Part shown: positions 1 to 64,000 of the stretch, in pieces
Numbering within the stretch: the first letter of the stretch is position 1
How the letters are laid out: each line of letters opens with the position of its first letter
NCBI GenBank assembly: GCA_050329935.1
Contig: JBHJOI010000067.1
Span: 13,359 to 77,358, forward strand
Reading direction: 5' to 3'
DNA: 64,000 nucleotides
Source: Thiotrichales bacterium
GTDB lineage: Bacteria; Pseudomonadota; Gammaproteobacteria; UWMA-0217
Program-made: the position numbers and the translations under genes
The notes under the pieces: generated by a model
Told to the model about the DNA's origin: nothing
Databases searched by the model: none
Seen by the model: only the letters and a program-made list of their open reading frames with translations

Positions 1-1655
1 TCCTCCGCCGCCATGGTGCGCGCCATGTCCAGCATGTCCTCGTAGGCGACTTGCGGCGGTGGCAGCATCGGCACGCCGTGGGTGTCGTGCGACAGGGTCA
101 GGCGGTCTGCTTCGAGTTCGCGCTCGCGCGCGGCCTGTTCTTTTTCTTCCAAGGTGGCCTCCAGGGTTGGTAGCGCGGGCGCGGCGGGCGCGACCGGTGT
201 GACGGACTTCAGGCTGCGTAGCGCTGGCCGAAACACCATCAAGATCAACAGTAGAACCCCGATGCCGGCGAGCACCTGCTTGCCGAGCCCCCACACCCAG
301 GGTTGTTCCCACAGTGGTGGTGGCGCGACCGGTTCAATCACGGCAATCGGCTGAAAACTCTGGTTGATGACGAACACGCTGTCGCCACGTTGTTCGTTGA
401 AGCCCACGGCCTCTTTCACCAGGCGCGTCAAGTTGTCGAGCTCGGCGGCATCAAGTGGCTTCGCGGTGGCCTGGCCGTTCTCGACGACGGTCTTGTCGTC
501 CACCAACACCGCGACCGAGACCCGTTTGATGCCGCCCTGCGAGCGCCGGGTATGGGTGATGGTGCGGTCCAGCTCGTAGTTGCGGGTCGCCTGCTTGCTG
601 GTCGAGGTTGGCGTTTTGGTGTCGGCGTTTTGCCCGGCGGCGTCCGGATTGGTATCGCCGGCATCGGGTGGCTGATTGGTCAGCGCGCCGGGAATGCCGA
701 GCGCGGCGATCGAGCCCTTGGTTTCCTGATCCTGGACTTGCTCGCTGCGAACCTTGCCCTCGCTTGGCTCGTAGAGTTCCTGGGTCTGCTCGTTTTCCGA
801 GAAGTCAGCGTCGACGTTGACCTTGGCGCGAACCTTGCCCGCACCGACCACGGCGGTCAACAGCTCCTCTACCCGTGACACGAAGCGATTCTCGAGTTCC
901 GCGACGTAGGCGAGTTGCTTGCGCGAGGCTTGCGCGCCGTTGGTGCCGTCGCCGGTCGATAGCAACCGGCCCCATTGATCGACGATGGTGACGTCGGACG
1001 ATTCCATGTAGGAGATGCTAGAGGCGACGAGGTGCACGATCGCCGATACCTGCCCGTCCTCCAACGTGCGCCCGGCCTGAAGCTTGACCATGACCGAAGC
1101 GGAGGGTTTGGCCCGTTCGCGGATGAATACCGATTGCTTGGGCAGCGCCAAGTGCACCCGCGCGGTTTCGACGTTGCGCATGCTGGAGATGGTGCGCGAC
1201 AGCTCGGTTTCGAGCGCGTGCTGGTAGCGCGCGTTTTCGACGAAGCGGCTGGTGCCGAGCGCCTGATCCTGGCGCAACATTTCGAGTCCGAGTTGGCCGC
1301 TTTGCGGCAGACCCTCGGCGGACAGTTTGATGCGCGCGGCGTCGAGTCGGTCCTGCGGAATCAGGACCAGACCGCTGCCACTCTCGATCTGATAGGGGAT
1401 GCCGTCGGCGCGCAACACCTCGGTGACCCGCTGGATGTCCTCCCGCGCCATGCGGTCGAATACCGGCACCATGCTCGGCTTGGCCGCCCACATGATCAGA
1501 CCGATGCCCAGCGTGGCCGCCGCCGCGAGCGACGCCAGCGTGCCCAATTGCTGGTAGAGCGTGCCGCTTTCCAGCAGTTGCCGCCAGAACGGCAGTTCAC
1601 CGCTCGGCGGGCCGCCCGCGGGCGGCAAGGACTTACTCAGTGTGGACTCGTTCAT
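1..1655 (-). CDS. fliF: Flagellar M-ring protein FliF, partial (C-terminus runs off the window edge). My manual minus-strand translation from the ATG at 1655 reads MNESTLSKSLPP...SARVHLALPKQSVFIRE...VSAIVHLVASSI...VSVAVLVDDK.
   Basis: Not in the ORF track because there is no in-window stop. The translation shows FliF hallmark blocks (ARVHLA-PKPS, AVVHLV-SS, SVAVLVDDK). Position immediately downstream of fliE fits. Confidence 0.8.
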   Translation of the reverse strand, partial: MNESTLSKSLPPAGGPPSGELPFWRQLLESGTLYQQLGTLASLAAAATLGIGLIMWAAKPSMVPVFDRMAREDIQRVTEVLRADGIPYQIESGSGLVLIPQDRLDAARIKLSAEGLPQSGQLGLEMLRQDQALGTSRFVENARYQHALETELSRTISSMRNVETARVHLALPKQSVFIRERAKPSASVMVKLQAGRTLEDGQVSAIVHLVASSISYMESSDVTIVDQWGRLLSTGDGTNGAQASRKQLAYVAELENRFVSRVEELLTAVVGAGKVRAKVNVDADFSENEQTQELYEPSEGKVRSEQVQDQETKGSIAALGIPGALTNQPPDAGDTNPDAAGQNADTKTPTSTSKQATRNYELDRTITHTRRSQGGIKRVSVAVLVDDKTVVENGQATAKPLDAAELDNLTRLVKEAVGFNEQRGDSVFVINQSFQPIAVIEPVAPPPLWEQPWVWGLGKQVLAGIGVLLLILMVFRPALRSLKSVTPVAPAAPALPTLEATLEEKEQAARERELEADRLTLSHDTHGVPMLPPPQVAYEDMLDMARTMAAE

Positions 1656-1706
1656 GTGCTTACTCGGTTACCTGGTGACGATCGCAAACGGCTTTTCGGC
1701 GCGGCC

Positions 1707-2033
1707 TTAAACGGGCATGTTCATGATTTCCTTGTACGCGTCGATCAGCTTGTTGCGCACCCGCATGAGCGTCTCGAAGGCGATACGCGATTTCTGCGAT
1801 TCCAGCATGACCTGCGGCAGATCCACGCCCGGTTCTCCCAGTTCGAAGGCCTCACGCAAGCGGCCGCTCACCTGTTGACGGCGATTGACGTTGCGAATCG
1901 ATTCCTGCAACAACCCGCTGAATTCGGCCGCTGGCGTCGCGCCCGGTGATCCGGAACGGACGCCTTGCAGCCCGGCTTGCTGGGCCAGCGCGCGCAGTTG
2001 CGACAATACTTGTTGTGAATTGATGGGTTCCAT
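1707..2033 (-). CDS. fliE: Flagellar hook-basal body complex protein FliE (108 aa)
   Basis: Size and the conserved C-terminal block ...FETLMRVRNKLIDAYKEIMNMPV are typical of FliE. It lies between fleR and fliF as in Pseudomonas/Vibrio. Confidence 0.9.
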   Translation of the reverse strand: MEPINSQQVLSQLRALAQQAGLQGVRSGSPGATPAAEFSGLLQESIRNVNRRQQVSGRLREAFELGEPGVDLPQVMLESQKSRIAFETLMRVRNKLIDAYKEIMNMPV

Positions 2034-2072
2034 CGCGACAATCTCCCTTTGTCTTGTTTCTGCGTCGGTTCG

Positions 2073-3407
2073 TCATGCATCCGGCACGGGGATGCCCGCT
2101 TCACGCATCCGTGCCAGTTTGTAGCGCAGGGTGCGCGGGCTGATCCCGAGCTTCTCGGCCGCGTACTTGCGGCTACCGTGGCCGGCCTGCAAGGCCTTTA
2201 AAATGATCTGGTACTCGTGCGACTTGAGGTCGGAGTTGAGCGGTGCGTCGGCGTCCAGTACCGGCATTATCCTGGGCTCGTCCCGCGCCGCTTCGAAGTG
2301 CAGGTCGACCGTATCGATATGGATCCCGTTGCAGAGCACGAGTGCACGCTGAATCACGTTGCCCAGTTCGCGAATATTGCCCGGCCAGTCGTAATCTTCG
2401 AGCCGCATCGACGCCGCGGCGGTCAACACCGGCACGCGATGACCGAGTGCGCTGTGGCGTCGGATCAAATGATTGGCCAGCGCGACGATGTCGGCGGGAC
2501 GCTCGCGCAGTGGCGCCAGACGTAGCGGAAATACATTGAGCCGGTAGAACAAATCCTCGCGGAAGCGTCCGGCGCGAACCTCTTCGATCAGGTTACGGTT
2601 GGTGGTGGCGAGCACGCGAACGTCAAGCACGATGGTCTTGCGCCCACCAATTCGCTCCACCTCGCGCTCCTGCAGCACCCGCAACAGCTTGGCCTGTAGC
2701 CCGAGGTCCATCTCGGAGATTTCGTCCAGTAGCAGGGTCCCGCCTTGCGCCAGCTCGAACTTACCCGGATTCGCGTTCAGCGCCCCGGTGAAGGAGCCTT
2801 TTTCGTGACCGAACAGCACCGCTTCGAGCATGTTCACCGGAATCGCGGCACAGTTGATGGCGATGAAAGGTTTGTTGTGACGCATCGAGTTGGCATGGAC
2901 GAATCGCGCCAGCACTTCCTTGCCGGTGCCACTTTCGCCGGAGATCAACACCGATACGTCGGTGACCGCGACCTTGCGCGCCAATTGCAGCAACTCCCGC
3001 GAATACGGATCGTTGGCGATGACGGCGTCGTCGTCCGCCGCGAGTGTCGGCAGCAACCGTTTGCAGGTGGCTAGCAACTGATCGATCTTGAGCGGTCGCA
3101 ACAAATAGTCGGCGGCGCCTTCACGCATCGCTTGAACCGCCTTTTCAATCGCGCCGATATGGGTGATCAACACCACCGGCAGATCGGGGCGGATCGTCTT
3201 GAGTTTTGCCAGCAAGGCATGGCCATCCAGGGGCTCCATGACCTCTTCGGCCACCAGCAGGTCCGGGCTCAATTGTTCGACCAGTTGCAGCGCGTTTTCG
3301 GACGACGCCTGGCTGCTCACGGCATAGCCTTGCTCGCGCAGCACGTCGCTCAATGCGATGGCGAGCGGGGTGTCGGGCGTAATGATCAGCACATGTCTAT
3401 CGGTCAT
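2073..3407 (-). CDS. fleR: Sigma-54-dependent Fis-family response regulator, FleR/FlrC-like (REC + AAA+ sigma-54 activator + C-terminal HTH)
   Basis: GESGTGKE Walker A, GAFTGA-like loop (GSFTGA), C-terminal HTH. The N-terminal receiver has a degenerate acidic pocket (see findings). RBS AAAGGAG upstream. Confidence 0.85.
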   Translation of the reverse strand: MTDRHVLIITPDTPLAIALSDVLREQGYAVSSQASSENALQLVEQLSPDLLVAEEVMEPLDGHALLAKLKTIRPDLPVVLITHIGAIEKAVQAMREGAADYLLRPLKIDQLLATCKRLLPTLAADDDAVIANDPYSRELLQLARKVAVTDVSVLISGESGTGKEVLARFVHANSMRHNKPFIAINCAAIPVNMLEAVLFGHEKGSFTGALNANPGKFELAQGGTLLLDEISEMDLGLQAKLLRVLQEREVERIGGRKTIVLDVRVLATTNRNLIEEVRAGRFREDLFYRLNVFPLRLAPLRERPADIVALANHLIRRHSALGHRVPVLTAAASMRLEDYDWPGNIRELGNVIQRALVLCNGIHIDTVDLHFEAARDEPRIMPVLDADAPLNSDLKSHEYQIILKALQAGHGSRKYAAEKLGISPRTLRYKLARMREAGIPVPDA

Positions 3408-3635
3408 TCGCGGGAACTCCTTTCCTGTTGACCTGACCCGTTGAGTCGTTGATTTGGGTCGATTCCGTGCTCGCCGAGGTCGACCGTTTCGCGTGCTTTC
3501 TGAACAGCACGTTCAATCGGTTGGCGCGCGCGGTATGAAATCGCCCGGATCGGTGGGGGATGCGTCCTTGCATCTGCTTTCTAACTCCTTGTCAGCGTGT
3601 TCGAGGGTGTCGTTATTGTCGGGCGAGTGTTCGAG

Positions 3636-5027
3636 TCAAAAGGTCAGTTCCTCGCGTTCAAGCTGGAACTTGCGCATTTTCTCGACCAGTGTGGTGCGCC
3701 GGAGGTTGAGTAGCTTCGCGGCCTGGGCGACCACGCCGTCGGCCTTGGTCAGCGCTTGGCGGATATACTTCAATTCCAGGTCATTCAGATAATTCTTGAG
3801 GTCGAATTCGCCGTTGCCGATGTCCAGTTCGGCCGCGGTTTCCGGCGCCCATTCGTCTGGATCGTCCGGACTGGGTGTCGCCACCCGATTGCCACGATAC
3901 TTGTCCGGCAGGTCGGCCGCTGTGACCGACATGTTCGGATACAGAATGCGCAGGCGCTCGATCAGGTTGGCGAGTTCGCGGACATTGCCGGGCCAGGGGT
4001 AATCCATCAATACCTCGAGCGCGTAGCGGTCGAGCCGAAACGCACCTTTCTCGGGTGCCATGCGGCCGATCATCGACTCGACCAGCGCCGGGATGTCCTC
4101 GCGGCGCGCACGCAGCGGCGGCATCTCAATGGGGAACACATTGAGCCGGTAGAAAAGATCCTCGCGGAACTTACCGTCGGCGATGCTGGATTCGAGATTC
4201 TGGTGCGTTGCGGCGATGATCCTCACGTCGGCCTGCAGTGATCGGTTGCTGCCGACCCGCTCATACGTCCGTTCCTGCAGTACCCTGAGCAGCTTGACCT
4301 GCATGTTGAAATTCATATCGCCAATTTCGTCGAGAAACAGCGAGCCACCGTCCGCGAGTTCGAAACGTCCGGCGCGAGCGGTGATCGCGCCGGTGAAGGC
4401 GCCTTTTTCGTGTCCGAACAGCTCACTCTCCAGCAACTCGCCGGGAATCGCGCCGCAGTTGACGGGTACGAAAGGACGCTCGGACCGTGCCGAGGTTCGA
4501 TGGATCATCCGCGCGACGATTTCCTTGCCCGTGCCGGATTCCCCCAGAATCAGCACACTCGCGTCCGTGTGCGCGACCTTTTCGATCAGCTCGCGCACTC
4601 GGCGAATCGCGGCGCTACCGCCCTCCAAGGATTGCGGCGTCGCGTTTTGGCGACGGCGCGGAACCGGCTGTGATGCGGGTGGCGCCTGCGTGACGGCCTC
4701 TTGTAATTGACGATAGGTGCAGGGAAGTGGCAATACGGCGTCGAAGCCGGTGCTGTCATAGGCGGTGTGCGGGACCGAGCCGGAAATAAACAGCAGCAAT
4801 AACGCACCCACTGGGGCGGCGGCGAAGGTCTCACGCAACCGGATCAGTTCCGCCGGGGTTTCAACGGCCGCGCCAATGACCGAATAGCGCTCGGAACCCG
4901 TCGCAAGCGTACCGTTGGTCTCGAACGTCTGCGAGTCGACCGCGAACTCGAGAAACTCAAGCATCTCGGCTACCCGCCGTGATATTCCGGCGTTGATGCC
5001 TAAAACGAGTGCGCGTTGTTCTGCCAT
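3636..5027 (-). CDS. fleQ: Sigma-54-dependent master flagellar regulator, FleQ/FlrA-like (FleQ N-domain + AAA+ + HTH)
   Basis: [21 protein letters not shown] and a C-terminal Fis-type HTH. The N-terminal domain is not a canonical receiver. Position upstream of fleR and fliE. Confidence 0.8.
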
Positions 5028-5305
5028 TGTCTCTATCCTTGTGCTCTCTTCCGTGGCGCCGACTGGATGATCATTTCGAGCTTTGCAACGCGGCGCGACT
5101 CGTCGCCGTGCGCGCGAATCCCATCAGTCCGTCGGGATCGGGCGGGCGGGGATGTCCTGTCGGACATGTTTGAGTCGAGTCCCTCCGAAACGGGTCGGTT
5201 GTCGGGGAACTGCAAAATAACGCCGTGCTCTTGGCGCAATAGTAGGGCGGTGTGTCGAAAGGGAGTATGAACGCGTTAACAGAATGCGCGTTGCACCCGT
5301 CAAAA

Positions 5306-5329
5306 AAATAGCGCCTCTTGCGCGTGATC
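5306..5329 (-). terminator. Weak candidate rho-independent terminator downstream of fliT: GCGC-aagag-GCGC followed by TATTTTTTT on the minus strand
   Basis: 4-bp GC stem plus a 7-T run read on the minus strand. The short stem makes it marginal. Confidence 0.3.
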
Positions 5330-5552
5330 AGAACCAGGTCTCATCGGCACGCGAGGCGCGAAGGCTCGAAAGGTCGTTAACTTATTGTTATATCTATGAA
5401 ATAATGCGGAAAGTCAAATCTTGCCGGGTGGGTTCGTGAGTTGCCGCGGTGGCGACGAGATCTGCCGCTGTGCGTTTCACCCGCGGTGCGGGCCAGTGTG
5501 CGCCTCGGTACCCGGAATTCCCGCCGTTGGTCGGCGATCAGTTTGCTTTGGG

Positions 5553-5861
5553 TCACCTCAGGGTTGCGGAATAGGCGCGCAGGCCTTCGCGATTTCTTTG
5601 GTTACCGACGTACTCTTCGCGCATTCGCGTCATCGCGCCGGTCACGTAGTTCACGATCGCGGCATCCATTTGCAGAATGCGTTGCCGCAGAGGCGCCAAG
5701 TGCGCTTGCGATGCGTCGATCGCCTGAGCGTCGAGCCGATCAAGCAGCGTACCGCGTTCGTCATCCAGCTGCCGCACGCGTTCCCAGTCCTCCGATTGCG
5801 CGGCCTGAAGCATGGTCTCGCAGGTCGCTGACAATGCGCACAGCGTTTCGTACTCGGTCAT
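5553..5861 (-). CDS. fliT: Flagellar export chaperone FliT-like (about 102 aa from MTEYETL)
   Basis: Small helical protein immediately after fliS with an ATGA start/stop overlap. Order fliD-fliS-fliT is canonical. Sequence identity to FliT itself is weak. Confidence 0.5.
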   Translation of the reverse strand: MTEYETLCALSATCETMLQAAQSEDWERVRQLDDERGTLLDRLDAQAIDASQAHLAPLRQRILQMDAAIVNYVTGAMTRMREEYVGNQRNREGLRAYSATLR

Positions 5862-6271
5862 GCGGCGGCATCCTGTTTGACGCGCTGGTCCTGGGGGATG
5901 TTGTTCCACGCGCCGCGCAAGCCTTCGATCAGGCCGGCGACTTCGTCGAGCAGCGCGACGTCGCTGGTTCGGTTCGCCTCGAACAAGCGGCGTTGCATGT
6001 AGTCGTACAGCGCTTCGAGGTTTTGCGAGATTTCGCCACCTGCGGGCCGCAAGCCGGCCTTGAGCTCGACCACGATGTCGATGGCCTGCGTGATGCAGCG
6101 CCCTTTGGCCGCGATTTCATGTCGCGCCAGGTGACCCTTAGCCCGCGCGATTTTTTCCAGTGCCCCGGCGTAGAGCATGTCGACCAGCTTGTGCGGATCC
6201 GCGGCGAGTGCGTTGCTGTAGTTTCCGACCTGCTTGTAGGCGTTGGCTGCCGTGGCGTAGGGATTCATCAT
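5858..6271 (-). CDS. fliS: Flagellar export chaperone FliS (137 aa)
   Basis: N-terminal YxxxxxxxA-P-KLV-MLYAGALE motif typical of FliS. Follows fliD. Confidence 0.85.
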   Translation of the reverse strand: MMNPYATAANAYKQVGNYSNALAADPHKLVDMLYAGALEKIARAKGHLARHEIAAKGRCITQAIDIVVELKAGLRPAGGEISQNLEALYDYMQRRLFEANRTSDVALLDEVAGLIEGLRGAWNNIPQDQRVKQDAAA

Positions 6272-6425
6272 GGGTGCTCCTGAGTTTGTTGTTAGGTCCT
6301 GTTGTATTTCAATCCGCTAGCAATGACGCCCAAAGTTCGCGGCGACGCGGTCGGTCGACCGTCTCGCGTTGGACATTCCGCACGTCGTCGGGTTTGCCAT
6401 TGCGTCGGTTTGCGCGGTGTGACCG

Positions 6426-7703
6426 CTAGCTGCTAAACCGCTGGGCGAGAAACGTGCTGGTCTGGTTCAGTTTCGCGACCAGTGAGTCCATCGAACCGAA
6501 TTGTTTGCGCATGCGCGCTTCGACGCTCACCATGCGGGCCTCGAACCGCTCCATCTGAACATCGATCGATTTTTTACGACTGTTCAGGCCGTCGGTGCGG
6601 GTTTGAATGAAACCGTCGCTTTCGGTGTAACGCGCGAATGCGTCGGCGATCCGCTTGGCGAATCCGTTGTCGGTGTCGGTGAAGAACGCCACCATGCCGG
6701 CGAGGTTATCGGAGATTTTAGCGTTGGCCTTGGTGGTGTTGACGCTCATCACACCTTCTTTACTGTAGGTGATGCCGTAGTCGATCGCGGACTCGGTGCC
6801 GCCGGCCGCGTTGGTGAAATTGGCAAAGATCTGGTTGCGCAGCGACGATTCGATGCCGACCAGCATACCTTCGCCTTTCAGATCTTCGCTACGCAGGCTC
6901 TTGATGCGGCTGACCAGGCTGTTGTAGGCACTGGTGAAGTCCTGCATCGACTTGGTCATCGCGCTGTTATCAGCCGCCGACGTGACCTCGGTCGTGCCCG
7001 CGCCCTTGAGGTTGATCGTTAGCCCGTCGACCACGCCGGTGACGGTGTTCGACGCGCTGGTGACGGGGAACCCATTGACTTCGAGGACGGCGTCCTTTGC
7101 TTCCTGGGACTCGGTGAAGCCGAAGCCGGCGGGGGCAGCAATCGCGTTGGCGGTTCCAGTGTTTTTGGCGGTCAACACCAGGTAACTGCCGCCGGTCGCG
7201 TTGACGATGCTGGCGCTGATACCCGCGTTATCGCTGGCGTTGTTGATCGCGTCGCGCAGCCCCTTGAGCGAATCGTTGGTCGCGTCGATCGTCACGTCGA
7301 AGCTCGTGGTGCCATAAGTGAAGGTATGGGTGCCCTGGCCAACGGCCGTGTTCGCGTCGGTGTAGGCCTGCGATGAGACGCGATGTTGTTGCGCGAGATG
7401 CGTCACCTCGATGGTATGGCTTTCCGCCGCCGCGCCGGTGCCGGCGGTCACGGTCGCCACCTTTTCGTCGCTCGACGCGACCGTGTACTTCGAGAACTGA
7501 TCCTTGTCGCCGAGTTTTTGCGCGGCCGCCACCAGATCCGAGATCGCTGTTTTCAGCCGACCGTAGGCGCTGATTTGTACGTCGAGTGTGCTCTTCTGCT
7601 TTTGCAGCTTGGTTAACGGTTGGCGCTCGACCTGCATCAGGCCGGAGATCATCGAGTTGATGTCGAGGCCTGAGCCGACGCCCGCGGCGGTCAAGGTTGG
7701 CAT
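6426..7703 (-). CDS. fliD: Flagellar filament cap protein FliD (HAP2), 425 aa
   Basis: N-terminus MPTLTAAGVGSGLDINSMISGLMQVERQPLTKLQ is the conserved FliD N-terminal coiled-coil region. Size and context fit. Confidence 0.85.
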   Translation of the reverse strand: MPTLTAAGVGSGLDINSMISGLMQVERQPLTKLQKQKSTLDVQISAYGRLKTAISDLVAAAQKLGDKDQFSKYTVASSDEKVATVTAGTGAAAESHTIEVTHLAQQHRVSSQAYTDANTAVGQGTHTFTYGTTSFDVTIDATNDSLKGLRDAINNASDNAGISASIVNATGGSYLVLTAKNTGTANAIAAPAGFGFTESQEAKDAVLEVNGFPVTSASNTVTGVVDGLTINLKGAGTTEVTSAADNSAMTKSMQDFTSAYNSLVSRIKSLRSEDLKGEGMLVGIESSLRNQIFANFTNAAGGTESAIDYGITYSKEGVMSVNTTKANAKISDNLAGMVAFFTDTDNGFAKRIADAFARYTESDGFIQTRTDGLNSRKKSIDVQMERFEARMVSVEARMRKQFGSMDSLVAKLNQTSTFLAQRFSS

Positions 7704-7761
7704 GTGTGTCTCCTGAGTTCGATTTTGGCTTGACTGAGCAATGTCCGTGCCGGGATATGCG

Positions 7762-8139
7762 TCAGGTTAGCGTGTCCAATAACAAACCGAGCGGTGGTTC
7801 ACCTTTCGGATTTCCGCCCTCGACGAATCGCTGCAAGGCGACCGCCTGCTCCGACGGAATCTGGCGCACGACCTCGCCGGTTGCCTGGTTACGCACGACG
7901 ATCACGCTGTCTTTGACGTCCGCGTCGAACGAAAGCTGCATCGACCACGGCAAGTCCACCGAAAGTTGCCGCATCGAGTCGGCAATTTTTCGCAGATCCG
8001 GTGGTGCGCTGGCAGTCGCATGGGATTCGGTTTGCACGGCTTCGGCGCGAGGCGGTTCATGAGCCGAGCGGGGCGTCGTGACGTGCGTGTGCCTTCCTTC
8101 GGCAGCGTGAACTTGAAGATTCGGGTCGGATGTTGACAT
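7762..8139 (-). CDS. flaG: Flagellar protein FlaG (about 125 aa from the internal Met MSTSDPNLQ)
   Basis: C-terminal block SFDADVKDSVIVVRNQATGEVVRQIPSEQAV matches the FlaG signature (...VKV-D--TGEVIRQIPSEE). GGGGAG RBS sits before the internal ATG. Confidence 0.7.
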   Translation of the reverse strand: MSTSDPNLQVHAAEGRHTHVTTPRSAHEPPRAEAVQTESHATASAPPDLRKIADSMRQLSVDLPWSMQLSFDADVKDSVIVVRNQATGEVVRQIPSEQAVALQRFVEGGNPKGEPPLGLLLDTLT

Positions 8140-8261
8140 GACTGGTGTACTCCCCTGCCTGCCTCGGCCGGACACATCGGGGTGTTTCATCCCGCTCAGG
8201 CTGAGGTCTGTTCTAATCAACCGACTGGGCCCGTAAACCAACACCGTCCGGTCAGAAAGAA

Positions 8262-8290
8262 TCGGGGCGCGAGGCCCCGACAAGTCTAGG
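8262..8290 (-). terminator. Candidate intrinsic terminator hairpin read on the minus strand: GGGGCCTCGCGCCCC then GATTCTTTCT
   Basis: 5-bp GC stem with a tetraloop and a T-rich tail on the minus strand. It lies between a sigma-54-like motif and flaG. Function unclear. Confidence 0.35.
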
Positions 8291-8363
8291 ACGATATTAT
8301 TGTTGTTGTTATGTGAGGGCTTTCGTTACGTCGTTCGGTTGTTCTCTGCTCGTTTCCCTCGGC

Positions 8364-8380
8364 GCCCGCCGTGCCTGGCA
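8364..8380 (-). promoter_or_regulatory. Candidate sigma-54 (-24/-12) promoter element AGGCACG-gcgg-GCGC on the minus strand
   Basis: GG and GC dinucleotides are at the canonical 10-nt spacing with a CACG core. The -12 TT is replaced by GC, so this is weak. Confidence 0.25.
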
Positions 8381-8638
8381 GGTTCCTTTCTTCCCTGGTC
8401 GCGTCGAGGTGTTTCCACCGCGTCGCCTCATGGGGGTTATCGGACGCTAGGGTTTGCGCTTTAGCCTCGATTGGGCTGCGAACGGTGTTTGGCGACGAGC
8501 GGACCGAGCCGAGGATCGAACGGTTGAATAGGTCAGGCGGGTCGAAGCCGTAGCGTTGAAAAGAGTTTGCGCGCTTAATGACCTAGTCGGAAAAGTGTGG
8601 CGGGTCTAAATTGTCAGTATCAACTGACGGAGTTCAAC

Positions 8639-9505
8639 ATGAAGAAACTAGCATTCATCAAGCGCAGCGGCGGTCAGCACTGGGTCGGTGACGGTTTTCC
8701 GGTGCAAAGTATCTTTTCCTACAACGACATCGCGGATGAGATCTCGCCATTTCTGTTGATGGACTACGCCGGACCGACCGAGTTCGAGCCGACCACGACG
8801 CACAAGCGCGGCGTTGGCGCGCATCCGCATCGGGGCTTCGAGACCGTCACCATCGTCTATGCGGGTGGCGTGTCCCACCGCGATTCGGCCGGGGGCGGTG
8901 GCACCATTGGCGCCGGCGATGTGCAGTGGATGACCGCCGCATCGGGTTTGGTGCACGAGGAGTTTCACAGCCCCGAGTACGCGCGTCGCGGTGGTCCATT
9001 CGAGATGATTCAGCTGTGGGTCAACTTGCCCGCCAAGGACAAGATGTCTTCACCGCGTTATCAGGGCATCACCGATGCCCGGATTCCGCGCGTCACGTTG
9101 CCCAGCGATGCCGGCACGCTTAGGGTCATTGCAGGCGAATACGGTGAATCGAAAGGTGTCGCGCTGACGTTCACGCCGATGAACGTCTGGGACTTGCGAC
9201 TGAATGCGGAACGGTCTCTCTCACTCGATTTTCCGCCTGGACATACGCTCGCGGTGTTCGTCCTGCGGGGTGGTATTCGGATCGGCGCGCAGACGGTCGG
9301 TTCGGCCGAGCTGGCGGTGATGGAACGCGAGGGGACGACGCTCGCGTTCGAGACCTTGGATGACACCGTGCTGTTGTTGCTGAGCGGCGTGCCGTTGAAC
9401 GAGCCGATCGTGGGCCATGGCCCCTTTGTCATGAACACGCAAGACGAGATCGTTCAAGCCATGCGGGATTACAGTAGCGGTAAGTTTGGTCGCATGTCGC
9501 ACTAG
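8639..9505 (+). CDS. Pirin family protein (bicupin), about 288 aa from MKKLAF
   Basis: HPHRGFETVTIVYAGGVSHRDSAGG... is a typical pirin N-terminal cupin metal-binding motif. A two-cupin C-terminal extension follows. Confidence 0.85.
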   Translation: MKKLAFIKRSGGQHWVGDGFPVQSIFSYNDIADEISPFLLMDYAGPTEFEPTTTHKRGVGAHPHRGFETVTIVYAGGVSHRDSAGGGGTIGAGDVQWMTAASGLVHEEFHSPEYARRGGPFEMIQLWVNLPAKDKMSSPRYQGITDARIPRVTLPSDAGTLRVIAGEYGESKGVALTFTPMNVWDLRLNAERSLSLDFPPGHTLAVFVLRGGIRIGAQTVGSAELAVMEREGTTLAFETLDDTVLLLLSGVPLNEPIVGHGPFVMNTQDEIVQAMRDYSSGKFGRMSH

Positions 9506-9764
9506 CCAGCCGAGGGTGCGAAACGCAGCGGTCCAATCTCCATCCGTTGCGGCCACTTCGGTGAAACAACGCGCGGCGGATTTGGTTTCCCACCGCGCGC
9601 GTTGGGCTTGAATCGTTGGCGCGAGTATCGCCGCCGGCCTGATTATCTTGAGGCAACCTTGGGGTCGTCGCAATACGCTTATAACTGCCGAAATACAGCG
9701 CGCCATCCGACCACTTAAAGGCCGGATGGCATCCGAACGAACCCGATGGGTGAGCAAGCAACCG

Positions 9765-10055
9765 TTAGCCGCAGCCGCAACCTGAGCTTTGTTTCGCGTG
9801 CTTGTCGCCGCCCTCGCCGGCCTCATTGCCTTGGCCGCCGCCGCTTTGGCCCTGACCCTGACCGCCGAGCTGCGATAGCAGTGCCTGTAATAGTTGCATG
9901 ATCTGCTGAAGAATCTGCGACATGTCGCCGCCGCCCGCCTTATTCGCGAACTCGCTGGCGCTATTCTGGGATGCGGATGAGCTCTGCGGTGCGTTGCCGC
10001 CGACATTCCCGATTTGGCTGGCTGAATTGCCAGCGCCTTGAATACCTTGAATCAT
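9765..10055 (-). CDS. Gly/Gln/Ser-rich low-complexity small protein (96 aa) with a central helical motif MSQILQQIMQLLQALLSQL and a C-terminal CGCG
   Basis: Good RBS (CAGGAG) and a sigma-70-like promoter (ATGACG-16-TAAAAT) upstream. Composition resembles harpin/Hpa1-like proteins; no homology established. Confidence 0.55.
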   Translation of the reverse strand: MIQGIQGAGNSASQIGNVGGNAPQSSSASQNSASEFANKAGGGDMSQILQQIMQLLQALLSQLGGQGQGQSGGGQGNEAGEGGDKHAKQSSGCGCG

Positions 10056-10197
10056 TGGGAAACTCCTGAGTAAACGATTAATTTTAGAATCCCAGCCGGA
10101 TCGTCATCGTCTTGGGCCGGTTCGCGTCAAATGCCGCGATCAACGACGCACACCCAAACGGCGGTGTGGCGTCTCACCTTGTCTCCTTGAGTCGAAC

Positions 10198-10212
10198 CTA
10201 AACATTGTTTAG
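10198..10212. promoter_or_regulatory. Perfect palindrome CTAAACA-T-TGTTTAG about 145 bp upstream of the Gly-rich ORF
   Basis: 7-bp arms with a 1-bp spacer in an intergenic region. Candidate dimeric regulator operator. Confidence 0.3.
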
Positions 10213-10387
10213 ATGTGGTAAGCGTAGCCCAGCAGGTAGTGTCGCGAAATAGAACGTTTGGCCTAGGTGTGACGCGGATGGCGTTGCCGATAGCGTCCGA
10301 GCGGCGCGGGCGCGGTTCGCCGCGAACATGGTCGCGATGGCGTGCGCGGGGCGTGTTGATTGTCGCGGCGGCGTGACTCGCTTCAGG

Positions 10388-11683
10388 TCACTCCATCATG
10401 TCGTCGATGACGTTTTTGAACCAGCTATGGGCGTAGCTGACTTCGCGTTTGCGTTGCGCCGGACTGGCATTGATCGGTGACAGGCCGCCCGCGCCGGCGA
10501 TCGGTTCAATTGAGTTGTTGGCACTGTCCAGGGCGTAGACGTCGGCGACGGAGATGCCGAACTCCTCGCCGAGGATGCTATAGCAGGTGTTGACGAAGGT
10601 CGGTTCGCCGGGTTCGACGCCGTTGAATCGGTTGACGATGGCTGCGGCGGCAACCTTGGCTTGGGAGTTAGCGGCGTAGGCGGATTTGGGCATCTTGGCG
10701 GCATTGGAGGCGTCGCCGAGCACGTAGATGTCCTTGTGCCGGCTCGACTCGAATGTCCGCTTGTCGACCGGACACCAGTCGCCGTCGGCAAGGTCGGCGG
10801 CATAGGCAATTTGGCCGGCCTTTTGCGGCGGAATGATGTTGATCACGTCGCCCTTGAATTGTTCGACCTCGGCTTGCACCGTGCGCGAGCTGGGGTCCAG
10901 CGCCTCGACCTTACCGCCGGCCGCGGCGCCTACCCACTCGATCATGGCGTTGGCACCGCCGTAGCCGTAGAGCTGGGTCCAACCTTGGGTGAACAGGCCT
11001 TGCTTGGAGAAGCTGTCCTTCGGGTCGAGGATGATGATTTTTGCCCGTGGTTTATGGTGCTTGCAGTACATGGCGATCTGTGCCGCGCGCTCGTAGGGAC
11101 CGGGCGGGCATTTATACGGGTTGGGCGGCGCGACCAGGATGACCGTGCCGCCCTCCGGCATCGCCTCGATTTGTCGTTTGAGGGTCGTGGTTTGCGGGCC
11201 GGCAAACCAGGCGTGCGGAATGGTCTCGGCGACCGCTTCGCTATAGCCGTCGATGGCGCTCCATTTGAAGTCGACCCCGGGTGATACAACGCACGCGTCG
11301 TAGTCGAATTGCAGCCCACCCGCGGTGCGGACGATTTTCTTGCCGGGATCGATCGCGTCCACGCGCTCGATGACGATATTGACGCCGTGGCGTTTCAGGC
11401 TGTCGTAGCCGAAGGTGAGCGATTCAATGGTGCGATCGCCGCTGAGCACCTCGTTGCTCATGAAGCAGGAGGTATAGCGGTCGTGGGTCTCGATCAGCGT
11501 GACCTCGATCCGAGGGTCCAGCTTGCGGAGGTATTTCGCGGCGGTGCAGCCTCCGACGCCGCCACCCACGACGACCACCTTGCGCGTCGCGGCCAACAGC
11601 AGGCCCGGAAATCCGAGCAAACCGCCGGCGACCGTGGCCCCGCCGACGATACGGATGAAATCTCTTCGTTTGATGGCGCTCAT
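10388..11683 (-). CDS. fccB: Flavocytochrome c sulfide dehydrogenase, flavoprotein subunit FccB (Tat signal RRDFIR; FAD-binding VVVVGGGVGG)
   Basis: Twin-arginine signal, a Rossmann GGGxGG motif, and size and context with the diheme cytochrome gene upstream. Confidence 0.85.
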   Translation of the reverse strand: MSAIKRRDFIRIVGGATVAGGLLGFPGLLLAATRKVVVVGGGVGGCTAAKYLRKLDPRIEVTLIETHDRYTSCFMSNEVLSGDRTIESLTFGYDSLKRHGVNIVIERVDAIDPGKKIVRTAGGLQFDYDACVVSPGVDFKWSAIDGYSEAVAETIPHAWFAGPQTTTLKRQIEAMPEGGTVILVAPPNPYKCPPGPYERAAQIAMYCKHHKPRAKIIILDPKDSFSKQGLFTQGWTQLYGYGGANAMIEWVGAAAGGKVEALDPSSRTVQAEVEQFKGDVINIIPPQKAGQIAYAADLADGDWCPVDKRTFESSRHKDIYVLGDASNAAKMPKSAYAANSQAKVAAAAIVNRFNGVEPGEPTFVNTCYSILGEEFGISVADVYALDSANNSIEPIAGAGGLSPINASPAQRKREVSYAHSWFKNVIDDMME

Positions 11684-11702
11684 GGTGGTTCTCTGCCGAG
11701 GT

Positions 11703-12275
11703 TCAGTGCTGGCTGCCGTAATAGTGAATCAGCGCGGGCAAGGCTTGCGGGCCCTGCTCCGCGATCGCGGCGTCGACCTTGCGCTTCATCTTGCGCGGCC
11801 ACGCTCGATGTCCAGCGATAAAGTCGCTCATCGCGAAATCGAGATAAGGCATCCATTGTCCGGCGAGGGTTCCGGCGTCGCCGGCCTTGCCGCCTAGCTC
11901 GTGGCACTTTTCGCAATGCGCGTCGTGGAGCGATTTGCCCAGCGCAACCAGCGTGGGGTCCACGTCTTGCGATTGAGTGCGCAAGGGTTGCTTGAAGAAG
12001 AACAGGGCCATGCCACGAATTTGTTCGTCGCTGTAGCCCTTGGCGATGCGGTTCATGATCGTTGGGTTGCGGTGGTCCTTCTTGTAATCGAGCATCGCGT
12101 CGATAAACACGTCGGGATCCATGCCGGCGATCGACGGACTCGATGGCCCGACGCTGGAGCCGTCGGTGCCGTGACAACCCGCGCAAGTGAAGGCCAGCGC
12201 CTCGGGCGTGGGTCCGCCCGCGAGCGGCGCCGTGAACGGCAGGGCTAGCAAGGCGAGCAAAATGGTCGATCGCAT
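11703..12275 (-). CDS. fccA: Flavocytochrome c diheme cytochrome subunit FccA (two CxxCH; signal peptide from MRSTILLALLALP)
   Basis: CAGCH and CEKCH motifs. The start is placed at the Met with a GAGGGAG RBS; the listed longer ORF has an Arg-rich implausible N-terminus. Confidence 0.75.
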   Translation of the reverse strand: MRSTILLALLALPFTAPLAGGPTPEALAFTCAGCHGTDGSSVGPSSPSIAGMDPDVFIDAMLDYKKDHRNPTIMNRIAKGYSDEQIRGMALFFFKQPLRTQSQDVDPTLVALGKSLHDAHCEKCHELGGKAGDAGTLAGQWMPYLDFAMSDFIAGHRAWPRKMKRKVDAAIAEQGPQALPALIHYYGSQH

Positions 12276-12364
12276 GGACGTGATTCTCCCTCGGTTGGGG
12301 CGTGCGAGTCGTGTAACGCCTGACGCGTCCACGACCTGCTGTGTGTAACCGCTGTTCAACTTAA

Positions 12365-14362
12365 TCAATGCGGCATGCTGACGTAGCCGATGACCACGAG
12401 CGTCAGCAGCCCTAGACCGGCCATGATCAAAATTATGGCCAGCCATCGCGAGCCTGTTTCCATCGCCGCGGATGGCCGTTTCATCAGGTACTTCTCCAAC
12501 TTGCCATTGGCTTTCAGGCGCTCGTATTCGAGGCGATGTTCGAATTTGAACTCCTCGAGCGGCACCGCGCCGGTGAACATGATCGTGCTCATCGGGAAGC
12601 GGTCGGGGCGGAAGTGTGAGTTGAAGAAGTGCACCGTGAACAGGAACATCGTCGCCAGCAGGGCCTCCTCGGCGTGCACGATGGTCGCGATGTTGAACAC
12701 CCAGCCCGGCAGGAACGAGGCCGTCACGTGCGGGAAAAACAGCAACAGGCCGCTGAATCCGATCACAGCAGCGCCCCAGAATGGCGCCCAGTAATCGAAT
12801 TTCTGCCAGTAGGAATAGCGGTCGAATTGGGGCCGTTCGGCGCGACCAAAGAACCAGCGGAACATCGCCGCGACGTCACGCAGGTCTTGCAGGTTCGGCA
12901 CCATCGACGTCGGGCCGAACCACGAGAAGGTCTTGCGGTTGCGCCAGATGTTGGTGACGGCGATCGCGAGGTGGATCAAGAACACGCTAAGCCAGATGGT
13001 CGCCGCGGTGCGGTGCACGATCGCCTCGACCTTGGGTCCGCCGAGTAGCGACATCACGGTCGCGGCCCACGCGGTGTGCGAGAACAGTAACGTGGTGCCG
13101 CTGATCACAAGAATCATGGTGCTGACGGCGAACAGCAGGTGAATCCAGCGCCAGGTCGCACTGAAACGCCGGAAGTACACGGTGTCGTCACCTGGTGCGG
13201 GGTGGGCGAAACTCTTGCCTGCCTTGCGATCCCGGTACTCGCGGTAAAACCACAGGATCACGTGAATCCAGAAGAACGCCAGGATGCCGTAGATCAACGC
13301 CTCCATCAAACGGGCAGCGATCCACAGTCCCGGATACTTGTCGAAATCGCGCGAATCGCCGTGCGCATGGAAACCCAGGAATCCCTCCGGGGCGTCCTCA
13401 TGGCAGGTGTTGCAGGTCTTCAACCGGTTGTCGAGGTGAATGGTTGAGGCTGGATCGTCGACCCCGAGAATCTTATGTCCGCCGTGGCAGTCGAAACACT
13501 TGGCCGTATTGGTGTAACCCAGCTTGTTAACCTGGCCGTGATACGACGAGCGGTAGGTGCGCTGCGCGTCCTCGTGGCAGTTGCCGCAGTTCTGGGTAAT
13601 GGTGAGCATTACCCTGTCACCCTTGGGCGAGTCAATTTCGTGCGTGGTGTGGCAATCCGAGCATACCGCCGATTTACTTTCACCTTTCTCCAGCAAGGCC
13701 TTGCCGTGATCGGATTCGCGGTAGTCCGCGAGTTGCTTTTCGTGGCAGCGACCGCAGACCTCGGGGTTTTTCAAGCGGTGTTCGGCGCGTTGCAGGCTAC
13801 CCAAGGTGCCGACGTTGTGGGCATCGTGGCAGTCGAAGCAGGTGGCATTGGTGCGTGACTGATCGCGCTTGCTCGGCTGAGCGTGCACCGAGCGCATGAA
13901 ACTGTCGATTTGTTGCACCACCACACCCAATCGTTCATGGGTGCCGTTCGGGTCGTCCTTATGCTCGGCCCAGGTGTTTTGGTGGCATTCGACGCAGCCG
14001 ACGACCACGCTCGGTGCATCGCGGTGCGGCACGCGGGTGATTGTGGCATGACAATCCGTGCAGCGCCGTTCGCCATGCACGCTCGCCTCGAACACGTTAG
14101 GGGGTACGAATATGTCGACCGTGCTGCCGTCGTCGCGCACGTCGGTTTTATCGTGCTCGTCGCCGTGACATTTCAGGCAGCGGGCGTTGGGAATGATGCG
14201 TTGACCGGTCGCGAGATCGAACGTGGAGGCGGATTTTCCGCTGTCCACGACGTTTGGACTGGCGTTGCCGTGAACGGATGGGAGACTAAATAGGCCGATC
14301 GCTAGCGCCAAGAGCCAGACGAAGGTATTAGGCGCGATTTTCAGCATTGTTGTTGTCCCCAC
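12365..14362 (-). CDS. Multiheme cytochrome c (9 CxxCH motifs) fused to a C-terminal multi-TM His-rich cytochrome b-like membrane domain; 665 aa
   Basis: Motifs CLKCH, CTDCH, CVECH, CFDCH, CGRCH, CSDCH, CGNCH, CFDCH, CNTCH, then at least 5 predicted TM helices with conserved His. Confidence 0.8.
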   Translation of the reverse strand: MGTTTMLKIAPNTFVWLLALAIGLFSLPSVHGNASPNVVDSGKSASTFDLATGQRIIPNARCLKCHGDEHDKTDVRDDGSTVDIFVPPNVFEASVHGERRCTDCHATITRVPHRDAPSVVVGCVECHQNTWAEHKDDPNGTHERLGVVVQQIDSFMRSVHAQPSKRDQSRTNATCFDCHDAHNVGTLGSLQRAEHRLKNPEVCGRCHEKQLADYRESDHGKALLEKGESKSAVCSDCHTTHEIDSPKGDRVMLTITQNCGNCHEDAQRTYRSSYHGQVNKLGYTNTAKCFDCHGGHKILGVDDPASTIHLDNRLKTCNTCHEDAPEGFLGFHAHGDSRDFDKYPGLWIAARLMEALIYGILAFFWIHVILWFYREYRDRKAGKSFAHPAPGDDTVYFRRFSATWRWIHLLFAVSTMILVISGTTLLFSHTAWAATVMSLLGGPKVEAIVHRTAATIWLSVFLIHLAIAVTNIWRNRKTFSWFGPTSMVPNLQDLRDVAAMFRWFFGRAERPQFDRYSYWQKFDYWAPFWGAAVIGFSGLLLFFPHVTASFLPGWVFNIATIVHAEEALLATMFLFTVHFFNSHFRPDRFPMSTIMFTGAVPLEEFKFEHRLEYERLKANGKLEKYLMKRPSAAMETGSRWLAIILIMAGLGLLTLVVIGYVSMPH

Positions 14363-14660
14363 GGGCGTTTCGCCTAATGGAAAGTGGTCAGGGTAAATTC
14401 ATTAGTATATCTATGGTATTCCACGGTTAAAGTCAAACAAAAAGCGAACCTAACTGCGTGATTATTCGATTTTGGCGTCGCCTCGATTTTTGAAGTTCAT
14501 TGCCGTGAACGGGCCGTTCTCGCGAGGGTTAACTGCTTTCTCAAGGAAAGAATATCGAGCTGTTTATCGCGTGGCGCGCGCAACGTCGGAGAGCGTTGGG
14601 TAGTGGACGAGCGGCGTGTATGGGTACGCTGAGTGGCATGACCCTCGCGTTGACAGCGGA

Positions 14661-14689
14661 TTGACTATATTAGTAGATGATTATATACT
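14661..14689 (+). promoter_or_regulatory. Near-consensus sigma-70 promoter TTGACT-17bp-TATACT on the plus strand
   Basis: -35 TTGACT at 14661-14666, a 17-bp spacer, and -10 TATACT at 14684-14689, inside an AT-rich gap. An inverted repeat TATTAGTA-N10-TACTAATA (14669-14694) overlaps it. Confidence 0.45.
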
Positions 14690-14734
14690 AATAATATCGA
14701 AATACATCGCGTCTCCCCTGAACCGGAGGAAACT

Positions 14735-14884
14735 ATGAGCTGGTTGGTCTGGGCTATTATTTTACTCGCGGGATTGGTCTCCACGCTGTCGGGGTTCACG
14801 ATTCTTGGCATCATCATTCTGGTGATCGGGCAAGCCACTTATCTGGCGTATCGCAAGTTTCGCACCCCAAGATTAAATCCTTAG
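14735..14884 (+). CDS. Unlisted small hydrophobic ORF, 49 aa (MSWLVWAIILLAGLVSTLSGFTILGIIILVIGQATYLAYRKFRTPRLNP), two predicted TM helices
   Basis: Perfect RBS GGAGGA 5 nt before the ATG, about 45 nt downstream of the strong promoter. It is below the 60-aa track cutoff. Confidence 0.4.
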   Translation: MSWLVWAIILLAGLVSTLSGFTILGIIILVIGQATYLAYRKFRTPRLNP

Positions 14885-15106
14885 CGGCACAGGGTGCGGG
14901 AGCGTATCTAGACGCCGCGCACTCATACCTTGTCATCAACAGCGGCGACACAGGCGAATAAGCGGACGCAACGAACATCGCTCGGCGGGGTTCCGAAGTA
15001 ATGATCAACGTTGAATGCGCGTTCAGCTTCGGCCGTGGCCGACAAATCCTCGCCTGAAAGCAATGCGGAACCTAAAACCCCGATACCAATAGCCAGCTTT
15101 CGCGCG

Positions 15107-16126
15107 TCAGTGACGTGTCGTCTGTGCCCGCGAAAGCCTTAGGGTTGCCCGCAGACCGCGCTCCGATCGATTGCTTACCTGAAGTTCGCCGCCGTGCAAT
15201 ATCGCGATGTCCTTTACGATGGCCAGCCCGAGGCCGCTACCACCGGTGGCACGGTTGCGCGAGGCATCGACGCGGTACCAGGCGTCGGTGACGCGGGTCA
15301 GTTCTTGCTCGGGTATGCCGGGCCCATCGTCTTCAACCGTGATGCTCAGTCCCAACTTGTCGTCGTCAATCCGAATGATCACGTTTTCGCCGTACTTCAG
15401 GCCGTTGTCGAGCAGGTTGGCGAGAGCGCGCTTGAGCGCGGTGAGTCGCCCTGTGTAGGGGCCGATCGCGCGTCCGGCAACGCGGACCGAACGCCCGATG
15501 AGTTCGGCATCCGCCGCAAGGCTACGCACTAGCGCGTTCATGTCGATGGCGCGGCGCGGCTCGGTCTCGCGCAGATCGCGCAGGTAGTCGAGGGTTGCGT
15601 TGAGCATGGCGTGCATGTCGTCGACATCCGCGACGATCTGGTGACGCAGGCTGTCATCGGTGACCAGTTCGGCTCGCAATCGCAGGCGGGTCAACGGGGT
15701 TCGCAAGTCGTGGGAGACGGCGGCGAGCGCGCGGCCGCGTTCGGCGATCAAGCGCTGCAGGCGCAGCTGCATGCGATTGAAGGCCGCGGCGGCGCTACGA
15801 ACCTCGGTCGGTCCCTGCTCGGGCATCGGAGGTGATTCAATGTCACGACCGAAGGCGTCGGCCGCCGCCGCGAGATTTTGTAGTGGTCGGGTTATCAGGC
15901 GCACTGCGACCAGCGACACAACGATCACCGCCGTCAGCGTCAACGCCAGGTGAATGCCGAACCGGGTCGGCAGATCGGGAAAATGGCCGTGCGCTTGTTG
16001 GATCAGCGTCGCGCGCTCGGCCAGATGCAGCCACAGGTTGATGAACTGAGAGGCGAGCAGACCGGTGACGAGGATCAGCGTCATCCGGCCAAACAGCGAG
16101 ACGGGAAGTAGGCGCGGCGAACGCAT
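15107..16126 (-). CDS. Sensor histidine kinase (2 TM, HAMP, HisKA with AVSHDLRTPL, HATPase_c), EnvZ-like
   Basis: H-box AVSHDLRTPLTRL plus N, G1 (DDGPGI) and G2 (GGSGLGL) boxes. Confidence 0.85.
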   Translation of the reverse strand: MRSPRLLPVSLFGRMTLILVTGLLASQFINLWLHLAERATLIQQAHGHFPDLPTRFGIHLALTLTAVIVVSLVAVRLITRPLQNLAAAADAFGRDIESPPMPEQGPTEVRSAAAAFNRMQLRLQRLIAERGRALAAVSHDLRTPLTRLRLRAELVTDDSLRHQIVADVDDMHAMLNATLDYLRDLRETEPRRAIDMNALVRSLAADAELIGRSVRVAGRAIGPYTGRLTALKRALANLLDNGLKYGENVIIRIDDDKLGLSITVEDDGPGIPEQELTRVTDAWYRVDASRNRATGGSGLGLAIVKDIAILHGGELQVSNRSERGLRATLRLSRAQTTRH

Positions 16127-16129
16127 GGG

Positions 16130-16867
16130 CTAGTCTCCGGTGGGGTGGGACTGTCCGGTAACCTCGGCGGCCAGCACGTAGCCCTTGCCGCGTATGGTCC
16201 GAATCAGCCGCGGTTCGCGATGATCGTCGCCCAGCCGCTGGCGTAACCGGCTCATCTGCACGTCGATGGCGCGATCGAACGGTTCCGCTTCGCGGCCGTG
16301 GATCAGTTCCATCAATTGATCGCGACTGAGTACCCGATTCGAATGTTCGAGTAGCACGCGCAGTAAATGATACTCCGCGCCGGACAGCGGCACGACGACG
16401 CCATCGGGGTTGGCCAGGGTGCGGGTCGCGGTGTCGAGTCGCCAGCCGGCGAAAACCAGGCAGCGCCGGGGCTCCGGGCGCAGATTGGGCGGCAAGGCGC
16501 GAGTGCGGCGCAGGATCGACTTGATGCGTGCCAGCAGTTCGCGCGGGTTGAAGGGCTTGACGAGGTAGTCGTCGGCGCCCATTTCGATGCCGACGATGCG
16601 GTCGGTGTCCTCGCCGCGCGCGGTCAGCATCAACACCGGTAACGACGACTTGGCGCGCAGGTCGCGACAGAGAATAAGTCCATCCGTATCCGGCAGCATC
16701 AGGTCAAGCACCACCAGATCGAACTCTTGGCGCTCAAGCGTGTGCCACATGTCGCGGCCGTCGCTCGCCGCGCTGGCGGCGAAGCCGTTGCGCGCCAGAT
16801 AGTCAACGAGTAAGCGACGGATTTCGGGATCGTCGTCGACGATGAGGATGCGGTCAGAAGATTCCAT
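16130..16867 (-). CDS. OmpR-family response regulator (REC + winged-helix), start at MESSDRILIVDDD
   Basis: Receiver motifs DDD, D (VLDLMLPDTDG) and K. C-terminal OmpR/PhoB-type wHTH (RGKGYVL). Confidence 0.85.
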   Translation of the reverse strand: MESSDRILIVDDDPEIRRLLVDYLARNGFAASAASDGRDMWHTLERQEFDLVVLDLMLPDTDGLILCRDLRAKSSLPVLMLTARGEDTDRIVGIEMGADDYLVKPFNPRELLARIKSILRRTRALPPNLRPEPRRCLVFAGWRLDTATRTLANPDGVVVPLSGAEYHLLRVLLEHSNRVLSRDQLMELIHGREAEPFDRAIDVQMSRLRQRLGDDHREPRLIRTIRGKGYVLAAEVTGQSHPTGD

Positions 16868-17042
16868 ACCGTTTTTATACCTGCCACACGGGTGCGTGAC
16901 CAACCCCCGAGGGATTGATTTGTAACCTAGCGTAACAAACCGGCCGTCTGCAACACTACGATGCAATTTCACGGCGGACGGTGATGCAAACAAGGCGGCT
17001 AACGGCTGAAATGCAGGGCACTGCTACCACGAGAGGTTGTGC

Positions 17043-17783
17043 ATGAACGTGATATTTGGCTTTGGTGAACGGGTGGAGGGCTACGACGTGCCCGTGCTCA
17101 ACGAACGCGAGGTTCGCGCGAGCGCCGGCATTCTGTTTTTTTTCGCGATGCTTTCTTTCTTGAACGCATGGCTGGTGGGTGACTTTCGTCCGACGCGGGT
17201 CTTCGTGGTGGCTTTCTTGATCGATTTCATCATTCGCGTTTTCGTCAATCCGCGTTTCGCGCCGACCATGATTCTAGGGCGATTTGTGGTCAGCAAGCAG
17301 GTACCCGAATATGTCGGCGCGCGACAGAAGCGCTTTGCCTGGGGCATCGCGCTAGCCCTGGCGGTCGCGATGTTTTACCTGGTGGTGCTCAATCGAATGG
17401 TCGGGCCGATCAATTTGTTGATCTGCGCGAGCTGTTTGCTGTTGCTGTTCTTCGAAGCGGCGTTTGGTATTTGTCTGGCATGCAAGATCCACGGCTGGTT
17501 TTTCAAGGATAAGACGCGGCTGTGCCCCGGCGGGACGTGCGAACTGCTGGAGCGGGCGCCAATTCAACGCATCGATGTCGCCCAGGTCGGGGTTGTCGCC
17601 GCGTTCCTGTTGACCATGGGACTGGTCATCCAGAATTTCGCGCCCCCACACGCCGATGCAGTACCGCTGTCGACTTCGACGCCACCGGTTGAGCCAGGCG
17701 CGGACGGCGAATGCACGCCGCCCGATTGGGTCGTCGCGATGGGACATGCCGAAAAATGGAAACTGCACCATAATTGCAAATGA
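17043..17783 (+). CDS. DUF4395-family membrane protein
   Basis: Polytopic hydrophobic protein with an FGxCxAC motif, recalled as DUF4395-like. Identity by memory only. Confidence 0.55.
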   Translation: MNVIFGFGERVEGYDVPVLNEREVRASAGILFFFAMLSFLNAWLVGDFRPTRVFVVAFLIDFIIRVFVNPRFAPTMILGRFVVSKQVPEYVGARQKRFAWGIALALAVAMFYLVVLNRMVGPINLLICASCLLLLFFEAAFGICLACKIHGWFFKDKTRLCPGGTCELLERAPIQRIDVAQVGVVAAFLLTMGLVIQNFAPPHADAVPLSTSTPPVEPGADGECTPPDWVVAMGHAEKWKLHHNCK

Positions 17784-17843
17784 GCCCGCGTGAGTCGGCG
17801 TCAGTTCAACGCGCATGCGCCAACCGGAGTGAATAAGTCCGCC

Positions 17844-18548
17844 ATGAGTCTGATTCAAGCCGAAAATCTCTCGAAGACCTATCGAAGTGGCGAGGTCGAG
17901 GTGGCCGCGATCAAAGCCGCGAGCTTTACCGTCGAGCCGTCGTCGCTCGTTGCCTTTGTCGGACCCTCGGGCAGCGGCAAGAGCACGTTGTTGAACATGA
18001 TGGGCTGTCTCGATCATCCCACCGGCGGCCGGCTTCGGGTTCTCGATACCGACATTGCCACACTCGACCGCCGCGCCTCGGCGAGTTTCCGTGGCCAGCA
18101 TATCGGATTCATCTTTCAAGACTTCAACCTGATACCGGTACTGACGGTCGCGGAGAACATCGAGTATCCGCTATTGATGGTGCAGTCATGGCCGCACGCG
18201 GAGCGCCGGGAGCGGGTGCGGCATTTATTGGCGGCGGTGGGCATGGCCGAGCAGGCGGACAAACGCCCGGACCAGATTTCCGGCGGCCAAAAACAACGCG
18301 TCGCGGTCGCGCGGGCGCTGGTTAGTCGGCCCAAGCTGGTGTTGGCGGACGAACCGACCGCCAATCTTGACCACGCGACGGCGTATCGAATTCTTGAGTT
18401 GATGAAAAAGATGCGCGACGAGTTCGGCACCACGTTTGTTTTCTCCACGCATGATCCGAAAATCATGCATGCCGCGGAAGTCACGTTCACGCTGGAGGAC
18501 GGTCGGGTGCTCGAGGGCACCGCGGTCGCGGGAGTAGATCATGTTTAA
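17844..18548 (+). CDS. ABC transporter ATP-binding protein (LolD/MacB-type)
   Basis: Walker A GPSGSGKST, Q-loop, signature ISGGQKQRVAVARAL, Walker B LVLADEPT, H-loop. Confidence 0.85.
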   Translation: MSLIQAENLSKTYRSGEVEVAAIKAASFTVEPSSLVAFVGPSGSGKSTLLNMMGCLDHPTGGRLRVLDTDIATLDRRASASFRGQHIGFIFQDFNLIPVLTVAENIEYPLLMVQSWPHAERRERVRHLLAAVGMAEQADKRPDQISGGQKQRVAVARALVSRPKLVLADEPTANLDHATAYRILELMKKMRDEFGTTFVFSTHDPKIMHAAEVTFTLEDGRVLEGTAVAGVDHV

Positions 18549-19788
18549 CGTGTTCAAGATTGCTGGCCGAAATCTTTCGCGCTACCGCCGGCGTACATTG
18601 CTGACATTATTACTGATCGTCATCGGCATGGTCGCGGTGTTGCTGTTCATGGCGGTGACGGGTTCCTTCAAGTCAATGATGGTCGGGCAAATCACCGATT
18701 CCGTGCTGGGCCACTTGCAGCTACATCGCAAGGGATACGTCGCCTCGATCGACAATCTGCCGCTCAATCTCAACCTCAAACCGGGGGTGATTGGCAAGAT
18801 CGAGGCCGCATTGGCGACCGACGAGCGGATCGAGAGTTGGTCGCCGAGGGTCAAGTTTGGCGGCATGTTCAGTAACTTCACCGAAACGACCGGCATTCGC
18901 GTCAATGGCGTCGACCCGGCGCGGGAGGCCGCCACGGTGCCACTGCTCCCCGGTCGGATCCAGGAAGGTACGCCGGGCGCCTCGTTGGTCGATCGGGGCG
19001 AGATCTTGATTCCGGTGCTACTTGCGCGAGGGATGAAGTCAAAAATCGGGGATACCGTGGTATTGGTCGCGACCAATCGCGATGGTTCAGTCAATGGCAA
19101 GACCTTTGTGGTGCGCGGCATTCTGGAGAGCATCTCCGGTCCCGGGGGCAGGGATGGCTATATCCACATCGACGACGCCCGCGACCTGTTGCGGATGGGC
19201 GAGGCGGAGGTTAGCGAAATCGCGGTGCGCCTGAAGGACGCGGCGCGACTAAGTCAGGTCGATGTGGCGCTAAAAAGCGCGCTTGGCGCGTTGTCCAATC
19301 CCGAAGGCAAGCCAATGCTGGAGGTGCATACGTGGGCCGACCTTTCACCATTCGCCAATCTCGCCCGCATGATCGACCTGATGACGCTATTCATAAAAAT
19401 CGTGCTGGTTTCGATTGTGCTTGTCAGCGTCATGAACGTGATGATCATGGCGGTTTACGAACGCATCCGCGAGATCGGCACGCTCGCGGCCCTCGGCACT
19501 CCCCCGCGCCGGATTCTCGCGCTGTTTCTGAGCGAGGGCTTGATGCTTGGAGTGCTCGGCACCGTGGCCGGGACGGCGCTCGCCTTGGGCGCGATTTGGG
19601 CGCTGAACGTCTGGCGGATCACATTTGCGTTCGGTCAGCAGCAAAACCTGGTACTCGCGCCGCACATCGCGGCCGCCGACGTGTTATCCATCGCCGCGTT
19701 GGTGGTCGCGGTCGCGATCGTTGCCAGCCTACAACCCGCGTGGAAGGCCTCGCGGCTCGACCCGATCCTTGCGCTGCGTCATGTCTAG
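18541..19788 (+). CDS. ABC transporter permease, FtsX/MacB/LolCE family (4 TM with a large periplasmic loop)
   Basis: N-terminal TM, a roughly 230-aa periplasmic domain, and three C-terminal TM helices. Start overlaps the ATPase gene. Confidence 0.85.
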   Translation: MFNVFKIAGRNLSRYRRRTLLTLLLIVIGMVAVLLFMAVTGSFKSMMVGQITDSVLGHLQLHRKGYVASIDNLPLNLNLKPGVIGKIEAALATDERIESWSPRVKFGGMFSNFTETTGIRVNGVDPAREAATVPLLPGRIQEGTPGASLVDRGEILIPVLLARGMKSKIGDTVVLVATNRDGSVNGKTFVVRGILESISGPGGRDGYIHIDDARDLLRMGEAEVSEIAVRLKDAARLSQVDVALKSALGALSNPEGKPMLEVHTWADLSPFANLARMIDLMTLFIKIVLVSIVLVSVMNVMIMAVYERIREIGTLAALGTPPRRILALFLSEGLMLGVLGTVAGTALALGAIWALNVWRITFAFGQQQNLVLAPHIAAADVLSIAALVVAVAIVASLQPAWKASRLDPILALRHV

Positions 19789-19798
19789 GAGCGACTCG

Positions 19799-20527
19799 AT
19801 GAAAACCTTGCTTTGTGTATTGGGCTGCCTGTTGGTCGTTCCCGTCCATGCCATCGATGGAACACAATTGCTGGCGGCGGTGGATCGCAATCTCGAACCC
19901 GAGTCGTACGAGATGTACCGCAAACTCATCAACATCGAGCCGGATGGAACCCGCAAGGAATTCGTGTTGTACTCGGTCAAGAAGGGGCGCGATAAAATCG
20001 TCGCGCTGTTTCTCTCGCCGTCCAGCGAAAAGGGGCGGGCGACTTTACGTCTCGGCGAAAATATGTGGCTTTACATTCCCGAAGTGGGTAAACCACTGCG
20101 CATTACCAGTCTGCAATCGGTGACCGGTGGTGTATTCAACAATGCCGATATCCTGCGTATCGATTACGCGGCCGAATACGACGTGGAACAGGTCGACGAT
20201 TCGCCCGATCAGCATTTGCTACACCTCAAGGCGAAATCCGGCGAGGTTGCCTACGATCGACTGAAGATGTGGGTCGACAAAGCTACCATGCTCCCGACTC
20301 GTATCGAATGTCGGGCGGCGAGCGGGTTGTTGATCAAAACGCTGCACTTCAAGGACGTTCAGGACTTCGGCGAGGGCATCAGGCGGCCCGCCACACTGGA
20401 GACCGACAGTCCGCTCCATCAAGGCTATCAATCGGTGATGCTATTCTCGCGGATCCATAAACGTGATCTCGCCGACGAGGTGTTTTCGCTGAATTACCTG
20501 CCACGGGTGGATGATCTGCGGCGGTGA
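19799..20527 (+). CDS. Outer-membrane lipoprotein-sorting (LolA-like) fold periplasmic protein with a signal peptide
   Basis: Signal peptide MKTLLCVLGCLLVVPVHA and AGGAG RBS. Family call is by recollection of LolA-like/DUF4292-type proteins. Confidence 0.6.
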   Translation: MKTLLCVLGCLLVVPVHAIDGTQLLAAVDRNLEPESYEMYRKLINIEPDGTRKEFVLYSVKKGRDKIVALFLSPSSEKGRATLRLGENMWLYIPEVGKPLRITSLQSVTGGVFNNADILRIDYAAEYDVEQVDDSPDQHLLHLKAKSGEVAYDRLKMWVDKATMLPTRIECRAASGLLIKTLHFKDVQDFGEGIRRPATLETDSPLHQGYQSVMLFSRIHKRDLADEVFSLNYLPRVDDLRR

Positions 20528-21837
20528 GCCGAATCACGATCGGCGGCGTGGGTGGCGTCCTCGCACTGTGGTGGCTGACGGCGGGTGCTACCGCGCTCGG
20601 CGCGGACACGTTCACGTTCGATCCCACCGAATTCGAGAAAAAGCCACTGGAGTTTGGCGGCTCGCTCGAATTCAAGCCGGAGCGAACCTGGCTAAATCAG
20701 GATGGCGCGCTGTATCAGCTCAATTTTTATTCGCGCGAGGATCGCGCGACCCTCGATCGCGCCTCGGCCACGCTCAAGCTCAATGGGAAGTACACCCATG
20801 GCGCCACCACGTTCAACCTCCGCGCCAATGCCGAATTGCGTGAGGATGCCCTGGCTACCGAGCGCGTCCGCCGGTTCGACGAGGCCTATCTGTCGTTTAA
20901 ACCCAATCCACGCTTAACGGTGGACGCCGGCAAGGTGACGCTCAAGTGGGGCAAGGGTTACGCCTGGAATCCGGTTGGTTTCGTCGAGCGGCCGAAGGAT
21001 CCGAACGATGTCGAACTAGCGCGCGAAGGGTTCACGTTGGTCGCGGCGGACTACATTCGGCATTTCGACGGCGCACTGCGTACGGTGGCCTTCACCCCTT
21101 TGTTGTTGCCGGTGACCGATGATATGAACCAGGATTTCGGCGAACCGGAGCACATTAACGTTGCGGCAAAGCTATACGGGCTTTATCGCGATACCGATAT
21201 CGATTTCACCTGGCTTTCGAACGGAAGTCGCACGCCGCGTTTTGGATTCGATTTCGCGCGCAATCTGACCCCGGCGCTGGAAGTCCATGGCGAGTGGGCG
21301 CGCGTGGCGGATGTCATCACACGCCTGGTTGATCCCCTCGGTGCAGTCACGACGCGGCGCGGCGACGCAACCAGTACATTGCTCGGACTGCGTTATCTGG
21401 CCGCGCGCGATACCACATTCGTGTTGGAATACTATCGTAACGGCGGCGGCTATACCGAGGCGCAAACAAATGATTTTTACACGGCGGTTGATATCGGATT
21501 GCAGCAGTTTCAAGCGACTGGCGACGACGCCTTGCTCGAGAAAATCAAGGGTGTGAGCCGAACCGGATTCGCGCGACCTAACGCGATGCAGCGGTATCTT
21601 TATTTTCGCGTCAGCCAGAAAGAGCCGTTCGATATGCTGTATTTCACACCCGCCGTGATCACATTGGTCAATCTCGACGATCGAAGCTATTCCGTGACAC
21701 CGGAAGTCGGTTACACGGGCATCACCAACCTGAACCTGCGAATGCGCGCCACCTGGCTAGGCGGACCCAAGAACAGCGAATTCGGCGATAAGCAAAACGA
21801 TGCCCGCCTGGAATTGATGGCGCGTTACTATTTTTAA
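20524..21837 (+). CDS. Putative outer-membrane beta-barrel protein (ends ...ELMARYYF)
   Basis: N-terminal signal-like segment, alternating amphipathic pattern, C-terminal aromatic (Y-Y-F terminus). Overlaps the upstream gene by 4 bp. Confidence 0.55.
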   Translation: MSRITIGGVGGVLALWWLTAGATALGADTFTFDPTEFEKKPLEFGGSLEFKPERTWLNQDGALYQLNFYSREDRATLDRASATLKLNGKYTHGATTFNLRANAELREDALATERVRRFDEAYLSFKPNPRLTVDAGKVTLKWGKGYAWNPVGFVERPKDPNDVELAREGFTLVAADYIRHFDGALRTVAFTPLLLPVTDDMNQDFGEPEHINVAAKLYGLYRDTDIDFTWLSNGSRTPRFGFDFARNLTPALEVHGEWARVADVITRLVDPLGAVTTRRGDATSTLLGLRYLAARDTTFVLEYYRNGGGYTEAQTNDFYTAVDIGLQQFQATGDDALLEKIKGVSRTGFARPNAMQRYLYFRVSQKEPFDMLYFTPAVITLVNLDDRSYSVTPEVGYTGITNLNLRMRATWLGGPKNSEFGDKQNDARLELMARYYF

Positions 21838-22221
21838 AGGACAGGATGCGTCGAATGACGTGCTGTTGACGTGGTAACGCCGAGTGTCCAGCGCTCGCCG
21901 TTCCCGGTCGGTAGCCCGCGAAGGTCGCTAATCGGGTTCGCCCGTGGTGGTTTCGCGGGTTTTGTATGCGCGCGCAATACCAGCGCTCGGCTGTGTAGAT
22001 GCGGTCAGCGCGCGTCGCCGACGGGCTTGCCACGAGTTCTAACCAGCCCCTGCGTTGCTTACCCCATGACCGAGAGTGCGAGGAAACGGCGCCGCGGGTA
22101 GCGAAGTTGTATGTCGTTTTTTCGGGGAATCGAACGGATCCCGTTGCGGCGGCGCCCGCGTTCCATTTCTGCCGGTCGTCGCCCTCGGTCTGCGCGAGTG
22201 CCACCTGGGCCATAGAATCGC

Positions 22222-22875
22222 TCAAGCCGCGCTTTTCCGCTCCGCGCGCGCCTGTTCGAGCAACGCGTCGGCGATCGCGAGATGGTCGCGGAATGTTTTT
22301 GCGTTCTTGGCGACAACCGAGTAACGCCCATCGATGGTGAGCAGCGGTACGCTCTGAACGTTGTATTCGACCACCCGTTGTTCGTCGCGTTTCAGGCGCG
22401 AGGTGGCGCCGAGGGATTCAAAGGCATTCACGAAACGCTTTTCGTCGACACCGTTCTTCTTGACCCAGGCGACGATCGCGGGTTGGGTGAACAGTTTGAC
22501 CCGCTCGTGGTGTAGTGCGCGGAATACGTCCTCGTCGAGGCGTGCGAGGTCGCCCGTCGCCTGTAGGGCGTAGTAGAGCCGTGCCAGATTGGCCCAGGCG
22601 GCGCGGTTGAAGCTGACCGGCACGCGTTTGAAGCTTACGTCCTTCGGCAGTCGCGTGGCCCAGTCCATCACGATCGGATGAAATTCCATGCAATGCGGGC
22701 AGCCATAGGAGAAAAACTCCAGTACCTCGATCACGTCGCCTTCGGCGCTCGTTTGTGGTGGTTGAACCAACTCGAAATCGCTGCCAAGGACCGGTACGTT
22801 GGCTTGTGCGGGCAGTGCGAAGGCGCCAAGCGTGGCGAGTACGATGCGGTGAAAATCGCGGCGAGAGAGTGTCAT
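22222..22875 (-). CDS. dsbA: Thiol:disulfide interchange protein DsbA (Tat/Sec signal; CPHC active site)
   Basis: FSYGCPHCMEFHP thioredoxin-fold active site. Confidence 0.85.
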   Translation of the reverse strand: MTLSRRDFHRIVLATLGAFALPAQANVPVLGSDFELVQPPQTSAEGDVIEVLEFFSYGCPHCMEFHPIVMDWATRLPKDVSFKRVPVSFNRAAWANLARLYYALQATGDLARLDEDVFRALHHERVKLFTQPAIVAWVKKNGVDEKRFVNAFESLGATSRLKRDEQRVVEYNVQSVPLLTIDGRYSVVAKNAKTFRDHLAIADALLEQARAERKSAA

Positions 22876-23378
22876 GCGTGGTCTCGTGGGTTCGGTTTCA
22901 GGAACAGCGCCCAGAGGGCGAGTAAGAAAAACGTCGTGAAAGCCATCAGCGACGCGTTGGCCAGGGTCAGGCCCAGGATACGGAGTTCGGGCTCATCGCA
23001 AAAGCCGGTGGCGAGAAACAGTCCGGGCATCCGCTCACCCAGCCATTCGACCAGTCGCTCGATCGCGCTTGGATCGCCACCAACGCAGGACGCCGTGCCC
23101 GGCGGTTGCATTTCGAGCCAGGTCTGGAATGCCGCCGTGCCGAAGCCGGTGATGATGACGAGCAGGCTTGCGAATCCAGCCACGCGGCCGGCTGCGAGCG
23201 AAAGCGCGGCTGCGAGCAGTGCCGACACGGCCAGCGCCATGAACAGCAGGCGTTGAAAGATGCATAGGTGGCAGGGGCTCAGATCGAGCAAGATCGTCAG
23301 CACCACGCTGCCTGACGCCAGTGCGGCGGCGCCGAGGCCGACCGCGAGCCAGGCCGAACGTCTGGAGTTCAGATTCAT
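22872..23378 (-). CDS. dsbB: Disulfide bond formation protein DsbB
   Basis: 4-TM protein with CHLCIFQR and CVGGDP Cys pairs. Overlaps dsbA by 4 bp. Confidence 0.8.
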   Translation of the reverse strand: MNLNSRRSAWLAVGLGAAALASGSVVLTILLDLSPCHLCIFQRLLFMALAVSALLAAALSLAAGRVAGFASLLVIITGFGTAAFQTWLEMQPPGTASCVGGDPSAIERLVEWLGERMPGLFLATGFCDEPELRILGLTLANASLMAFTTFFLLALWALFLKPNPRDHA

Positions 23379-23851
23379 TTAGGCACGAGCGGGCGGCTTT
23401 CGGCCTGCCAGCGGGTGACGCCGCCATTGAGATACCACACATTGCTGTACCCCAGCAGCCGCAACGCCATCACGACCTGGGTGCTGCGTGGACCCGTGTC
23501 GCAGTAGACGAGGATTGCGTCGTCCTTGGACGCGGGCAGCTTGTCGAGGTTGCCGATCAATTCGTAATACGGGGCATGAACGGCGCCCTTGATTAAGCCG
23601 GTCGACAACTCGTCGCTCGGACGAACATCGAACACGAAGTAGAAGTCGTCGCGTGGGTCGTCCTGGAGCGCGTTCGGCTGGATGCGTAGATTCTCGATCG
23701 GTTGCTCGGCGAGGTAGCCGTTGATCGCTTCCTTGAGTCCGGAATCGGCCGCGACAATGCCGGCCGTCCCGAGCCACAAGGGTAATACCAGCGCGAGCGC
23801 CGTGCGCCGCCACGGCGGGATGGACGATGAAATCAGGTTGTAGCTAGGCAT
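23375..23851 (-). CDS. Periplasmic single-domain rhodanese (sulfurtransferase), active-site Cys in YCDTGPRS
   Basis: Signal peptide, rhodanese CDTGxR loop. Overlaps dsbB by 4 bp. Confidence 0.75.
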   Translation of the reverse strand: MPSYNLISSSIPPWRRTALALVLPLWLGTAGIVAADSGLKEAINGYLAEQPIENLRIQPNALQDDPRDDFYFVFDVRPSDELSTGLIKGAVHAPYYELIGNLDKLPASKDDAILVYCDTGPRSTQVVMALRLLGYSNVWYLNGGVTRWQAESRPLVPK

Positions 23852-23866
23852 CTTGTCTCCGGGGGC

Positions 23867-24801
23867 TCAGGTATGTGAATGGGGTCGCGGGCGCGAAGGC
23901 CACCAGCGCACGGTACGGGTGACGGGTTCCGGTTGCAGCGTGGCGTGGTGAATGCCGAAGCGCTCGCTTAGCAGTGCGTGACTTGCTTCCAGCACCTGTT
24001 CCCAACGCGCGATGTCATGCACCACGAGGTGTGCGCTCAGCAGCGGCCGGTCCGACTTGACACTCCAGATGTGCAGGTCGTGCACCGAGCTGACGCCGGG
24101 CACGCCCGCCAGCGCCTGTCCGACCGCGGTCGCGTCGAGATCGAGCGGAACACCTTCCATCAGTCCGTGCAAGGCCTCGCGCAGCAGCCGCAGACTCGAA
24201 ACCAGGATCAGCAGCCCGATCGCGAGCGACAGCAGCGGATCGATTGGTGTCCAGTCGGTCAATACGATCACGATGCCGGCGACCAACGCCGCGACCGAGC
24301 CTAGCAGATCACCCAGCACGTGCAACAACGCCGCGCGGGTATTGAGGTTGCGCTCGCCGCGCAGCAACATCCAGGCCACGACGACATTGATCGCCAGGCC
24401 GAGCGCGGCGGTGACGAACACGGCCTCGCCGACCACCGGGCGCGGGGCTTGCAACCGCTCCACGGCGGAGATCACCAGCCAGGTGACCAGCGTTAGCAGC
24501 GCGGTGCTATTAAGCATCGCGGCGATGAACTCGGCTCGGCCCAGACCGTAACTGTGGCGCGTTGACGCGGGCTTTCGCGCTAGCCACGCCGCCACCGCGG
24601 CGAGTGCCAGCGCTGCGGCGTCATTCAGCATGTGCCCCGCGTCGGCGACCAGAGCCAGCGATCCCGCCCACAACCCGACGCTCGCCTCCACCGCCGCGAA
24701 TACGAGCGTCAGCGCGGTTGCCCAGGCCAGCATGTTGCCGGTGCCGGCGTGCGAGTGGTGATGTCGATGCTCGTGGTCGGCGCGGGTGTGCGGTCCGCTC
24801 A
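23867..24801 (-). CDS. Cation diffusion facilitator (CzcD/ZitB-like) metal efflux transporter, start at MSGPHT
   Basis: His-rich N-terminus (HEHRHHHSH), 6 TM, CDF signature region. The longer listed ORF overlaps the upstream gene and is rejected. Confidence 0.8.
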
Positions 24802-26058
24802 TGCTTGGCCTCGGGTCAAGCGCGCGGCGACCCAGGTGATCGCGATCGCAAGCGTCAGCAGACCGAACGCAACGCCGATGTGACTGATCCGCTCCGGAGC
24901 CAGCAGCAACACCGATCCGAGCGCCAGCATCATGACCCCCGACATGAGTTTCAGTAAACGACCCTCGCGCTCCGTGAGCTTGCGCGCACCCAGCGTGCGC
25001 GCGAACAGGGTGACGATCAGCGCCAACGGCAACACGTAAATCAGGTTGTACGCGGCCAGATAGAGATAGCGTCCCGCCGGCGAAAGCTCCGCGAGCGTGA
25101 GCACCCGGGTATAGACCATAGGAAACCCGGCGGTACACAGCAACTCGTAAAAATTCGCCGCCACCGCGAGAACCACTGTGGCCCCCACCATGGCAGGAAA
25201 GCGTTCGGCACTCAGAATGGCTCGCGCGCGGCGGAACAATTCGGGCTTTTTCGCCGCCGGTATCGACAAGGTCAAGCCACGCTCGAAGATAAAAAAATCC
25301 TTAACGTTCACCGCGCCCACGAATATCGCAAGTACACCCGCCGCGAGCGTGACCCACGCGAAATGGCCAAAGAACTGAAACACATTCAGCCAGGCGGCCA
25401 TGAATGCGAAATACATCAACCCCGAGATCGTGATGAAAATCCCGCCGATGATTGCCATTCGGCGCCGGTCACGCTGGTGCGTCAGCATCGAGAGTAGAAA
25501 CAGCAGCACGAAGAATGCGCAAGGATTGAACGCGTCCAGTCCGGCAAGCACCAGCGTCAGGACCGGGAGCGAGAGGTGATTCGGGTCGAGATCGCCGACC
25601 AGTGGAACCTCGATCACCGCCGGCGCCTGTGCCAACGGCGGTGCGGGTGCGTGGGTGCCAAGCACGCGCGCGTGGCAGGCGTCCAGGCGTTGCCGGATCA
25701 GCGCTCCAGTCGTCGTATCGCCGCCCCATCCAACGTGCATCTCGCCGCAAAAAATAACCGCAGGTACCGAGCGTGCCTCGCCACCCGCCTGGCGCGCCAA
25801 GGATTGGAACAACGCGACGTGTTCGGGATGGCGAGTCAGCTCCAGTGCATGAAACTCGACCCACGGGCGGGCGGTTGGGATCGCCTCGACATGGGGATGA
25901 GCCTCGGTGCAATGCGGGCAGGTGAGCGCCCAGAAGAAGTAAAGTTGGACCTTCGGTCGTCCGTCCGCGTCCATAGTCAACCATGGATCATCGGCTTGCA
26001 CCGAAATCGCGGTGAGTGCGAGGACGAACACGAGTAGGGCGACGACACGAGGCGGCAT
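24799..26058 (-). CDS. Thioredoxin-like periplasmic domain (CPHC) fused to a CcdA/DsbD-family transmembrane thiol-electron transporter
   Basis: LTCPHCTEAHP Trx motif, then a DsbD-type core with Cys in TM helices (NPCAF...LLCTAGFP). Confidence 0.7.
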   Translation of the reverse strand: MPPRVVALLVFVLALTAISVQADDPWLTMDADGRPKVQLYFFWALTCPHCTEAHPHVEAIPTARPWVEFHALELTRHPEHVALFQSLARQAGGEARSVPAVIFCGEMHVGWGGDTTTGALIRQRLDACHARVLGTHAPAPPLAQAPAVIEVPLVGDLDPNHLSLPVLTLVLAGLDAFNPCAFFVLLFLLSMLTHQRDRRRMAIIGGIFITISGLMYFAFMAAWLNVFQFFGHFAWVTLAAGVLAIFVGAVNVKDFFIFERGLTLSIPAAKKPELFRRARAILSAERFPAMVGATVVLAVAANFYELLCTAGFPMVYTRVLTLAELSPAGRYLYLAAYNLIYVLPLALIVTLFARTLGARKLTEREGRLLKLMSGVMMLALGSVLLLAPERISHIGVAFGLLTLAIAITWVAARLTRGQA

Positions 26059-26175
26059 GACACCGTTATGATATACCCCGCTCAAATGAAATTCTCGCAC
26101 GCCTCGCGCGTTGCCAGTGCTGGGCCGTTTCGTGTCGCGGCGCGTGGGGTTTTCGGAATCGAACCGCGATTCTGC

Positions 26176-26613
26176 TCAGCGATCGCCGAGATGAAATATC
26201 CGCTCCCACCAGCGTCGGCGCACGCCGGGCAGCGGCGCATCGTCCTCGATCCGCGTTGGACGCAGACGGCTTAAGATCCAGCGCGGCGGAATGCGCTGGC
26301 CGCTGCTGCCGCAGGAGCTGCCGAGGTGGTGCGGGTCGTAGATTTTGATGAGGGCGGGCGCTCCCGGGTCGTCGGCATAGACGATGCCGCAGTAGTCGTG
26401 TTCGTGCTCGCGCCGCAGCAGGGTGTCGATTTCCTGCACGAAGTGGTGCAAGGCATCCGCGTTCAGGGTGACTTCGGGTGGTGTCTGGCCGGCGAGACTG
26501 GCGTACCAGCCGTCAGGCTCGGCGCGCACCCGCGTCCACAATGCATCGAGATCGGACCAACGTAGGATGCCGCGAAACGGGCCGTTGATGCGAAGCGCGA
26601 ATTCGGATTGCAT
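26176..26613 (-). CDS. Hypothetical protein (145 aa)
   Basis: Coding-like composition and a GGGGAA RBS. No recognisable motif. Confidence 0.45.
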   Translation of the reverse strand: MQSEFALRINGPFRGILRWSDLDALWTRVRAEPDGWYASLAGQTPPEVTLNADALHHFVQEIDTLLRREHEHDYCGIVYADDPGAPALIKIYDPHHLGSSCGSSGQRIPPRWILSRLRPTRIEDDAPLPGVRRRWWERIFHLGDR

Positions 26614-26793
26614 GCGTGGTTCCCCGGGTTGATCGACGTCGAAATCGCGAAGGTGTCATGGGTCGAGCCGAAATGACGCGGCGCCATTCCTGCCATCGGA
26701 CCGTCTCGCGACCCGCTCATTATGGCCTCGCGACACATGCCTTGTTGAGCTGTCAGTGACCGAAGCCGATCCCACTCAAGTCCGACCGGGCGG

Positions 26794-27705
26794 CTAGGCT
26801 GGGTCGCCGAGCAGCAGTTCCAACAGTGCCTTTTGCGCGTGGAGCCGATTCTCCGCTTCTTCCCACACCACGCTTTGACCGCCTTCCAGCACCTCGGTGG
26901 AGACTTCCTCGCCGCGGTGCGCGGGCAGGCAGTGCATGAACAGCGCGTCGGGATTTGCCTCCGCCATCAGCGCTGCATTAACTTGGTAGCCCGCGAACAC
27001 ACGGGCGCGTTCGCGTTGTTCTTCCTCTTGTCCCATGCTCGCCCAAACGTCGGTGACCACGAGATCCGCGCCCGCGGCGGCGCGCAGTGGATCGCGCTCG
27101 ATCTCGATCCGATCTCCGGCGGCGGCGAGTAGCGCGGCGTTTGGATCATAACCTTCTGGCGCGCCGACCCGAAGCTTGAACTCGAACTGCATCGCGGCTT
27201 CGATGTACGAATTGCACATGTTGTTGCCGTCGCCAATCCAGGCGACGGTCTTGCCGGCGATGCCGCCGCGGTGTTCGATGAACGTCATTACGTCCGCCAA
27301 TAACTGGCAGGGATGATGGTCATCGGTCAGCCCATTGATGACGGGGACCTGGGAGTACGCCGCGAATTTTTCGACGATGCTGTGCTGGTGGGTGCGGATC
27401 AACACCCCGTCGACCATTCGCGACAGGACCCGCGCGGTGTCTTCGAGCGGTTCACCGCGTCCCAATTGGGTGTCGCGTGAACTCAGGAACAACGCGGTGC
27501 CGCCAAAATGCGCCATGCCGACCTCGAACGAGACCCGGGTGCGGGTCGAGGACTTGTCGAAGATCATTCCAAGCGTCTTGCCTTGCAGCACCGAATGACG
27601 TTCCCCGCGTTTGTGCAGCGCCTTGAGTTCGATCGCGCGCTCAAGCATCGCGAGCAGTTGTTGGCCGGAAAGGTCGCGGAGGGTCAGGAAGTGCTGAACG
27701 GACAT
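26794..27705 (-). CDS. argF: Ornithine carbamoyltransferase, start at MSVQHFL (303 aa)
   Basis: STRTR carbamoyl-phosphate motif, [10 protein letters not shown], DxxxSMG. The Arg-rich N-terminal extension of the listed ORF is rejected. Confidence 0.85.
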
Positions 27706-27716
27706 GAAGGATTTCC

Positions 27717-28892
27717 TCAGGCCGAAAGGAATTCGCGCACCAGCGGCGCGAGGATGGCGATGATCTGGTCGGCTTGTTCGCGATCCAGCACCAGCGGCGG
27801 CAGCAACCGGATGACGGAGTTCGCGGTGACGTTGATCAACAGTTTTTGTTCGAGCGCGCGGGCGACCAGCGTCGCGCACGGCCGGTCGAGTTCCACGCCG
27901 AGCATCAAGCCGTGGCCGCGGACTGCGACGACCCCCGCCAGCGATCCGAGTGCTTCGTTCAATCCCGTATACAGGTAGTTGCCGATCCGCGCCGCGTTGC
28001 CGCGCAAGTCCTCGGTGGTGATCGATTCGAGCACCGCGGTCGCGGCCGCGCAGGCGAGCGGATTTCCGCCAAAAGTGGAGCCGTGGTTGCCGGGGGCGAA
28101 GGTTTCGGCCGCCGCGCCGCGTGCGACGCAGGCCCCGATCGGGAAGCCGCCGCCGAGTCCTTTGGCGAGTGCCATGACATCGGGTTTCACGCCGGTATGC
28201 TGGAACGCGAACCACTCGCCGGTGCGACCGACGCCGGTTTGTACTTCATCCAGCATCAGCAGCCAGCCGCGGTCGTCGCACAGCTGTCTAAGGCCCGGCA
28301 GATAGTCGGTGGATGGAATTCGAATGCCGCCTTCCCCCTGGACCGGTTCGACCAGCACGGCCACCACGTCGGCGTGCACCGCACCGAGCGCGCGAACTGC
28401 GTCGAGGTCGTCATAAGGCGCGCGCAGGAATCCTTCGACCAGCGGTTCGAAGCCGGCCTGGATCTTGGCGTTTCCGGTGGCGGTCAGGGTCGCGAGCGTG
28501 CGGCCGTGAAACGAGCCGTCCATCACGATGATGCGCGGGATCGCGACGCCGCGTTGATGTCCGTACAGCCGCGCGACCTTGATCGCGGCCTCATTGGCCT
28601 CGGCGCCGGAATTGCAGAAGAACACCCGCTCCATTTCCGCCAGCGTGCACAGACGCTCGCCGAGCGCCTGTTGTTCTTCGATCCGGTAAAGATTGGACAC
28701 ATGCATCAGTCGTCGCGATTGATTGCATAGCGCTTCGGTCAGCCGAGGGTGGGCGTGCCCCAGACTGTTGACCGCCACGCCGCTAACCGCATCGAGATAG
28801 CGTTGACCAGCGGTATCCCACAGCCACGCGCCTTCGCCATGCGTGAAGGTCACGTTCTGCCGAGCGTAGGTATGCATCAAGAAATCGCGCAT
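27717..28892 (-). CDS. argD: Acetylornithine aminotransferase (class III PLP aminotransferase)
   Basis: PLP-lysine region [18 protein letters not shown] and the Gly-rich [13 protein letters not shown]. Lies directly upstream of argF. Confidence 0.85.
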
Positions 28893-29046
28893 CGCGTGTT
28901 TTCCAACCCCTGAAAATAAAAGCGGCGGCCGGCGCCACCGCAAGCCAACCAAAATACCGAAATTGGATGTGCGATGGAAGGCTGAGGGCCATAAAACTGG
29001 GGGTTGGTGCGCGAAATGCGTGGTTTTTTGCGCGCCTGCATGGCTG

Positions 29047-29086
29047 TGTCATCAAAACGTTATCGCAACGTCACCGTGCGGTCATA
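29047..29086 (+). promoter_or_regulatory. Pho-box-like array: four 7-bp repeats at 11-bp periodicity (TGTCATC-aaaa-CGTTATC-gcaa-CGTCACC-gtgc-GGTCATA)
   Basis: It is in the position of a -35 region upstream of btaA. The outer repeats match the PhoB half-site CTGTCAT well. Confidence 0.45.
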
Positions 29087-29131
29087 CCGCGCGGTTAGGC
29101 TGGCGCGATTTAAGGACAAGTGAGTCGCCGT

Positions 29132-30346
29132 ATGTCAGTCATTGCCGAGGCCTTGCGCCTAGCCGTACACCAGCACGCCCCGAATACCCTGATGGGTATG
29201 CAGCAACGGCTGTTCAGCGCCTGGTTCAATAGCTTTATCTATAACCAGATCTGGGAGGATCCGCGGGTGGATCTGGAGGCGCTGCAATTGACGCCAGAGA
29301 GCCACGTGTTGACGATTGCGTCGGGCGGCTGCAACGTGCTGAATTATCTCGCGCATGCCCCGGCTCGGGTGACCGCGATCGACCTCAACCCCTATCACCT
29401 CGCGTTGACGCGGCTCAAGTTGGCGGCGATGCGGCATTTGCCCGACCACGAGGCGTTCTACGATTTCTTCGGCCATGCCGACCGCGCGCATAACCTCACG
29501 AATTTCCAAACCTTCATCCGGCCACACCTCGATGCCGAGCTGGATGCGTTCTGGATGCGCCGCGACGTGTATGCTCGGCCGTTGGTGCGGATCTTCGAGC
29601 GCGGTCTCTACCGCAATACCCGCTTCGGCAATTTCATGCGGCTGCTGCATTGGATCGGCCGCCGGGGCGGGTTCCGGCCAGAGCGGTTGCTACATGCTCA
29701 AAGTCTCTATGAGCAGCAGGTGATTTTTCGTCAGCAGGTGGCGCCGTTTTTCGACAATTGGGTGGTTCGCACCCTGGGCAAGCTGCCGCTATCGGTATTC
29801 AGTCTCGGCATTCCGCCGCAGCAGTATGCGGCGATGCGCGAGCAGGGCAACCTGATCCAGCAGTACCGTGAGCGAGTCGAGCGCCTCGCCTGTCGGTTTC
29901 CTATTCGCGATAACTACTTCGCGTGGCAGGCGTTCAGTCACCGCTACGACCATGAGGCGCGTGAGGCGGTCCCCGACTACCTCAAGGCCGAGCACTACGC
30001 GAACATTCGCGCGCAACTGCACAAGGTCGATACGGTCCAGGGCTCATTGATCGACCATTTGGCGCGGCAAGCGGACCAGAGTCTCGATCGTTTCGTGTTC
30101 CTCGACGCGCAGGACTGGATGAGCGACGAGGCCTTGTGCCAGCTCTGGACGCAAATCGACCGGGTCGGTAAACCGGGCACGCGCATCGTGTTCCGCACCG
30201 CGGCCGCCGCTTCCCCGCTCGAGACGGCGTTGCCCGAGTCGCTGCGGGCGCGATTCGTGTACGAGCAGGAAACCTCGGAGGCCCTGTTCGGGCAGGATCG
30301 CTCGGCGATCTATGGCGGGTTCCATCTCTATCGCAAACCGGACTGA
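29132..30346 (+). CDS. btaA: BtaA-like S-adenosylmethionine:diacylglycerol 3-amino-3-carboxypropyl transferase (DUF3419 family)
   Basis: FNSFIYNQIWEDP block and GGCNVL motif characteristic of BtaA. Alternative GTG start at 29120. Confidence 0.75.
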   Translation: MSVIAEALRLAVHQHAPNTLMGMQQRLFSAWFNSFIYNQIWEDPRVDLEALQLTPESHVLTIASGGCNVLNYLAHAPARVTAIDLNPYHLALTRLKLAAMRHLPDHEAFYDFFGHADRAHNLTNFQTFIRPHLDAELDAFWMRRDVYARPLVRIFERGLYRNTRFGNFMRLLHWIGRRGGFRPERLLHAQSLYEQQVIFRQQVAPFFDNWVVRTLGKLPLSVFSLGIPPQQYAAMREQGNLIQQYRERVERLACRFPIRDNYFAWQAFSHRYDHEAREAVPDYLKAEHYANIRAQLHKVDTVQGSLIDHLARQADQSLDRFVFLDAQDWMSDEALCQLWTQIDRVGKPGTRIVFRTAAAASPLETALPESLRARFVYEQETSEALFGQDRSAIYGGFHLYRKPD

Positions 30347-30349
30347 TCG

Positions 30350-31033
30350 ATGGACGCCGCCGCTCAGATGGATCGACAGTACCGCCTACAACGGTATGTT
30401 TACGACCTGTCGCGCAAATACTATCTGCTGGGGCGCGACACGCTGCTCGCCGAGATCCCGCTGCGACCCCGCGAGACGCTCCTCGAAGTCGGTTGCGGCA
30501 CCGCGCGCAATCTCATTTTTCTGGCGCGAGCGCACTCCGAGGCGCGCTTGCACGGGCTTGACGCATCGGCACGGATGCTCGAAACGGCGCGGGGCAAGCT
30601 TGAGCGCCGAGCCTTGCGGGATCGCATCGAACTTCGTCAGGGCTTGGCGGAATCGGTTCGGCCGCGGGATTTCGGGCTGGCGGATCCGTTTGATCACATC
30701 CTGTTTCCATACGTACTGTCGATGATTCCCGATTGGCCGCGAGCGCTCGAGCACGCCTTGAGCGTCCTCAAGCCGGGTGGTTGGTTACATATCGTCGATT
30801 TCTCGGATCAGCAGGCGATGCCGCGGTGGTTTCGCGCGGGCTTGCTGCGATGGTTGGCGTGGTTTCACGTCCGGCCCGCACCGGATCTGCCGGATGCCCT
30901 GCACCGGCTCGCGGCTGATCGAGGGGACCACCTCGAACTTCGCCAGCTCGCCGGGCGCTACGCCCTGATTGCGCATTACCAGCGAGGGAGTAACCCCGAT
31001 GACCCAGAACCCGAACTATCGCACTTATCGTAG
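30350..31033 (+). CDS. btaB: BtaB-like SAM-dependent N-methyltransferase (diacylglycerylhomoserine to DGTS)
   Basis: Class I MTase motif I LEVGCGTARN. Directly follows btaA with a 3-bp gap. Confidence 0.75.
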   Translation: MDAAAQMDRQYRLQRYVYDLSRKYYLLGRDTLLAEIPLRPRETLLEVGCGTARNLIFLARAHSEARLHGLDASARMLETARGKLERRALRDRIELRQGLAESVRPRDFGLADPFDHILFPYVLSMIPDWPRALEHALSVLKPGGWLHIVDFSDQQAMPRWFRAGLLRWLAWFHVRPAPDLPDALHRLAADRGDHLELRQLAGRYALIAHYQRGSNPDDPEPELSHLS

Positions 31034-31808
31034 CATCTGGATTTCCGACACCCACCTCGGGTCGCGCGGTAGCAAGGCCTCGTTTCTGCTCGATTTTCTG
31101 CGTCACAACCACGCTCAGCACCTCTACCTGGTGGGCGATATCGTCGATGGCTGGCAGTTACGCAAACGTTGGTACTGGGACGCTTACCACGATCAAATCC
31201 TGCATCTACTGTTCGAGCGCGCCCAAGCGGGTTGCAAGATCACCTACGTGAGCGGGAATCACGACGAATTCATTCGACCCTTCATACACCATCGGATCTC
31301 GGCGATCGATCTCGAGGACGAGGTCATTCACACGACCGCCGACGGGCGTCGATTTCTGGTTTTGCACGGTGATCAATTCGACGGCGTCATGCAGTTCGCG
31401 CGCTGGCTGGCCAGGATTGGCGACTGGGCGTACGAACATCTGCTGGCGCTGAACACGGTGTACAACCGGTTGCGCCAATGGCTCGGCTATCCCTACTGGT
31501 CACTTTCGGCCTACCTTAAGCACAAGACCAAGTCGGCCGTGAATTTTATCTCGGCATTCGAGGAAACGCTTGCGCGCGAGGCCAAGCGCCGCGCGCTGGA
31601 CGGGGTAATCTGCGGGCATATCCACCACGCCGAGATTCGCGAGATCGACGGCGTGCTCTATTGCAACGACGGCGATTGGGTCGAGAGCTGCACCGCCTTG
31701 ATCGAGGCGTGGGATGGCACACTGCGGATCGAGCGCTGGGTCGAGGAGGCCGCGACGCGCGCGACGGCGACGGCGACGGCAACCGTTCCGGGGCAATCGC
31801 GCGTTTGA
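30999..31808 (+). CDS. Calcineurin-like metallophosphoesterase (LpxH-like / PlcP-like phospholipase C candidate)
   Basis: Metallophosphoesterase motifs DTHLG, GDIVDG, GNHDE, HGDQ and GHIHH. Overlaps the btaB end by about 35 bp. Confidence 0.7.
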   Translation: MTQNPNYRTYRSIWISDTHLGSRGSKASFLLDFLRHNHAQHLYLVGDIVDGWQLRKRWYWDAYHDQILHLLFERAQAGCKITYVSGNHDEFIRPFIHHRISAIDLEDEVIHTTADGRRFLVLHGDQFDGVMQFARWLARIGDWAYEHLLALNTVYNRLRQWLGYPYWSLSAYLKHKTKSAVNFISAFEETLAREAKRRALDGVICGHIHHAEIREIDGVLYCNDGDWVESCTALIEAWDGTLRIERWVEEAATRATATATATVPGQSRV

Positions 31809-32006
31809 GCGGCGGCGCGCGATTGCCGTCGGCTGGCCACCCGATGCGCATCGGCGACGCCCTGCGCGCTTGAGTCAACGACATGAGCGCTGGGCGTGTT
31901 CGCCGGGCGGTGGTCAAGTAGGCGCTGCGATCGCTCACGCAATCGATACGCGCACCGGGTGCTGGGGGTGGCGACTGCCGCGGTGCATTCCGGCTATCAT
32001 GGTCTC

Positions 32007-33569
32007 ATGCCAGCACTTGACCCCATCAGCCTCAGCTTGTTCGCGCGCCGCGTCGAGGCAATCTGCGCGGAGATGGGCGCCAAGCTCATGCGCGCGGCGT
32101 TCTCGCCGAATATTCGCGATCGCCTCGACTTTTCTTGTGCGTTGTTCGACGCCCGCGGCGAGCTGTTGGCGCAGGCGGCGCATATCCCGGTTCACCTGGG
32201 CAGCATGGCCTTTGCGATGCGCGATGTCGTCAACGCCGTGTCGTGGTCGCCGGGCGACCAACTGATCCTGAATGACCCGTTCCTCGGCGGCACGCATCTG
32301 CCCGATGTGACGTTGGTTACCCCGATATTCTCCGCGGACGTGTTGATGGGGTTCGTCGCCAACCGCGCGCATTACGCCGATATCGGTGCCGCGCGTCCTG
32401 GGTCGATGCCACTCGCGGAGCGGCTCCAGGACGAAGGTGTGTTGATTTCTCCGCAAAAAGTGATCGAAGCCGGCGTACCCGTCGATGCGGTCGTCGAGCG
32501 ACTGGTGCGGGCGACTCGCAACGCGCGCGATACCCTGGGCGACCTGAACGCGCAACTCGCCTGCAACCGGCTCGGGGTCGAGCGCACCCAGGCACTGCTG
32601 GCTCGGATGGGCCTTGAAGACTTCGTGCACGCGAGCGCCGCACTGAACGACTACGGCGAGCGCCTGATGCAAGCGCTCTTAATGGAACTGCCGGCGGGGC
32701 GATTCGAGTTCGAGGATGTGCTTGAGGATGACGGCTTTGGGAACGAGGATCTCCCGATCCAAGTGTGTCTTGAAGTGCGACAGAGTCGATTGCGCGTCGA
32801 TTTCACCGGTACCGCTCCTCAAACGCGCGGCAACGTGAATTGCCCGCTCGCGGTGACCGCTGCTGGCGTGTGGTACGCGCTACGGTGTCTATTGCCCGCC
32901 GAAACCCCCGCTTGCGCCGGCGTATTCAGGCCGATCGAGCTGCGGGTGCCAGTGGGTTCACTGTTGAACGCACGCTTTCCGGCGGCGGTCGCGGCGGGAA
33001 ATGTCGAAACCAGTACGCGGGTCGTCGATGTGATGCTTGGTGCTCTGGCGCTGGCACTGCCCGAGCGCATCCCGGCGGCGAGTCAGGGCACGATGAACAA
33101 CGTCGCGATGGGTGCCGACGGTGCGTCAAGCTGGGGTTATTACGAGACGCTTGCCGGCGGCACGGGCGGCGGCCCGCTCGAAGTCGGGCACGCCGCGGTG
33201 CAGTCCCATATGACGAATACCCGCAATACGCCGGTCGAGGTGTTGGAGGCGCGCTATCCCGTGCGCGTCCGCCGCTATGCGCTGCGTGCGGATTCCGGCG
33301 GCGCCGGTTTGCGCAAAGGTGGCGACGGATTGATACGAAAGTTCGAGTTTCTCGAGCCCACGGCGGTGACGTTGCTGACCGAGCGCCGCCGCCGCGTGCC
33401 CTGGGGGTTGGCGGGTGGCGCCGCCGGCCAGCCGGGACGCAACCTGTTGAACGGTCGCGAAATGCCGGCGAAATGCGAATTCACCGTGCATCCCGGCGAC
33501 ACCGTGACCATCGAGACACCGGGTGGCGGCGGCTGGGGCGTTATGCCATCAACATCGGATAACTCATGA
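32007..33569 (+). CDS. Hydantoinase B/oxoprolinase (HyuB) family protein, start at MPALDP
   Basis: Length and conserved blocks typical of HyuB-family proteins. No hyuA partner nearby. Confidence 0.7.
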   Translation: MPALDPISLSLFARRVEAICAEMGAKLMRAAFSPNIRDRLDFSCALFDARGELLAQAAHIPVHLGSMAFAMRDVVNAVSWSPGDQLILNDPFLGGTHLPDVTLVTPIFSADVLMGFVANRAHYADIGAARPGSMPLAERLQDEGVLISPQKVIEAGVPVDAVVERLVRATRNARDTLGDLNAQLACNRLGVERTQALLARMGLEDFVHASAALNDYGERLMQALLMELPAGRFEFEDVLEDDGFGNEDLPIQVCLEVRQSRLRVDFTGTAPQTRGNVNCPLAVTAAGVWYALRCLLPAETPACAGVFRPIELRVPVGSLLNARFPAAVAAGNVETSTRVVDVMLGALALALPERIPAASQGTMNNVAMGADGASSWGYYETLAGGTGGGPLEVGHAAVQSHMTNTRNTPVEVLEARYPVRVRRYALRADSGGAGLRKGGDGLIRKFEFLEPTAVTLLTERRRRVPWGLAGGAAGQPGRNLLNGREMPAKCEFTVHPGDTVTIETPGGGGWGVMPSTSDNS

Positions 33570-33901
33570 AGCATCTCATCATCATCGCCTTGCTGGGACT
33601 CGGTTTTTGGTTCTGGCTCAATAACCTGCGAGCGCGGGAACTGGCCATCAAGATCGGCGCGGAGAGCTGCAAGTCCCTGGCGGTGCAGTTCTTGGACGAT
33701 ACGGTATCCATCAATCGAATGGGCGTTGGGCGCGAACCCGAGGGGTATCTGTCGCTGCAACGCGTGTACCGCTTCGAGTTCAGTGTCGATGGCGTTGAGC
33801 GCCGCGAGGGGCGGGTTGCGATGCAAGGTATGCGGATCAAGGCGGTGCATCTCGATCACCCGGACGGACCGATCGTCATGCAGCCGCGGCTGGAGAGCTA
33901 A
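33566..33901 (+). CDS. DUF3301-like small protein with an N-terminal TM anchor
   Basis: ATGA overlap with the upstream gene. N-terminal hydrophobic helix. Family call by recollection. Confidence 0.5.
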   Translation: MKHLIIIALLGLGFWFWLNNLRARELAIKIGAESCKSLAVQFLDDTVSINRMGVGREPEGYLSLQRVYRFEFSVDGVERREGRVAMQGMRIKAVHLDHPDGPIVMQPRLES

Positions 33902-33951
33902 GACCGTGGCCGAGTACCGGTTTCGCGGTGAAACCGGTACCCGCGGTTGAA

Positions 33952-34227
33952 TCAGAACACCATCTTGTCCAGAAATATGACCATCGGCACGAACAAGGTC
34001 GCGGCGATCAGCACCTTGGAGGGGCAGCGCATGATGGACATACCCTTGAAGATTACCAGCCCACCGACCAGTCCGTAGATCAGGATGAGCAGTGCGGGAC
34101 CGGCGTTGACCGTGGAGCTACCGAGGCCCAGCAGTGCTGCCAGGACAACGATGGCAAGCGCAGCGCTGTAAAGGACAGCGAACAGCTTATTCGGTAACCA
34201 GCAATCTCGCGGTTCTGTCAGTACCAT
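33952..34227 (-). CDS. Small hypothetical membrane protein (91 aa, 2-3 TM)
   Basis: Hydrophobic ORF abutting the AT-rich gap. Confidence 0.4.
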   Translation of the reverse strand: MVLTEPRDCWLPNKLFAVLYSAALAIVVLAALLGLGSSTVNAGPALLILIYGLVGGLVIFKGMSIMRCPSKVLIAATLFVPMVIFLDKMVF

Positions 34228-34728
34228 AATAATATCCTCATATATGAGTCAGAACGTTTGCATATTAGCATGTTGTAATTAACACACAAACAGTTGTTTG
34301 AATCTTTGACATTTTTCACAAAACCAAGGGCCTTCAGGCCATTATGTGCAGTTGTTAACAATCCGTCGTCGGATTGTCGGGCCTGCGGAGGTCGGTATTC
34401 GCCATCAAGCAATACGCCACAGAGAGGCGTTCACGGATATGGCGTAAACGGATAACCTCGCGAATCGAACCCGGAATAGCTCCGCTGCGCATGCGGTGGC
34501 GTCGTGGCTGGCGCCGGGTGATGAGATCGACTCGCAATGCGGTCGCGCGATCGGCGATCAGGTCAAGAATCGGTGACTGAGATCTCCGATAGCTGCGCCC
34601 CTCACAACAAAACGTGAAATCCGTCTAGGAATTCGTAGGGCCTTTCTGATTTCATCTTCGTCGTGATTCAACAAACTACGTCACATTTCGTAGTATCTCA
34701 GGAATAAACAATACCAAGGGATCCAGGC

Positions 34729-35817
34729 GTGAGATCGACCAGCTCAGTCGCGGGTGAACCGCAAGCCACACCGACCAGATTGCCTACCGCGTGGCGGCGT
34801 GGCGAAGACTCCGCTACCCCGGGTCTCACCGATGAAGCCGCGGCGTTGTCAAGCATTCGGGCGTTTCTCAAGGCGTTTGTCGAGCGCGCCGAGGCCGAGT
34901 CGCTTCACCCTAGCGTGGAGTTCCCCTTGGCTCACTACGGTACGGTGCCCAATCTCGTGCAAGGGCACTACTCACTTGAATCTCGAGCCCATGCGCTGAA
35001 TCATCGCGTGATTTTCCGGTGCCAGTTGCAGAGTCCGGATGTGGCGCGGTTTCAGTTTCCGCATGCCGGACTCGATATGCGTTTCGTCAACGAGTTGCGC
35101 CAGCATGGATTGAAAATTCTTAATTCGCGTCTGGTGGGTCTCAATTCGTCGAGTCAGCGCGCGATGTTCGAGGTCGCCGGAGATATTCCGGTGATGATCG
35201 TGTTTGCGGCTTCGGCACACAGCGGCGCCGTCGACCTTTGGATCAGCAATTTCGGTGATCTCGGCGGCAGTCGATATTCGCTGGCACCCGAACGGGTAAC
35301 GGCGGCGCTATTACAAGATCTGGAGCGGTTTATTTTGCGTGAGAATACGGATTTTCTCGCTTATGCGGACTACATCGGTGAATCCGAGGGTTACAATCAG
35401 CTACAATTCCGGCTGGAGCAGGAGAGCCCTGATGACCCACGACAGGGCGCGAGTGCAAGGATTCTGTCCTTTGAGGTTAATCCGTTGAGTCTAAGCAAGC
35501 GACTCGTCATCACCTATCGCAGTCACCGCATTGTGGTGGACGCGCAGAACACCACGTGCAGCATGGGTCGGCAATCCCCGGCCGATATCCACGTGCGTTC
35601 GCGTTTCGTGTCCCGTGATCATGCGAGCCTGACGTTCGAGAACAACGAATTCGTATTGCACGATCACAGCAGCAATGGTTCCTACGTGAAACCGGAGGGC
35701 CAGCCCGCGGTGTTTGTGCAGCAAGGTAGCCATAAACTCGGCAAGCGTGGCTTCATCAGTTTGGGCGAGGAGATTTCGCCCGAGAACGCCAACGTGATTC
35801 TCTACGAGGTCGACTGA
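34729..35817 (+). CDS. FHA-domain protein (C-terminal FHA; about 260-aa N-terminal domain of unknown function), GTG start
   Basis: C-terminal GRQSPADIHVRSRFVSRDHASLTF...HDHSSNGSYV matches the FHA signature (GR...SR-HA...S-NGT-VN). Confidence 0.65.
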   Translation: MRSTSSVAGEPQATPTRLPTAWRRGEDSATPGLTDEAAALSSIRAFLKAFVERAEAESLHPSVEFPLAHYGTVPNLVQGHYSLESRAHALNHRVIFRCQLQSPDVARFQFPHAGLDMRFVNELRQHGLKILNSRLVGLNSSSQRAMFEVAGDIPVMIVFAASAHSGAVDLWISNFGDLGGSRYSLAPERVTAALLQDLERFILRENTDFLAYADYIGESEGYNQLQFRLEQESPDDPRQGASARILSFEVNPLSLSKRLVITYRSHRIVVDAQNTTCSMGRQSPADIHVRSRFVSRDHASLTFENNEFVLHDHSSNGSYVKPEGQPAVFVQQGSHKLGKRGFISLGEEISPENANVILYEVD

Positions 35818-35833
35818 TCGCGTCGTGGCGCGA

Positions 35834-37051
35834 TCAACCGAAAAGCTTGTCGAAGATTCGGAAGCCAGCAATATAAGTTCCGGTCGCGGCGCCGATCGAG
35901 CTCAGCACGAATACCAGCAGCACGCGTGAAACGCGGTTTTTCCACCAGCCGCTCCAATGTGCCGTGTCCGTTCGCAGGTGCCCAAAGTCCGCCACCACGG
36001 GGCGTCGCACCAGCAACTCGACCAATCCCGTCAACATGCCAATGCCGATCGCGGGGTGCAAGGTGGTGAGTGGCGCGCCGACAAACGCGGACGCGACAGT
36101 CAGCGGGTGTCCCGCCGCTATGATTGTGCCCACGGCCGCCAGCCCGCCGGTGATGAGTACCCAGTCGAACACCAGTTGCCATCCGATCTCGGGACCGCGC
36201 GCGAAGCCGACCACGAAGCCGCCGACGATCAGCAATAGAATGATCCAGGGCAAAAGCCGAACAAAGAGTCCCGACGGTGGCAGCTGGTTGAGTTGAGCCA
36301 GCTCGTGCTCGACCGCAGGCGGCGCGGGATTGGCGCTTTCGAGCGTTTTCAGGTGCTCGGTCAATCCCTTGAGGTGGCCAGCACCGACCACCGCAAGCAG
36401 ATGTCGCGGCTGTCCGGTGCGTGCGAGCTCGAACAGGTGGAGTGCCATGTAGCGGTCGCGTTCCGCGATCAGCGGGCGATAGATCTCCTGCGATTGTTCC
36501 GAGAACTCCTGAAACGTGCTTTCGAGGACGTCGCCTTGCTTGAGCCGTTCGATGTCCTGCTCCTCGATCTTTTCCCGGGTGATCGCGCTGGCCACGAGTC
36601 CGGCGAAGATCGTCGAGCGCTTCCACCACGGCACCGACCGATACACGCGCTTTAGCGTGATACCAATCTCGCGATCAATCACGTGCAGCGGGAGACCGTG
36701 TTGATCGCTAGCACGCATCGCGGCGCGCATTTCGGCACCAGGATCGATCCCGAACTGCTCCGCGAGGCGTTGCTGAAACGCGCCAAGCGCCAAGCTCGCG
36801 AGCACCATCGCGGCCTTGCCTTCGCGCACCACGCGAAACAGATCCATTCGCGCCAGATGGTCGGGATCCTGCAACTGGGTGTGCCGGCTTTCGCACAGTT
36901 CGATTGCAACCTGATCGTACTCACCGCTGTCGAGCAGGCGGGTGACGGTTTCGGCGCTCTGGCGCGAGACGTGCGCGGTGCCGAGCAGGGTGATGGGCCG
37001 GCCTTGCACCTCGAGGGTGACCAGCGGCTCGGAGTGTTCTTGATCGTGCAT
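35834..37051 (-). CDS. TraB/GumN family protein
   Basis: N-terminal LLGTAHVS motif and a C-terminal multi-TM region typical of the TraB family. Confidence 0.75.
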   Translation of the reverse strand: MHDQEHSEPLVTLEVQGRPITLLGTAHVSRQSAETVTRLLDSGEYDQVAIELCESRHTQLQDPDHLARMDLFRVVREGKAAMVLASLALGAFQQRLAEQFGIDPGAEMRAAMRASDQHGLPLHVIDREIGITLKRVYRSVPWWKRSTIFAGLVASAITREKIEEQDIERLKQGDVLESTFQEFSEQSQEIYRPLIAERDRYMALHLFELARTGQPRHLLAVVGAGHLKGLTEHLKTLESANPAPPAVEHELAQLNQLPPSGLFVRLLPWIILLLIVGGFVVGFARGPEIGWQLVFDWVLITGGLAAVGTIIAAGHPLTVASAFVGAPLTTLHPAIGIGMLTGLVELLVRRPVVADFGHLRTDTAHWSGWWKNRVSRVLLVFVLSSIGAATGTYIAGFRIFDKLFG

Positions 37052-37092
37052 GAATTACCTTGAAGTCTTGGACGCGACGGGGGCGCGTCGGG

Positions 37093-37713
37093 CTACCACA
37101 TCAAATCGTCCGGAACCTCGTATTCTGCATAAGGATCGTCGGCGCTGAGCGTATCGATGGCGGTCTTTTGCGTGATCAGGATTTTTTTGGGATCGAGTTC
37201 AAGAATCTGTGCAGTGATGGCACTGGGAATCAGGCAGCGTTTGCCGTCGAGAAAGGTGATGACCAAGTCTCCGGCGAGGAGTTGCTGGCGTTGTGCGGCG
37301 GTCACGTAGATCCGCTTGATGTTGGTGCCGACCTGGAACTGAAACGGCACATCGGCGTCCGGTGCGTTCAGCGTGTGCGCCTGGATCAATGCCGCGAGTT
37401 TGGGCTTGTTGGCCTTGCGTCGCGCCGCGAGTTCGGCTTTTCGTTGTGCCTCCTCCTGTTCGGCCTTTGCCTTGGCGGCGTAGGCGGCTTTCAGGTCCTC
37501 GGCGGGCGTCGGCCGCGTGGCGGGGCGTGGCGCGGGCGGCGGCGCGGGTTTGGCCACTTTGGGTGGCAGCTTACCCTTGGCCTTTGTTTGCGGCTTCGGC
37601 TTGCCGGCTTTGGGTAGATCCTTGGGGCGCGGTTTCGACGCTTGTTCCAGCTGTTCCTGAGTGATCAGTCCGGCCTTCAAGAGTTGTTCCTGGAGCGCGT
37701 TTTTCATCGTCAT
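37093..37713 (-). CDS. DUF2058-like protein with a Lys/Ala/Pro-rich low-complexity linker
   Basis: N-terminus MTMKNALQEQLLKAGL and a C-terminal conserved block. Family by recollection. Confidence 0.6.
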   Translation of the reverse strand: MTMKNALQEQLLKAGLITQEQLEQASKPRPKDLPKAGKPKPQTKAKGKLPPKVAKPAPPPAPRPATRPTPAEDLKAAYAAKAKAEQEEAQRKAELAARRKANKPKLAALIQAHTLNAPDADVPFQFQVGTNIKRIYVTAAQRQQLLAGDLVITFLDGKRCLIPSAITAQILELDPKKILITQKTAIDTLSADDPYAEYEVPDDLMW

Positions 37714-37897
37714 GCTTGCTGGAGGTTTCCGTAAAGTCGCTGATACATCCCTGCGCCACGCATCAGCGCGCCGTGCGCGCCATGTTCTATCACACGCCCA
37801 CGGTCAATAACAAACACCGGGTAGGCACGATTCATGGCGCGGCGGTGATGGGCGGCGATCGATGTCGGGTGTAGGCGCGGCGCTCGCCGCGCAGCCA

Positions 37898-38356
37898 TTA
37901 CTTGCCGGGCGCGCCGGATCGCGGCTCGGACGCCTCCGACGGCGCGCTGGAGGTATGCGCCTCGCGGTGTATCTGTGCCAGGTTGCCCGCGGAATCGACA
38001 TGGCAGGTGACCGCAAAGCGCACCTCGCCGCGGCCTTCCAGCATGTCTCCGACCACCACTCGATCCACGTAGTAGCCACCGGGCGTCGCGTGGGTCTGGC
38101 CGTGATCGATCAGTCGCGCGAAACCGGGGCTTGTGCTCTGCCGTAACGCGGCGGTGCGGCAGATTTCCAGCGCGTGTACCGCTTGCGGCTCCAGATAGGC
38201 GAGGACGGTGTCGCGTACCTGTGGCACCTCTCGATACAGCACCAAGGCGGCAACGCCGAGCAGCATGAGCAGTGGGATCAGTCGCGACAGCGCGCGGCGG
38301 GGGCGACGCGGCGCGCCAGGGGAGGCGGGGTCGCGTTGCGGAGCGTTGGGTGGCAT
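37898..38356 (-). CDS. Hypothetical signal-anchored periplasmic protein (about 152 aa from MPPNAPQ)
   Basis: AGGAA RBS, N-terminal TM (LIPLLMLLGVAALVLY). The overlapping Arg-rich 229-aa ORF in another frame is rejected. Confidence 0.45.
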   Translation of the reverse strand: MPPNAPQRDPASPGAPRRPRRALSRLIPLLMLLGVAALVLYREVPQVRDTVLAYLEPQAVHALEICRTAALRQSTSPGFARLIDHGQTHATPGGYYVDRVVVGDMLEGRGEVRFAVTCHVDSAGNLAQIHREAHTSSAPSEASEPRSGAPGK

Positions 38357-38470
38357 CGTGGATTCCTGCTTGACGTCGAATCCAGAGTGTATACCGCAAA
38401 TCGGCCCCGCGCCGCGCTTGTCTGGTCGATGGTCGCGGTTTACCCTCGCCGCGAGCACAGTGAGGCCCGC

Positions 38471-40015
38471 ATGGATACCTACGACGAAATCCCGTACCAG
38501 AGCACTCCGTTTCCCGAGACGCACCCGGCTAGCATGGCCGCGCTGGGGCGGTTGTTCGGCGTCGCCACCCCTGATCCGGCGCATTGCCGGGTGTTGGAGT
38601 TGGGATGCGCGGCCGGCGGCAATCTAGTCCCGATCGCGTGGCAATTGCCCGGCGCGGAATGTGTCGGTATCGAGCTTTCGGCCCGCCAGGTCGCGGAGGG
38701 GGAGGACTTGATTAAGGCGACCGGCCTCACCAACGTCAGCATTCGGCAGGGTGATATCGCCTTGCTCGATGGTTCGCTCGGTCAGTTTGACTACATCATT
38801 ACGCACGGCGTGTACTCCTGGGTGCCGGCGTCGGTGCGGGAGAACCTACTGGCACTCTGCCGAACGTTGCTGTCGCCGAACGGAATCGCCTACATCAGCT
38901 ACAACACCTTGCCGGGTTGGCGGATGCGGGGCGTGTTGCGCGACATGCTGCTTGAAAACACCCGTGACGCGGTCGGTCCACGCGCCAAACTTGAGGCTGC
39001 GCACGCCTTCCTCGGATTCCTGGACGAGGCCTTGCGCGATCTCGACGCGTTGACCGCGCGCTACCTCAAGCATGAAATTGAATACTTGCGCCGGGCGCAT
39101 CCCAGTTACCTCTATCACGAGTATCTGGAGACCGTGAACGAGCCGTTCTGGTTCAATCAGTTCGTCGATGACGCCGACCGCCACGGTCTGCAATATCTGT
39201 GCGATACCGATCTGCATATGAGTTTTCCGTCGGTATTAGGGGAGCGGGTCGAGCGGTTGTTCGTAGGCATCGAGGATCTGTTCGAGCGCGAGCGTCGGCT
39301 CGATTACATTCGGCTCCGAAATTTTCGCCAGAGTTTGCTGGTCCACACCGAGGTGGAACGTTTTCGCGACCCGTCGATGCAAGTGTTCGAGACGTTTGCG
39401 TTCGCGGCCGACCTCGTCCCGCCCAAGGCGCCGGATTTCAAGCGCGCCAAGAGCCAATCGTTCGCCAAGGCCGACGGCGCGGCGGTGCCGGTTCATCACC
39501 CGCTGACCAAGGCCGCGCTGATCCATCTCGGCGAACGTTTTCCGGACTCACTCGCTTTTGCTGAATTGCTGGCCCTCGCGCAGCACACGGTGAAGCAGGG
39601 TGGCGGCGTGCCCTTCGCGGCGCAGATCGAACACCTCGGCAGCGAGCTGTTCTCATTGTTCGCGCATCACTTTGTGATGGCCGAACCCAGCGCGCGATCG
39701 CTCGCGCCGGGCCCGGTCGAACACCCGCTCGCGACCCCGCTGGCACGCCACCAGGCGGTCAGTGGTCAGCTCGCGACCATTCGCCACAAGACGCTGGCGC
39801 TGGATGCCTTCGGTTGCCACTTGTTGGCGTTGTGCGACGGCACGCGCAACGCGGAGCAGTTGGCCGCGACGATCATGAAGGCACTCGACAGCGGCACGCT
39901 CGCGCCACCGGGTCCGCTGGAGCGACAGCCGGAAAAGCGCCTGCGCCAGGTCGCGCTGAATGTACGTCTCCTGCTCGGGCTCTTTGCCCGCCAGGGCGTG
40001 GTCACGGCCGCTTGA
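38471..40015 (+). CDS. Class I SAM-dependent methyltransferase with a long C-terminal regulatory domain (methyltransferase-regulatory-domain family), start at MDTYDEIPYQ
   Basis: Motif I VLELGCAAGGNL. About 514 aa, typical of this family. Confidence 0.7.
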   Translation: MDTYDEIPYQSTPFPETHPASMAALGRLFGVATPDPAHCRVLELGCAAGGNLVPIAWQLPGAECVGIELSARQVAEGEDLIKATGLTNVSIRQGDIALLDGSLGQFDYIITHGVYSWVPASVRENLLALCRTLLSPNGIAYISYNTLPGWRMRGVLRDMLLENTRDAVGPRAKLEAAHAFLGFLDEALRDLDALTARYLKHEIEYLRRAHPSYLYHEYLETVNEPFWFNQFVDDADRHGLQYLCDTDLHMSFPSVLGERVERLFVGIEDLFERERRLDYIRLRNFRQSLLVHTEVERFRDPSMQVFETFAFAADLVPPKAPDFKRAKSQSFAKADGAAVPVHHPLTKAALIHLGERFPDSLAFAELLALAQHTVKQGGGVPFAAQIEHLGSELFSLFAHHFVMAEPSARSLAPGPVEHPLATPLARHQAVSGQLATIRHKTLALDAFGCHLLALCDGTRNAEQLAATIMKALDSGTLAPPGPLERQPEKRLRQVALNVRLLLGLFARQGVVTAA

Positions 40016-40517
40016 GTTCCGCCGCGAAGTCGCGCCACACCGCCAGTTTTTGATTGAAGCTCAAACTGGCCATGGCCGGGCTCGTTGACGGCAAACGCTG
40101 CCACGGGAGCGCGCGGAGCGGCTCCGGGAGCCCTGACATCACCCGTTTGCGGTACTCCTGCTCGGCGCGCGCGCCATTGAAATACACGCGGCGGATATGC
40201 GGATGCCGCGCGAGAAACGTCGCGAAGTTGTTGACGACGATCGACGCATCGACGATTCGCGCATCCAGACTGCCGGGCCGCTCGCAGGTGCGGAGCACAT
40301 CCCACAGCGCGATACCGGCGCCGACAAGCGCGGCGACGCGTTCGGCGTAAGGTGCATCTTCGTCAAAACCGAGTAGCTGACTCATGATCGGCCAGAACGC
40401 ATTGCGGGGATGGGCGTAATAGGCGTTCTGGCGCAACGACTCGACGCCCGGCATCGAGCCCAACAGCAAAACCGTCGCCGCGGGGCTCGCGATTGGCGGA
40501 AAACTCTCAGCGATCAT
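40002..40517 (-). CDS. Uracil-DNA glycosylase superfamily protein (DNA-deoxyinosine glycosylase-like), start at MIAESF
   Basis: LLLGSMPG motif near the N-terminus. Size about 171 aa. Confidence 0.55.
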   Translation of the reverse strand: MIAESFPPIASPAATVLLLGSMPGVESLRQNAYYAHPRNAFWPIMSQLLGFDEDAPYAERVAALVGAGIALWDVLRTCERPGSLDARIVDASIVVNNFATFLARHPHIRRVYFNGARAEQEYRKRVMSGLPEPLRALPWQRLPSTSPAMASLSFNQKLAVWRDFAAELKRP

Positions 40518-40920
40518 GCAACTCCCAGGCTGGTAGCGGCGTAACGGGCGAATTGCCCGCCGATGGCTTAAGCGCAGCCACTGGACTCGAATAAACCTCC
40601 GCGGATCGGATTGGCGGCCGCGGAGCGATGCGCGATGCGGCCCGTCACACCGTTCGCTCGAAAAGACGGCGGACGGCAATCCGTCGCATTGGCACAGAAC
40701 ATAATGTTGGCTTTGCGATGGACCGGTCAACGCTGGATTTCGGGGCGATCGGTCGCGATCGTTTGAAGCTTCGCCCGCGGGTTCTGGCTCGCTACTCGAT
40801 CACCCAAGGTGCGAGCTGTCTCGGCGACGTCCGGCATCCGGTGAATTGGACGGATGCAAAAGCCCTCCGCTATAGTCCGTCGCCTGTCCGACAATCGCTT
40901 CCAGCCTAGAAGGGGGCAGC

Positions 40921-42498
40921 ATGAACCCCAAGTCACTTGCCCACGACCTCCTCGCATTGCGCGAACACGATCCGACCTGGCTTCTGGCCGGCTCGCTCAA
41001 GGGGCTGGAAAAGGAAAGTCTGCGGGTGTCGAAAGAGGGCACCATCGCGCAAACGTCGCATCCGCACGCACTCGGTTCCGCGCTCACGCATCCCTTGGTC
41101 ACCACGGATTACTCCGAGGCGCAACTCGAGTTGATCACCGAACCGCATACCACGCCGATGGCGCTGATGGTTCAACTCGATGAGCTGCACCGCTGGGTGT
41201 ACCAGAATCTCGAGCACCACGAAATCCTGTGGGCCACTAGCATGCCGTGTCTGCTCAAAGGCGAGGCCAGTGTGCGAATCGGCGAATACGGCACCTCGAA
41301 CGCCGGCATAATGAAGACGGTTTACCGTCGCGGCCTGGGTTACCGCTATGGCCGGATCATGCAGGCCATTTCCGGCGTGCACTACAACTACTCGCTGCCG
41401 CAGGCGTATTGGACCTGGCGTCAGGCGCGGTCGGGTGAACTATCCGATCCGGTCGCGTACCGGTCAGAGGGTTATTTCGGTACCTTGCGCAACCTGCAAC
41501 GCATCGGCTGGTTGGTACCCTACCTGTTCGGGGCGTCGCCGGCGATCTGCGAGTCGTTTCTTGATGGCAAACCGACCACGCTGGAGTATTTCGGGTACGG
41601 TACCTATTACGAATCGTTCGCGACTTCGCTCAGGCTCGGGGATATCGGATACCAGAACACGAAGGAAGGGCGAGTCGGCGTCCGGGTGAGTTACGACACC
41701 CTTGAGGACTACACTGCGAGCCTGGAGCGGGCAATCTCGCAGCCGAGCGCGGCTTACGAACAGATCGGCGTTTGCGTCGATGGCGAGTGGCGTCAGCTCA
41801 ACGCTAATCTGCTCCAGATCGAGAACGAGTACTACAGCTCGGTGCGGGCCAAGGTGCCGTTGCAACGGTTGGAAAAGCCAGTGCGCGCGTTACGCACCCG
41901 CGGCGTGCAATACATCGAACTGCGCTCGGTGGATGTCAACGCCTTCGAACCGCTCGGAATCAGTATCGAGCAGCTCTACTTCCTCGAAACGCTGGCGCTT
42001 TACGCGACCTTGGTGGAGAGTCCAGCCATCGGCGATCTCGAGCTCAGGATGATCAACAACAATTTTTTTCTGGTCGCGCACAGCGGCCGCGACCCCGATC
42101 TGGCGTTGTCGCGGCCCCACGGCAAGAACCGGCTGCGTGACTGGGCCGAGGAGTTGCTGAGCGACATGGCCGAGGTCGCCGCGGTGCTAGACATGGCCTA
42201 TCGCACCGATCTCTACAGCACCGTTGTCGCCCGGCAATTGCCAAAGGTGCACGACGCGGGATTGTTGCCGTCGACGCGCATGTTGGAGATCATGCGCTCG
42301 CGCGAGGAAAGCTTTTTCGAGTTTGCGTTGGGTCAGTCGCGATTGCACGCACGCTACTTTCTCGCGCGCCCATTGGGCGCTGGCAAGCAAGCGCATTTCG
42401 CGCAGGAGGCGGCGCGCTCGCGGCAACTCCAGGCCGATCTCGAAGCCATGCCGCAGGCGCCATTCGGCGAATTTCTCGCCAGTTATTTTGCGCAATGA
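40921..42498 (+). CDS. gshA: Glutamate--cysteine ligase (gamma-proteobacterial GshA type)
   Basis: LKGLEKESLRV...HPHALGSALTHPLVTTDYSEAQLELIT aligns with the E. coli GshA N-terminus. About 525 aa. Confidence 0.85.
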   Translation: MNPKSLAHDLLALREHDPTWLLAGSLKGLEKESLRVSKEGTIAQTSHPHALGSALTHPLVTTDYSEAQLELITEPHTTPMALMVQLDELHRWVYQNLEHHEILWATSMPCLLKGEASVRIGEYGTSNAGIMKTVYRRGLGYRYGRIMQAISGVHYNYSLPQAYWTWRQARSGELSDPVAYRSEGYFGTLRNLQRIGWLVPYLFGASPAICESFLDGKPTTLEYFGYGTYYESFATSLRLGDIGYQNTKEGRVGVRVSYDTLEDYTASLERAISQPSAAYEQIGVCVDGEWRQLNANLLQIENEYYSSVRAKVPLQRLEKPVRALRTRGVQYIELRSVDVNAFEPLGISIEQLYFLETLALYATLVESPAIGDLELRMINNNFFLVAHSGRDPDLALSRPHGKNRLRDWAEELLSDMAEVAAVLDMAYRTDLYSTVVARQLPKVHDAGLLPSTRMLEIMRSREESFFEFALGQSRLHARYFLARPLGAGKQAHFAQEAARSRQLQADLEAMPQAPFGEFLASYFAQ

Positions 42499-42508
42499 GG
42501 CCCGCTCT

Positions 42509-42871
42509 ATGACCGAATCGGTATTGGACACCCTGAAGCTGCGTTTACGCGCGTTTGCCGCCGAGCGCGATTGGGACCAGTTTCACTCACCCAAGAACTT
42601 CGCGATGGCGTTGATCGCCGAGGCGGCCGAGGTGGTGGAGCATTTCCAGTGGCTGACCCAGGAGCAGAGCCGCAACCTACCGGAATCCACCCGCCAGGAA
42701 GTGGCGCACGAGTTGGCGGACGTGTTCATCTATCTGATCCGGTTGGCGGATAAACTCGATATCGACCTGCTTGCGGCGGTGGAGGAAAAGATCGAGTTGA
42801 ACGCGCGAAAGTATCCGGTCGACAAGGCGCGCGGTCGCGCCGACAAGTACACCAAGCTGCACGACGACTGA
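42509..42871 (+). CDS. Small MazG-like nucleotide pyrophosphohydrolase (about 120 aa)
   Basis: EEAAEVVEHFQW ... ELADVFIYLIRLA helices typical of the MazG/NTP-PPase fold. Confidence 0.65.
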   Translation: MTESVLDTLKLRLRAFAAERDWDQFHSPKNFAMALIAEAAEVVEHFQWLTQEQSRNLPESTRQEVAHELADVFIYLIRLADKLDIDLLAAVEEKIELNARKYPVDKARGRADKYTKLHDD

Positions 42872-42884
42872 CCGCCGCCGCGGG

Positions 42885-43628
42885 TCACCAGTACTTTTCG
42901 GTGGTGATCTGACCCGGTTTGCGGCGCTGACTCTTCTCGAGCCCGCGGGCGAGCAGCGAGGCGGTGGTGTCCTGGATCATGCCGAGGTTGCCACACATCA
43001 TGACCTGCGAATCCTCAGGCTTGATCTCGAGTTCGACGGCCTGTTCCAGCAGGCCCGAGTCGATCAGCGCGGGAATACGTCCATACAATGCCCAAGGTGG
43101 CGATTCGCGCGTGAGCGCGGCGACGTAGTGGAAACGCCCAGGGTACGCTTGCGCCAGCGCTTGCGCCTGCTCGCGATAGCCGAGATCGCTCGCCTCGCGC
43201 GCGCCGTGAACGAGCACCAAGCGCTCGAAGCGCGTCCACGGTTGCTCGGTTTTCAGGATCGACAGGAAAGGGCCGAGCCCGGTGCCGGTCGCGAGCATCC
43301 AGAGATGGCGCCCTCCAGTGACTTCATCCAGCGTGAACAAGCCCGTCGCCGGACTCGCGATATCCACCCGATCCCCGGGCGCCAGCGCGGCGATCCGATT
43401 TGATAGCGGTCCTTCCGGTACGCGGTTGAAGTAGAACTCCGCGATGGGCTCGTGCGGCGCGTTGACCAATGAATATGGCCGCGCGATCCGTTCGCTGCCG
43501 ATCGTCAGCGCGAGCCGGGTGAACTGGCCCGCGCGAAACGGGGGCAGCTCGACTTCGACCCGCAACGAGTGCAGCCCGTCGTTCCAGCGCCGGTTTTCAA
43601 TGACTTTGCCTTCGATCCAGTCAACCAT
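42885..43628 (-). CDS. fpr: Ferredoxin--NADP+ reductase (Fpr-type flavodoxin reductase)
   Basis: RPYS FAD-binding motif and MLATGTGLGPF NADP motif. Confidence 0.85.
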   Translation of the reverse strand: MVDWIEGKVIENRRWNDGLHSLRVEVELPPFRAGQFTRLALTIGSERIARPYSLVNAPHEPIAEFYFNRVPEGPLSNRIAALAPGDRVDIASPATGLFTLDEVTGGRHLWMLATGTGLGPFLSILKTEQPWTRFERLVLVHGAREASDLGYREQAQALAQAYPGRFHYVAALTRESPPWALYGRIPALIDSGLLEQAVELEIKPEDSQVMMCGNLGMIQDTTASLLARGLEKSQRRKPGQITTEKYW

Positions 43629-43975
43629 GATTCGACCAAGATAGGGTCATGCCGTGAAGTTTCAAGAAAACCCTAACCCGCGGTCGCTAAACCGCGACCG
43701 TGCCAACACCGAATGAAGGGGCGCTGCCGCGGAGGATGAAAGTTGCTCCGAGCCAGGCACGCAGGCGACGCCGTGTACCCATCCGCGGTTGCTCGACGAA
43801 GGCGTCCCTGCGGCCGACGCGCCCGGCGCGGCACTGCCTGTGAATCGGGCATTTCACGCGAGTCTCGAACGCCGTGGTCGTTTTTGGAACGCGATCCGCA
43901 GATTCCGTCTTCGCGCCTTGAATATGAGGCGTCACGCGCTATCTTTGCTGCTCGCGTCATCGACTCATAGGTATT

Positions 43976-44203
43976 ATGTACCCACGGATCGTCTTCACAT
44001 GCGCGCTGCTCCTTGCGGCAGCGTCCGCTTTCGCCACCGAAACCAAGCCAAGCGACCCGCGCGTGGCACAGGATTGTCGCGTCGAAGGCGAATCCAACGG
44101 ATTGTCCGGGCCGGACCTGGAACAGTTCATCCGCGATTGCATCAAAGAGTTCGAGAACGCCCGGCTGTCGGGTACGACTCAGCTGCCAGGCGCACCCAAA
44201 TAA
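43976..44203 (+). CDS. Secreted small protein with one PsiF-like repeat (C-x8-GL-G-D-x3-F-x3-C-x-K), 75 aa
   Basis: Signal peptide. DCRVEGESNGLSGPDLEQFIRDCIKE matches the PsiF repeat pattern (CNAEA..GLKGDERKAFMSECLK). Confidence 0.45.
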   Translation: MYPRIVFTCALLLAAASAFATETKPSDPRVAQDCRVEGESNGLSGPDLEQFIRDCIKEFENARLSGTTQLPGAPK

Positions 44204-44208
44204 GCGAT

Positions 44209-44394
44209 CTAGCGCGATTCGATCCGTTCCTTGCCACAGCGTTCGCAGCGGACGACGGTCACGAGTTTGCCACGTTTGACGTCGAAGACCTGCTCCTTGT
44301 CGATCGCCCACTTGTGAAACCCGTTTCGACACAGAATCGAGCCACCGCCGGGCGGCTTTGGCTTGGGTCGGCGAAACGCGATGACATCACCCAT
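44209..44394 (-). CDS. Small Cys/His zinc-ribbon-like hypothetical protein (61 aa)
   Basis: C-x5-H ... C-x2-C arrangement. Weak call. Confidence 0.3.
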   Translation of the reverse strand: MGDVIAFRRPKPKPPGGGSILCRNGFHKWAIDKEQVFDVKRGKLVTVVRCERCGKERIESR

Positions 44395-44409
44395 GCCGGC
44401 AGCCGGGCG

Positions 44410-44721
44410 TCAGGCCTTGGAACCGCCGTGGCACAACGGCGAGTCCGGTGTCTTGCCGGCGCGCTCGAACCAGATTTCCGGGGTATAGGTATGCAGCGCC
44501 AACGCGTGTATCTGCGTGAGTTCGCCACTCAGCGCCTGATTGACCAATCGATGCTGCTTGATCAACGGCAAGCCTTGAAACTGGTCGGCGACGACCGTGA
44601 CCTTGAAGTGTGACTCCGATCCCGGCGGCACGCTGTGCATGTGACTTTCATTCAACACCTCGACGAACACTGGCGCGAACGTCGCGGTCAGTTTTTGCTC
44701 GATGATCTGTTGCATCGACAT
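44410..44721 (-). CDS. BolA-family protein (start at MSMQQII)
   Basis: BolA-fold blocks (VEVLNESHMHS ... HALALHTYTPEEW). About 103 aa. Confidence 0.7.
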   Translation of the reverse strand: MSMQQIIEQKLTATFAPVFVEVLNESHMHSVPPGSESHFKVTVVADQFQGLPLIKQHRLVNQALSGELTQIHALALHTYTPEIWFERAGKTPDSPLCHGGSKA

Positions 44722-44991
44722 AAGCGGCTCCACATTGAATTCGATCGATGACGCGAGCATAGAGCAATTCGCGGAGCCCACCAACAATCCTTGATTCCTC
44801 GGATGACCACTCAATTTGCTATATGAAGTCTCGGGAGCGCCGAGGTTTGCGGCTTTGATGAGGTGGGTTTGCTGCGCACCGCGATTACGGGCCTGCCGGG
44901 CCGTTTGGCGGCGCCGTGCCATCCAACCCGGCAGACCCACACTCGGGCACGTCCAACCACGGACTCAAGGTTTACCGCGTGCACGGCATCG

Positions 44992-46359
44992 CTATTCGGT
45001 CCAATCGAGCGATTGAAGTTGCCGCAAGTGCTGTACCGCGAGCACTTCGAGTCCCTCGATCGGTTTGCGCGGCGCATTGGCTTGCGGGATCAGTGCACAC
45101 TTGAAACCGTGCTTGACCGCCTCCCGCAGGCGTTCCTCGCCATGTCCAATCGGGCGGACTTCGCCTGCCAAACCCACCTCGCCGAAACAGATCAAGTCGC
45201 GCCGCGCCGGACGATCGCGAAAGCTCGACAACGCCGCGAGGATCGCCGGCAGATCGGCCGCGGTCTCGCCGACACGAACCCCACCGACGACGTTCAGAAA
45301 TACGTCCTGATCGTGCATCGCGATGCCGACATGGCGCTGCAACACGGCGAGCAACATCGCCAGGCGGTTTTGCTCCAGACCGACGGTGAGGCGGCGTGGT
45401 TGCGCGAGGTGACTCTCGGCGACCAAGGCCTGCACTTCGACCAACAATGGTCGGGTGCCCTCGCGAGTGACCAGCACCACGCTACCGGCGACGGCCTCGG
45501 GATGGCGCGATAGAAAAATCGCCGACGGATTGCTGACCGACTTCAAACCCTGCTCGGTCATCGCGAAAAAACCGAGTTCATTGACCGCGCCGAAGCGATT
45601 CTTGACCGCGCGCAGGGCTCGATAACGTCCGCCGCTCGGATCGCCCTCGAAGTACAAGACCGTGTCGACCATGTGCTCCAGCACCCGTGGTCCGGCGAGC
45701 GCGCCTTCCTTGGTGACGTGGCCGACCAGAAACATCGCGATGTCGTGGCGCTTGGCGAAACGCACCAATTGGGCCGCCGTTTCGCGCACCTGCGCGACCG
45801 ATCCCGGTGCCGACTGCAATTGCTCCGTGTACAAGGTCTGGATCGAGTCGATCACCACGAGCTCGGGTTTCATGTCGAGCGCGATTTCCTGGGTGCGCTC
45901 GACACAGGTTTCGGTCAGCAGCGTGAGGTGGGAGGCCTCGAGCCCGAGGCGATGCGCACGCAGACTGATTTGTTGCGCGGACTCCTCACCACTGACGTAG
46001 AGCACGCGCCGGGACTTTTGCAGCGCGAGCGCTTGCAGCAGCAGGGTGGATTTGCCGATCCCCGGATCGCCGCCGATCAGTACCACCGAACCGGGTACGA
46101 TCCCGCCGCCAAGCACCCGGTCGAGTTCCCCAAGCCCCGAGGATTGGCGCTGCATGGTTTCCGGCCGCACGGCACCCAGTGGCTGGAGCACGGCGTCGTT
46201 GACGAAACCCGCCGCGCGTTTCGCGGGCGCGCGCGCCGGGGTTGCCGCTTCTTCGTCCAGGGTGTTCCACGCAAGACATTCCGGGCATTGGCCGGACCAT
46301 TTTGGCTGCACGCCGCCGCACTCACGGCAGCGGTACTGGGTTCGGGCTTTTGCCGCCAA
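44992..46359 (-). CDS. radA: DNA repair protein RadA/Sms
   Basis: N-terminal C4 zinc finger (CRECG...CPEC), Walker A GDPGIGKST, KNRFG motif, C-terminal Lon-like domain. Confidence 0.9.
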   Translation of the reverse strand: MAAKARTQYRCRECGGVQPKWSGQCPECLAWNTLDEEAATPARAPAKRAAGFVNDAVLQPLGAVRPETMQRQSSGLGELDRVLGGGIVPGSVVLIGGDPGIGKSTLLLQALALQKSRRVLYVSGEESAQQISLRAHRLGLEASHLTLLTETCVERTQEIALDMKPELVVIDSIQTLYTEQLQSAPGSVAQVRETAAQLVRFAKRHDIAMFLVGHVTKEGALAGPRVLEHMVDTVLYFEGDPSGGRYRALRAVKNRFGAVNELGFFAMTEQGLKSVSNPSAIFLSRHPEAVAGSVVLVTREGTRPLLVEVQALVAESHLAQPRRLTVGLEQNRLAMLLAVLQRHVGIAMHDQDVFLNVVGGVRVGETAADLPAILAALSSFRDRPARRDLICFGEVGLAGEVRPIGHGEERLREAVKHGFKCALIPQANAPRKPIEGLEVLAVQHLRQLQSLDWTE

Positions 46360-46363
46360 GGGC

Positions 46364-47647
46364 TCAGTCCGGTTCGAGGTTGGCGGGTGGGCGTTTGATC
46401 GCCACGATGCGTGCCGTCTTCACCATGTTGTCGGCGGTCTTGATGATTTCCACCGGGTAGCCGGCGATCAGTAACGAGGTGGCCGCGTCCGGGATTATTT
46501 CAAGGCGTTCGAAAATCAGGCCATTCAGCGTGCGCGGGCCGTCGGTTGGCAACTCGATTCCGAGAATCCGATTCAGTTCGCGAAGACTGAGGCTTGCGTC
46601 GACGATGAAGCTGCCGTCGGCCTGCGGATGAACCTCCTGCGGGTAGACTCGGCCCTGGGTTTCGAATTCGCCGACGATTTCCTCAAGAATGTCCTCGAGC
46701 GCGACCAGGCCGAGAATGTCGCCATACTCATCGACAACCAGCGCGTGCCGGCGTCGTTCGCGGCGGAAATTGGTCAGCTGCTGCGTCAGCGAAATGCTCT
46801 CCGGGATGAAGTAGGGCGGCAACATCTGCCGCTCGATTTCCTCCTCGCTCAGCCTGTCCTTGGCCATCAATGCCGTGATATGGCGCATGTGGATATAGCC
46901 GACGGTGTTGTTGATGTGACCGCGATACACCGGCATTCGGGTAAACGGCATCGACCGCAGCAGTGCCTCGATGTCGCTCCAGTCGGCATCGAGATCGATC
47001 CCGATGATGTCCGAACGCGGCACCATCACGTCCGCGACCGTGACCTTCTCAAGGTCGAGAATGCGCAGCAACATCTCGTGGTGACTGTCATGAATCAGGC
47101 CGCTGGCTTCATTGACCACTGTGCGCAGTTCGTCGGCGCTGAGCCTATGGGTTTCGTCACGCTGTCCCGAGACCCCGAGCAACCGCAACAAACCGCTTGA
47201 GAACAGGTTGACGAACCAGACCAGCGGAAAGGCGACTTTCATCAACGGGGTGTAGACGTAGCTCGCGGCATAACCGACGCGTTCGGAATGCAAGGCGCCG
47301 ATGGTCTTGGGCGTGACTTCGCCGAAGATCAACAACAGGAAGGTCAACACGCCGGTCGCGATCGCGATGCCCTTGTCCTGATATAGGAGGTAGCCGATAT
47401 AGGTCGCGACCTGGGTGATCAGAATGTTGATGAAATTGTTTCCGATCAGGATCAGGCCAATCAGCCGCTCGGGCCTGTTCAGCAATGCCTGGGCAAGACG
47501 CGGTCCCCGCTGTCCAGCCTCGGCCTTGTGCTTCAGCTTGTAGCGGTTGAGCGACATCAGCGCGGTCTCCGATCCGGAGAAAAACGCCGATAACATGAAC
47601 AATACGATCAGTAAACCGAATAGCCAGCCTAGTGAGGGAGCTTCCAT
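46364..47647 (-). CDS. HlyC/CorC-family transporter (CNNM/DUF21 TM domain + CBS pair + CorC_HlyC), YfjD-like
   Basis: Domain order and size (427 aa). Confidence 0.85.
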   Translation of the reverse strand: MEAPSLGWLFGLLIVLFMLSAFFSGSETALMSLNRYKLKHKAEAGQRGPRLAQALLNRPERLIGLILIGNNFINILITQVATYIGYLLYQDKGIAIATGVLTFLLLIFGEVTPKTIGALHSERVGYAASYVYTPLMKVAFPLVWFVNLFSSGLLRLLGVSGQRDETHRLSADELRTVVNEASGLIHDSHHEMLLRILDLEKVTVADVMVPRSDIIGIDLDADWSDIEALLRSMPFTRMPVYRGHINNTVGYIHMRHITALMAKDRLSEEEIERQMLPPYFIPESISLTQQLTNFRRERRRHALVVDEYGDILGLVALEDILEEIVGEFETQGRVYPQEVHPQADGSFIVDASLSLRELNRILGIELPTDGPRTLNGLIFERLEIIPDAATSLLIAGYPVEIIKTADNMVKTARIVAIKRPPANLEPD

Positions 47648-47702
47648 CGCTTACAGTGGTTTCCGTTGGAATCGTCGATGAGAGGTAATCAATTGGCCAG
47701 CG

Positions 47703-48560
47703 TTAAGTGGTCGGGGCGAGAATGATTTCGATGACCAACTTGCTGCCAAAATACGCCAACATCAGCAGCGAAAATCCGACTAGGGTCCAGCGTATCGCGG
47801 TGCGCCCACGCCAGCCAAGACGCCACCGGCCCAGCAGCAACGCGCCAAAAATGAACCATGCAGCGATCGACAACACCGTCTTGTGTACGAGATGCTGGGC
47901 GAAAATATTCTCGAGAAACATAAAACCCGACACGAGCGCGAGACTCAGCAGCAAAAAGCCCGCCCCGATCAGCTGAAACAGAAAATGTTCCATTGGCTGC
48001 AGCGGTGGCAGCAAACTCATCCAGCCCGTCACGCGATGACCGCGGAGCTGGTGATCCTGGTAGGCCAGCACCAACGCTTGTAGGGTCGCGAGGCTCAGCA
48101 GCGAATACGCCAGCAGCGAGCCCACCACATGGAGCTGCAACCCCGGCGGGGCGATGATGATGTGCTTGCCGATCGACGGGTGCAGCAAGGCCAGCAGTGC
48201 CAGCACCAGCGCGGTCGTCGGCAGCAGCGGCACCGCGAGGGCGTGCACGGGCATCCGCAGCGACGAAATCCACAGCAGCAGACTCACCAGCCACGCCACC
48301 ATCGACAGCGCGTTGTAAAGGCAAAGATCGAGTCCATCGGGGCGCACCAGCGTTTGCCCAAGCACCAGCGCGTGCGCGAGTATCGCCACCGACCACAGCC
48401 AGAGCGCCACCGGCGGCGCGGCCTTTTGGTGCTGACGCAGGCCGCGAAGGATCAGTCCGGCGCTTACCAGATAGGCCAGGATCGCGAGCACGGTAATGGA
48501 ATGGGTTATCACTTCGAGGTCCGAAACGCTTTGCTGACGTGTTCGCCGATGATAACCCAA
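47703..48560 (-). CDS. Cytochrome c assembly (CcsA-like) family inner-membrane protein, YpjD-like
   Basis: Polytopic membrane protein, divergent from ffh as ypjD is in E. coli. Start uncertain. Confidence 0.65.
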   Translation of the reverse strand: MGYHRRTRQQSVSDLEVITHSITVLAILAYLVSAGLILRGLRQHQKAAPPVALWLWSVAILAHALVLGQTLVRPDGLDLCLYNALSMVAWLVSLLLWISSLRMPVHALAVPLLPTTALVLALLALLHPSIGKHIIIAPPGLQLHVVGSLLAYSLLSLATLQALVLAYQDHQLRGHRVTGWMSLLPPLQPMEHFLFQLIGAGFLLLSLALVSGFMFLENIFAQHLVHKTVLSIAAWFIFGALLLGRWRLGWRGRTAIRWTLVGFSLLMLAYFGSKLVIEIILAPTT

Positions 48561-48666
48561 ACCTCGGCGGCTTCGTCAGCGGCATCGGCGCCGCCGCCCT
48601 GCCGGTTCGGCCGCGAAAAGGCTATAATCCCGCGCCTCTACCGATGGACCACCGGCGCTTTCAACC

Positions 48667-50025
48667 ATGTTCGACAGTCTGACCGAACGCCTTTCAGCCA
48701 CCGTCAAACGCCTGCGCGGGCAGGCCCGCCTGACCGAAGACAATATTCAGGACACGCTGCGCGAAGTGCGGATGGCCTTGCTCGAGGCCGATGTCGCGCT
48801 CCCCGTGGTGCGCGATTTGATCGCCAAGATCAAAGAACGCGCGATCGGCGCCGAGGTGCTGACCAGCCTGACGCCGGGCCAGGTGTTCATCAAAATCGTC
48901 AACGACGAGCTGACCGCCTTGATGGGCGAGGCCAATACCGGCATCGCGTTCGATGCGCGGCCACCGGTGGTCATCCTAATGGCCGGCTTGCAGGGATCGG
49001 GCAAGACCACCAGCTCCGCCAAGCTCGCGCGCTGGCTCAAGGAGCGGCACAAAAAATCGGTGATGATGACCAGTTGCGACGTGTCCCGCCCCGCCGCGAT
49101 CCAGCAGTTGGAGACGCTCGCGAAAGAAGTCGGCGTCACCATCTACCCCTCCGCGGTCGGTGACGACCCGGTTGAAATCGCGGCCGAGGCGGTCGCGGCC
49201 GCGCGGGTGCAGCAAAAGGACGTGCTGATCGTCGATACCGCCGGTCGGCTGCACATCGACGCCGAGATGATGGACGAAATCAAGCGCATTCATACGGCGA
49301 TCCGTCCCGGCGAGACCTTCTTCGTGGTCGACAGCATGACCGGCCAGGACGCCGCGAACACGGCCAAGGCCTTCAACGACGCCCTGCCGCTGACCGGCGT
49401 GATCCTCACCAAGGCCGACGGTGACGCCCGTGGCGGCGCCGCGCTCTCGGTGCGCCACATCACCGGCAAACCGATCAAGTTCCTCGGCATGGGCGAAAAG
49501 ACCGCGGCGCTTGAGCTGTTCCACCCTGAGCGCATCGCCTCGCGCATCCTCGGCATGGGCGACATCGTCAGCTTCGTCGAAGAAGCCCATTCGCGTGTCG
49601 ACAAGGAAAAAGCCGAGAAGCTCGCGAAGAAGATCCAGAAGGGCAAGAGCTTCGATCTGGAGGATCTGCGCGAACAATTCCTGCAAATGAGCAAGATGGG
49701 CGGCATGGCCAGCCTGCTCGACAAGCTGCCCGGCGGCGTCAACATCCCCGACGCCGTCAAGAGCCAGGTCAACGACAAACAGTTCGATCGCATGATCGCG
49801 ATCATCAATTCGATGACCCCGAAAGAGCGCCGCACCCCCGATTTGATCAATGGCTCGCGCAAACGGCGCATCGCCGCCGGCTCCGGCACCCAGATCCAGG
49901 ACGTCAACCGCCTGCTCAAGCAGCACCTGCAAATGAGCAAGATGATGAAAAAACTCAAGGGCGGCGGGATGCAGAAACTCATGCGCTCGATGAAAGGCCG
50001 CATGCCGCCGGGAATGCCGTTCTAA
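48667..50025 (+). CDS. ffh: Signal recognition particle protein Ffh
   Basis: NG domain GLQGSGKTT, DTAGR, and a Met-rich M domain at the C-terminus. Confidence 0.95.
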   Translation: MFDSLTERLSATVKRLRGQARLTEDNIQDTLREVRMALLEADVALPVVRDLIAKIKERAIGAEVLTSLTPGQVFIKIVNDELTALMGEANTGIAFDARPPVVILMAGLQGSGKTTSSAKLARWLKERHKKSVMMTSCDVSRPAAIQQLETLAKEVGVTIYPSAVGDDPVEIAAEAVAAARVQQKDVLIVDTAGRLHIDAEMMDEIKRIHTAIRPGETFFVVDSMTGQDAANTAKAFNDALPLTGVILTKADGDARGGAALSVRHITGKPIKFLGMGEKTAALELFHPERIASRILGMGDIVSFVEEAHSRVDKEKAEKLAKKIQKGKSFDLEDLREQFLQMSKMGGMASLLDKLPGGVNIPDAVKSQVNDKQFDRMIAIINSMTPKERRTPDLINGSRKRRIAAGSGTQIQDVNRLLKQHLQMSKMMKKLKGGGMQKLMRSMKGRMPPGMPF

Positions 50026-50076
50026 AGCGTGCCCACACTTGCCAGCGCGCGCCGCCGGGATGAGAATTGGCGCACT

Positions 50077-50149
<73 letters not shown>

Positions 50150-50152
50150 TTC

Positions 50153-50184
50153 AAAAAACCAACCGTTCTCGGTTGGTTTTTTTT
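50153..50184. terminator. Strong bidirectional rho-independent terminator AAAAAACCAACCG-TTCT-CGGTTGGTTTTTTTT
   Basis: 13-bp perfect stem with a tetraloop, flanked by an A-run and a T-run. Lies immediately 3' of the tRNA. Confidence 0.75.
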
Positions 50185-50189
50185 GCCTG

Positions 50190-51029
50190 TTCCCCCCCGT
50201 GTTGGCGAGGGTTCGAGCCTTGCCGCGACGGACGTCGTCGCTCCGGACAGCCCCGTTGCGGGCGGGTTTTCTTTTTCAGTTCCCGCATTGGGTGTGCTGG
50301 TTCGTCATCTCTCAGGTGGGTGCGGGTCATCGAATGCTTGATCAGGTCGTAGCAACCAGCATCCGTGATGACCTTGACGACGTCAGCCTTGGTTTTCCAA
50401 ATGTACGGGTTCTCGATGGTGAAAGGCCCGCCCGCCACCAGCGAGACGATGTCCTGGAAGCCCTTTATCACCCCTGGGATGCGTCGTCCGGGGGGCGCGG
50501 CCACCGACCACTTGGGCGCACACCGGCAGGTTCAGGCTGATCACGCCGTTCTCGTTGAAGCGCACCCTCTGGAAGTTGAGCATCCGGCCAATCGTCGCGT
50601 CGATGGAGACATACAGGAATGACCGGCTGCGCTGGGTGTACTCGTGGTTCAACTCTTTGGTCTTGTGGACCTGAACGGTATTGCGGTGCGGCACGTTGTC
50701 GCCGGTTTTCTGCGCCAGCATCTTTTCCAGGGTGCGGTGACGTTTTTTTGCTCATAGCCTGCGAATCCGTCCGAAGATTTTCTATAAATATCAACGCCAT
50801 AATGAACCCGGTGCTGTGAGAAACACTCGGTTGAAAACTTCTCGACGATGACCGACGCCTCTCGGGTATGCGTTTCCAGCGCCGCATTGAACTGGGCGGA
50901 CTGATTCATCGTCGCAAAGCGCATTCCATTGCCAAGTTGCGTGTTGACGACCTTGCTCAGGAAATACTGGAGCCCCTCATTGGCAAGCGTGCTCGATTCT
51001 GCGTAAATCAAAATATCACCCATTAACAC
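50190..51029 (-). pseudogene. Degraded gene split across three reading frames (51029-50760, 50721-50383, 50504-50190). Fragments resemble the middle and C-terminal regions of QueC-family PP-loop ATPases.
   Basis: Fragment C: FQDIVSLVAGGPFTIENPYIWKTKADVVKVI, compare E. coli QueC [31 protein letters not shown]. Fragment B has VPHRN, compare QueC VPGRN. The three fragments are collinear on the minus strand. Confidence 0.4.
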
Positions 51030-51075
51030 CCATTCCGACGCTGCGTGGCTTCAAAATGGGCGTTAATGGGTGTGG
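51018..51075. promoter_or_regulatory. 18-bp inverted repeat CACCCATTAACACCCATT / AATGGGCGTTAATGGGTG (one mismatch) with a 22-bp spacer, in the divergent region upstream of fic
   Basis: Seen directly. Overlaps the first in-frame ATG of the fic ORF. Confidence 0.4.
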
Positions 51076-51085
51076 TTTTGGTTGC

Positions 51086-52135
51086 ATGCTACGTTCAGAC
51101 ACCCTCCAGATCACCCCCGAGATCCTGAGCCTGATTGCCCGGATCGACGAATTCAAAGGCGCATGGCGGGCCTTGGGAACGCTCGCGCCCGAGCGTCTTT
51201 CAGCGCTGCGGCGGGTTACGACCATTGAAAGCATCGGCTCGTCCACCCGTATCGAGGGCAGCAAGCTGACTGACCGAGAAGTGGAGCGCCTACTCTCCAA
51301 CCTGGCCGTTCAGTCCTTCGACACCCGCGACGAGCAGGAGGTAGCCCGTTACGCCGAGTTGATCGATCTGGTGTTCAGCGCGTGGCAGGACATCCCGTTC
51401 AACGAGAACCACATCAAGCAACTGCACCAGATCCTGCGGCGCCACAGCGAAAAGGATGCGCGCCACCGGGGACAGTACAAGACCCATTCGAACAGCGTCG
51501 CCGCCTTCGATGAAAACGGAACTCAGATCGGGATCGTCTTCGAGACCGCCACGCCGTTTGACACGCCACGGTTGATGGCCGAATTGGCGTCGTGGGTGAA
51601 TGACGAGCGGGAGAAGGGGCATCTGCACCCCTTGTTGATCATTGCGATCTTCGTGGTGGTGTTTCTGGAAATTCACCCCTTTCAGGATGGCAACGGGCGT
51701 TTGAGCCGGGTACTGACGACCCTGCTGCTGATCCAGTCCGGTTACGCCTATGTGCCGTACTGCTCGCTGGAGAGTGTGATCGAGCTGAACAAGGAAGCCT
51801 ATTACTCGGCCCTGCGCCAGACACAGGGCACCATCCGCGCGGAGGCTCCCAACTGGCAGCCTTGGCTGGTGTTCTTCTTGCGTTCGCTGACCGAGCAGGT
51901 TCGGCGTTTGGAGAAGAAGGTCAAGCGCGAAAAGATCGTGCTGGCCGCACTGCCCGCGTTGTCACTGCAGATCGTGGAATTTGCCCGAGAGCACGGGCGC
52001 GTCACGATGATGGATGCCGTAAAACTGACCGGAGCCAGCCGCAACACCTTGAAGCAACACTTCCGCGACCTGACCGAGCGCAACCATCTGGAGCAGCACG
52101 GCAGCGGACGCGGTGTGTGGTACGGGCTGAAGTAA
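51086..52135 (+). CDS. Fic family protein (Fido domain, HPFQDGNGRLSR motif) with a C-terminal winged-helix domain
   Basis: Canonical Fic motif HxFx(D/E)GNGRxxR. Start could be 51056 or 51086. Confidence 0.8.
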   Translation: MLRSDTLQITPEILSLIARIDEFKGAWRALGTLAPERLSALRRVTTIESIGSSTRIEGSKLTDREVERLLSNLAVQSFDTRDEQEVARYAELIDLVFSAWQDIPFNENHIKQLHQILRRHSEKDARHRGQYKTHSNSVAAFDENGTQIGIVFETATPFDTPRLMAELASWVNDEREKGHLHPLLIIAIFVVVFLEIHPFQDGNGRLSRVLTTLLLIQSGYAYVPYCSLESVIELNKEAYYSALRQTQGTIRAEAPNWQPWLVFFLRSLTEQVRRLEKKVKREKIVLAALPALSLQIVEFAREHGRVTMMDAVKLTGASRNTLKQHFRDLTERNHLEQHGSGRGVWYGLK

Positions 52136-52441
52136 CGCAGTCGGGTTTTGGGAATCGAACTGGCGTCCGCAGCGCGCGACCTGGCAGCTCAAACCACGCT
52201 ATACCTGAGACCGAGGTCATGCTTGCTCTCGGACCTGGCAAGGCGATGGCTAGCTTTGTTGTCAACGACGATTCCCGAGAACGTGCTTCCCAGTAACGTC
52301 ATCCGCTTCGGATCGTGGCCGCTGGCACTTCTGGTTTGGCGGGTGAGAAATGCCGAGGCCGGCGCTTGGCGTTCGACGTGAGGCGTGTTTTGCACTTCGG
52401 AGTCCGACTTTCGGCGAACTTGCCTTATTCTTGTCGATGTT

Positions 52442-53911
52442 ATGACCCTAGATTTCGCCACCCTCGATGCCCTGCGCACGCACCATCCCGCGTGGCGATT
52501 GTTGCGTTCTGACCATGCCGCATTGGTGGCGAGTTTTTTGCATCGGGTTTTCGTGGCACCCAACGTGCGGGTAATGGCGGCGGCCGATCTTGCCGAGCTG
52601 CTAGAAGACGAGCTGTATGCGCTGCGCTTGCAACTGGGCGAGGCGGCGTTTCCGAAACCCGCGCTGGAGTACCTGAACGATTGGGCCGCGGCGGACAAGG
52701 GCTGGCTGCGCAAGTTCTACAAGCCCGGCACCGATGAGGCGCAGTTCGATCTGACGCCGGCCACCGAGAAGGCGATCGCCTGGTTGTTGCAACTTGCCGA
52801 GCGCCAGTTCGTGGGCACCGAGTCGCGGTTGCTCACCTTGTTTGCCTTGCTGAAACAAATGAGCGAGGGCAGCGAGACTGATCCGGAAAAGCGTATCGCC
52901 GAGCTGCACCGCAAGCGCGGCGAACTGGACGCCGAGATCGCGCGGGTGCTGGCTGGCGATGCGCCGCTACTGGACGATACGGCGCTGAAGGACCGGTTCC
53001 AGCAATTCATGCAGGGTGCGCGCGAGTTGCTCACCGACTTTCGCGAGGTGGAGCACAACTTCCGCCAGCTCGATCGGAGCGTGCGTGAACGCATCGCGTT
53101 GTGGGAGGGGAGCAAGGGCGAGTTGCTTGAAGAGATCATGGGCGAGCGCGACGCGATCGCCGATTCCGACCAAGGCAAGAGTTTCCGTGCGTTCTGGGAC
53201 TTTTTGTTGTCCAGCCGTCGCCAGGAGGAGCTGAGCGCGTTGTTGGAGCGGGTGCTGACCTTGCCGGCCGTGGCTGCGTTGCGACCGGATGCCCGCACTC
53301 GCCGCGCGCACTACGATTGGATGGAGGCGGGTGAGCACACCCAGCGCACCGTGGCGGCCTTGTCCCAGCAGTTGCGTCGCTTTCTCGATGATCAGGCCTG
53401 GTTGGAGAACCGGCGCATCATGGACATTTTGCATGGCATCGAGAGCAAGGCGCTGGCGTTGCGAGCATCACCACCTACCGGCATGGTGATGGAAATGGCG
53501 GAGTCGTGTGCCGACGTCGAGTTGGCGATGGAGCGACCCTTGTTCACGCCAGCGGTGAAACCCGTGATCAATAGTCTGATTTTGCCGGCGGGGGACGCGG
53601 ACATCGATCCGTCGGCCCTGTTCGACCAAGTGGTGGTGGACAAGGCACGGCTGACCCGCCATATCCGCCGCGCTTTGCAGGACAAGGCCCAAGTCACGCT
53701 GCGCGAGTTGGTGGCTACCCAGCCGCTACGGCATGGCCTGGCCGAGTTGGTCGCCTATCTGCAACTCGGCAGCGACAGCTTCAACGCGGTGATGGACGAG
53801 GACTCACCCGAGTCCGTGCACTGGCAGGCCCGGGCGGCGACTGGTGAACCCGTGACCCGATCCGCGCGGCTGCCCCGGGTGATCTTCATGCGCGGATCCG
53901 GAACAACTTGA
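52442..53911 (+). CDS. jetA: Wadjet JetA-like (DUF3375 / MukF-like kleisin) protein
   Basis: About 490 aa, first gene of a four-gene operon with the JetABCD size profile. Family call from architecture and recollection. Alternative start at 52385. Confidence 0.75.
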   Translation: MTLDFATLDALRTHHPAWRLLRSDHAALVASFLHRVFVAPNVRVMAAADLAELLEDELYALRLQLGEAAFPKPALEYLNDWAAADKGWLRKFYKPGTDEAQFDLTPATEKAIAWLLQLAERQFVGTESRLLTLFALLKQMSEGSETDPEKRIAELHRKRGELDAEIARVLAGDAPLLDDTALKDRFQQFMQGARELLTDFREVEHNFRQLDRSVRERIALWEGSKGELLEEIMGERDAIADSDQGKSFRAFWDFLLSSRRQEELSALLERVLTLPAVAALRPDARTRRAHYDWMEAGEHTQRTVAALSQQLRRFLDDQAWLENRRIMDILHGIESKALALRASPPTGMVMEMAESCADVELAMERPLFTPAVKPVINSLILPAGDADIDPSALFDQVVVDKARLTRHIRRALQDKAQVTLRELVATQPLRHGLAELVAYLQLGSDSFNAVMDEDSPESVHWQARAATGEPVTRSARLPRVIFMRGSGTT

Positions 53912-53930
53912 ATCGAGTATTTGAAGTCGG

Positions 53931-54626
53931 ATGAAACAAGCGTTCACCATCGAGCCGGCGACGACGGCGCCAACGCCTGATCTGTCGGTGCTGTTGATCG
54001 GTTTGCTCAAAGGCGTGCTCTACCGTGAGAGCGATGAGCGCCAATGGGCGGCATTGCTGAATTTGCAGGCGCGGGTACGGGATTTCGTCGCGGTGCTCAA
54101 TCTGGATTTGATCCTGGACGAGGCCGAGGGGTATGCCTTTCTGAAAGGTCGTCCCGAGCCGGCCGCGGACGATCCGGCGCCGCGACTGCCGCGCCTGGTT
54201 GCCCGCCGACCCTTGTCGTTTCCGGTGAGTTTGTTGTTGGCCTTGCTACGCAAGAAGCTGGCCGAGTTCGACGCGGGCGGCGGCGACACTCGGTTGGTGC
54301 TCACCCGCGACGAGATTGTCGATCTGGTGCGGGTGTTTCTGCCCGTGGGTCCCAACGAGGCCCGGTTGATTGATCAAATCGAGTCCACGATTAACAAGGT
54401 CGCCGAACTCGGCTTCCTGCACAAACTCAAACCCGCCGGCGGGGCCTCGGGGCCGCCGAGTTACGAAGTCCGACGCATCCTTAAGGCGTTTGTCGATGCG
54501 CAATGGTTGGCCGAATTCGATGCTCGACTGGCGGTGTATCGGTCCGCGCTGTCGGACCTGGTCGGTGGCCAGTCGGCGTCGCCGAGGGCGGGTGAAGAGG
54601 CCGCGGCGAGCGAGGTCGCGCCATGA
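53931..54626 (+). CDS. jetB: Wadjet JetB-like (DUF4194 / MukE-like) protein, 231 aa
   Basis: Size and position between jetA and the SMC-like ATPase. 4-bp overlap with jetC. Confidence 0.7.
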
Positions 54627-57600
54627 GTGAGTCGCAATCCCTCGCGCTGGACTTCTTAGCCGACGACGCGTTGTCGGGGTTTCGATTGACGCGTCTGGAA
54701 GCATTCAACTGGGGCACGTTCGACGGCCAGGTATGGACGCTGCAACTTGACGGCAAGAATGGTTTGCTGACTGGCGACATCGGTTCCGGTAAATCCACCC
54801 TGGTCGACGCGATCACCACGCTGCTGGTGCCGGCCAATCGGATCGCGTACAACAAGGCCGCCGGCGCGGACAGCAAGGAGCGCAGCCTGCGTTCCTACGT
54901 GTTGGGGCACTACAAATCCGAGCGCAACGAAGTCACCGGCGCGGCCAAGCCTGTGTCGTTGCGCGACCACAACAGCTACTCGGTCGTACTGGGCGTGTTT
55001 CATAACGCCGGTTACGACCAGACGGTGAGTCTGGCGCAGGTGTTCTGGATGAAGGATCCACAGGGACAGCCGGCGCGCTTTTTTCTCGGGGTGGAACGCG
55101 AATTGTCGATTTCGGTCGATTTCGCCAATTTCGGCGCCGACATCGCCACGTTGCGCAAAAAACTGCGGGCGCTGGGGGCCGATCTGCACGACAGTTTTCC
55201 ACCTTACGCCGCCTGGTTTCGCCGTCGCTTCGGCATCGAGAACGATCAGGCGCTCGAGTTGTTCCACCAGACGGTGTCGATGAAATCGGTGGGCAATCTG
55301 ACCGATTTCGTCCGCAGCCACATGCTGGAGCCGTTCGAGGTCGCCCCGCGCATTCAGGCGCTGATCGGCCATTTCGATGATCTCAACCGCGCGCATCAGG
55401 CGGTGCTCAAGGCGCAGCGGCAAGTGGAACTGCTGACGCCGCTGGTGGCTGACTGTGCTCGTCACGCCGAACTGGTGGCGGAAGTGAACCACTTGCGCCA
55501 CTGTCGCGAAAGTCTGCGCGCGCACTTCGCCCGCCTGAAGTTGGCGTTGCTCGACAAACGCCTCGGCTTGCTGGAGGACGAATGGCACAAGGCCGATGGG
55601 CAGGCGCGGCGGCTGGAGCTCGCGCGCGAGACACAAGACCAGCAAGTCGATGCGCTGAAGCAGGCCATCAGCGACAACGGCGGCGATCGCCTGGAACGGC
55701 TCGCCGCCGAGATCCGCGTCAAGGAACACCTGCGGGATGCACGCCAGTCCAAGGCCGCGCGGTATGTCGAACTCGCGGCCATGCTCGGCGAACCCAATGC
55801 GGCGGACGTTGCCGCGTTCTCCGCGCAGCGGGCGCGCTTCAAGGGTTGGCGTGAGACGCTTCGCAATCGCGATGCCGATTTGCAAAACGCACTGACGGAG
55901 CACAGCGTGAGTCTGCGCCAGGGCAAGCTGGAGCATGACCAACTCAGCGCCGAGATCGGCAGCCTCAAGCGCCGGCGTAGCAATATCGACGACCAACAAA
56001 TCCAGATTCGCACCGCGCTGTGCGCCGCATTGCGGATGGACGCCGATGACATGCCATTCGTTGGCGAGTTGATCCAGGTCCGCGAGGATGAGCGCGATTG
56101 GGAAGGTGCGGCCGAACGTCTGCTGCGAGGCTTCGGCCTGGCGTTGCTGGTGCCGGACGAGCACTACCCGCGCGTGGCCGAGTGGGTGGATGCCAGCCGT
56201 TTGCGCGGGCGTCTGGTGTATTTCCATGTGCGTCCCCGTAAGGCGGCGGAATTGCCCGGACTGCATCGGGATTCACTGGTACGCAAGCTCGCCATCAAGC
56301 CGGATACGTCCCATTACGACTGGCTGGAGCGTGAGCTTGCGCACCGTTTCGATGTCGCGTGCTGCGCGACGCAAGCGCAGTTCCGCCGCGAAACGCGCGC
56401 CATCACCCGCGCGGGCCAGATCAAGGACCCCAGCGGCCGGCACGAGAAAGACGATCGCCACCGCATCGACGACCGCGGCCGCTACGTGCTCGGCTGGAGC
56501 AACAGCGCCAAGATCGCCGCGCTGGAGGGCAAACTTCGCCAGCTTGAGCACCGCTTGGGCGAACTCGGAAGCCAGATCGGGGCGATCGAGGCCGAGCGCG
56601 GCGGACTCCAGAGTCGGCTCGACGCACTCACGCGCCTGGAGGAGTTCACGACCTTCGACGAACTCGACTGGCCGAGTGTGGCGGCGGCCATTGCCGCGCT
56701 CGAAGACGAGCGCCGGCAGTTGGAATCAGCCTCCGACATCCTCAAGCAATTAAATGAACGCCTGCGGGAACTGCGTCAAACGCTACGGGATACCGAAACC
56801 GAACTACGCACCGCGCGTGACAAGCGCGCCAAGGTGGAGCAGCGACGCTCGGATGCGCGTGAACTGCGTCAGCAGACCGCCGCGCTGATCCCGGACGTGG
56901 CCGTGGACAACGCGCTGTCAGCGACGCTGGAAGCCCTGCGCGCCGAGGCCCTGGGCGAGCATCAATTGACCGTCGAATCCTGCGATCACCGCGAGCAGGA
57001 CGTGCGCGCCTTTGTACAGGCGCGGATCGACGCGGAGGATGCGCGGCTCAAGCGCCTGGCCGAAAAGATCATCAAGGCGATGGCGTCGTTCAAGGACGCG
57101 TTCAAACTCGAAACGGCCGAGATCGACGCCAGCCTCGAAGCGGCCTTCGAGTATGAGAATCTGCTCACGCAGTTGAATCGCGATGACCTGCCGCGTTTCG
57201 TGGCACGCTTCAAGGAGCTGCTGAACGTCAACACGATCAACGAAATCGCGAACTTCAATGCACAGCTGGCGCGCGAGCGCGAAACTATCAAGGAGCGAAT
57301 CGCGCACATCAACAAGTCCCTCGGCGAGATCGATTACAACCCGGGCCGCTACATCGTGCTGGAATCACAAGCGAGCCCCGACGCCGAGATCCGTGATTTT
57401 CAGCAGGATCTACGCAGCTGCACCGAAGGCGCGGTCACGGGTTCCGAGGATGTGCAGTATTCGGAGGCCAAGTTTCTGCAAGTCAAATCCATCATCGATC
57501 GGTTTCGCGGCCGCGAGGGCTTGTCCGAGCAGGATCGACGCTGGACCGCGAAGGTCACCGACGTGCGCAACTGGTTTCTGTTCGCCGCCAGCGAGCGGTG

Positions 57601-58015
57601 GCGCGAGGACAACACCGAGCACGAACATTATTCCGACTCGGGCGGCAAATCGGGTGGGCAGAAAGAGAAACTGGCCTACACCATCCTCGCCGCTAGCCTG
57701 GCCTACCAGTTTGGCCTGGAGTGGGGCGCGGTGCGTTCGCGTTCGTTCCGATTCGTCGTCATCGACGAGGCGTTTGGCCGGGGCTCGGATGAGTCCGCTC
57801 AGTACGGCTTGAAGCTGTTCCGGCAACTCAACCTGCAATTGCTGATCGTCACGCCGCTGCAGAAGATCCACATCATCGAGCCGTTTGTATCCAGTGTCGG
57901 CTTCGTGCACAACGAGGGCGGTCGCGCGTCCAAACTGCGCAACCTGTCCATCGAGGAGTATCGGGCACAGAAGTCGGCCATCACCTCGCGGGCGACACCG
58001 GTGGTCATGCGGTGA
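54623..58015 (+). CDS. jetC: Wadjet JetC-like SMC/MukB-like ABC ATPase (1130 aa)
   Basis: N-terminal Walker [15 protein letters not shown], a long coiled-coil middle, C-terminal signature/Walker [14 protein letters not shown]. Confidence 0.85.
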
Positions 58016-59190
58016 CCTGGACCACGCCCCGGGAACTCAAGGCACAGCTCGCGCGACTGTGGACGCGGGGGGAATTGCTGCGCGACGTCGTGACCGGAAA
58101 CACGCGCTTCCCATTGCGGCTGACTTGCAAGGGTCCAGGCTCGGCGGACATCACGGATCGTTTCGATCGGGTGCGCGCGTGGGCAACGGAGCTGGCGAGC
58201 GCCGCCCCGTTGCGGGTGGAGTGGCAGGACGTGCGTCACCGGGTTCAAGGCGCGCAACGCTTGCCGAGTAGCGTTTGGATCGACTCGGCGGAGCGCGCGG
58301 TCGCATGGCTCGGGAAACTGCGCGACTGGGAACGCTTTGCCAACCAGGTCGAGCAGACGCGGCAACTTGAACCCTTGCTATTGCCCTGGCTCGCGAAGCG
58401 TCCCCTGCAAGCACTGGAACGGGTCGACGAGTGGCCGCGTCTGATGGCGGTGGTGGACTGGCTCAAGCGCCATCCGCGGCCGGATATCTATTTGCGTCAA
58501 GTCGAATTGCCCGGCGTGCACAGCAAATTCATCGAGGCTCATCGCGCGGTGTTGAGCGAGTTGCTCGACCTGGCCTTGCCCGCCGCCTGCGTGGATGCCG
58601 CGAAAACCGGGGCCAGCCAGTTTGCGGCCCGATACGGCTTTCGCGAGAAGCCCGCTCGGATTCGCTTCCGAATACTCGACCCAGGGATTCCATGCGTGCC
58701 GGGTGCCCCCTGTCCCGATCTCACGCTCGACGCCGAGAGCTTTAGCCGGCTCGCGCTCGAGGTTCAGCGGGTGCTGATCACCGAGAATGAAACCAACTTT
58801 CTCGCGTTGCCCAACGTCACCGGAGCGATCGCCATCTTCGGGGCTGGATACGGTTGGGATACCTTGGCGCGAGCCCGCTGGCTGACGCGGTGCGCGATCC
58901 ACTATTGGGGCGATATCGATACCCACGGGTTCGCGATCCTGGATCAATTGCGAGGTCATTTTGGCCACGTCAGATCGCTGTTGATGGACCGCGCCACCCT
59001 GGAGGCGCATGCGGCCAGTTGGGGAATCGAAGATCGGCCGCTGCGCGTCGATTTGCATCGGTTGACGCCGGAGGAACTCGATTTGTACGACGAACTGCGC
59101 GACAACCGCATCCGCAAGGGGCTGCGGTTGGAGCAGGAACACCTCGGCTTTGGCTGGGTACGCGACCGGCTCGATCGGCTATCGTGGTGA
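58012..59190 (+). CDS. jetD: Wadjet JetD-like (DUF2220, topoisomerase VI-A-like Toprim nuclease) protein, 392 aa
   Basis: Toprim-like [13 protein letters not shown] motif near the C-terminus. 4-bp overlap with jetC. Confidence 0.8.
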
Positions 59191-59242
59191 GCCAGGCTGT
59201 AACCGACCGTGACACGGCATGAAAGTCAGGCGGTCGCGTGAG

Positions 59243-59968
59243 TCAATACGCGCGAATCCAGGCGATGATGAACGGCACGAGTAGGGCGGTCGCAACGCCA
59301 TTGAGGCCCATCGCCAGCGCCGCGAATGCGCCCGCGACCTCGCTGACCTGGAACGCGCGCGCCGTACCGATGCCGTGCGCGGCGACACCGAGCGCGAAAC
59401 CGCGTATGGCGGGATCTTCGACCCGGATCGCGTTGAGTAGCGGACGCGCAAGCACCGCGCCGATGATGCCGGTGCTGATGACGAGCACGGCCGTGAGTGA
59501 CGGCAAGCCACCGATTTTCTCCGTGATACCCATCGCGATTGGGGTGGTCACGGATTTTGGCGCCAGTGACATGACCGTCGCGGGCGCGGCGCCGAGGGCC
59601 CAGCCGATTGCCAGCGCGGAGACGATCGCGGTCAGCGCGCCGGCGATCAGCGCGATCAGTAGCGGTATCAGCATTGCCCGCAATCGCGCCATTTGCGCGT
59701 AGAGCGGAATCGCCAGCGCAACCGTGGCGGGTCCGAGCAGAAAATGTACGAATTGAGCGCCGTCGAAATACGTTTTATAAGGCGTGCCGGTCACCAGCAA
59801 AACCAACAATACAATGGTCACGGCAATCGCAACCGGATTGGCCAGCGGGTTCATGCCGGAACGAGAGTAAAGCCAGAACGCCGCTTGATAGGCCAACAAT
59901 GTCAAGGTCAACCCTAGCAGCGGGGTCGTCGACAGATAAACCCATATTTGATCGATTGGCATCGGCAT
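59243..59968 (-). CDS. lrgB: LrgB/CidB family membrane protein
   Basis: Polytopic membrane protein directly after the lrgA-like gene. Classic two-gene arrangement. Confidence 0.7.
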   Translation of the reverse strand: MPMPIDQIWVYLSTTPLLGLTLTLLAYQAAFWLYSRSGMNPLANPVAIAVTIVLLVLLVTGTPYKTYFDGAQFVHFLLGPATVALAIPLYAQMARLRAMLIPLLIALIAGALTAIVSALAIGWALGAAPATVMSLAPKSVTTPIAMGITEKIGGLPSLTAVLVISTGIIGAVLARPLLNAIRVEDPAIRGFALGVAAHGIGTARAFQVSEVAGAFAALAMGLNGVATALLVPFIIAWIRAY

Positions 59969-60312
59969 TAGGGTTTCCCTCGCGCGAGCAGGGCACGCAA
60001 TACCCATGCCGTAACCACCAGTGTGAGCGCCGTGCTACCCACCAAGGCGGCAATGATCGGTAACCACTCCGCGGCGATCAAATCGCCATGCACCATCACA
60101 CCAACGCCGGCGGGCACGAACAACAGGGATAGATGTCGCAGCAAACCATTGGCGGTCGTGCGTAAGCTTGCGCTTGCCTCGCCGCGGAATATCAACGTGA
60201 CAAACAATAGCAACATACCGACCACGGGTCCCGGAATCGGTAATCGCAATAACTGCGCCGCGACTTCGCCAACGAGTTGGTACACCAGCAATAAGGTGAG
60301 CGCGCCGATCAT
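59968..60312 (-). CDS. lrgA: LrgA/CidA holin-like protein (114 aa, 4 TM)
   Basis: Size, hydrophobicity and pairing with lrgB. Confidence 0.7.
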   Translation of the reverse strand: MIGALTLLLVYQLVGEVAAQLLRLPIPGPVVGMLLLFVTLIFRGEASASLRTTANGLLRHLSLLFVPAGVGVMVHGDLIAAEWLPIIAALVGSTALTLVVTAWVLRALLARGKP

Positions 60313-60535
60313 AACGCCTCGCGAGACTTTAAAGCTTGATTCTAACGACTGCGACGACGGGATTCATCCGTCGCTGGCGGCTGGACGGCAAGCAGCGCAT
60401 CAATCGCGGCGCTGGGTCGCGCGCTGATTTGATCAGCGCTGTGTGATGGCGGTCAGGCTTGCTAAATGGCCACGCAACACGTCGTGGCCACCGGATGATG
60501 GCCTTGGCAAATGCGCCGTCAAATGGGCGCGATCG

Positions 60536-60883
60536 TTAGATCGTGGGAAGATTTTCGAGTTTGCCGCCGTTCTCGAGATAATCCCTTAACCACTTTGGCT
60601 TTTGACCTCTATTGGAGCTGCTCCAGGTCATGGCACGGTCTTTCGGGTTGTGATAAAGGACACTATCCGGTTTCGTCGTGGCGGCTTTGGGTTGCTTCGA
60701 TGACGCGGGTGCTTTTTGCGTCTTTGCGCCTCGCGAAACTCCGAGTTCATCGGCGGTGAACCCATAAATCTGAATCAGGTTGCGGGCTTCTTCCAATGCG
60801 CTGGGGCGCTGTTCATTGAGAATGCGGGTTTTCTCAGCGAGTAGCTGATCGATCTTGGCCTGGATTTCGTCGAGACTTGGCAT
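60536..60883 (-). CDS. H-NS/MvaT-like nucleoid-associated protein (about 115 aa from MPSLDEIQAKID)
   Basis: N-terminal coiled-coil. C-terminal DNA-binding motif TWSSSNRGQKPKW matches the H-NS TWTGQGRTPxW core (here RGQ rather than GQGR). Confidence 0.65.
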   Translation of the reverse strand: MPSLDEIQAKIDQLLAEKTRILNEQRPSALEEARNLIQIYGFTADELGVSRGAKTQKAPASSKQPKAATTKPDSVLYHNPKDRAMTWSSSNRGQKPKWLRDYLENGGKLENLPTI

Positions 60884-61464
60884 AGGTTTGGTTCGGTAAA
60901 TGGTTAAGGAACGATTGAAATTTTGCAATCGATTGTTGAACTGGCACAGTACGTGGATCGCGTCTTGCGGAGTAATCAGCGTTGGTCAACGCAGTATCCA
61001 TAAGATGCACGCCGATTTCATCCCGTGGCGGAAAGCCGACGAAAAACTGCATCTTCATGGAGTCATTAATTATAATTGACCGCGCAATGGAGCCGCAACG
61101 ATCCATGGGCTAGCGTAGCGGGTTCATTAGTTGGATGTCAACTTTGGCCTACGCCGCAAGCGCAATTCGTTTCAATTAGGTCGTGCCTCGGTCTGCCGAT
61201 TGCATTCGGCGAACCCGCGAGCGACCGAGGGATATTGTCCGAGCTACGGGCGATTGTATGATCAACGATGCGAATCGACCGCGAGACAATTCGTATCGCC
61301 GAATAGTGGGCCGAAATACCGATGCGTGCTCGAGTGCGTTGGAAGCCTCGCGGCGGCTGTTGTAATGCGGAGTGAACACCCTCAAACAAGTGCATTCATG
61401 GGTGATATCAGGCTCACCGGTGAATTGGGTTTGGTTAAATAACCTTCGCCGGTAACGATCAGGT

Positions 61465-62049
61465 TCATGGATTGAATCGTCCCAGAACCTCGGGAGGACC
61501 GTCCGCGCTTGGTTTGAATACGATGATTTCTCCGGCTGCGGCGTGTCGACCCGTCAACGCCGTGATGTTGACCTGATGGGTCACCAGTATTGTCGGACCG
61601 ACGCGATCGGATCTCGTTAGAAAAGTATGTAGCGCGGCGTTTTGTTCCGGTCCTCGTCCCGGCGCTTCAAAAAAGGAATTGAGCGCCGGCAATGCCTCGA
61701 CCGGTCCCAGCTCCAGCAATCGGGCCGTATCGAGACAGCGGCACCACTGGCTAGAAAGCACCTGGACGCGCTCGATGCCCTGGCTACGAATAAACGCGCC
61801 GATTCGACGGGACTGCGCGCGGCCTTTTGCCGAAAGATTGCGTTGCGTCGCGCAATCCTCGATCTGGAATTCCGGAGGATCCCCGATTCCGGGCGCGTCG
61901 GCGTGGCGTATGATCACGAAAGCCTCACCCGTTTGCACCGCTTGCCATGTTTGCGCCGGCGATTGCGCGAGCGCGTATCCCGCGCCGGCGATTGGAATCA
62001 ACAAGCCAATCAGGCTTAAATATTGGTGACGGCGGCGGCGAGTGGCCAT
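61465..62049 (-). CDS. Histidine phosphatase (phosphoglycerate-mutase superfamily) protein with a signal peptide
   Basis: RHADAPG catalytic motif (RHG). Confidence 0.7.
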   Translation of the reverse strand: MATRRRRHQYLSLIGLLIPIAGAGYALAQSPAQTWQAVQTGEAFVIIRHADAPGIGDPPEFQIEDCATQRNLSAKGRAQSRRIGAFIRSQGIERVQVLSSQWCRCLDTARLLELGPVEALPALNSFFEAPGRGPEQNAALHTFLTRSDRVGPTILVTHQVNITALTGRHAAAGEIIVFKPSADGPPEVLGRFNP

Positions 62050-62239
62050 GGGTCTTGCAGTTCAAATTCAAGCAGTAAAGCGGTGGGGCATGAGTGATTA
62101 TAAATTAGCTCGGGTTGCCGAAGGCGCTATCTCACGGATTCGAAGGTGTTGTTACGGCTGGGCAAAGTGAAGTGGATCCCGAATGGGCGGCGCGCACATG
62201 CTCCCTGGCGCGGGATTTATGTCCAATCGGTGGCAGCGT

Positions 62240-63865
62240 TCAATGCGCCTTCGCCAGCGCGCGAAAGTTCACGCCCGCCAAGCGCAATGTCAGTAAATAC
62301 GCGATCGCACCGACGCCGATCAGTGTCGCGAGGCGGAGCGCGCGTTGACCGGCGTGCCATTGTTCCCAAACCGTCAGCGCCGGTGTGAGCCACCACAATG
62401 CGAGCCCCATGACGAGCAGGGCGAGCGTGACTTGCAGCGTTAACCGCGCCCAGCCGAACTGAGGAACGTAACTGCCGTCGCGGCGCAGGCGGTGGAACAA
62501 TTGACCGGCGTTGACCGCCGCGGCACAAACGGTGGCGGAGGCGAGCACGGCGTGCGGAGCGGGGAGGTCGAGCAATACCCATGGCACGACGATGATGGCG
62601 CAATACACCAGATTGACGCCGACCGAGATAATGCCGGTCTTGACCGGGGTGCGGGTGTCCTGGCGAGAGAAGAATCCGGGCGCAAGAATCTTGATCAAAA
62701 CGAAGAACGGCAGTCCGAGTGCGTAGACCGCGAGGCTGAGCGAGGCCATGTGCGAATCGTGGGCCGTGAACTGGTCGTATTGCAGCAGGGTGGCGAAGAT
62801 CGGGCGGGCGAGCAGCATCAATCCGAGCATCGCCGGCAGGCTAACGACCATCGCGAGGCGCAGCCCCCAATCGAGGGTTTCGGTGAACGCGCGCTTGTCC
62901 TGGCGGGCGTGCTCGGAAGACAGTTTGGGCAAAATCACGGTGGACAGCGCGACCCCGAAAATGGCCATCGGTAGCTCCACGAAGCGGTCGGTGTAATACA
63001 GCCAGCTAATGCTGCCGGCGACCAGGAACGAGGCGATCACGGTGTTGATGAGCAGGTTGATCTGTGCCACCGAGGAGCCGAACAGCGCGGGCAACATGAG
63101 TGTCATGATGCGTTTGACGCCCGCGTGAGCCCGTTTGAGGCGTGGCCGGGGCAGCAAGCCGAGGCGGATCAGCGCGGGGAATTGAAATGCCAATTGCAGT
63201 ACACCGGCGCCAAACACACCCCAGGCGAGCGCCACCACGGGATCCTCGAGTCGCGGCGCGAGCCATAGCGCCGCGGCGATCAGCGCAAGGTTGAGCAGGG
63301 TCGGGGTGAACGCGGGCACCGCGAATCGGCCGTAACTATTGAGGATGCCTCCGGCGAGGGCCGTCAGTGAAATGAACAATACGTAGGGAAAGGTCAGCCG
63401 CAGCATGTCGACGGTGAGCGCTTGTTGATCCGGCGCGCTGGCGAAGCCGGGCGCAAACACCCAGATCAGCCACGGCGCGGCGAGGATACCGACGCTGGTG
63501 ATCACGATCATCACCACCGCGAGCCAGCCGGTAACATGGTCGACCAGGTCTTGCACGTCGGCGGCGGTGCGATTCTCCTTATACTCGCTGATGACCGGGA
63601 CAAATGCCTGGGCGAACGCGCCCTCGGCGAACATGCGGCGCAGCAGATTCGGAATCCGAAACGCAACGAAGAAGGCATCGGTGGCGCCGGTGGCGCCGAA
63701 ACCAATCGCGATGACCATGTCGCGCAGGTAACCCAGTATGCGCGAGATCATCGTCATGCCGCTGACGACAGCGGTCGACTTGAGCAATTTACGACTCAAT
63801 CTAACTCCAGTGTAGGGGGTGGCCTCGCCGCCGATAGTGGACGCTTGACCCGGCTGAGGGGACAC
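62240..63865 (-). CDS. murJ: Lipid II flippase MurJ (MviN)
   Basis: N-terminus ...LLKSTAVVSGMTMISRILGYLRDMVIAIGFGATGATDAFFVAFRIPNLLRRMFAEGAFAQAFVPV aligns with E. coli MurJ. The true start is probably a few codons inside the listed ORF. Confidence 0.85.
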   Translation of the reverse strand: MSPQPGQASTIGGEATPYTGVRLSRKLLKSTAVVSGMTMISRILGYLRDMVIAIGFGATGATDAFFVAFRIPNLLRRMFAEGAFAQAFVPVISEYKENRTAADVQDLVDHVTGWLAVVMIVITSVGILAAPWLIWVFAPGFASAPDQQALTVDMLRLTFPYVLFISLTALAGGILNSYGRFAVPAFTPTLLNLALIAAALWLAPRLEDPVVALAWGVFGAGVLQLAFQFPALIRLGLLPRPRLKRAHAGVKRIMTLMLPALFGSSVAQINLLINTVIASFLVAGSISWLYYTDRFVELPMAIFGVALSTVILPKLSSEHARQDKRAFTETLDWGLRLAMVVSLPAMLGLMLLARPIFATLLQYDQFTAHDSHMASLSLAVYALGLPFFVLIKILAPGFFSRQDTRTPVKTGIISVGVNLVYCAIIVVPWVLLDLPAPHAVLASATVCAAAVNAGQLFHRLRRDGSYVPQFGWARLTLQVTLALLVMGLALWWLTPALTVWEQWHAGQRALRLATLIGVGAIAYLLTLRLAGVNFRALAKAH

Positions 63866-63880
63866 CCTAGCATCGCCGCA

Positions 63881-64000
63881 ATGTCAGACGCCTCGCCACT
63901 CAATCTGGTCGCCGCCGAGATGCGGGCGGTCAACCAACTCATCATCCAGCGCCTCAGCTCGGATGTCGTCCTGATCAATCAGGTGGGCCATTATATCGTC
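63881..64000 (+). CDS. ispB: Octaprenyl-diphosphate synthase IspB, N-terminal fragment (runs off window)
   Basis: MSDASPLNLVAAEMRAVNQLIIQRLSSDVVLINQVGHYIV aligns with the E. coli IspB N-terminus (LTAQDMAGVNAAILEQLNSDVQLINQLGYYIV). Confidence 0.6.
   Translation, partial: MSDASPLNLVAAEMRAVNQLIIQRLSSDVVLINQVGHYIV

Follow-up and report, generated by a model that had tools for sequence, protein, structure and literature searches.

The CbcL/MtoC/MtrH family of cytochromes comprises quinol oxidases and quinone reductases. A 2018 survey of its homologues found no sequence feature that distinguishes the oxidases from the reductases, recorded members also in bacteria without an apparent role in extracellular electron transfer, and placed the identity between CbcL and MtoC/MtrH at only about 35% (PMC6295460). 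The genes of MtoC (Dechloromonas aromatica Daro_1404, Gallionella capsiferriformans Galf_2006) and of MtrH (Rhodoferax ferrireducens Rfer_4073) belong to porin-cytochrome clusters (mtoAB/mtrAB) that serve extracellular electron transfer. CbcL of Geobacter sulfurreducens (GSU0274), the characterised relative, is a quinol oxidase with nine bis-His c hemes, and its c domain has an Eapp of -194 mV (PMC9129911).

Flavocytochrome c sulfide dehydrogenase (FCSD), FccAB, has been solved from Allochromatium vinosum (1fcd) and Thermochromatium tepidum (3vrd). Next to fccAB in A. vinosum lie Alvin_1094 and Alvin_1095, not a c/b fusion cytochrome; fccAB mutants of this organism keep the wild-type rate of sulfide oxidation, and FccAB is absent from several sulfide oxidisers (PMC11267869). 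Sulfide:quinone oxidoreductase (SQR), which passes electrons from sulfide to quinone, consists of one monotopic flavoprotein; it reduces quinone directly, and no electrons cross the membrane.

Organisation of the locus

The window, the whole 64-kb stretch of DNA analysed here, was recovered from a stromatolite metagenome and belongs to an uncultured gammaproteobacterium that oxidises sulfur. Three co-oriented genes, already recognised as such in the initial annotation, occupy positions 10388-14362, all on the minus strand:

12365-14347, minus strand: gene of the 660-aa c/b fusion cytochrome (MtoC/MtrH/CbcL family), from the ORF, public assembly calls and homologues
11703-12275, minus strand: fccA, diheme cytochrome c subunit, 190 aa with signal peptide, from matches to 3vrd_A and 1fcd_C
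10388-11683, minus strand: fccB, Tat-exported FAD subunit of sulfide dehydrogenase, 431 aa, from matches to 3vrd_B and 1fcd_A and from Pfam

Because the whole cluster reads on the minus strand, it begins with the c/b fusion at its 5' end, and fccA and then fccB lie downstream. This reverses the order first given, in which fccAB lay upstream of the fusion. The gaps are 89 nt between the fusion gene and fccA and 19 nt between fccA and fccB. The fusion had been read as a protein of 665 aa from an alternative GTG at 14362. Its likely start is the ATG at 14347, since gene callers choose it, the N-termini of homologues align there, and GGGGA lies 9 nt upstream; public assemblies also call the protein as 660 aa. 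The start of fccA is at 12275, and the longest fccA ORF, to 12446, was rejected as an over-extension. Read from their arrangement, the fusion gene (mhc-b), fccA and fccB form a predicted three-gene operon.

The region upstream of the fusion gene holds the following features:

14348-15106, minus strand: 759-nt intergenic region, presumably containing the operon promoter, from sequence and position
14735-14884, opposite strand to the fusion gene: 49-aa ORF inside this intergenic region, from gene calling
15107-16126, minus strand: HAMP/HisKA histidine kinase, from Pfam
16130-16867, minus strand: OmpR-type response regulator, from Pfam

The intergenic region is AT-rich close to the fusion gene, with TTGACT about 85 nt before the ATG. 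A scan of its minus strand gave no convincing sigma-70 site, and Rfam gave no match in it. The two-component pair is co-oriented with the operon and is possibly its regulator; the pair is not conserved with the cluster, and a similar one lies near the fusion gene in just one other locus (L026).

FccAB

FccB scored 491 bits against 3vrd_B and 479 bits against 1fcd_A, with Pfam matches to FCSD_central (159.7 bits) and FCSD-flav_bind (86 bits). Its C73, C192 and C367 align with C42, C161 and C337 of FCSD (3vrd_B/1fcd_A), which are the FAD-linking Cys and the active-site Cys pair. The N-terminal twin-arginine motif MSAIKRRDFI agrees with the Tat export proposed at the outset. FccA scored 153 bits against 3vrd_A (residues 23-190) and 151.5 bits against 1fcd_C, and its two CxxCH motifs, CAGCH and CEKCH, bear out its description as a diheme cytochrome c. 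Both subunits are clear orthologues of the A. vinosum and T. tepidum proteins with the key Cys residues kept, and by sequence this FccAB is an orthodox flavocytochrome c sulfide dehydrogenase. While the solved enzymes are soluble, fccAB here comes after the gene of a membrane cytochrome. FccB also has the same flavoprotein fold as SQR, scoring about 50 bits against SQR structures.

Nine-heme domain and family placement of the fusion cytochrome

The N-terminal half of the fusion cytochrome consists of two parts:

14267-14347, minus strand: Sec-type signal peptide, residues 1-27, MLKIAPNTFVWLLALAIGLFSLPSVHG, read by eye, with a hydrophobic peak at residues 4-22
13334-14266, minus strand: periplasmic nine-heme c-type domain, residues 28-338, from CxxCH motifs, invariant His and Pfam

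The protein contains exactly nine CxxCH motifs, at positions 57, 96, 118, 170, 198, 229, 254, 284 and 312 (660-aa numbering). All of them lie within the first 316 residues, consistent with the nine originally counted in the N-terminal 330 aa or so, and all are invariant across 25 homologues in the alignment. Ten further non-motif His residues are invariant (H91, H108, H155, H177, H214, H236, H270, H291, H304 and H329), enough for bis-His ligation of all c hemes. Pfam matches above threshold in this domain were Cytochrome_C7, Cytochrom_c3_2 and MtrC/MtrF domain II/IV, and AlphaFold2 modelled the domain at pLDDT below 50. An identity with NapC/NrfH, the comparison suggested initially, fails: TIGR03153 (NrfH) gave 20.7 bits against a cut-off of 134.2 bits, over residues 190-243 only, and NapC/NirT/NrfH proteins have an N-terminal anchor followed by a tetraheme domain, whereas the polytopic membrane part of the fusion is C-terminal.

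A homologue search with the fusion found more than 2,100 proteins, all about 660 aa. Among them, a T. denitrificans protein (P0077) is 63% identical to the fusion over 99% of its length, and the protein of RIFOXYD12_FULL_61_37 (L013) is 64% identical; both are in Table S2 of the 2018 survey (PMC6295460). Through these two listed relatives, the fusion is assigned to the catalogued CbcL/MtoC/MtrH family, a membership that the initial annotation had missed. The spacing of its CxxCH motifs (39,22,52,28,31,25,30,28) is of the MtoC/MtrH type, nearly that of MtoC (40,25,51,31,31,25,30,28). MtoC and MtrH belong to the same length class (655-673 aa), with nine CxxCH motifs and six transmembrane helices placed as in the fusion. 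Compared by its published description, CbcL shares with the fusion the ten extra conserved His residues (PMC9129911), the number of six transmembrane helices and a diheme b domain of the HydC/FdnI type, but it is shorter (619 aa) and has another heme spacing (23,25,23,24,29,28,43,28). The genetic partners also differ: in place of the porin-cytochrome clusters of MtoC and MtrH, the partner of the fusion is fccAB, and no porin-cytochrome genes lie within 10 kb on either side of it.

Membrane domain

The C-terminal half of the fusion is a single feature:

12368-13333, minus strand: membrane domain, residues 339-660, with six transmembrane helices, from AlphaFold2, Foldseek, a profile search against the PDB and the Lys/Arg distribution

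AlphaFold2 placed helices at residues 339-375, 397-421, 438-469, 514-537, 549-578 and 627-657 (pLDDT about 70-83), in agreement with the survey table for relatives (PMC6295460). An anchor helix (TM0) is followed by the four helices of an FdnI-like core and by one additional helix at the C-terminus. A hydropathy scan at a threshold of 1.5 gave five peaks corresponding to five of these helices and no peak at helix 549-578. The earlier description of a His-bearing polytopic C-terminal half holds, with six long helices and His residues in four of them.

The best structural match of this domain in Foldseek was FdnI, the cytochrome b556 of E. coli formate dehydrogenase-N (1kqf chain C; probability 1.00, TM-score 0.71), and the profile search against the PDB matched FdnI with an E of 4.8e-9. 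The fold is common to FdnI and HyaC (4gd3), and the core of this type is present in the fusion: four helices, of which I and II each carry one heme ligand and IV carries two. H403, H445, H558 and H573 align with the heme-b ligands H18, H57, H155 and H169 of FdnI and are the only His residues invariant across the whole superfamily, so the bis-His pattern on which the cytochrome b reading had been staked is present. The predicted ligand pairs are H403/H573 on the cytoplasmic side and H445/H558 on the periplasmic side. The loops predicted to be cytoplasmic are rich in Lys and Arg, while the periplasmic loops have none, a distribution that fits a periplasmic c domain and cytoplasmic loops beside H403, H573 and the motif Y513-W-Q515-K516, which lies where the third core helix begins on the cytoplasmic side. 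K516 corresponds to K114 of FdnI, the Lys adjoining the Gln/Glu position.

The relationship to FdnI is one of remote homology. The identity is 16%, the fusion has two extra helices, the ligands on the last core helix are 15 residues apart compared with 14 in FdnI, and the periplasmic partner, a separate subunit in FdnI, is fused in the present protein. Orthology to FdnI was rejected, since the domain is under the thresholds of both PF01292 (19.6 vs 30.1 bits) and TIGR01583 (30.6 vs 115.85 bits). The cytochrome-b-type fold expected from PF01292 was found, although the Pfam score itself stayed below threshold, and on fold and ligand alignment we assign the C-terminal domain of the fusion to the cytochrome-b type.

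A Gln-type clade linked to fccAB

Residue 515 is Gln in 120 of 120 close homologues of the fusion and Glu or Asp in 102 of 102 scorable representatives of the wider family. For MtoC and MtrH, Glu or Asp is expected at this position by extension from these 102 representatives. Gln515 aligns with Gln113 of FdnI, a residue to which Jormakka et al. in 2002 reportedly ascribed a role in the quinone pocket.

The clade of the fusion is monophyletic, and fccAB adjoins the fusion gene in 26 of its 33 assessable loci (~79%), in the same order in 23 and divergently in 3. Among the Glu-type loci of the rest of the family, fccAB is nearby in one of 42. The arrangement, at first thought less common, is therefore not rare within its clade. 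It occurs in Chromatiaceae, Sedimenticola, Thiodiazotropha, Thiobacillus, Tepidiphilus, Rhodocyclaceae and Rhodospirillales, and at one locus (L083) the genes are 18 nt apart and then overlap by 8 nt. The adjacent FccAB proteins are of two divergent types, with 46-54% and 69-79% identity to the FccB of the window. Conservation of the gene neighbourhood on this scale supports a functional connection of the fusion with FccAB. While the protein family is already catalogued, the link of this clade to FccAB seems to be undescribed so far, and both the fccAB adjacency and the Gln-for-Glu/Asp signature appear to be new.

Seven clade loci have no fccAB nearby (L003, L007, L008, L011, L014, L017 and L034), and FccAB is thus not an obligate partner. 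Several instead encode another diheme cytochrome c (c4-like) along with a periplasmic ankyrin-repeat protein, and some of the genes stand alone. In other parts of the family, the gene lies beside tetraheme class-I cytochromes, MtrB/PioB-type porins or ACIII-like genes. These observations would suit a fusion that serves as a general hub between several periplasmic cytochromes and the quinone pool, with FccAB as one partner of several or merely co-regulated without contact. We consider this unlikely, since an adjacency held across orders and in two gene arrangements, with tight or overlapping genes in relatives, goes beyond what loose co-regulation predicts.

Proposed electron path

Our preferred reading, to which we give about an even chance, is that electrons pass from sulfide through FccB, FccA, the nine-heme wire and two b hemes to quinone, probably in an electrogenic manner. 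FccB, as a Tat-exported periplasmic flavoprotein, would oxidise sulfide and pass the electrons to the two hemes of FccA, from which they would enter the nine bis-His c hemes of the fusion, acting as a periplasmic wire. They would then cross the membrane through two stacked b hemes, with the ligands H445/H558 and H403/H573, and reduce quinone at a cytoplasmic-face site around Y513-W-Q515-K516 and H573. We infer the location of this site by analogy with FdnI. If quinone is reduced on that face, as happens in formate dehydrogenase-N, the protons are drawn from the cytoplasm, which would make the module a sulfide:quinone oxidoreductase that is electrogenic and generates pmf. The sequences themselves show what the three proteins are, how they are built, which heme ligands are conserved, the logic of the topology and the conserved synteny; direct contact between FccA and the fusion, the direction of flow and electrogenicity are inferred. 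The overall reaction would be the same as that of SQR. Unlike both SQR and the usual route from soluble FccAB to cytochrome c, the module would pass electrons along eleven c hemes and two b hemes, with electrogenic transfer as a possibility.

The direction of flow has to be weighed against CbcL, which oxidises menaquinol and hands the electrons to PpcA, the reverse of the direction proposed here. If the hemes of the fusion were as low in potential as those of CbcL (-194 mV), transfer from FccA to the fusion would be uphill. In a reversed flow, quinol would be oxidised at the cytoplasmic face, and the membrane potential would drive the electrons outwards to a periplasmic acceptor of low potential, either FccA/FccB or another one, for example in the anoxic reduction of stored sulfur or polysulfide to sulfide. 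CbcL, the sole family member studied both genetically and biochemically, is a quinol oxidase for low-potential acceptors, the architecture is in principle reversible, and the survey saw nothing in the sequences that separates oxidases from reductases (PMC6295460). However, sulfide oxidation is the known activity of FCSD, the operon is carried by lithotrophs and phototrophs that oxidise sulfide, and electron transfer from ubiquinol to sulfur/sulfide is thermodynamically very unfavourable. Gln in place of Glu at the predicted quinone-site residue also argues against a simple CbcL-like function, and we regard reversed flow as quite improbable.

The heme spacing shared with MtoC and MtrH, and relatives about 50% identical that adjoin genes for MtrB/PioB-like porins and multiheme cytochromes, would allow the fusion to be the inner-membrane part of extracellular electron transfer (Fe(II) oxidation or mineral reduction) with fccAB incidentally adjacent, but porin-cytochrome genes and a second multiheme ORF are both absent from the 64-kb window, no porin-cytochrome genes lie beside the fusion gene in the Gln-type clade loci, and the survey's own homologues include those of bacteria without an apparent role of this kind (PMC6295460), which makes this very hard to credit.

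The sulfide-to-quinone path through FccAB and the fusion can be extended to the clade as a whole, in a tentative and rather doubtful form. The Gln-type clade would be the missing physiological acceptor of flavocytochrome c and, with FccAB, would form a thirteen-heme electrogenic sulfide:quinone oxidoreductase, half of a redox loop like formate dehydrogenase-N. More energy would be conserved than by SQR or the soluble cytochrome c route, and the Glu-to-Gln change would mark a switch from quinol oxidase to quinone reductase.

Significance

The in vivo role and the electron acceptor of flavocytochrome c have long been unsettled, and the conserved operon offers a concrete, testable route into the quinone pool. 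Its carriers are sulfur oxidisers, both free-living and symbiotic, among them Thiodiazotropha, Sedimenticola, Chromatiaceae and Thiobacillus. Gln515 versus Glu is a candidate one-residue marker for quinone-pool function, and the route through FccAB and the fusion may include an energy-conserving step that is missing from SQR.

Gene order and identity of the fccAB operon

Positions 10388-14362 of the window are filled by three ORFs on the minus strand, listed here in order of transcription.

Genes of the operon
14347..12365, minus strand: c/b fusion cytochrome (hereafter the fusion), 660 aa, first gene
12275..11703, minus strand: diheme cytochrome c (FccA), 190 aa, second gene
11683..10388, minus strand: flavoprotein (FccB), 431 aa, third gene

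Since transcription runs from the fusion gene through the FccA gene to the FccB gene, the arrangement given in the initial annotation, with fccAB upstream of the large gene, is reversed; the fusion gene is the first on the minus strand. The fusion most likely starts at 14347, and the GTG chosen previously lies five codons upstream. Intergenic gaps of 89 nt and 19 nt separate the fusion gene from the FccA gene and the FccA gene from the FccB gene, respectively. A 759-nt gap lies 5' of the fusion gene, followed by co-oriented genes for a histidine kinase and an OmpR-type response regulator. The fusion is the sole multiheme ORF in the 64-kb window, the G+C content of which is ~60% throughout. Scanning the operon and the sequence 5' of it against Rfam gave no match, and a promoter and terminator scan performed no better than on shuffled sequence.

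FccB aligns with the flavin subunits of Thermochromatium tepidum (3vrd_B, 491 bits) and Allochromatium vinosum (1fcd_A, 479 bits), and FccA with the heme subunits of the same two flavocytochrome c structures (153 and 151.5 bits). Counted along the alignment, Cys73 of FccB corresponds to the FAD-linking Cys42, and Cys192 and Cys367 to the active-site pair Cys161 and Cys337. These high scores to solved subunits and a twin-arginine motif at the N-terminus of FccB bear out the earlier description of a Tat-exported FAD subunit and a diheme cytochrome. Judged by sequence, the two genes are orthodox flavocytochrome c genes. PdsA, a periplasmic diheme shuttle, was rejected as the product of the middle gene, since the score of 78.7 bits against a cut-off of 330 reflects merely general c4-like similarity; FccA is the correct assignment.

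Several other features of the region were recorded. Directly 3' of fccB, the public assembly annotates a 96-aa ORF (9765-10055, minus strand) as a gene. Its product is rich in Gly, Gln, and Ser, with a C-terminal GCGCG, and has no Pfam match; a terminator-like hairpin at 9731-9701 follows the ORF, which is not retained at this place in other loci. A gene for a DUF4395 membrane protein extended at its C-terminus by a Cys-rich stretch (17037-17783, plus strand) diverges from that of the response regulator; past it, the source contig carries ABC transporter, rhodanese, DsbB, and DsbA genes. Four co-oriented genes at 52385-59190 (plus strand) encode a DUF3375 protein (508 aa), a 231-aa ORF, an SbcC/Rad50-like ATPase (1130 aa), and a 392-aa ORF; by layout, with the Pfam scan covering the first and third genes, they resemble a Wadjet (JetABCD) or MksBEF-like anti-plasmid condensin system. 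The window is 99.93% identical to a 96-kb stromatolite-metagenome contig (ENA ERZ909567, PRJNA315555). Over positions 2365-24348 (21,984 nt), the window and locus L001, which is on that ENA contig and encodes the identical fusion protein, differ at 14 mismatches and one 1-nt gap; the window thus stems from the same population but from a slightly different strain or assembly.

The fusion belongs to the CbcL/MtoC/MtrH family

A word-indexed search returned more than 2,100 homologues of the fusion, the best 120 of which are all ~640-690 aa long and at least 60% identical to it. Named sources of close homologues are Candidatus Thiodiazotropha, Sedimenticola, Thiohalomonas denitrificans, a tubeworm symbiont, and Candidatus Venteria. 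An exhaustive HMMER search across representatives of 50%-identity clusters gave 775 clusters (E < 1e-30) that share the C-terminal domain of the fusion, preceded by 1 to 22 CxxCH motifs. Zhong and Shi described this family, CbcL/MtoC/MtrH, in 2018 (PMC6295460), and their Table S2 already includes the T. denitrificans protein, which shares 63% identity with the fusion, the RIFOXYD12_FULL_61_37 protein (our locus L013), and proteins of Thiodiazotropha, Sedimenticola, Thiocystis, and the Riftia symbiont, with heme and helix positions that agree with those of the fusion. Since its close relatives appear in a published table, the fusion is a new member of a catalogued, largely uncharacterised family. 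The spacing of its nine heme motifs is almost identical to that of MtoC and MtrH but unlike that of CbcL.

The N-terminus of the fusion looks, from its sequence, like a Sec signal peptide. The nine CxxCH motifs previously noticed in the N-terminal part of the protein are confirmed at residues 57 to 312, and all nine are invariant in 25 fusion homologues. Ten more His residues are invariant in the same set (His91, His108, His155, His177, His214, His236, His270, His291, His304, and His329), a number that would allow all c hemes to be bis-His ligated; the same number of extra His residues has been reported for Geobacter CbcL (PMC9129911). The AlphaFold2 model of this half has pLDDT <50, and a direct search of the whole fusion sequence against the PDB returned nothing useful, the best match being NrfB at E 0.015.

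The membrane half has predicted heme b ligands of the FdnI type

AlphaFold2 predicts six long helices in residues 339-657 of the fusion (pLDDT ~70-83). The first Foldseek match of this half in the PDB is FdnI, the cytochrome b subunit of E. coli formate dehydrogenase-N (1kqf_C; probability 1.00, TM-score 0.71 on target), and the second is hydrogenase-1 cytochrome b (4gd3_A). In an alignment of the C-terminal domains of 20 family members, with identity down to 32%, exactly four His residues are invariant: His403, His445, His558, and His573. The profile of this alignment matches 1kqf_C at E 4.8e-9, and in the profile alignment the four residues fall on His18, His57, His155, and His169 of FdnI, the ligands of its two b hemes. 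The bis-His heme b pattern, whose absence the initial annotation named as a refutation, is thus present. The predicted cytoplasmic loops contain 7 and 10 Lys and Arg residues and the two short periplasmic loops none, a distribution that places His403/His573 near the cytoplasmic face and His445/His558 near the periplasmic face, as in FdnI.

The proposed kinship with cytochromes b of the PF01292 type held in part: although fold and ligands match FdnI, scores fall below the curated FdnI and PF01292 thresholds, and orthology to FdnI was rejected. The membrane domain is a remote relative of FdnI. Membership of the NapC/NrfH type, also raised in the initial annotation, was excluded in the corresponding profile check.

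His362 in the anchor helix and His578, five residues past the ligand His573, are nearly invariant (at least 90% conserved across the superfamily). Both are predicted near the cytoplasmic face and are unaccounted for by the four FdnI-type ligands; they might form part of the quinone or proton site or ligate an additional cofactor.

A Gln-type clade is linked to fccAB

All of the best 120 homologues carry the motif YWQKFDYW where the third core helix begins on the cytoplasmic side. Its Gln, at position 515, gives way to an acidic residue in every one of the 102 scorable representatives of the wider family (Glu in 100, Asp in 2), and the sister clade, which lacks fccAB, has Glu. In the profile alignment, this Gln falls on FdnI Gln113, beside a shared Lys (Lys114 in FdnI, Lys516 in the fusion). 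Jormakka et al. in 2002 are said to have placed FdnI Gln113 in the lining of the menaquinone/HQNO pocket beside the heme-ligand His169, which we treat as a lead only; a literature search for FdnI quinone-pocket residues gave no confirmation.

The surroundings of the fusion gene were compared across 80 loci taken from GTDB species genomes. We located fccA and fccB with tblastn and calculated a neighbour-joining tree from the fusion proteins, ignoring spurious antisense ORFs (clusters 9, 16, and 17) that longest-ORF gene calling produced in GC-rich loci. The window fusion falls in a monophyletic clade with 34 other loci, carried by several orders of Gamma-, Beta-, and Alphaproteobacteria. In this clade, fccAB adjoins the fusion gene in 26 of 33 assessable loci, immediately downstream on the same strand in 23 and divergently upstream in three (Tepidiphilus, Thiobacillus, and a Taylorina symbiont). 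Outside the clade, fccAB occurs within the fetched flanks in only one of 42 loci and is not adjacent there. The adjacent FccB proteins split into two divergent types, with 46-54% and 69-79% identity to the FccB of the window. L083, a contig whose fusion protein is identical to that of the T. denitrificans entry, has an 18-nt gap and an 8-nt overlap between the three genes.

In clade loci L007, L008, L014, and L017, which have no adjacent fccAB, the fusion gene is paired with genes for another diheme cytochrome c and a secreted ankyrin-repeat protein. The same pair (a c4-like cytochrome and a ~318-aa ankyrin-repeat protein) lies beside the fusion gene in L033 and L005; in these loci it either replaces fccAB or comes in addition, and the carriers include Escarpia tubeworm symbionts and a Sedimenticola MAG.

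Seven Glu-type loci (L054, L059, L060, L063, L070, L078, and L082; ~50% identical) were assigned by eye an adjacent ~760-aa MtrB/PioB-like outer-membrane protein and second multiheme protein, with tetraheme class-I cytochromes downstream, and are probably extracellular electron transfer clusters. Several of them have protoporphyrinogen oxidase genes (HemY- or HemG-like) beside the fusion homologue.

The literature searched contained no described link of CbcL or MtoC to fccAB or flavocytochrome c and no mention of the relatives' locus tags, and the lucinid-symbiont papers retrieved made no mention of a multiheme partner. The sole remark on context in the 2018 survey is that some family genes adjoin c-type cytochrome genes (PMC6295460). 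As far as we found, neither the conserved linkage to fccAB nor the Gln marker has been described.

Proposed route of sulfide electrons

The best-supported reading is that sulfide electrons pass from FccAB through the fusion to quinone. FccAB would deliver them to the nine-heme wire of the fusion; the two b hemes would then carry them across the membrane to quinone, which would be reduced at the cytoplasmic face. The analogy with formate dehydrogenase-N suggests that this route would be electrogenic. The driving force from sulfide to ubiquinone is ~0.37 V on textbook potentials, enough to move electrons against the membrane potential. The earlier proposal that the fusion wires sulfide oxidation to the quinone pool was broadly reasonable and now has ligand mapping and comparative genomics behind it; what goes beyond architecture and synteny, including the electron flow, we infer.

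One competing reading has the fusion oxidising quinol, the direction in which the only studied relative, CbcL, runs with its low-potential c domain (PMC9129911). Alternatively, the fusion may be a hub for multiple partners, as the seven assessable clade members without adjacent fccAB suggest, several of which have another diheme cytochrome partner. A role in extracellular electron transfer is the least supported, because the window holds no porin-cytochrome genes.

The initial observation is real apart from the gene order, and the protein family was already known. If sulfide electrons do pass through the fusion to quinone, those from FccAB would enter the chain at the quinone level, not the cytochrome c level. 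The fccAB linkage and the Gln marker make a long-standing question about FccAB testable.

Follow-up and report, generated by a model that had tools for sequence, protein, structure and literature searches.

The locus analysed here raises the question of whether three genes lying behind an array of short direct repeats form an operon which remodels membrane lipids when phosphate is scarce. The DNA analysed, here called the window, is a stretch of 64 kb originating from a stromatolite metagenome; its host is a sulfur-oxidising gammaproteobacterium (Thiotrichales, Thiothrix group). We give a probability of roughly 85% to the reading that positions 29046–31808 are a self-contained PhoB-dependent membrane-lipid-remodelling operon of a Thiotrichales (Thiothrix-related) bacterium, with PhoB binding, Pi induction, co-transcription, substrate range and the DGTS product as its predicted properties. 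The original prediction had described a btaA–btaB operon with a PlcP-like gene behind a four-repeat array; all of its main features lie where it placed them, and this reading is supported. The features are the following:

29046–29090, forward strand: two Pho boxes in tandem, formed by four 11-bp units, a predicted PhoB~P site at the −35 position (read in the sequence, with shuffles and conservation)
29096–29101, forward strand: predicted −10 hexamer TAGGCT, 10 nt past the last unit in the CTGTCAT register, with no −35 hexamer
29132–30346, forward strand: btaA, 404 aa, predicted S-adenosylmethionine:diacylglycerol 3-amino-3-carboxypropyl transferase (Pfam and rhizobial homology), with an alternative GTG start at 29120
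30350–31033, forward strand: btaB, 227 aa, predicted SAM-dependent N-methyltransferase converting diacylglycerylhomoserine (DGHS) to DGTS (domains and rhizobial homology)
30999–31808, forward strand: plcP, 269 aa, predicted intracellular Mn-dependent metallophosphoesterase-type phospholipase C (homology, motifs and context)
31761–31778, forward strand: (GCGACG)3 hexanucleotide repeat (read in the sequence), which codes for ATATAT in the C-terminal tail of PlcP, a part that is not conserved

According to the ORF list, the three ORFs downstream of the array run in the same direction; their predicted identities rest on homology to characterised enzymes. ORF 1 matches the Pfam family PF11899/DUF3419 over profile positions 4–385 of 385 (E 4e-104; 349.2 bits, cut-off 28.2) and contains the sequence WFNSFIYNQIWEDP. 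BtaA is 43.6% identical to the sole chromosomal homologue of S. meliloti over 96% of the length, and 41–45% identical to those of other rhizobia; at the single btaA locus of S. meliloti/Sinorhizobium a class I SAM methyltransferase gene (btaB) lies directly downstream. The assignment of gene 1 to BtaA on the basis of its hallmark sequence is thus borne out by the DUF3419 match (349 bits) and by the identity of about 44% to rhizobial BtaA. The most likely start of btaA is the conserved ATG at 29132, which corresponds to the 404-aa gene call on the source contig and replaces the GTG at 29120. Only 3 nt separate the btaA stop from the btaB start. ORF 2 contains class I SAM methyltransferase domains (Methyltransf_12/25/11 in Pfam), and its product is 45.3% identical to the BtaB of S. 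meliloti (E 2e-57) and 47% identical to that of R. leguminosarum, which agrees with its earlier description as BtaB, a class I SAM methyltransferase.

ORF 3 contains a calcineurin-like metallophosphoesterase domain (Pfam). Its product is 55.2% identical to P. aeruginosa PA3219 (E 2e-97) and 48.8% identical to S. meliloti SMc00171 (E 3e-89), in both cases across almost the entire length. It is as close to each of these two validated PlcPs as they are to one another: their mutual identity is 46.6% in our alignment and has been printed as 46% (PMC8528852). The published criterion for PlcP is a BLASTP E value below 1e-40 against the MED193 PlcP; with PA3219 and SMc00171 as stand-in queries, gene 3 falls under this value. 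The identity of the two loci was checked by the genes around them: PA3219 lies beside a GT1 glycosyltransferase gene and cyaB, and SMc00171 beside genes for a luxR-type regulator and an acyl-homoserine-lactone synthase (sinR/sinI). The protein has the full metallophosphoesterase metal-binding set (DxH, GD, GNH, H, GHxH): residues D17, H19, D47, N87, H88, H123, H207 and H209 are aligned with PA3219 and SMc00171 and are invariant among 33 homologues. Concerning the start, both the gene calls and the identical protein in the databases use ATG 30999, so plcP overlaps the 3′ end of btaB by 35 nt in another frame. The ATG, its Shine–Dalgarno sequence and the overlap with btaB are conserved in the related loci L001–L007. 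The original prediction of a calcineurin-like metallophosphoesterase gene overlapping btaB therefore holds except for its start at TTG 30969, which was dropped in favour of the conserved ATG.

The C-terminal tail of PlcP had also been singled out as unusual. The (GCGACG)3 repeat and its ATATAT product are present, but the significance given to them is not supported: past about residue 248 the tail varies in sequence and length (254–273 aa) in all relatives, and it has low confidence in the structure model. A functional role for ATATAT was rejected, since no relative keeps the tail.

The array itself consists of the units GTGTCATcaaa, ACGTTATcgca, ACGTCACcgtg and CGGTCATaccg. The four 7-bp direct repeats proposed upstream of btaA are present exactly as described, TGTCATC at 29047, CGTTATC at 29058, CGTCACC at 29069 and GGTCATA at 29080, with an exact spacing of 11 bp. 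When compared with CTGTCAT the units agree at 6, 4, 4 and 6 of 7 positions, the inner two (ACGTTAT and ACGTCAC) being the weakest. A Pho box is defined by at least two CTGTCAT-like 7-bp direct repeats with 4-bp spacers, set some 10 bp ahead of a −10 element and lacking a −35 element, and this is the arrangement found here. The architecture is statistically unique: four successive copies of GTYAY-N6 are found at a single place in the 64-kb window, also when one mismatch is tolerated, and in none of 100 dinucleotide-preserving shuffles. A scan of the window for CTGTCAT-N4-CTGTCAT with up to three mismatches gave 2 matches against 3.0 expected, and no second GTCAY-N6-GTCAY pair was found in the window.

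The array is also conserved. At least three phased units are found at the same position, 61–76 nt upstream of btaA, in 9 of 10 btaA promoters of the Thiothrix lineage; the proposed check of repeat conservation in related Thiotrichales thus shows position, phase and core to be kept. Together with the shuffles, this rules out a chance origin of the repeats. A three-unit array has only two further matches in 1.26 Mb, preceding a gene for a PstS-like phosphate-binding protein (PF12849) in L010 and an OlsB-like gene (PF13444) in L002. The link of the motif to phosphate genes in this lineage is based on one pstS-like promoter. Downstream of the units, TAnnCT (TAGGCT, TAGCCT or TAACCT) is kept at the same distance in L001–L008, and a consensus scan of the intergenic region upstream of btaA found no complete sigma-70 −35/−10 pair.

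The operon structure is conserved as well. Of 80 related loci, 75 contain a btaB homologue, nearly always directly 3′ of btaA. The plcP gene overlaps btaB in the window and in L001–L007, and the Pho-box array lies upstream of the operon. The group btaA–btaB–plcP moves together: its neighbourhoods differ across L002–L007, and the genes flanking it in the window are shared with L001 only. Salinivenus (Rhodothermia) has this gene order too, with plcP likewise linked to btaAB, and the same cassette is present in the culturable T. lacustris DSM 21227 (L005). In L008, also of the Thiotrichales, an agt-like GT4 glycosyltransferase gene lies between plcP and btaAB. No glycosyltransferase gene is present in the operon of the window or its flanks. 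No intrinsic terminator was found 3′ of plcP, so that transcription may run on into the hydantoinase B gene that lies 150 nt downstream, and no structured RNA in the leader or operon matched Rfam at E ≤ 1.

These features are consistent with the following mechanism. Under Pi limitation, PhoB~P would bind the four 11-bp direct repeats as two head-to-tail dimers; the repeats would stand in for the −35 element, and PhoB would bring RNA polymerase to the TAGGCT −10 hexamer 10 nt downstream. A single transcript would carry btaA, btaB and plcP, with translational coupling suggested by the 35-nt overlap of the last two genes. PlcP would split membrane phospholipids, releasing diacylglycerol and a phospho-alcohol and allowing the phosphorus to be recycled; BtaA would move the 3-amino-3-carboxypropyl group from SAM to diacylglycerol, and BtaB would methylate the amine three times to give the phosphorus-free betaine lipid DGTS. 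Induction of the operon by phosphate starvation and DGTS as its product are what we infer from the promoter and the enzymes. The genes phoB, phoR and pst are absent from the 64-kb window, and the presence of the regulator in the host is thus an assumption.

The step for which the databases suggest another enzyme is that of PlcP. The identical protein and most homologues are named ‘UDP-2,3-diacylglucosamine diphosphatase / LpxH’, which would make gene 3 a lipid A pathway enzyme with only an incidental adjacency to btaAB. Also, the nearest solved structures are those of LpxH: it provides the best matches in a PDB sequence search, and the predicted fold of the structure model, including the metallophosphoesterase core and the helical lid insertion, is closest to LpxH, which accounts for the top 15 structural matches. 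However, gene 3 scores 40.3 bits against the NCBIfam LpxH equivalog NF003743 (cut-off 134) and 34.4 bits against TIGR01854 (cut-off 190.35), and is only 25% identical to E. coli LpxH over just 119 aa (E 5e-5), compared with full-length identities of 49–55% to the characterised PlcPs PA3219 and SMc00171, which themselves bear the same mis-annotation. LpxH also differs in its identity range (19–25%), its genomic context and its predicted substrate, whereas in several lineages plcP sits with btaAB or with an agt-like glycosyltransferase gene. The comparison of PlcP with LpxH which had been proposed as a check thus groups gene 3 with the PlcPs; an LpxH identity is effectively refuted by homology and we regard it as highly improbable. 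Judged by homology, gene 3 is a PlcP and not an LpxH, and the locus illustrates clearly how PlcP is widely mis-annotated as LpxH. With PlcP as the third enzyme, the product of the pathway could still differ. The identity of BtaA and BtaB to characterised enzymes is only 41–47%, so the lipid could be other than DGTS (e.g. an un- or partly methylated homoserine lipid), and the glycosyltransferase gene of L008 shows PlcP to be of use to more than one pathway; PlcP might mainly feed other users of diacylglycerol, such as glycolipid synthesis. Against this, BtaA and BtaB match characterised enzymes over their full length, the btaA–btaB pairing is kept in nearly all of the 80 loci, the operon and its flanks are without a glycosyltransferase gene, and every characterised bacterial BtaAB system makes DGTS (PMC3972451); another lipid or another main use of the diacylglycerol is therefore improbable.

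DGTS made with the help of PlcP remains the preferred reading, and the doubt that weighs somewhat more, though still unlikely, concerns the regulator: the site may be real but serve another member of the OmpR/PhoB family or a signal other than phosphate, which would place the operon outside the Pho regulon. Direct repeats of 11-bp period are shared by the OmpR/PhoB family as a whole, two units of the array (the inner ACGTTAT and ACGTCAC) are degenerate relative to CTGTCAT, and the window has neither pho genes nor further arrays of this kind. PhoB is favoured, on the other hand, by the GTCAY core, which is the recognition core of PhoB, by the motif before the PstS-like gene in L010 and the OlsB-like gene in L002, and by comparable boxes before rhizobial btaA and P. 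aeruginosa plcP, whose promoters are reported to be PhoB-controlled. The products of all three genes spare phosphorus, which also argues for a phosphate signal.

A further gene had been offered as a link to phosphate. An ORF of 75 aa does exist at 43976–44203, and its spacing C-x8-LxG-x6-F-x3-C presumably recalls a PsiF repeat (PF07769), a resemblance we take by eye. No Pfam match was found for it at E ≤ 0.001 nor at E ≤ 1, and no phased repeat array or Pho box lies upstream of it, which leaves the PsiF remark unsupported; this identity was rejected.

Other bacteria are already known to have this system, and the locus differs from the described clusters in gene order and lineage. For Phaeobacter sp. 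MED193, clusters of plcP, btaA and btaB with Pho boxes were described in 2015 as ‘type 1’, a type which further marine Alphaproteobacteria share (Sebastian et al. 2016, ISME J, PMC4796936); in MED193, PlcP supplies the diacylglycerol for DGTS and deletion of plcP abolishes DGTS (PMC4796936). Compared at the level of the published description, our locus has the same three genes in one cluster preceded by Pho boxes. Unlike in MED193, where plcP comes first, the order here is btaA–btaB–plcP, with plcP last and overlapping btaB by 35–50 nt; also, MED193 is an alphaproteobacterium, whereas the host here is a Thiotrichales gammaproteobacterial sulfur oxidiser from a stromatolite. In S. meliloti, btaAB and plcP are regulated by PhoB (PMC3972451). 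The proteins are similar to those of our locus (PlcP 48.8%, BtaA about 44% and BtaB 45% identity) and its btaA also has a GTCAT-type box upstream (CGTCATCAAAGTGTAGC), but its plcP is unlinked from btaAB and adjoins sinR/sinI, whereas the three genes studied here form one predicted transcription unit. The closest characterised PlcP (55.2%) is that of the P. aeruginosa operon PA3219 (PlcP)–PA3218 (Agt1). According to the literature, this operon has an annotated Pho box and is induced by phosphate limitation; its promoter likewise contains four units in 11-bp phase (CTGTCAC, CGGTCGC, CTGTCAC and GTTTCAC). In contrast to our locus, plcP is the first gene there and is paired with a glycosyltransferase making glycolipids (MGDG, GADG), not with BtaAB.

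No report of DGTS or btaA in Thiothrix or Beggiatoa, and no lipid data for the Thiotrichales, were found in the literature searched, and the supplement of PMC4796936 does not mention either genus. The finding extends a well-characterised strategy for sparing phosphorus, PlcP plus BtaAB under predicted PhoB control, to the Thiotrichales and leaves the understanding of the pathway unchanged. A Pho-box model specific to this lineage, with CGTCAY units ahead of TAnnCT, could serve for mapping the Pho regulon of Thiothrix. Beyond this, we consider it rather probable, at a lower confidence than the reading of the operon itself, that Thiothrix-type sulfur-oxidising Gammaproteobacteria make DGTS under phosphate starvation from a compact btaA–btaB–plcP cassette which relocates as a unit with its Pho boxes; T. 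lacustris DSM 21227, as a culturable carrier of the cassette, makes this prediction testable. Stromatolites, sulfidic springs and phosphorus-removing wastewater sludge are habitats in which Thiothrix-type sulfur oxidisers are prominent. If the prediction is true, part of the environmental DGTS in sulfidic and carbonate settings would come from bacteria other than Alphaproteobacteria.

Three co-directional ORFs lie downstream of a repeat array. The window has ~62% G+C, and its base composition shows no break at the operon. The array and the ORFs, with the product lengths of the source-contig gene calls, are as follows:

29047-29086, four-unit repeat array
29132-30346, + strand, btaA (BtaA, 404 aa)
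30350-31033, + strand, btaB (BtaB, 227 aa)
30999-31808, + strand, plcP (PlcP, 269 aa)

The naming of the first two genes as btaA and btaB in the original prediction holds. The product of btaA carries WFNSFIYNQIWEDP and is a full-length match to the BtaA family of Pfam, DUF3419 (E 4e-104, 349 bits). By tblastn against a plasmid collection, whose 3.7-Mb S. meliloti record includes the chromosome, it shares 43.6% identity, over 96% of its length, with the sole homologue in that record, and 41-45% with those of other rhizobia. The ATG at 29132 lines up with the start codons of relatives. A class I SAM methyltransferase gene lies directly 3' of the btaA homologue in S. meliloti and R. leguminosarum; the second gene of the operon encodes a protein of this class by domain search, with 45% and 47% identity to the respective BtaB proteins. 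Its homologues are found in 75 of the 80 related loci, across many phyla and nearly always directly downstream of btaA. Concerning the S. meliloti record, CP090106.1 (L081 and L084) is labelled in PLSDB as 'S. meliloti Ak57 plasmid pSymB'; it is evidently a mislabelled chromosome, since it measures 3.72 Mb and bears the chromosomal genes sinR/sinI, plcP and btaAB. Its btaA gives a two-piece match and has no entry in the gene table, which points to a frameshifted gene or a pseudogene in this assembly.

The third gene encodes a calcineurin-like metallophosphoesterase by domain search, which could belong either to PlcP or to LpxH, the UDP-2,3-diacylglucosamine diphosphatase of the lipid A pathway. 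Two experimentally characterised PlcP enzymes were taken from public records as references and their identity was checked via neighbouring genes: downstream of PA3219 of P. aeruginosa come agt1, a GT1 glycosyltransferase gene, and then cyaB, and SMc00171 of S. meliloti adjoins genes for a luxR-type regulator and an acyl-homoserine-lactone synthase (sinR, sinI). The identity computed between the two agrees with the printed value of 46% (PMC8528852), so the right sequences were used.

Pairwise comparisons of the third gene product and the references (identity, aligned length, E-value)
Gene 3 and PA3219: 55.2%, 250 aa, 2e-97
Gene 3 and SMc00171: 48.8%, 246 aa, 3e-89
Gene 3 and E. coli LpxH: 25%, 119 aa, 5e-5
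PA3219 and SMc00171: 46.6%, 249 aa, 3e-86

The architecture of the protein is LpxH-like: its AlphaFold model (pLDDT 82.6) has a metallophosphoesterase core and a two-helix lid, the best structural matches of the model are all LpxH (19-24% identity), and the top PDB sequence match is P. aeruginosa LpxH (E 1.6e-6). An identical 269-aa database protein is also annotated "UDP-2,3-diacylglucosamine diphosphatase"; this is the usual mis-naming, found likewise in the records of PA3219 and SMc00171. An assignment to LpxH itself is rejected, as the protein scores 40 and 34 bits against the two LpxH equivalog models of NCBI (cut-offs 134 and 190) and reaches only 25% over 119 aa, against 49-55% to the PlcP enzymes. 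Together, these identities, scores and structural matches make it a PlcP-family member, as had been anticipated, with LpxH-like architecture. Its metal-binding residues are all invariant among 33 homologues.

The overlap of this gene with the end of btaB also stands, at 35 nt, while the gene boundary is corrected to 30999. Seven loci of the Thiothrix lineage have the ATG of plcP, with a purine-rich Shine-Dalgarno sequence, within the btaB 3' end, and btaB runs 35-50 nt past this ATG in another frame; together with the gene calls and the 269-aa protein, this sets plcP at 30999-31808. The C-terminal tail that had been described as unusual, (GCGACG)3 encoding ATATAT, is particular to the window sequence, and the tails of PlcP relatives vary in both length and sequence.

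The array upstream of btaA reads as predicted: four 7-bp units (TGTCATC, CGTTATC, CGTCACC and GGTCATA, separated by aaaa, gcaa and gtgc) at exact 11-bp spacing. The pattern GTYAY-N6 x4, with one mismatch permitted, occurs only once across the two strands of the 64-kb window and in 0 of 100 dinucleotide-preserving shuffles; the three-unit version gives two overlapping matches (0.05 expected), both of them the btaA array, and no second array of this type is present elsewhere in the window. In the CTGTCAT register, the units GTGTCAT, ACGTTAT, ACGTCAC and CGGTCAT agree with 6, 4, 4 and 6 of the 7 consensus positions. TAGGCT is located 10 nt downstream of the last of these, and a TAnnCT hexamer occupies the equivalent position in L001-L008 (Thiothrix-lineage loci and one further Thiotrichales locus). 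The promoter scan found no sigma-70 -35/-10 pair upstream of btaA, which fits the expectation for an activator-dependent promoter. No phoBR or pst genes are found among the ORFs checked (~17 to 59 kb of the window).

Conservation of the array was scanned across all 80 related loci (1.26 Mb; three-unit pattern, at most one mismatch). It is found 61-76 nt upstream of btaA in nine of the ten Thiothrix-lineage loci, and outside these promoters only two further matches occur: one, in L010, upstream of a gene for a PstS-like phosphate-binding protein (PF12849), and one, in L002, upstream of a divergently transcribed gene for an OlsB-like acyltransferase of the ornithine-lipid type (PF13444). Comparable elements are present upstream of rhizobial btaA (CGTCATCAAAGTGTAGC) and, as four phased units, upstream of P. 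aeruginosa plcP; these promoters are PhoB-controlled or contain a Pho box according to the literature (PMC8528852, PMC3972451). In the Thiothrix genome L010, the PstS-like gene (8311-9185) follows btaAB at a distance of 2.5 kb; upstream of it are TGTCACaacaCTGTCATattcAGGTTC and TAAGGCT, a -10-like element, and this promoter can serve the lineage as a reference Pho box. In L002, a gammaproteobacterial genome from a marine rock biofilm, the OlsB-like GNAT acyltransferase gene (~2000-2990, - strand) is divergent from btaA and has its own Pho-box-like pair, CCGTCATgcgcTTGTCAT, which suggests a control region common to betaine-lipid and ornithine-lipid genes.

The argD-btaA intergenic region also contains two terminator-like hairpins with T-runs:

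28912-28941, - strand, hairpin in the argD leader, GCGGTGGCGCCGGCCGCCGC then TTTTATTTTC
29008-29028, + strand, terminator-like hairpin with T-run directly upstream of the Pho boxes

This stretch is kept in L001, and neither it nor the operon region has an Rfam match. The hairpins may represent an argD leader/attenuator, or an insulator between divergent promoters.

The operon is flanked upstream by argF and argD on the opposite strand and downstream by hydantoinase B and DUF3301 genes, flanks common only to the window and L001, its closest relative; L002-L007 contain btaA, btaB and plcP together in different neighbourhoods. The hydantoinase B/oxoprolinase gene (31959-33901, + strand) is separated from plcP by 150 nt, in which no recognisable terminator was detected, and is followed by the overlapping DUF3301 gene; neither of its flanks yielded a hydantoinase A gene. 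The Thiotrichales locus L008 (1878-5870) has four genes running the same way, in the order plcP, agt-like GT4/GT1 glycosyltransferase gene, btaA, btaB, with a two-unit box (GCGTCATtctcCTGTCAC) upstream of plcP; it is a combination of the glycolipid type of cluster with the betaine-lipid type. The btaA-btaB-plcP order is repeated in two Salinivenus genomes (L074 and L078, ~3880-7120), whose PlcP proteins are 51-54% identical to that of the window and which have GTAAT, GTCAT and GATAA-type repeats of 11-bp period upstream of btaA (e.g. CGTAATCcaggCGTAATCgtcaGATAACG).

Elsewhere in the window, the ORF at 43976-44203 (+ strand, 75 aa), originally read as PsiF, is not supported as such, having no Pfam match at E <= 1 and no Pho box upstream. 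Its N-terminus is signal-peptide-like, and its sequence shows a Cys-x8-LxG...F-x3-C pattern, which by eye we take to be PsiF-repeat-like; the longer ORFs surrounding it are probably spurious. Also, a Fic-domain gene and a complete type I Wadjet anti-plasmid system (JetA-JetD) extend over 51056-59190 (+ strand), each a very strong PADLOC match:

51056-52135, + strand, SoFic-like Fic-domain protein gene
52385-53911, + strand, JetA
53931-54626, + strand, JetB
54623-58015, + strand, JetC
58012-59190, + strand, JetD

In the established pathway, PhoB~P switches on transcription, PlcP splits phospholipids into a phospho-alcohol and diacylglycerol, to which BtaA transfers the homoserine moiety of SAM, and BtaB trimethylates the product to DGTS, a phosphorus-free betaine lipid (PMC4796936, PMC3972451). 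Sebastian et al. (ISME J, online 2015) describe six types of plcP neighbourhood, of which type 1, e.g. in Phaeobacter MED193, has a Pho box and the gene order plcP-btaA-btaB, and is genetically verified (PMC4796936). The window operon is the same system, with the same three genes and a Pho box; it differs in that plcP is last rather than first and overlaps btaB, and in its host, a Thiotrichales bacterium from a stromatolite metagenome. A literature search for DGTS or btaA in Thiothrix or Beggiatoa gave no mention of either genus among its 15 top-ranked papers. The observation behind the original prediction is confirmed and its interpretation supported, with small corrections. The anatomy of the operon agrees with every step of the pathway, from which we infer its regulation, co-transcription and product: PhoB~P would activate transcription of btaA-btaB-plcP, PlcP would supply diacylglycerol, and BtaA and BtaB would convert it to DGTS.

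Follow-up and report, generated by a model that had tools for sequence, protein, structure and literature searches.

An intact type I Wadjet (JetABCD) defense operon predicted in an uncultured sulfur-oxidizer-like gammaproteobacterium

We analyzed a 64,000-nucleotide stretch of DNA from a Thiotrichales bacterium (hereafter, the window), in which four adjacent genes run in the same direction on the plus strand in the order jetA, jetB, jetC and jetD, an arrangement verified from their coordinates. These genes and the features that precede them are listed below.

48667-50025: ffh (Pfam SRP54)
50076-50150, plus strand: tRNA-Ala (CGC), directly after ffh (ARAGORN; Rfam tRNA, 55 bits)
50151-51029, minus strand: QatC/QueC-like frameshifted remnant (pseudogene), whose frame switches from 1 to 0 and back to 1 in three-frame translation
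51056-52135, plus strand: SoFic-like Fic-domain protein, a neighbor outside the Wadjet genes (Pfam Fic, 66 bits; start at 51086 according to the gene caller)
52442-53911, plus strand: jetA, kleisin (equivalent to MksF), 489 aa (DUF3375; PADLOC JetA1; solved JetA 8dk1 and 8q72)
53931-54626, plus strand: jetB, KITE subunit (equivalent to MksE), 231 aa (DUF4194; MksE; PADLOC JetB1; solved JetB 8dk1 and 8as8)
54623-58015, plus strand: jetC, SMC/MukB-like ABC ATPase, 1130 aa (PADLOC JetC1; AAA_29; SbcC_Walker_B; solved JetC 8dk2 and 8as8)
58012-59190, plus strand: jetD, nuclease (equivalent to MksG), 392 aa with a GTG start (DUF3322; JetD_C; PADLOC JetD1; solved MksG 8b7f and JetD 8q72 and 7til)

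An earlier note on this DNA had reported four genes, and the corresponding ORFs were all found (52385-53911, 53931-54626, 54623-58015 and 58012-59190), with sizes that agree exactly with the 508, 231, 1130 and 392 aa given there, the first counted from a GTG codon. It had also described the genes as linked by 4-bp overlaps. This holds for jetB/jetC (ATGA) and jetC/jetD (GTGA) but not for jetA/jetB, where 19 nt separate the jetA stop (53911) from the jetB start (53931). Although the open frame of jetA reaches upstream as far as the GTG at 52385, the ATG at 52442 is most likely its start codon, giving a 489 aa protein, based on three observations: the PADLOC JetA model begins only at residue 22 of the 508 aa ORF, a gene caller gives 489 aa on a near-identical public contig, and the nucleotide similarity to three related cassettes sets in exactly at this position. 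The four ORFs are real genes and not chance ORFs of a genome with 62% G+C, since each is matched over its full length by protein families (E-values from 1e-43 to 0); an antisense ORF (54656-56266; 536 aa) has no comparable family-match support. A simple scan for sigma-70 promoters and terminators returned none that were convincing around jetABCD, and the single promoter-like site was at the tRNA. Rfam detected nothing besides the tRNA.

Family assignments were obtained for all four proteins. JetA matches Pfam DUF3375 (PF11855; 518 bits, model positions 2-474 of 474) and PADLOC JetA1 (745 bits), while JetB matches DUF4194 (PF13835; 149 bits), the family MksE, "Condensin complex protein MksE" (PF21980; 51 bits), and PADLOC JetB1 (300 bits). 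JetC matches PADLOC JetC1 with 1663 bits over model positions 3-1119 of 1123, along with the Pfam families AAA_29 and SbcC_Walker_B. Finally, JetD matches DUF3322 (PF11795; 199 bits), JetD_C (PF09983; 187 bits) and PADLOC JetD1 (502 bits). The search with family HMMs proposed in the earlier note (DUF3375, DUF4194, AAA_29 and DUF2220) thus returned matches for every gene, DUF2220 corresponding to the JetD_C family, and the PADLOC annotation that it also proposed placed the four genes in type I Wadjet models. The subtype-1 models JetA1, JetB1, JetC1 and JetD1 are matched over essentially their entire length. Type I is favored over types II and III in that the best PADLOC models are all of subtype 1; JetC2 and JetD3 are matched only marginally, with 20 and 18 bits, respectively. 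In NCBIfam, no model matched the four Jet proteins.

The nucleotide-binding motifs attributed to the third gene are present in JetC, with the Walker A motif GDIGSGKST at residues 51-59 (GSGKST at 54-59, including K57) and the 13-residue C-terminal motif at 1044-1056. The signature motif SGGQ lies at residues 1010-1013 (S1010) and the Walker B motif VIDEAF at 1046-1051, with the catalytic pair D1048-E1049. These Walker A, signature and Walker B sequences do not vary among 21 homologues, and the residue aligned with E1049 in the Walker B mutant (EQ) construct 8dk1 is Q. In agreement with the SMC architecture put forward earlier, residues 19-1114 form a single continuous alignment to the solved full-length JetC proteins (8dk2 and 8as8), including heads, arms and hinge. 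Inspection of the central region (residues 480-620) revealed no CxxC zinc-hook motif. JetC is predicted to have long coiled-coil arms and a central hinge that is not a zinc hook. We base this architecture on the sequence alignment because the AlphaFold2 model, built from 21 close homologues, has a mean pLDDT of only 44.8, a confidence too low to allow a fold search, and is supportive only; in this model, long helices (241-469 and 620-901) flank a mixed region spanning residues 480-620.

The Toprim-like motif of 10 residues noticed in the fourth gene was located at JetD residues 298-307. Residues E258, D301 and D303 of JetD align with E248, D290 and D292 of the E. coli protein, and none of the three varies across 38 diverse JetD sequences. 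In the E. coli system, the JetD E248A substitution abolishes both restriction and cleavage (10.1101/2022.10.04.510915). The best solved match of JetD is MksG of Corynebacterium glutamicum (8b7f; 89 bits), in an alignment that spans residues 34-378 and pairs the Toprim motifs of the two proteins. All catalytic residues are kept (JetC K57, S1010-GGQ and D1048-E1049; JetD E258, D301 and D303).

Comparison with characterized systems showed that the type I Wadjet systems of E. coli GF4-3 (8as8, 8bfn and 8q72) and Pseudomonas aeruginosa PA14 (8dk1-3 and 7til) have the same four subunits, gene order and domain families, and that the Walker A, signature and Walker B motifs of JetC and the E...DxD Toprim triad of JetD are conserved with respect to them. 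Nevertheless, the operon belongs to a distant sequence clade: JetC scores about 200 bits against these proteins over an alignment of some 1,090 residues, and the scores of JetD and JetB are 56-62 bits and 25-26 bits, respectively. In addition, this clade best matches other PADLOC sub-models (PDLC00512, 00457, 00474 and 00530), and our searches found no solved or biochemically tested member of it. The MksBEFG system of C. glutamicum (8b7f; PMC10123090) is an anti-plasmid system of the same composition, but comes from an actinobacterial lineage and its proteins are only distantly related to those encoded here; as none of the solved chains of MksB, MksE and MksF were matched, this comparison refers to MksG alone. 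The MukBEF and MksBEF condensins are likewise built from SMC, kleisin and KITE subunits, and the MksE family is among those matched by JetB, but these condensins lack the JetD/MksG nuclease gene, which is intact in jetABCD.

Altogether, Pfam, PADLOC and solved-structure matches for all four proteins bear out the earlier call of a complete type I Wadjet system, and positions 52442-59190 very probably correspond to an intact type I Wadjet (JetABCD/MksBEFG/EptABCD) defense operon. This is an already known system, of which the present operon is a canonical and ordinary instance.

The operon lies 2.3 kb from the tRNA-Ala gene, behind the QatC-like remnant and the SoFic-like Fic gene. The conceptual 253 aa product of the remnant matches PADLOC QatC (46 bits; E-value 7e-13; model positions 183-320 of 453), its match to Pfam QueC reaching an E-value of only 0.11. 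The Fic neighbor matches SoFic, a single-gene defense protein in PADLOC (171 bits; model positions 30-346 of 361), and carries the active-site motif HPFQDGNGR. The jetABCD genes sit in a small defense-gene cluster of an uncultured sulfur-oxidizer-like gammaproteobacterium. The sulfur-oxidizer-like character ascribed to this genome is plausible, as the window encodes an FccB sulfide dehydrogenase (10388-11683) and the best Ffh matches come from a Thiotrichales MAG, Ectothiorhodospira and Thioalkalivibrio.

The earlier note placed the operon in a tRNA-linked island. The sequence bears this out only in part, with the tRNA-Ala gene upstream and defense-type genes in between, but the usual marks of an island were not found. 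No ORF between 50150 and 60400 encodes an integrase domain, and the search for att-like direct repeats from the tRNA to the jetD/lrgB boundary gave only short matches at chance level. There is no compositional shift either, the G+C content (0.63-0.64) and GC3 (0.75-0.80) of jetABCD being indistinguishable from those of ffh, murJ and other core genes. An empty site was not found: the 80 Ffh loci recovered from genome contigs all lack jet genes and lrgB on the downstream side of ffh, and even the tRNA-Ala is missing in the closest of them (a Thiotrichales MAG; 87% identity). Similarly, none of 80 LrgB loci in metagenome contigs, all with at most 73% identity, had jet or ffh neighbors.

The same four genes recur as a unit in bacteria from distant lineages, where their genomic surroundings are unrelated. 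We compared the operon with cassettes of three Betaproteobacteria, hosts of another class than that of the window: Azoarcus sp. DN11, Ferrovum sp. and Chitinimonas koreensis (loci L082, L084 and L086). Protein identities to these cassettes are 85-89% for JetA, 80-83% for JetB, 83-85% for JetC and 65-74% for JetD, and the DNA is 73-78% identical across exactly the four genes, from the jetA ATG at 52442 to the jetD stop codon. The genes flanking these cassettes are entirely different from those in the window, and are other defense or toxin-antitoxin genes (HigB, an SNF2 helicase and AbiE; HipA with Phd/ParE; AbiEii with a Fic gene). The host Ffh protein is 87% identical to that of the closest Thiotrichales MAG and at most 76% identical to all others among the 80 loci. 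Considering that JetA, JetB and JetC are 80-89% identical across classes, that the cassette edges are exact, that the neighbors are unrelated and that Ffh, by contrast, exceeds 76% identity in only one genome, the jetABCD cassette was probably acquired horizontally. A near-identical public contig from a stromatolite, with 10 mismatches in 19,378 bases, also carries the operon; its JetA and JetB are identical to those of the window, and its JetC (H115Y) and its JetD each show a single substitution.

The resemblance of JetABC to MukBEF (review PMC10586767) and the match of JetB to the Pfam MksE family would fit an MksBEF-type condensin dedicated to folding or segregation of the host chromosome, with the fourth gene as an accessory and a main role other than defense. 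We regard this as very unlikely indeed, as the operon includes a full-length JetD/MksG gene that has an invariant Toprim triad and is translationally coupled to jetC, and the cassette is placed amid defense-type genes both here and in its relatives. Moreover, protein identities of 80-89% across classes and in unrelated contexts are unlike those of a core chromosome-maintenance gene. The SMC-like subunit could also be read as another coiled-coil ABC ATPase, belonging to SbcCD/Rad50 repair or to Lamassu (LmuB), given that NCBI homologues bear the name "ATP-dependent exonuclease SbcCD, C subunit-like" and that PADLOC LmuB gives a weak match. The chance of this is negligible, and the Pfam and PADLOC results effectively refute it: JetC1 scores 1663 bits against 59 bits for LmuB, the partners are a kleisin, a KITE subunit and JetD and not SbcD/Mre11 or LmuA, and the zinc-hook motif is missing from residues 480-620.

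A different possibility is that jetABCD, though undamaged in sequence, is silent or has decayed in function, as a relic of past transfer. The adjacent QatC-like gene is indeed frameshifted and the simple scan revealed no clear promoter upstream of jetA, but all four frames are uninterrupted, run end to end with the family models and keep every catalytic residue, and the copy on the stromatolite contig is equally undisrupted, which makes decay very unlikely. An intact type I Wadjet defense operon remains our preferred reading.

The mechanism of such an operon can be proposed by homology with the E. coli GF4-3, P. aeruginosa PA14 and C. glutamicum systems (10.1101/2022.10.04.510915; 10.1101/2023.11.03.565488; PMC10889018; PMC10123090; review PMC10586767). 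In homologues, small circular DNA is known to be restricted and cleaved in an ATP-dependent manner that needs all four subunits (10.1101/2022.10.04.510915; PMC10889018). Accordingly modeled, dimers of the JetC SMC ATPase would be bridged by the JetA kleisin and the JetB KITE subunit into a dimer-of-dimers motor, which would load on DNA and extrude loops driven by ATP. On small circular DNA, extrusion would run to completion and the two motors would stall against one another, bending the residual DNA so that the JetD Toprim nuclease dimer would be recruited or activated to cut it, while linear DNA and large chromosomes would escape cutting. By analogy, jetABCD may be expressed in this organism, and its products may assemble into a complex, extrude loops and restrict plasmids; as their kinship with the biochemically studied proteins is only distant, they may depart from them in quantitative respects, for instance in the size cut-off.

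The operon is part of a highly uniform Wadjet clade of proteobacteria. Across Beta- and Gammaproteobacteria, JetD drifts to 65-74% identity while JetA, JetB and JetC stay at 80-89%. It is conceivable, if rather doubtful, that this clade is a cassette spreading recently and widely, in which the faster evolution of JetD may stem from an arms race against anti-Wadjet factors encoded by plasmids, or from a changed substrate rule (for example, another cut-off in size or topology).

Roughly 5-10% of the genomes of bacteria contain a Wadjet system (PMC10586767), and the importance of the operon lies mostly in annotation, as one further instance in an uncultured, probably sulfide-oxidizing gammaproteobacterium of a stromatolite-type community. 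Should the organism be cultured, it would be predicted to resist transformation with small circular plasmids, and genetic work would then be eased by deleting jetD or jetC, or by choosing vectors that are linear or very large. With its exact edges and its similarity across classes, the cassette offers a clean, small example of a defense operon that travels as four genes and nothing more.

The four-gene operon at 52442-59190 on the plus strand is a canonical member of the known, widespread and mechanistically well-studied Wadjet family, with JetA as kleisin (MksF), JetB as KITE protein (MksE), JetC as SMC ATPase and JetD as Toprim nuclease (MksG). Its four ORFs have exactly the coordinates and sizes given in the earlier note:

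52385-53911, plus strand: jetA ORF, 508 aa from a GTG
53931-54626, plus strand: jetB ORF, 231 aa, ATG start
54623-58015, plus strand: jetC ORF, 1130 aa, ATG start
58012-59190, plus strand: jetD ORF, 392 aa, GTG start

The reading of these genes as a complete JetABCD system, proposed from the sequence alone, was borne out for all four products by Pfam, by the PADLOC type I models and by namesake structures in the PDB. In Pfam, JetA matched DUF3375 over the whole model length (518 bits), JetB matched DUF4194 (149 bits) and MksE (51 bits), JetC matched AAA_29 (82 bits) and SbcC_Walker_B (84 bits), and JetD matched DUF3322 (199 bits) and JetD_C (187 bits). The PADLOC models JetA1 (745 bits), JetB1 (300 bits), JetC1 (1663 bits) and JetD1 (502 bits) were each matched end to end; the type II and III models reached only ~20 bits with the jet proteins, and LmuB 59 bits. 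NCBIfam gave no match for any of the four. Among PDB entries, JetC matched 8dk2 and 8as8 in a single stretch (residues 19-1114), JetA matched 8dk1 and 8q72, JetB matched 8dk1 and 8as8, and JetD matched MksG of C. glutamicum (8b7f), JetD(E248A) of E. coli (8q72) and JetD of P. aeruginosa (7til).

Although the first gene is open for 508 codons, its most likely start is the ATG at 52442, predicting a 489 aa product, since three lines of evidence agree: the PADLOC JetA model begins at residue 22 of the ORF, a near-identical public contig has this gene called at 489 aa, and DNA similarity to three related cassettes starts at precisely 52442. The 4-bp overlaps described between the genes exist at jetB/jetC (ATGA) and jetC/jetD (GTGA) only, whereas a spacer of 19 nt (ATCGAGTATTTGAAGTCGG) separates the TGA of jetA from the ATG of jetB. 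Long spurious ORFs are common in a genome of ~62% G+C, and at the sequence level the four jet ORFs are validated by their family matches, not by their length. An ORF of 536 aa antisense to jetC (54656-56266, minus strand, ATG start), without family support, most plausibly reflects chance in G+C-rich DNA.

The three motifs quoted in the earlier note were located at residues 51-59 and 1044-1056 of JetC and 298-307 of JetD. When JetD is aligned with E. coli JetD(E248A), its E258 (in ITENE) pairs with the substituted alanine, and its D301 and D303 pair with D290 and D292; E248, D290 and D292 are the Toprim metal ligands of the E. coli protein, and restriction and cleavage are lost with either JetD(E248A) or JetC(E1022Q) (10.1101/2022.10.04.510915). 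Among 1.84 billion cluster representatives searched, 3,360 JetD relatives reached E ≤ 1e-3, and the 38 of them that were aligned (34-57% identity) all keep E258, D301 and D303. Seven relatives of 900-1000 aa (P0130, P0136, P0137, P0138, P0149, P0170 and P0189) carry the JetD part in their first ~390 residues, fused to a C-terminal extension of ~500 aa. K57, S1010-GGQ and D1048-E1049 of JetC are retained in all 21 homologues compared, and in 8dk1, a Walker B mutant construct from P. aeruginosa, the position aligned with E1049 is the Q. An AlphaFold2 prediction for JetC, of poor quality (pLDDT 44.8), places helices (241-469), a mixed region (480-620) and helices (620-901) between two alpha/beta heads; this secondary structure fits a folded-back SMC arm bearing a hinge and is supportive only. 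The sequence of the hinge region contains no CxxC zinc hook.

By analogy with Wadjet homologues (10.1101/2022.10.04.510915; 10.1101/2023.11.03.565488; PMC10889018; PMC10586767), we infer that the motor would extrude the whole of a circular plasmid and then stall, that the stalled motors would hold a bent residual DNA segment, and that JetD would bind and cleave this segment, while linear DNA and very large replicons would be spared; nothing in the sequence points elsewhere. JetC relatives are rare in the plasmid collection (49/72,556 records), and the best 15 of these 49 all fall on replicons between 480 kb and 2.1 Mb in size, namely a Thiodictyon plasmid and Ralstonia megaplasmids. These sizes are consistent with the report that Wadjet spares DNA above ~100 kb (PMC10586767).

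Positions 44623-64000 of the window are 99.95% identical, with the same gene order, to a stromatolite-metagenome contig in ENA (ERZ909567, k127_702690), whose JetC differs by one residue; the same operon is already in a public assembly. With one genome per species, the best match of Ffh (87%) is a Thiotrichales MAG, followed at ≤76% by Ectothiorhodospira, Thioalkalivibrio and other Gammaproteobacteria. The gene for FccB, the flavocytochrome c sulfide dehydrogenase flavoprotein (10388-11683, minus strand), and the nearby gene for a large multihaem cytochrome with MtrC/c7-like matches (12365-14362, minus strand) support a predicted sulfide-oxidising lifestyle. Given the Ffh matches and FccB, the description of the host as a sulfur-oxidiser-like gammaproteobacterium is reasonable.

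The surroundings of the operon include:

48667-50025: ffh, upstream
50076-50150: tRNA-Ala(CGC), upstream
50151-51029, minus strand: QatC-like remnant, between tRNA-Ala and the Fic gene
51056-52135, plus strand: Fic-domain protein (PADLOC SoFic, 171 bits, nearly full model)
52148-52381, plus strand: uncalled candidate ORF, 77 aa, TTG start
60536-60928, minus strand: H-NS-like gene

The stretch at 50151-51029 is a pseudogene remnant, probably of a decayed defence gene, because its reading frame switches twice and its conceptual product matches PADLOC QatC, the QueC-like protein of the Qat defence system (46 bits, E 7e-13), along no more than a third of that model (positions 183-320/453). The Fic protein retains an intact HPFQDGNGR motif, and its N-terminal STRIEG could be an inhibitory (S/T)xxxE(G/N) motif. 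An imperfect 36-nt inverted repeat (51006-51041 and 51048-51083; 78% complementary, 6-nt spacer), including CCCATTAACACCCATT and AATGGGCGTTAATGGGTG, lies between the start of the remnant and that of the Fic gene; it is a possible operator. The candidate ORF falls in the ~300 bp gap between the Fic gene and jetABCD; AS1, a small antitoxin, has been reported directly downstream of SoFic (PMC12249575). A simple scan for promoters and terminators picked up a single promoter-like site, at the tRNA. Downstream of jetD, lrgB and lrgA are convergent and 52 bp away, followed by the H-NS-like gene, a histidine-phosphatase-like gene and murJ. With a G+C of 0.50 and a GC3 of 0.57, the H-NS-like gene, whose product has a C-terminal H-NS domain (E 4e-6), is clearly below the rest of the window, and G+C at that end is lowest across 60-62 kb. 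The tRNA-Ala, the remnant and the Fic gene place the operon in a small defence-type cluster beside a tRNA. To this extent the tRNA-linked island proposed earlier stands, but no integrase, att-like repeat or compositional deviation was found at the jetABCD cluster.

By contrast with Ffh, JetC is 82-86% identical to more than 100 database clusters; their sources are Ferrovum, Azoarcus, Chitinimonas, Gallionella, Dechloromonas, Accumulibacter, Nitrotoga, Acidithiobacillus and others. In three such genomes (Azoarcus sp. DN11, Ferrovum sp. and Chitinimonas koreensis) jetABCD is kept as a block, with DNA identity of 73-78% running from the jetA ATG to the jetD stop. Identity to these cassettes is 85-89% for JetA, 80-83% for JetB and 83-85% for JetC, and JetD is markedly less conserved (65-74%). 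The flanking genes differ at all three: HigB, an SNF2 helicase and AbiE at one; HipA, a methyltransferase and Phd/ParE at the second; AbiEii and a Fic gene at the third. This last Fic gene (12757-13959 of the Chitinimonas locus) encodes a protein only 35% identical to that of the window over 111 residues. As a housekeeping protein is less conserved than the coiled-coil defence protein and the flanks are unrelated, the sequences are good evidence of horizontal transfer of the four genes as a bare cassette. The exact boundaries of this cassette and the cross-class uniformity of a clade with a faster-diverging JetD are mildly interesting, as are two neighbours, the SoFic-like gene and the QatC-like remnant.
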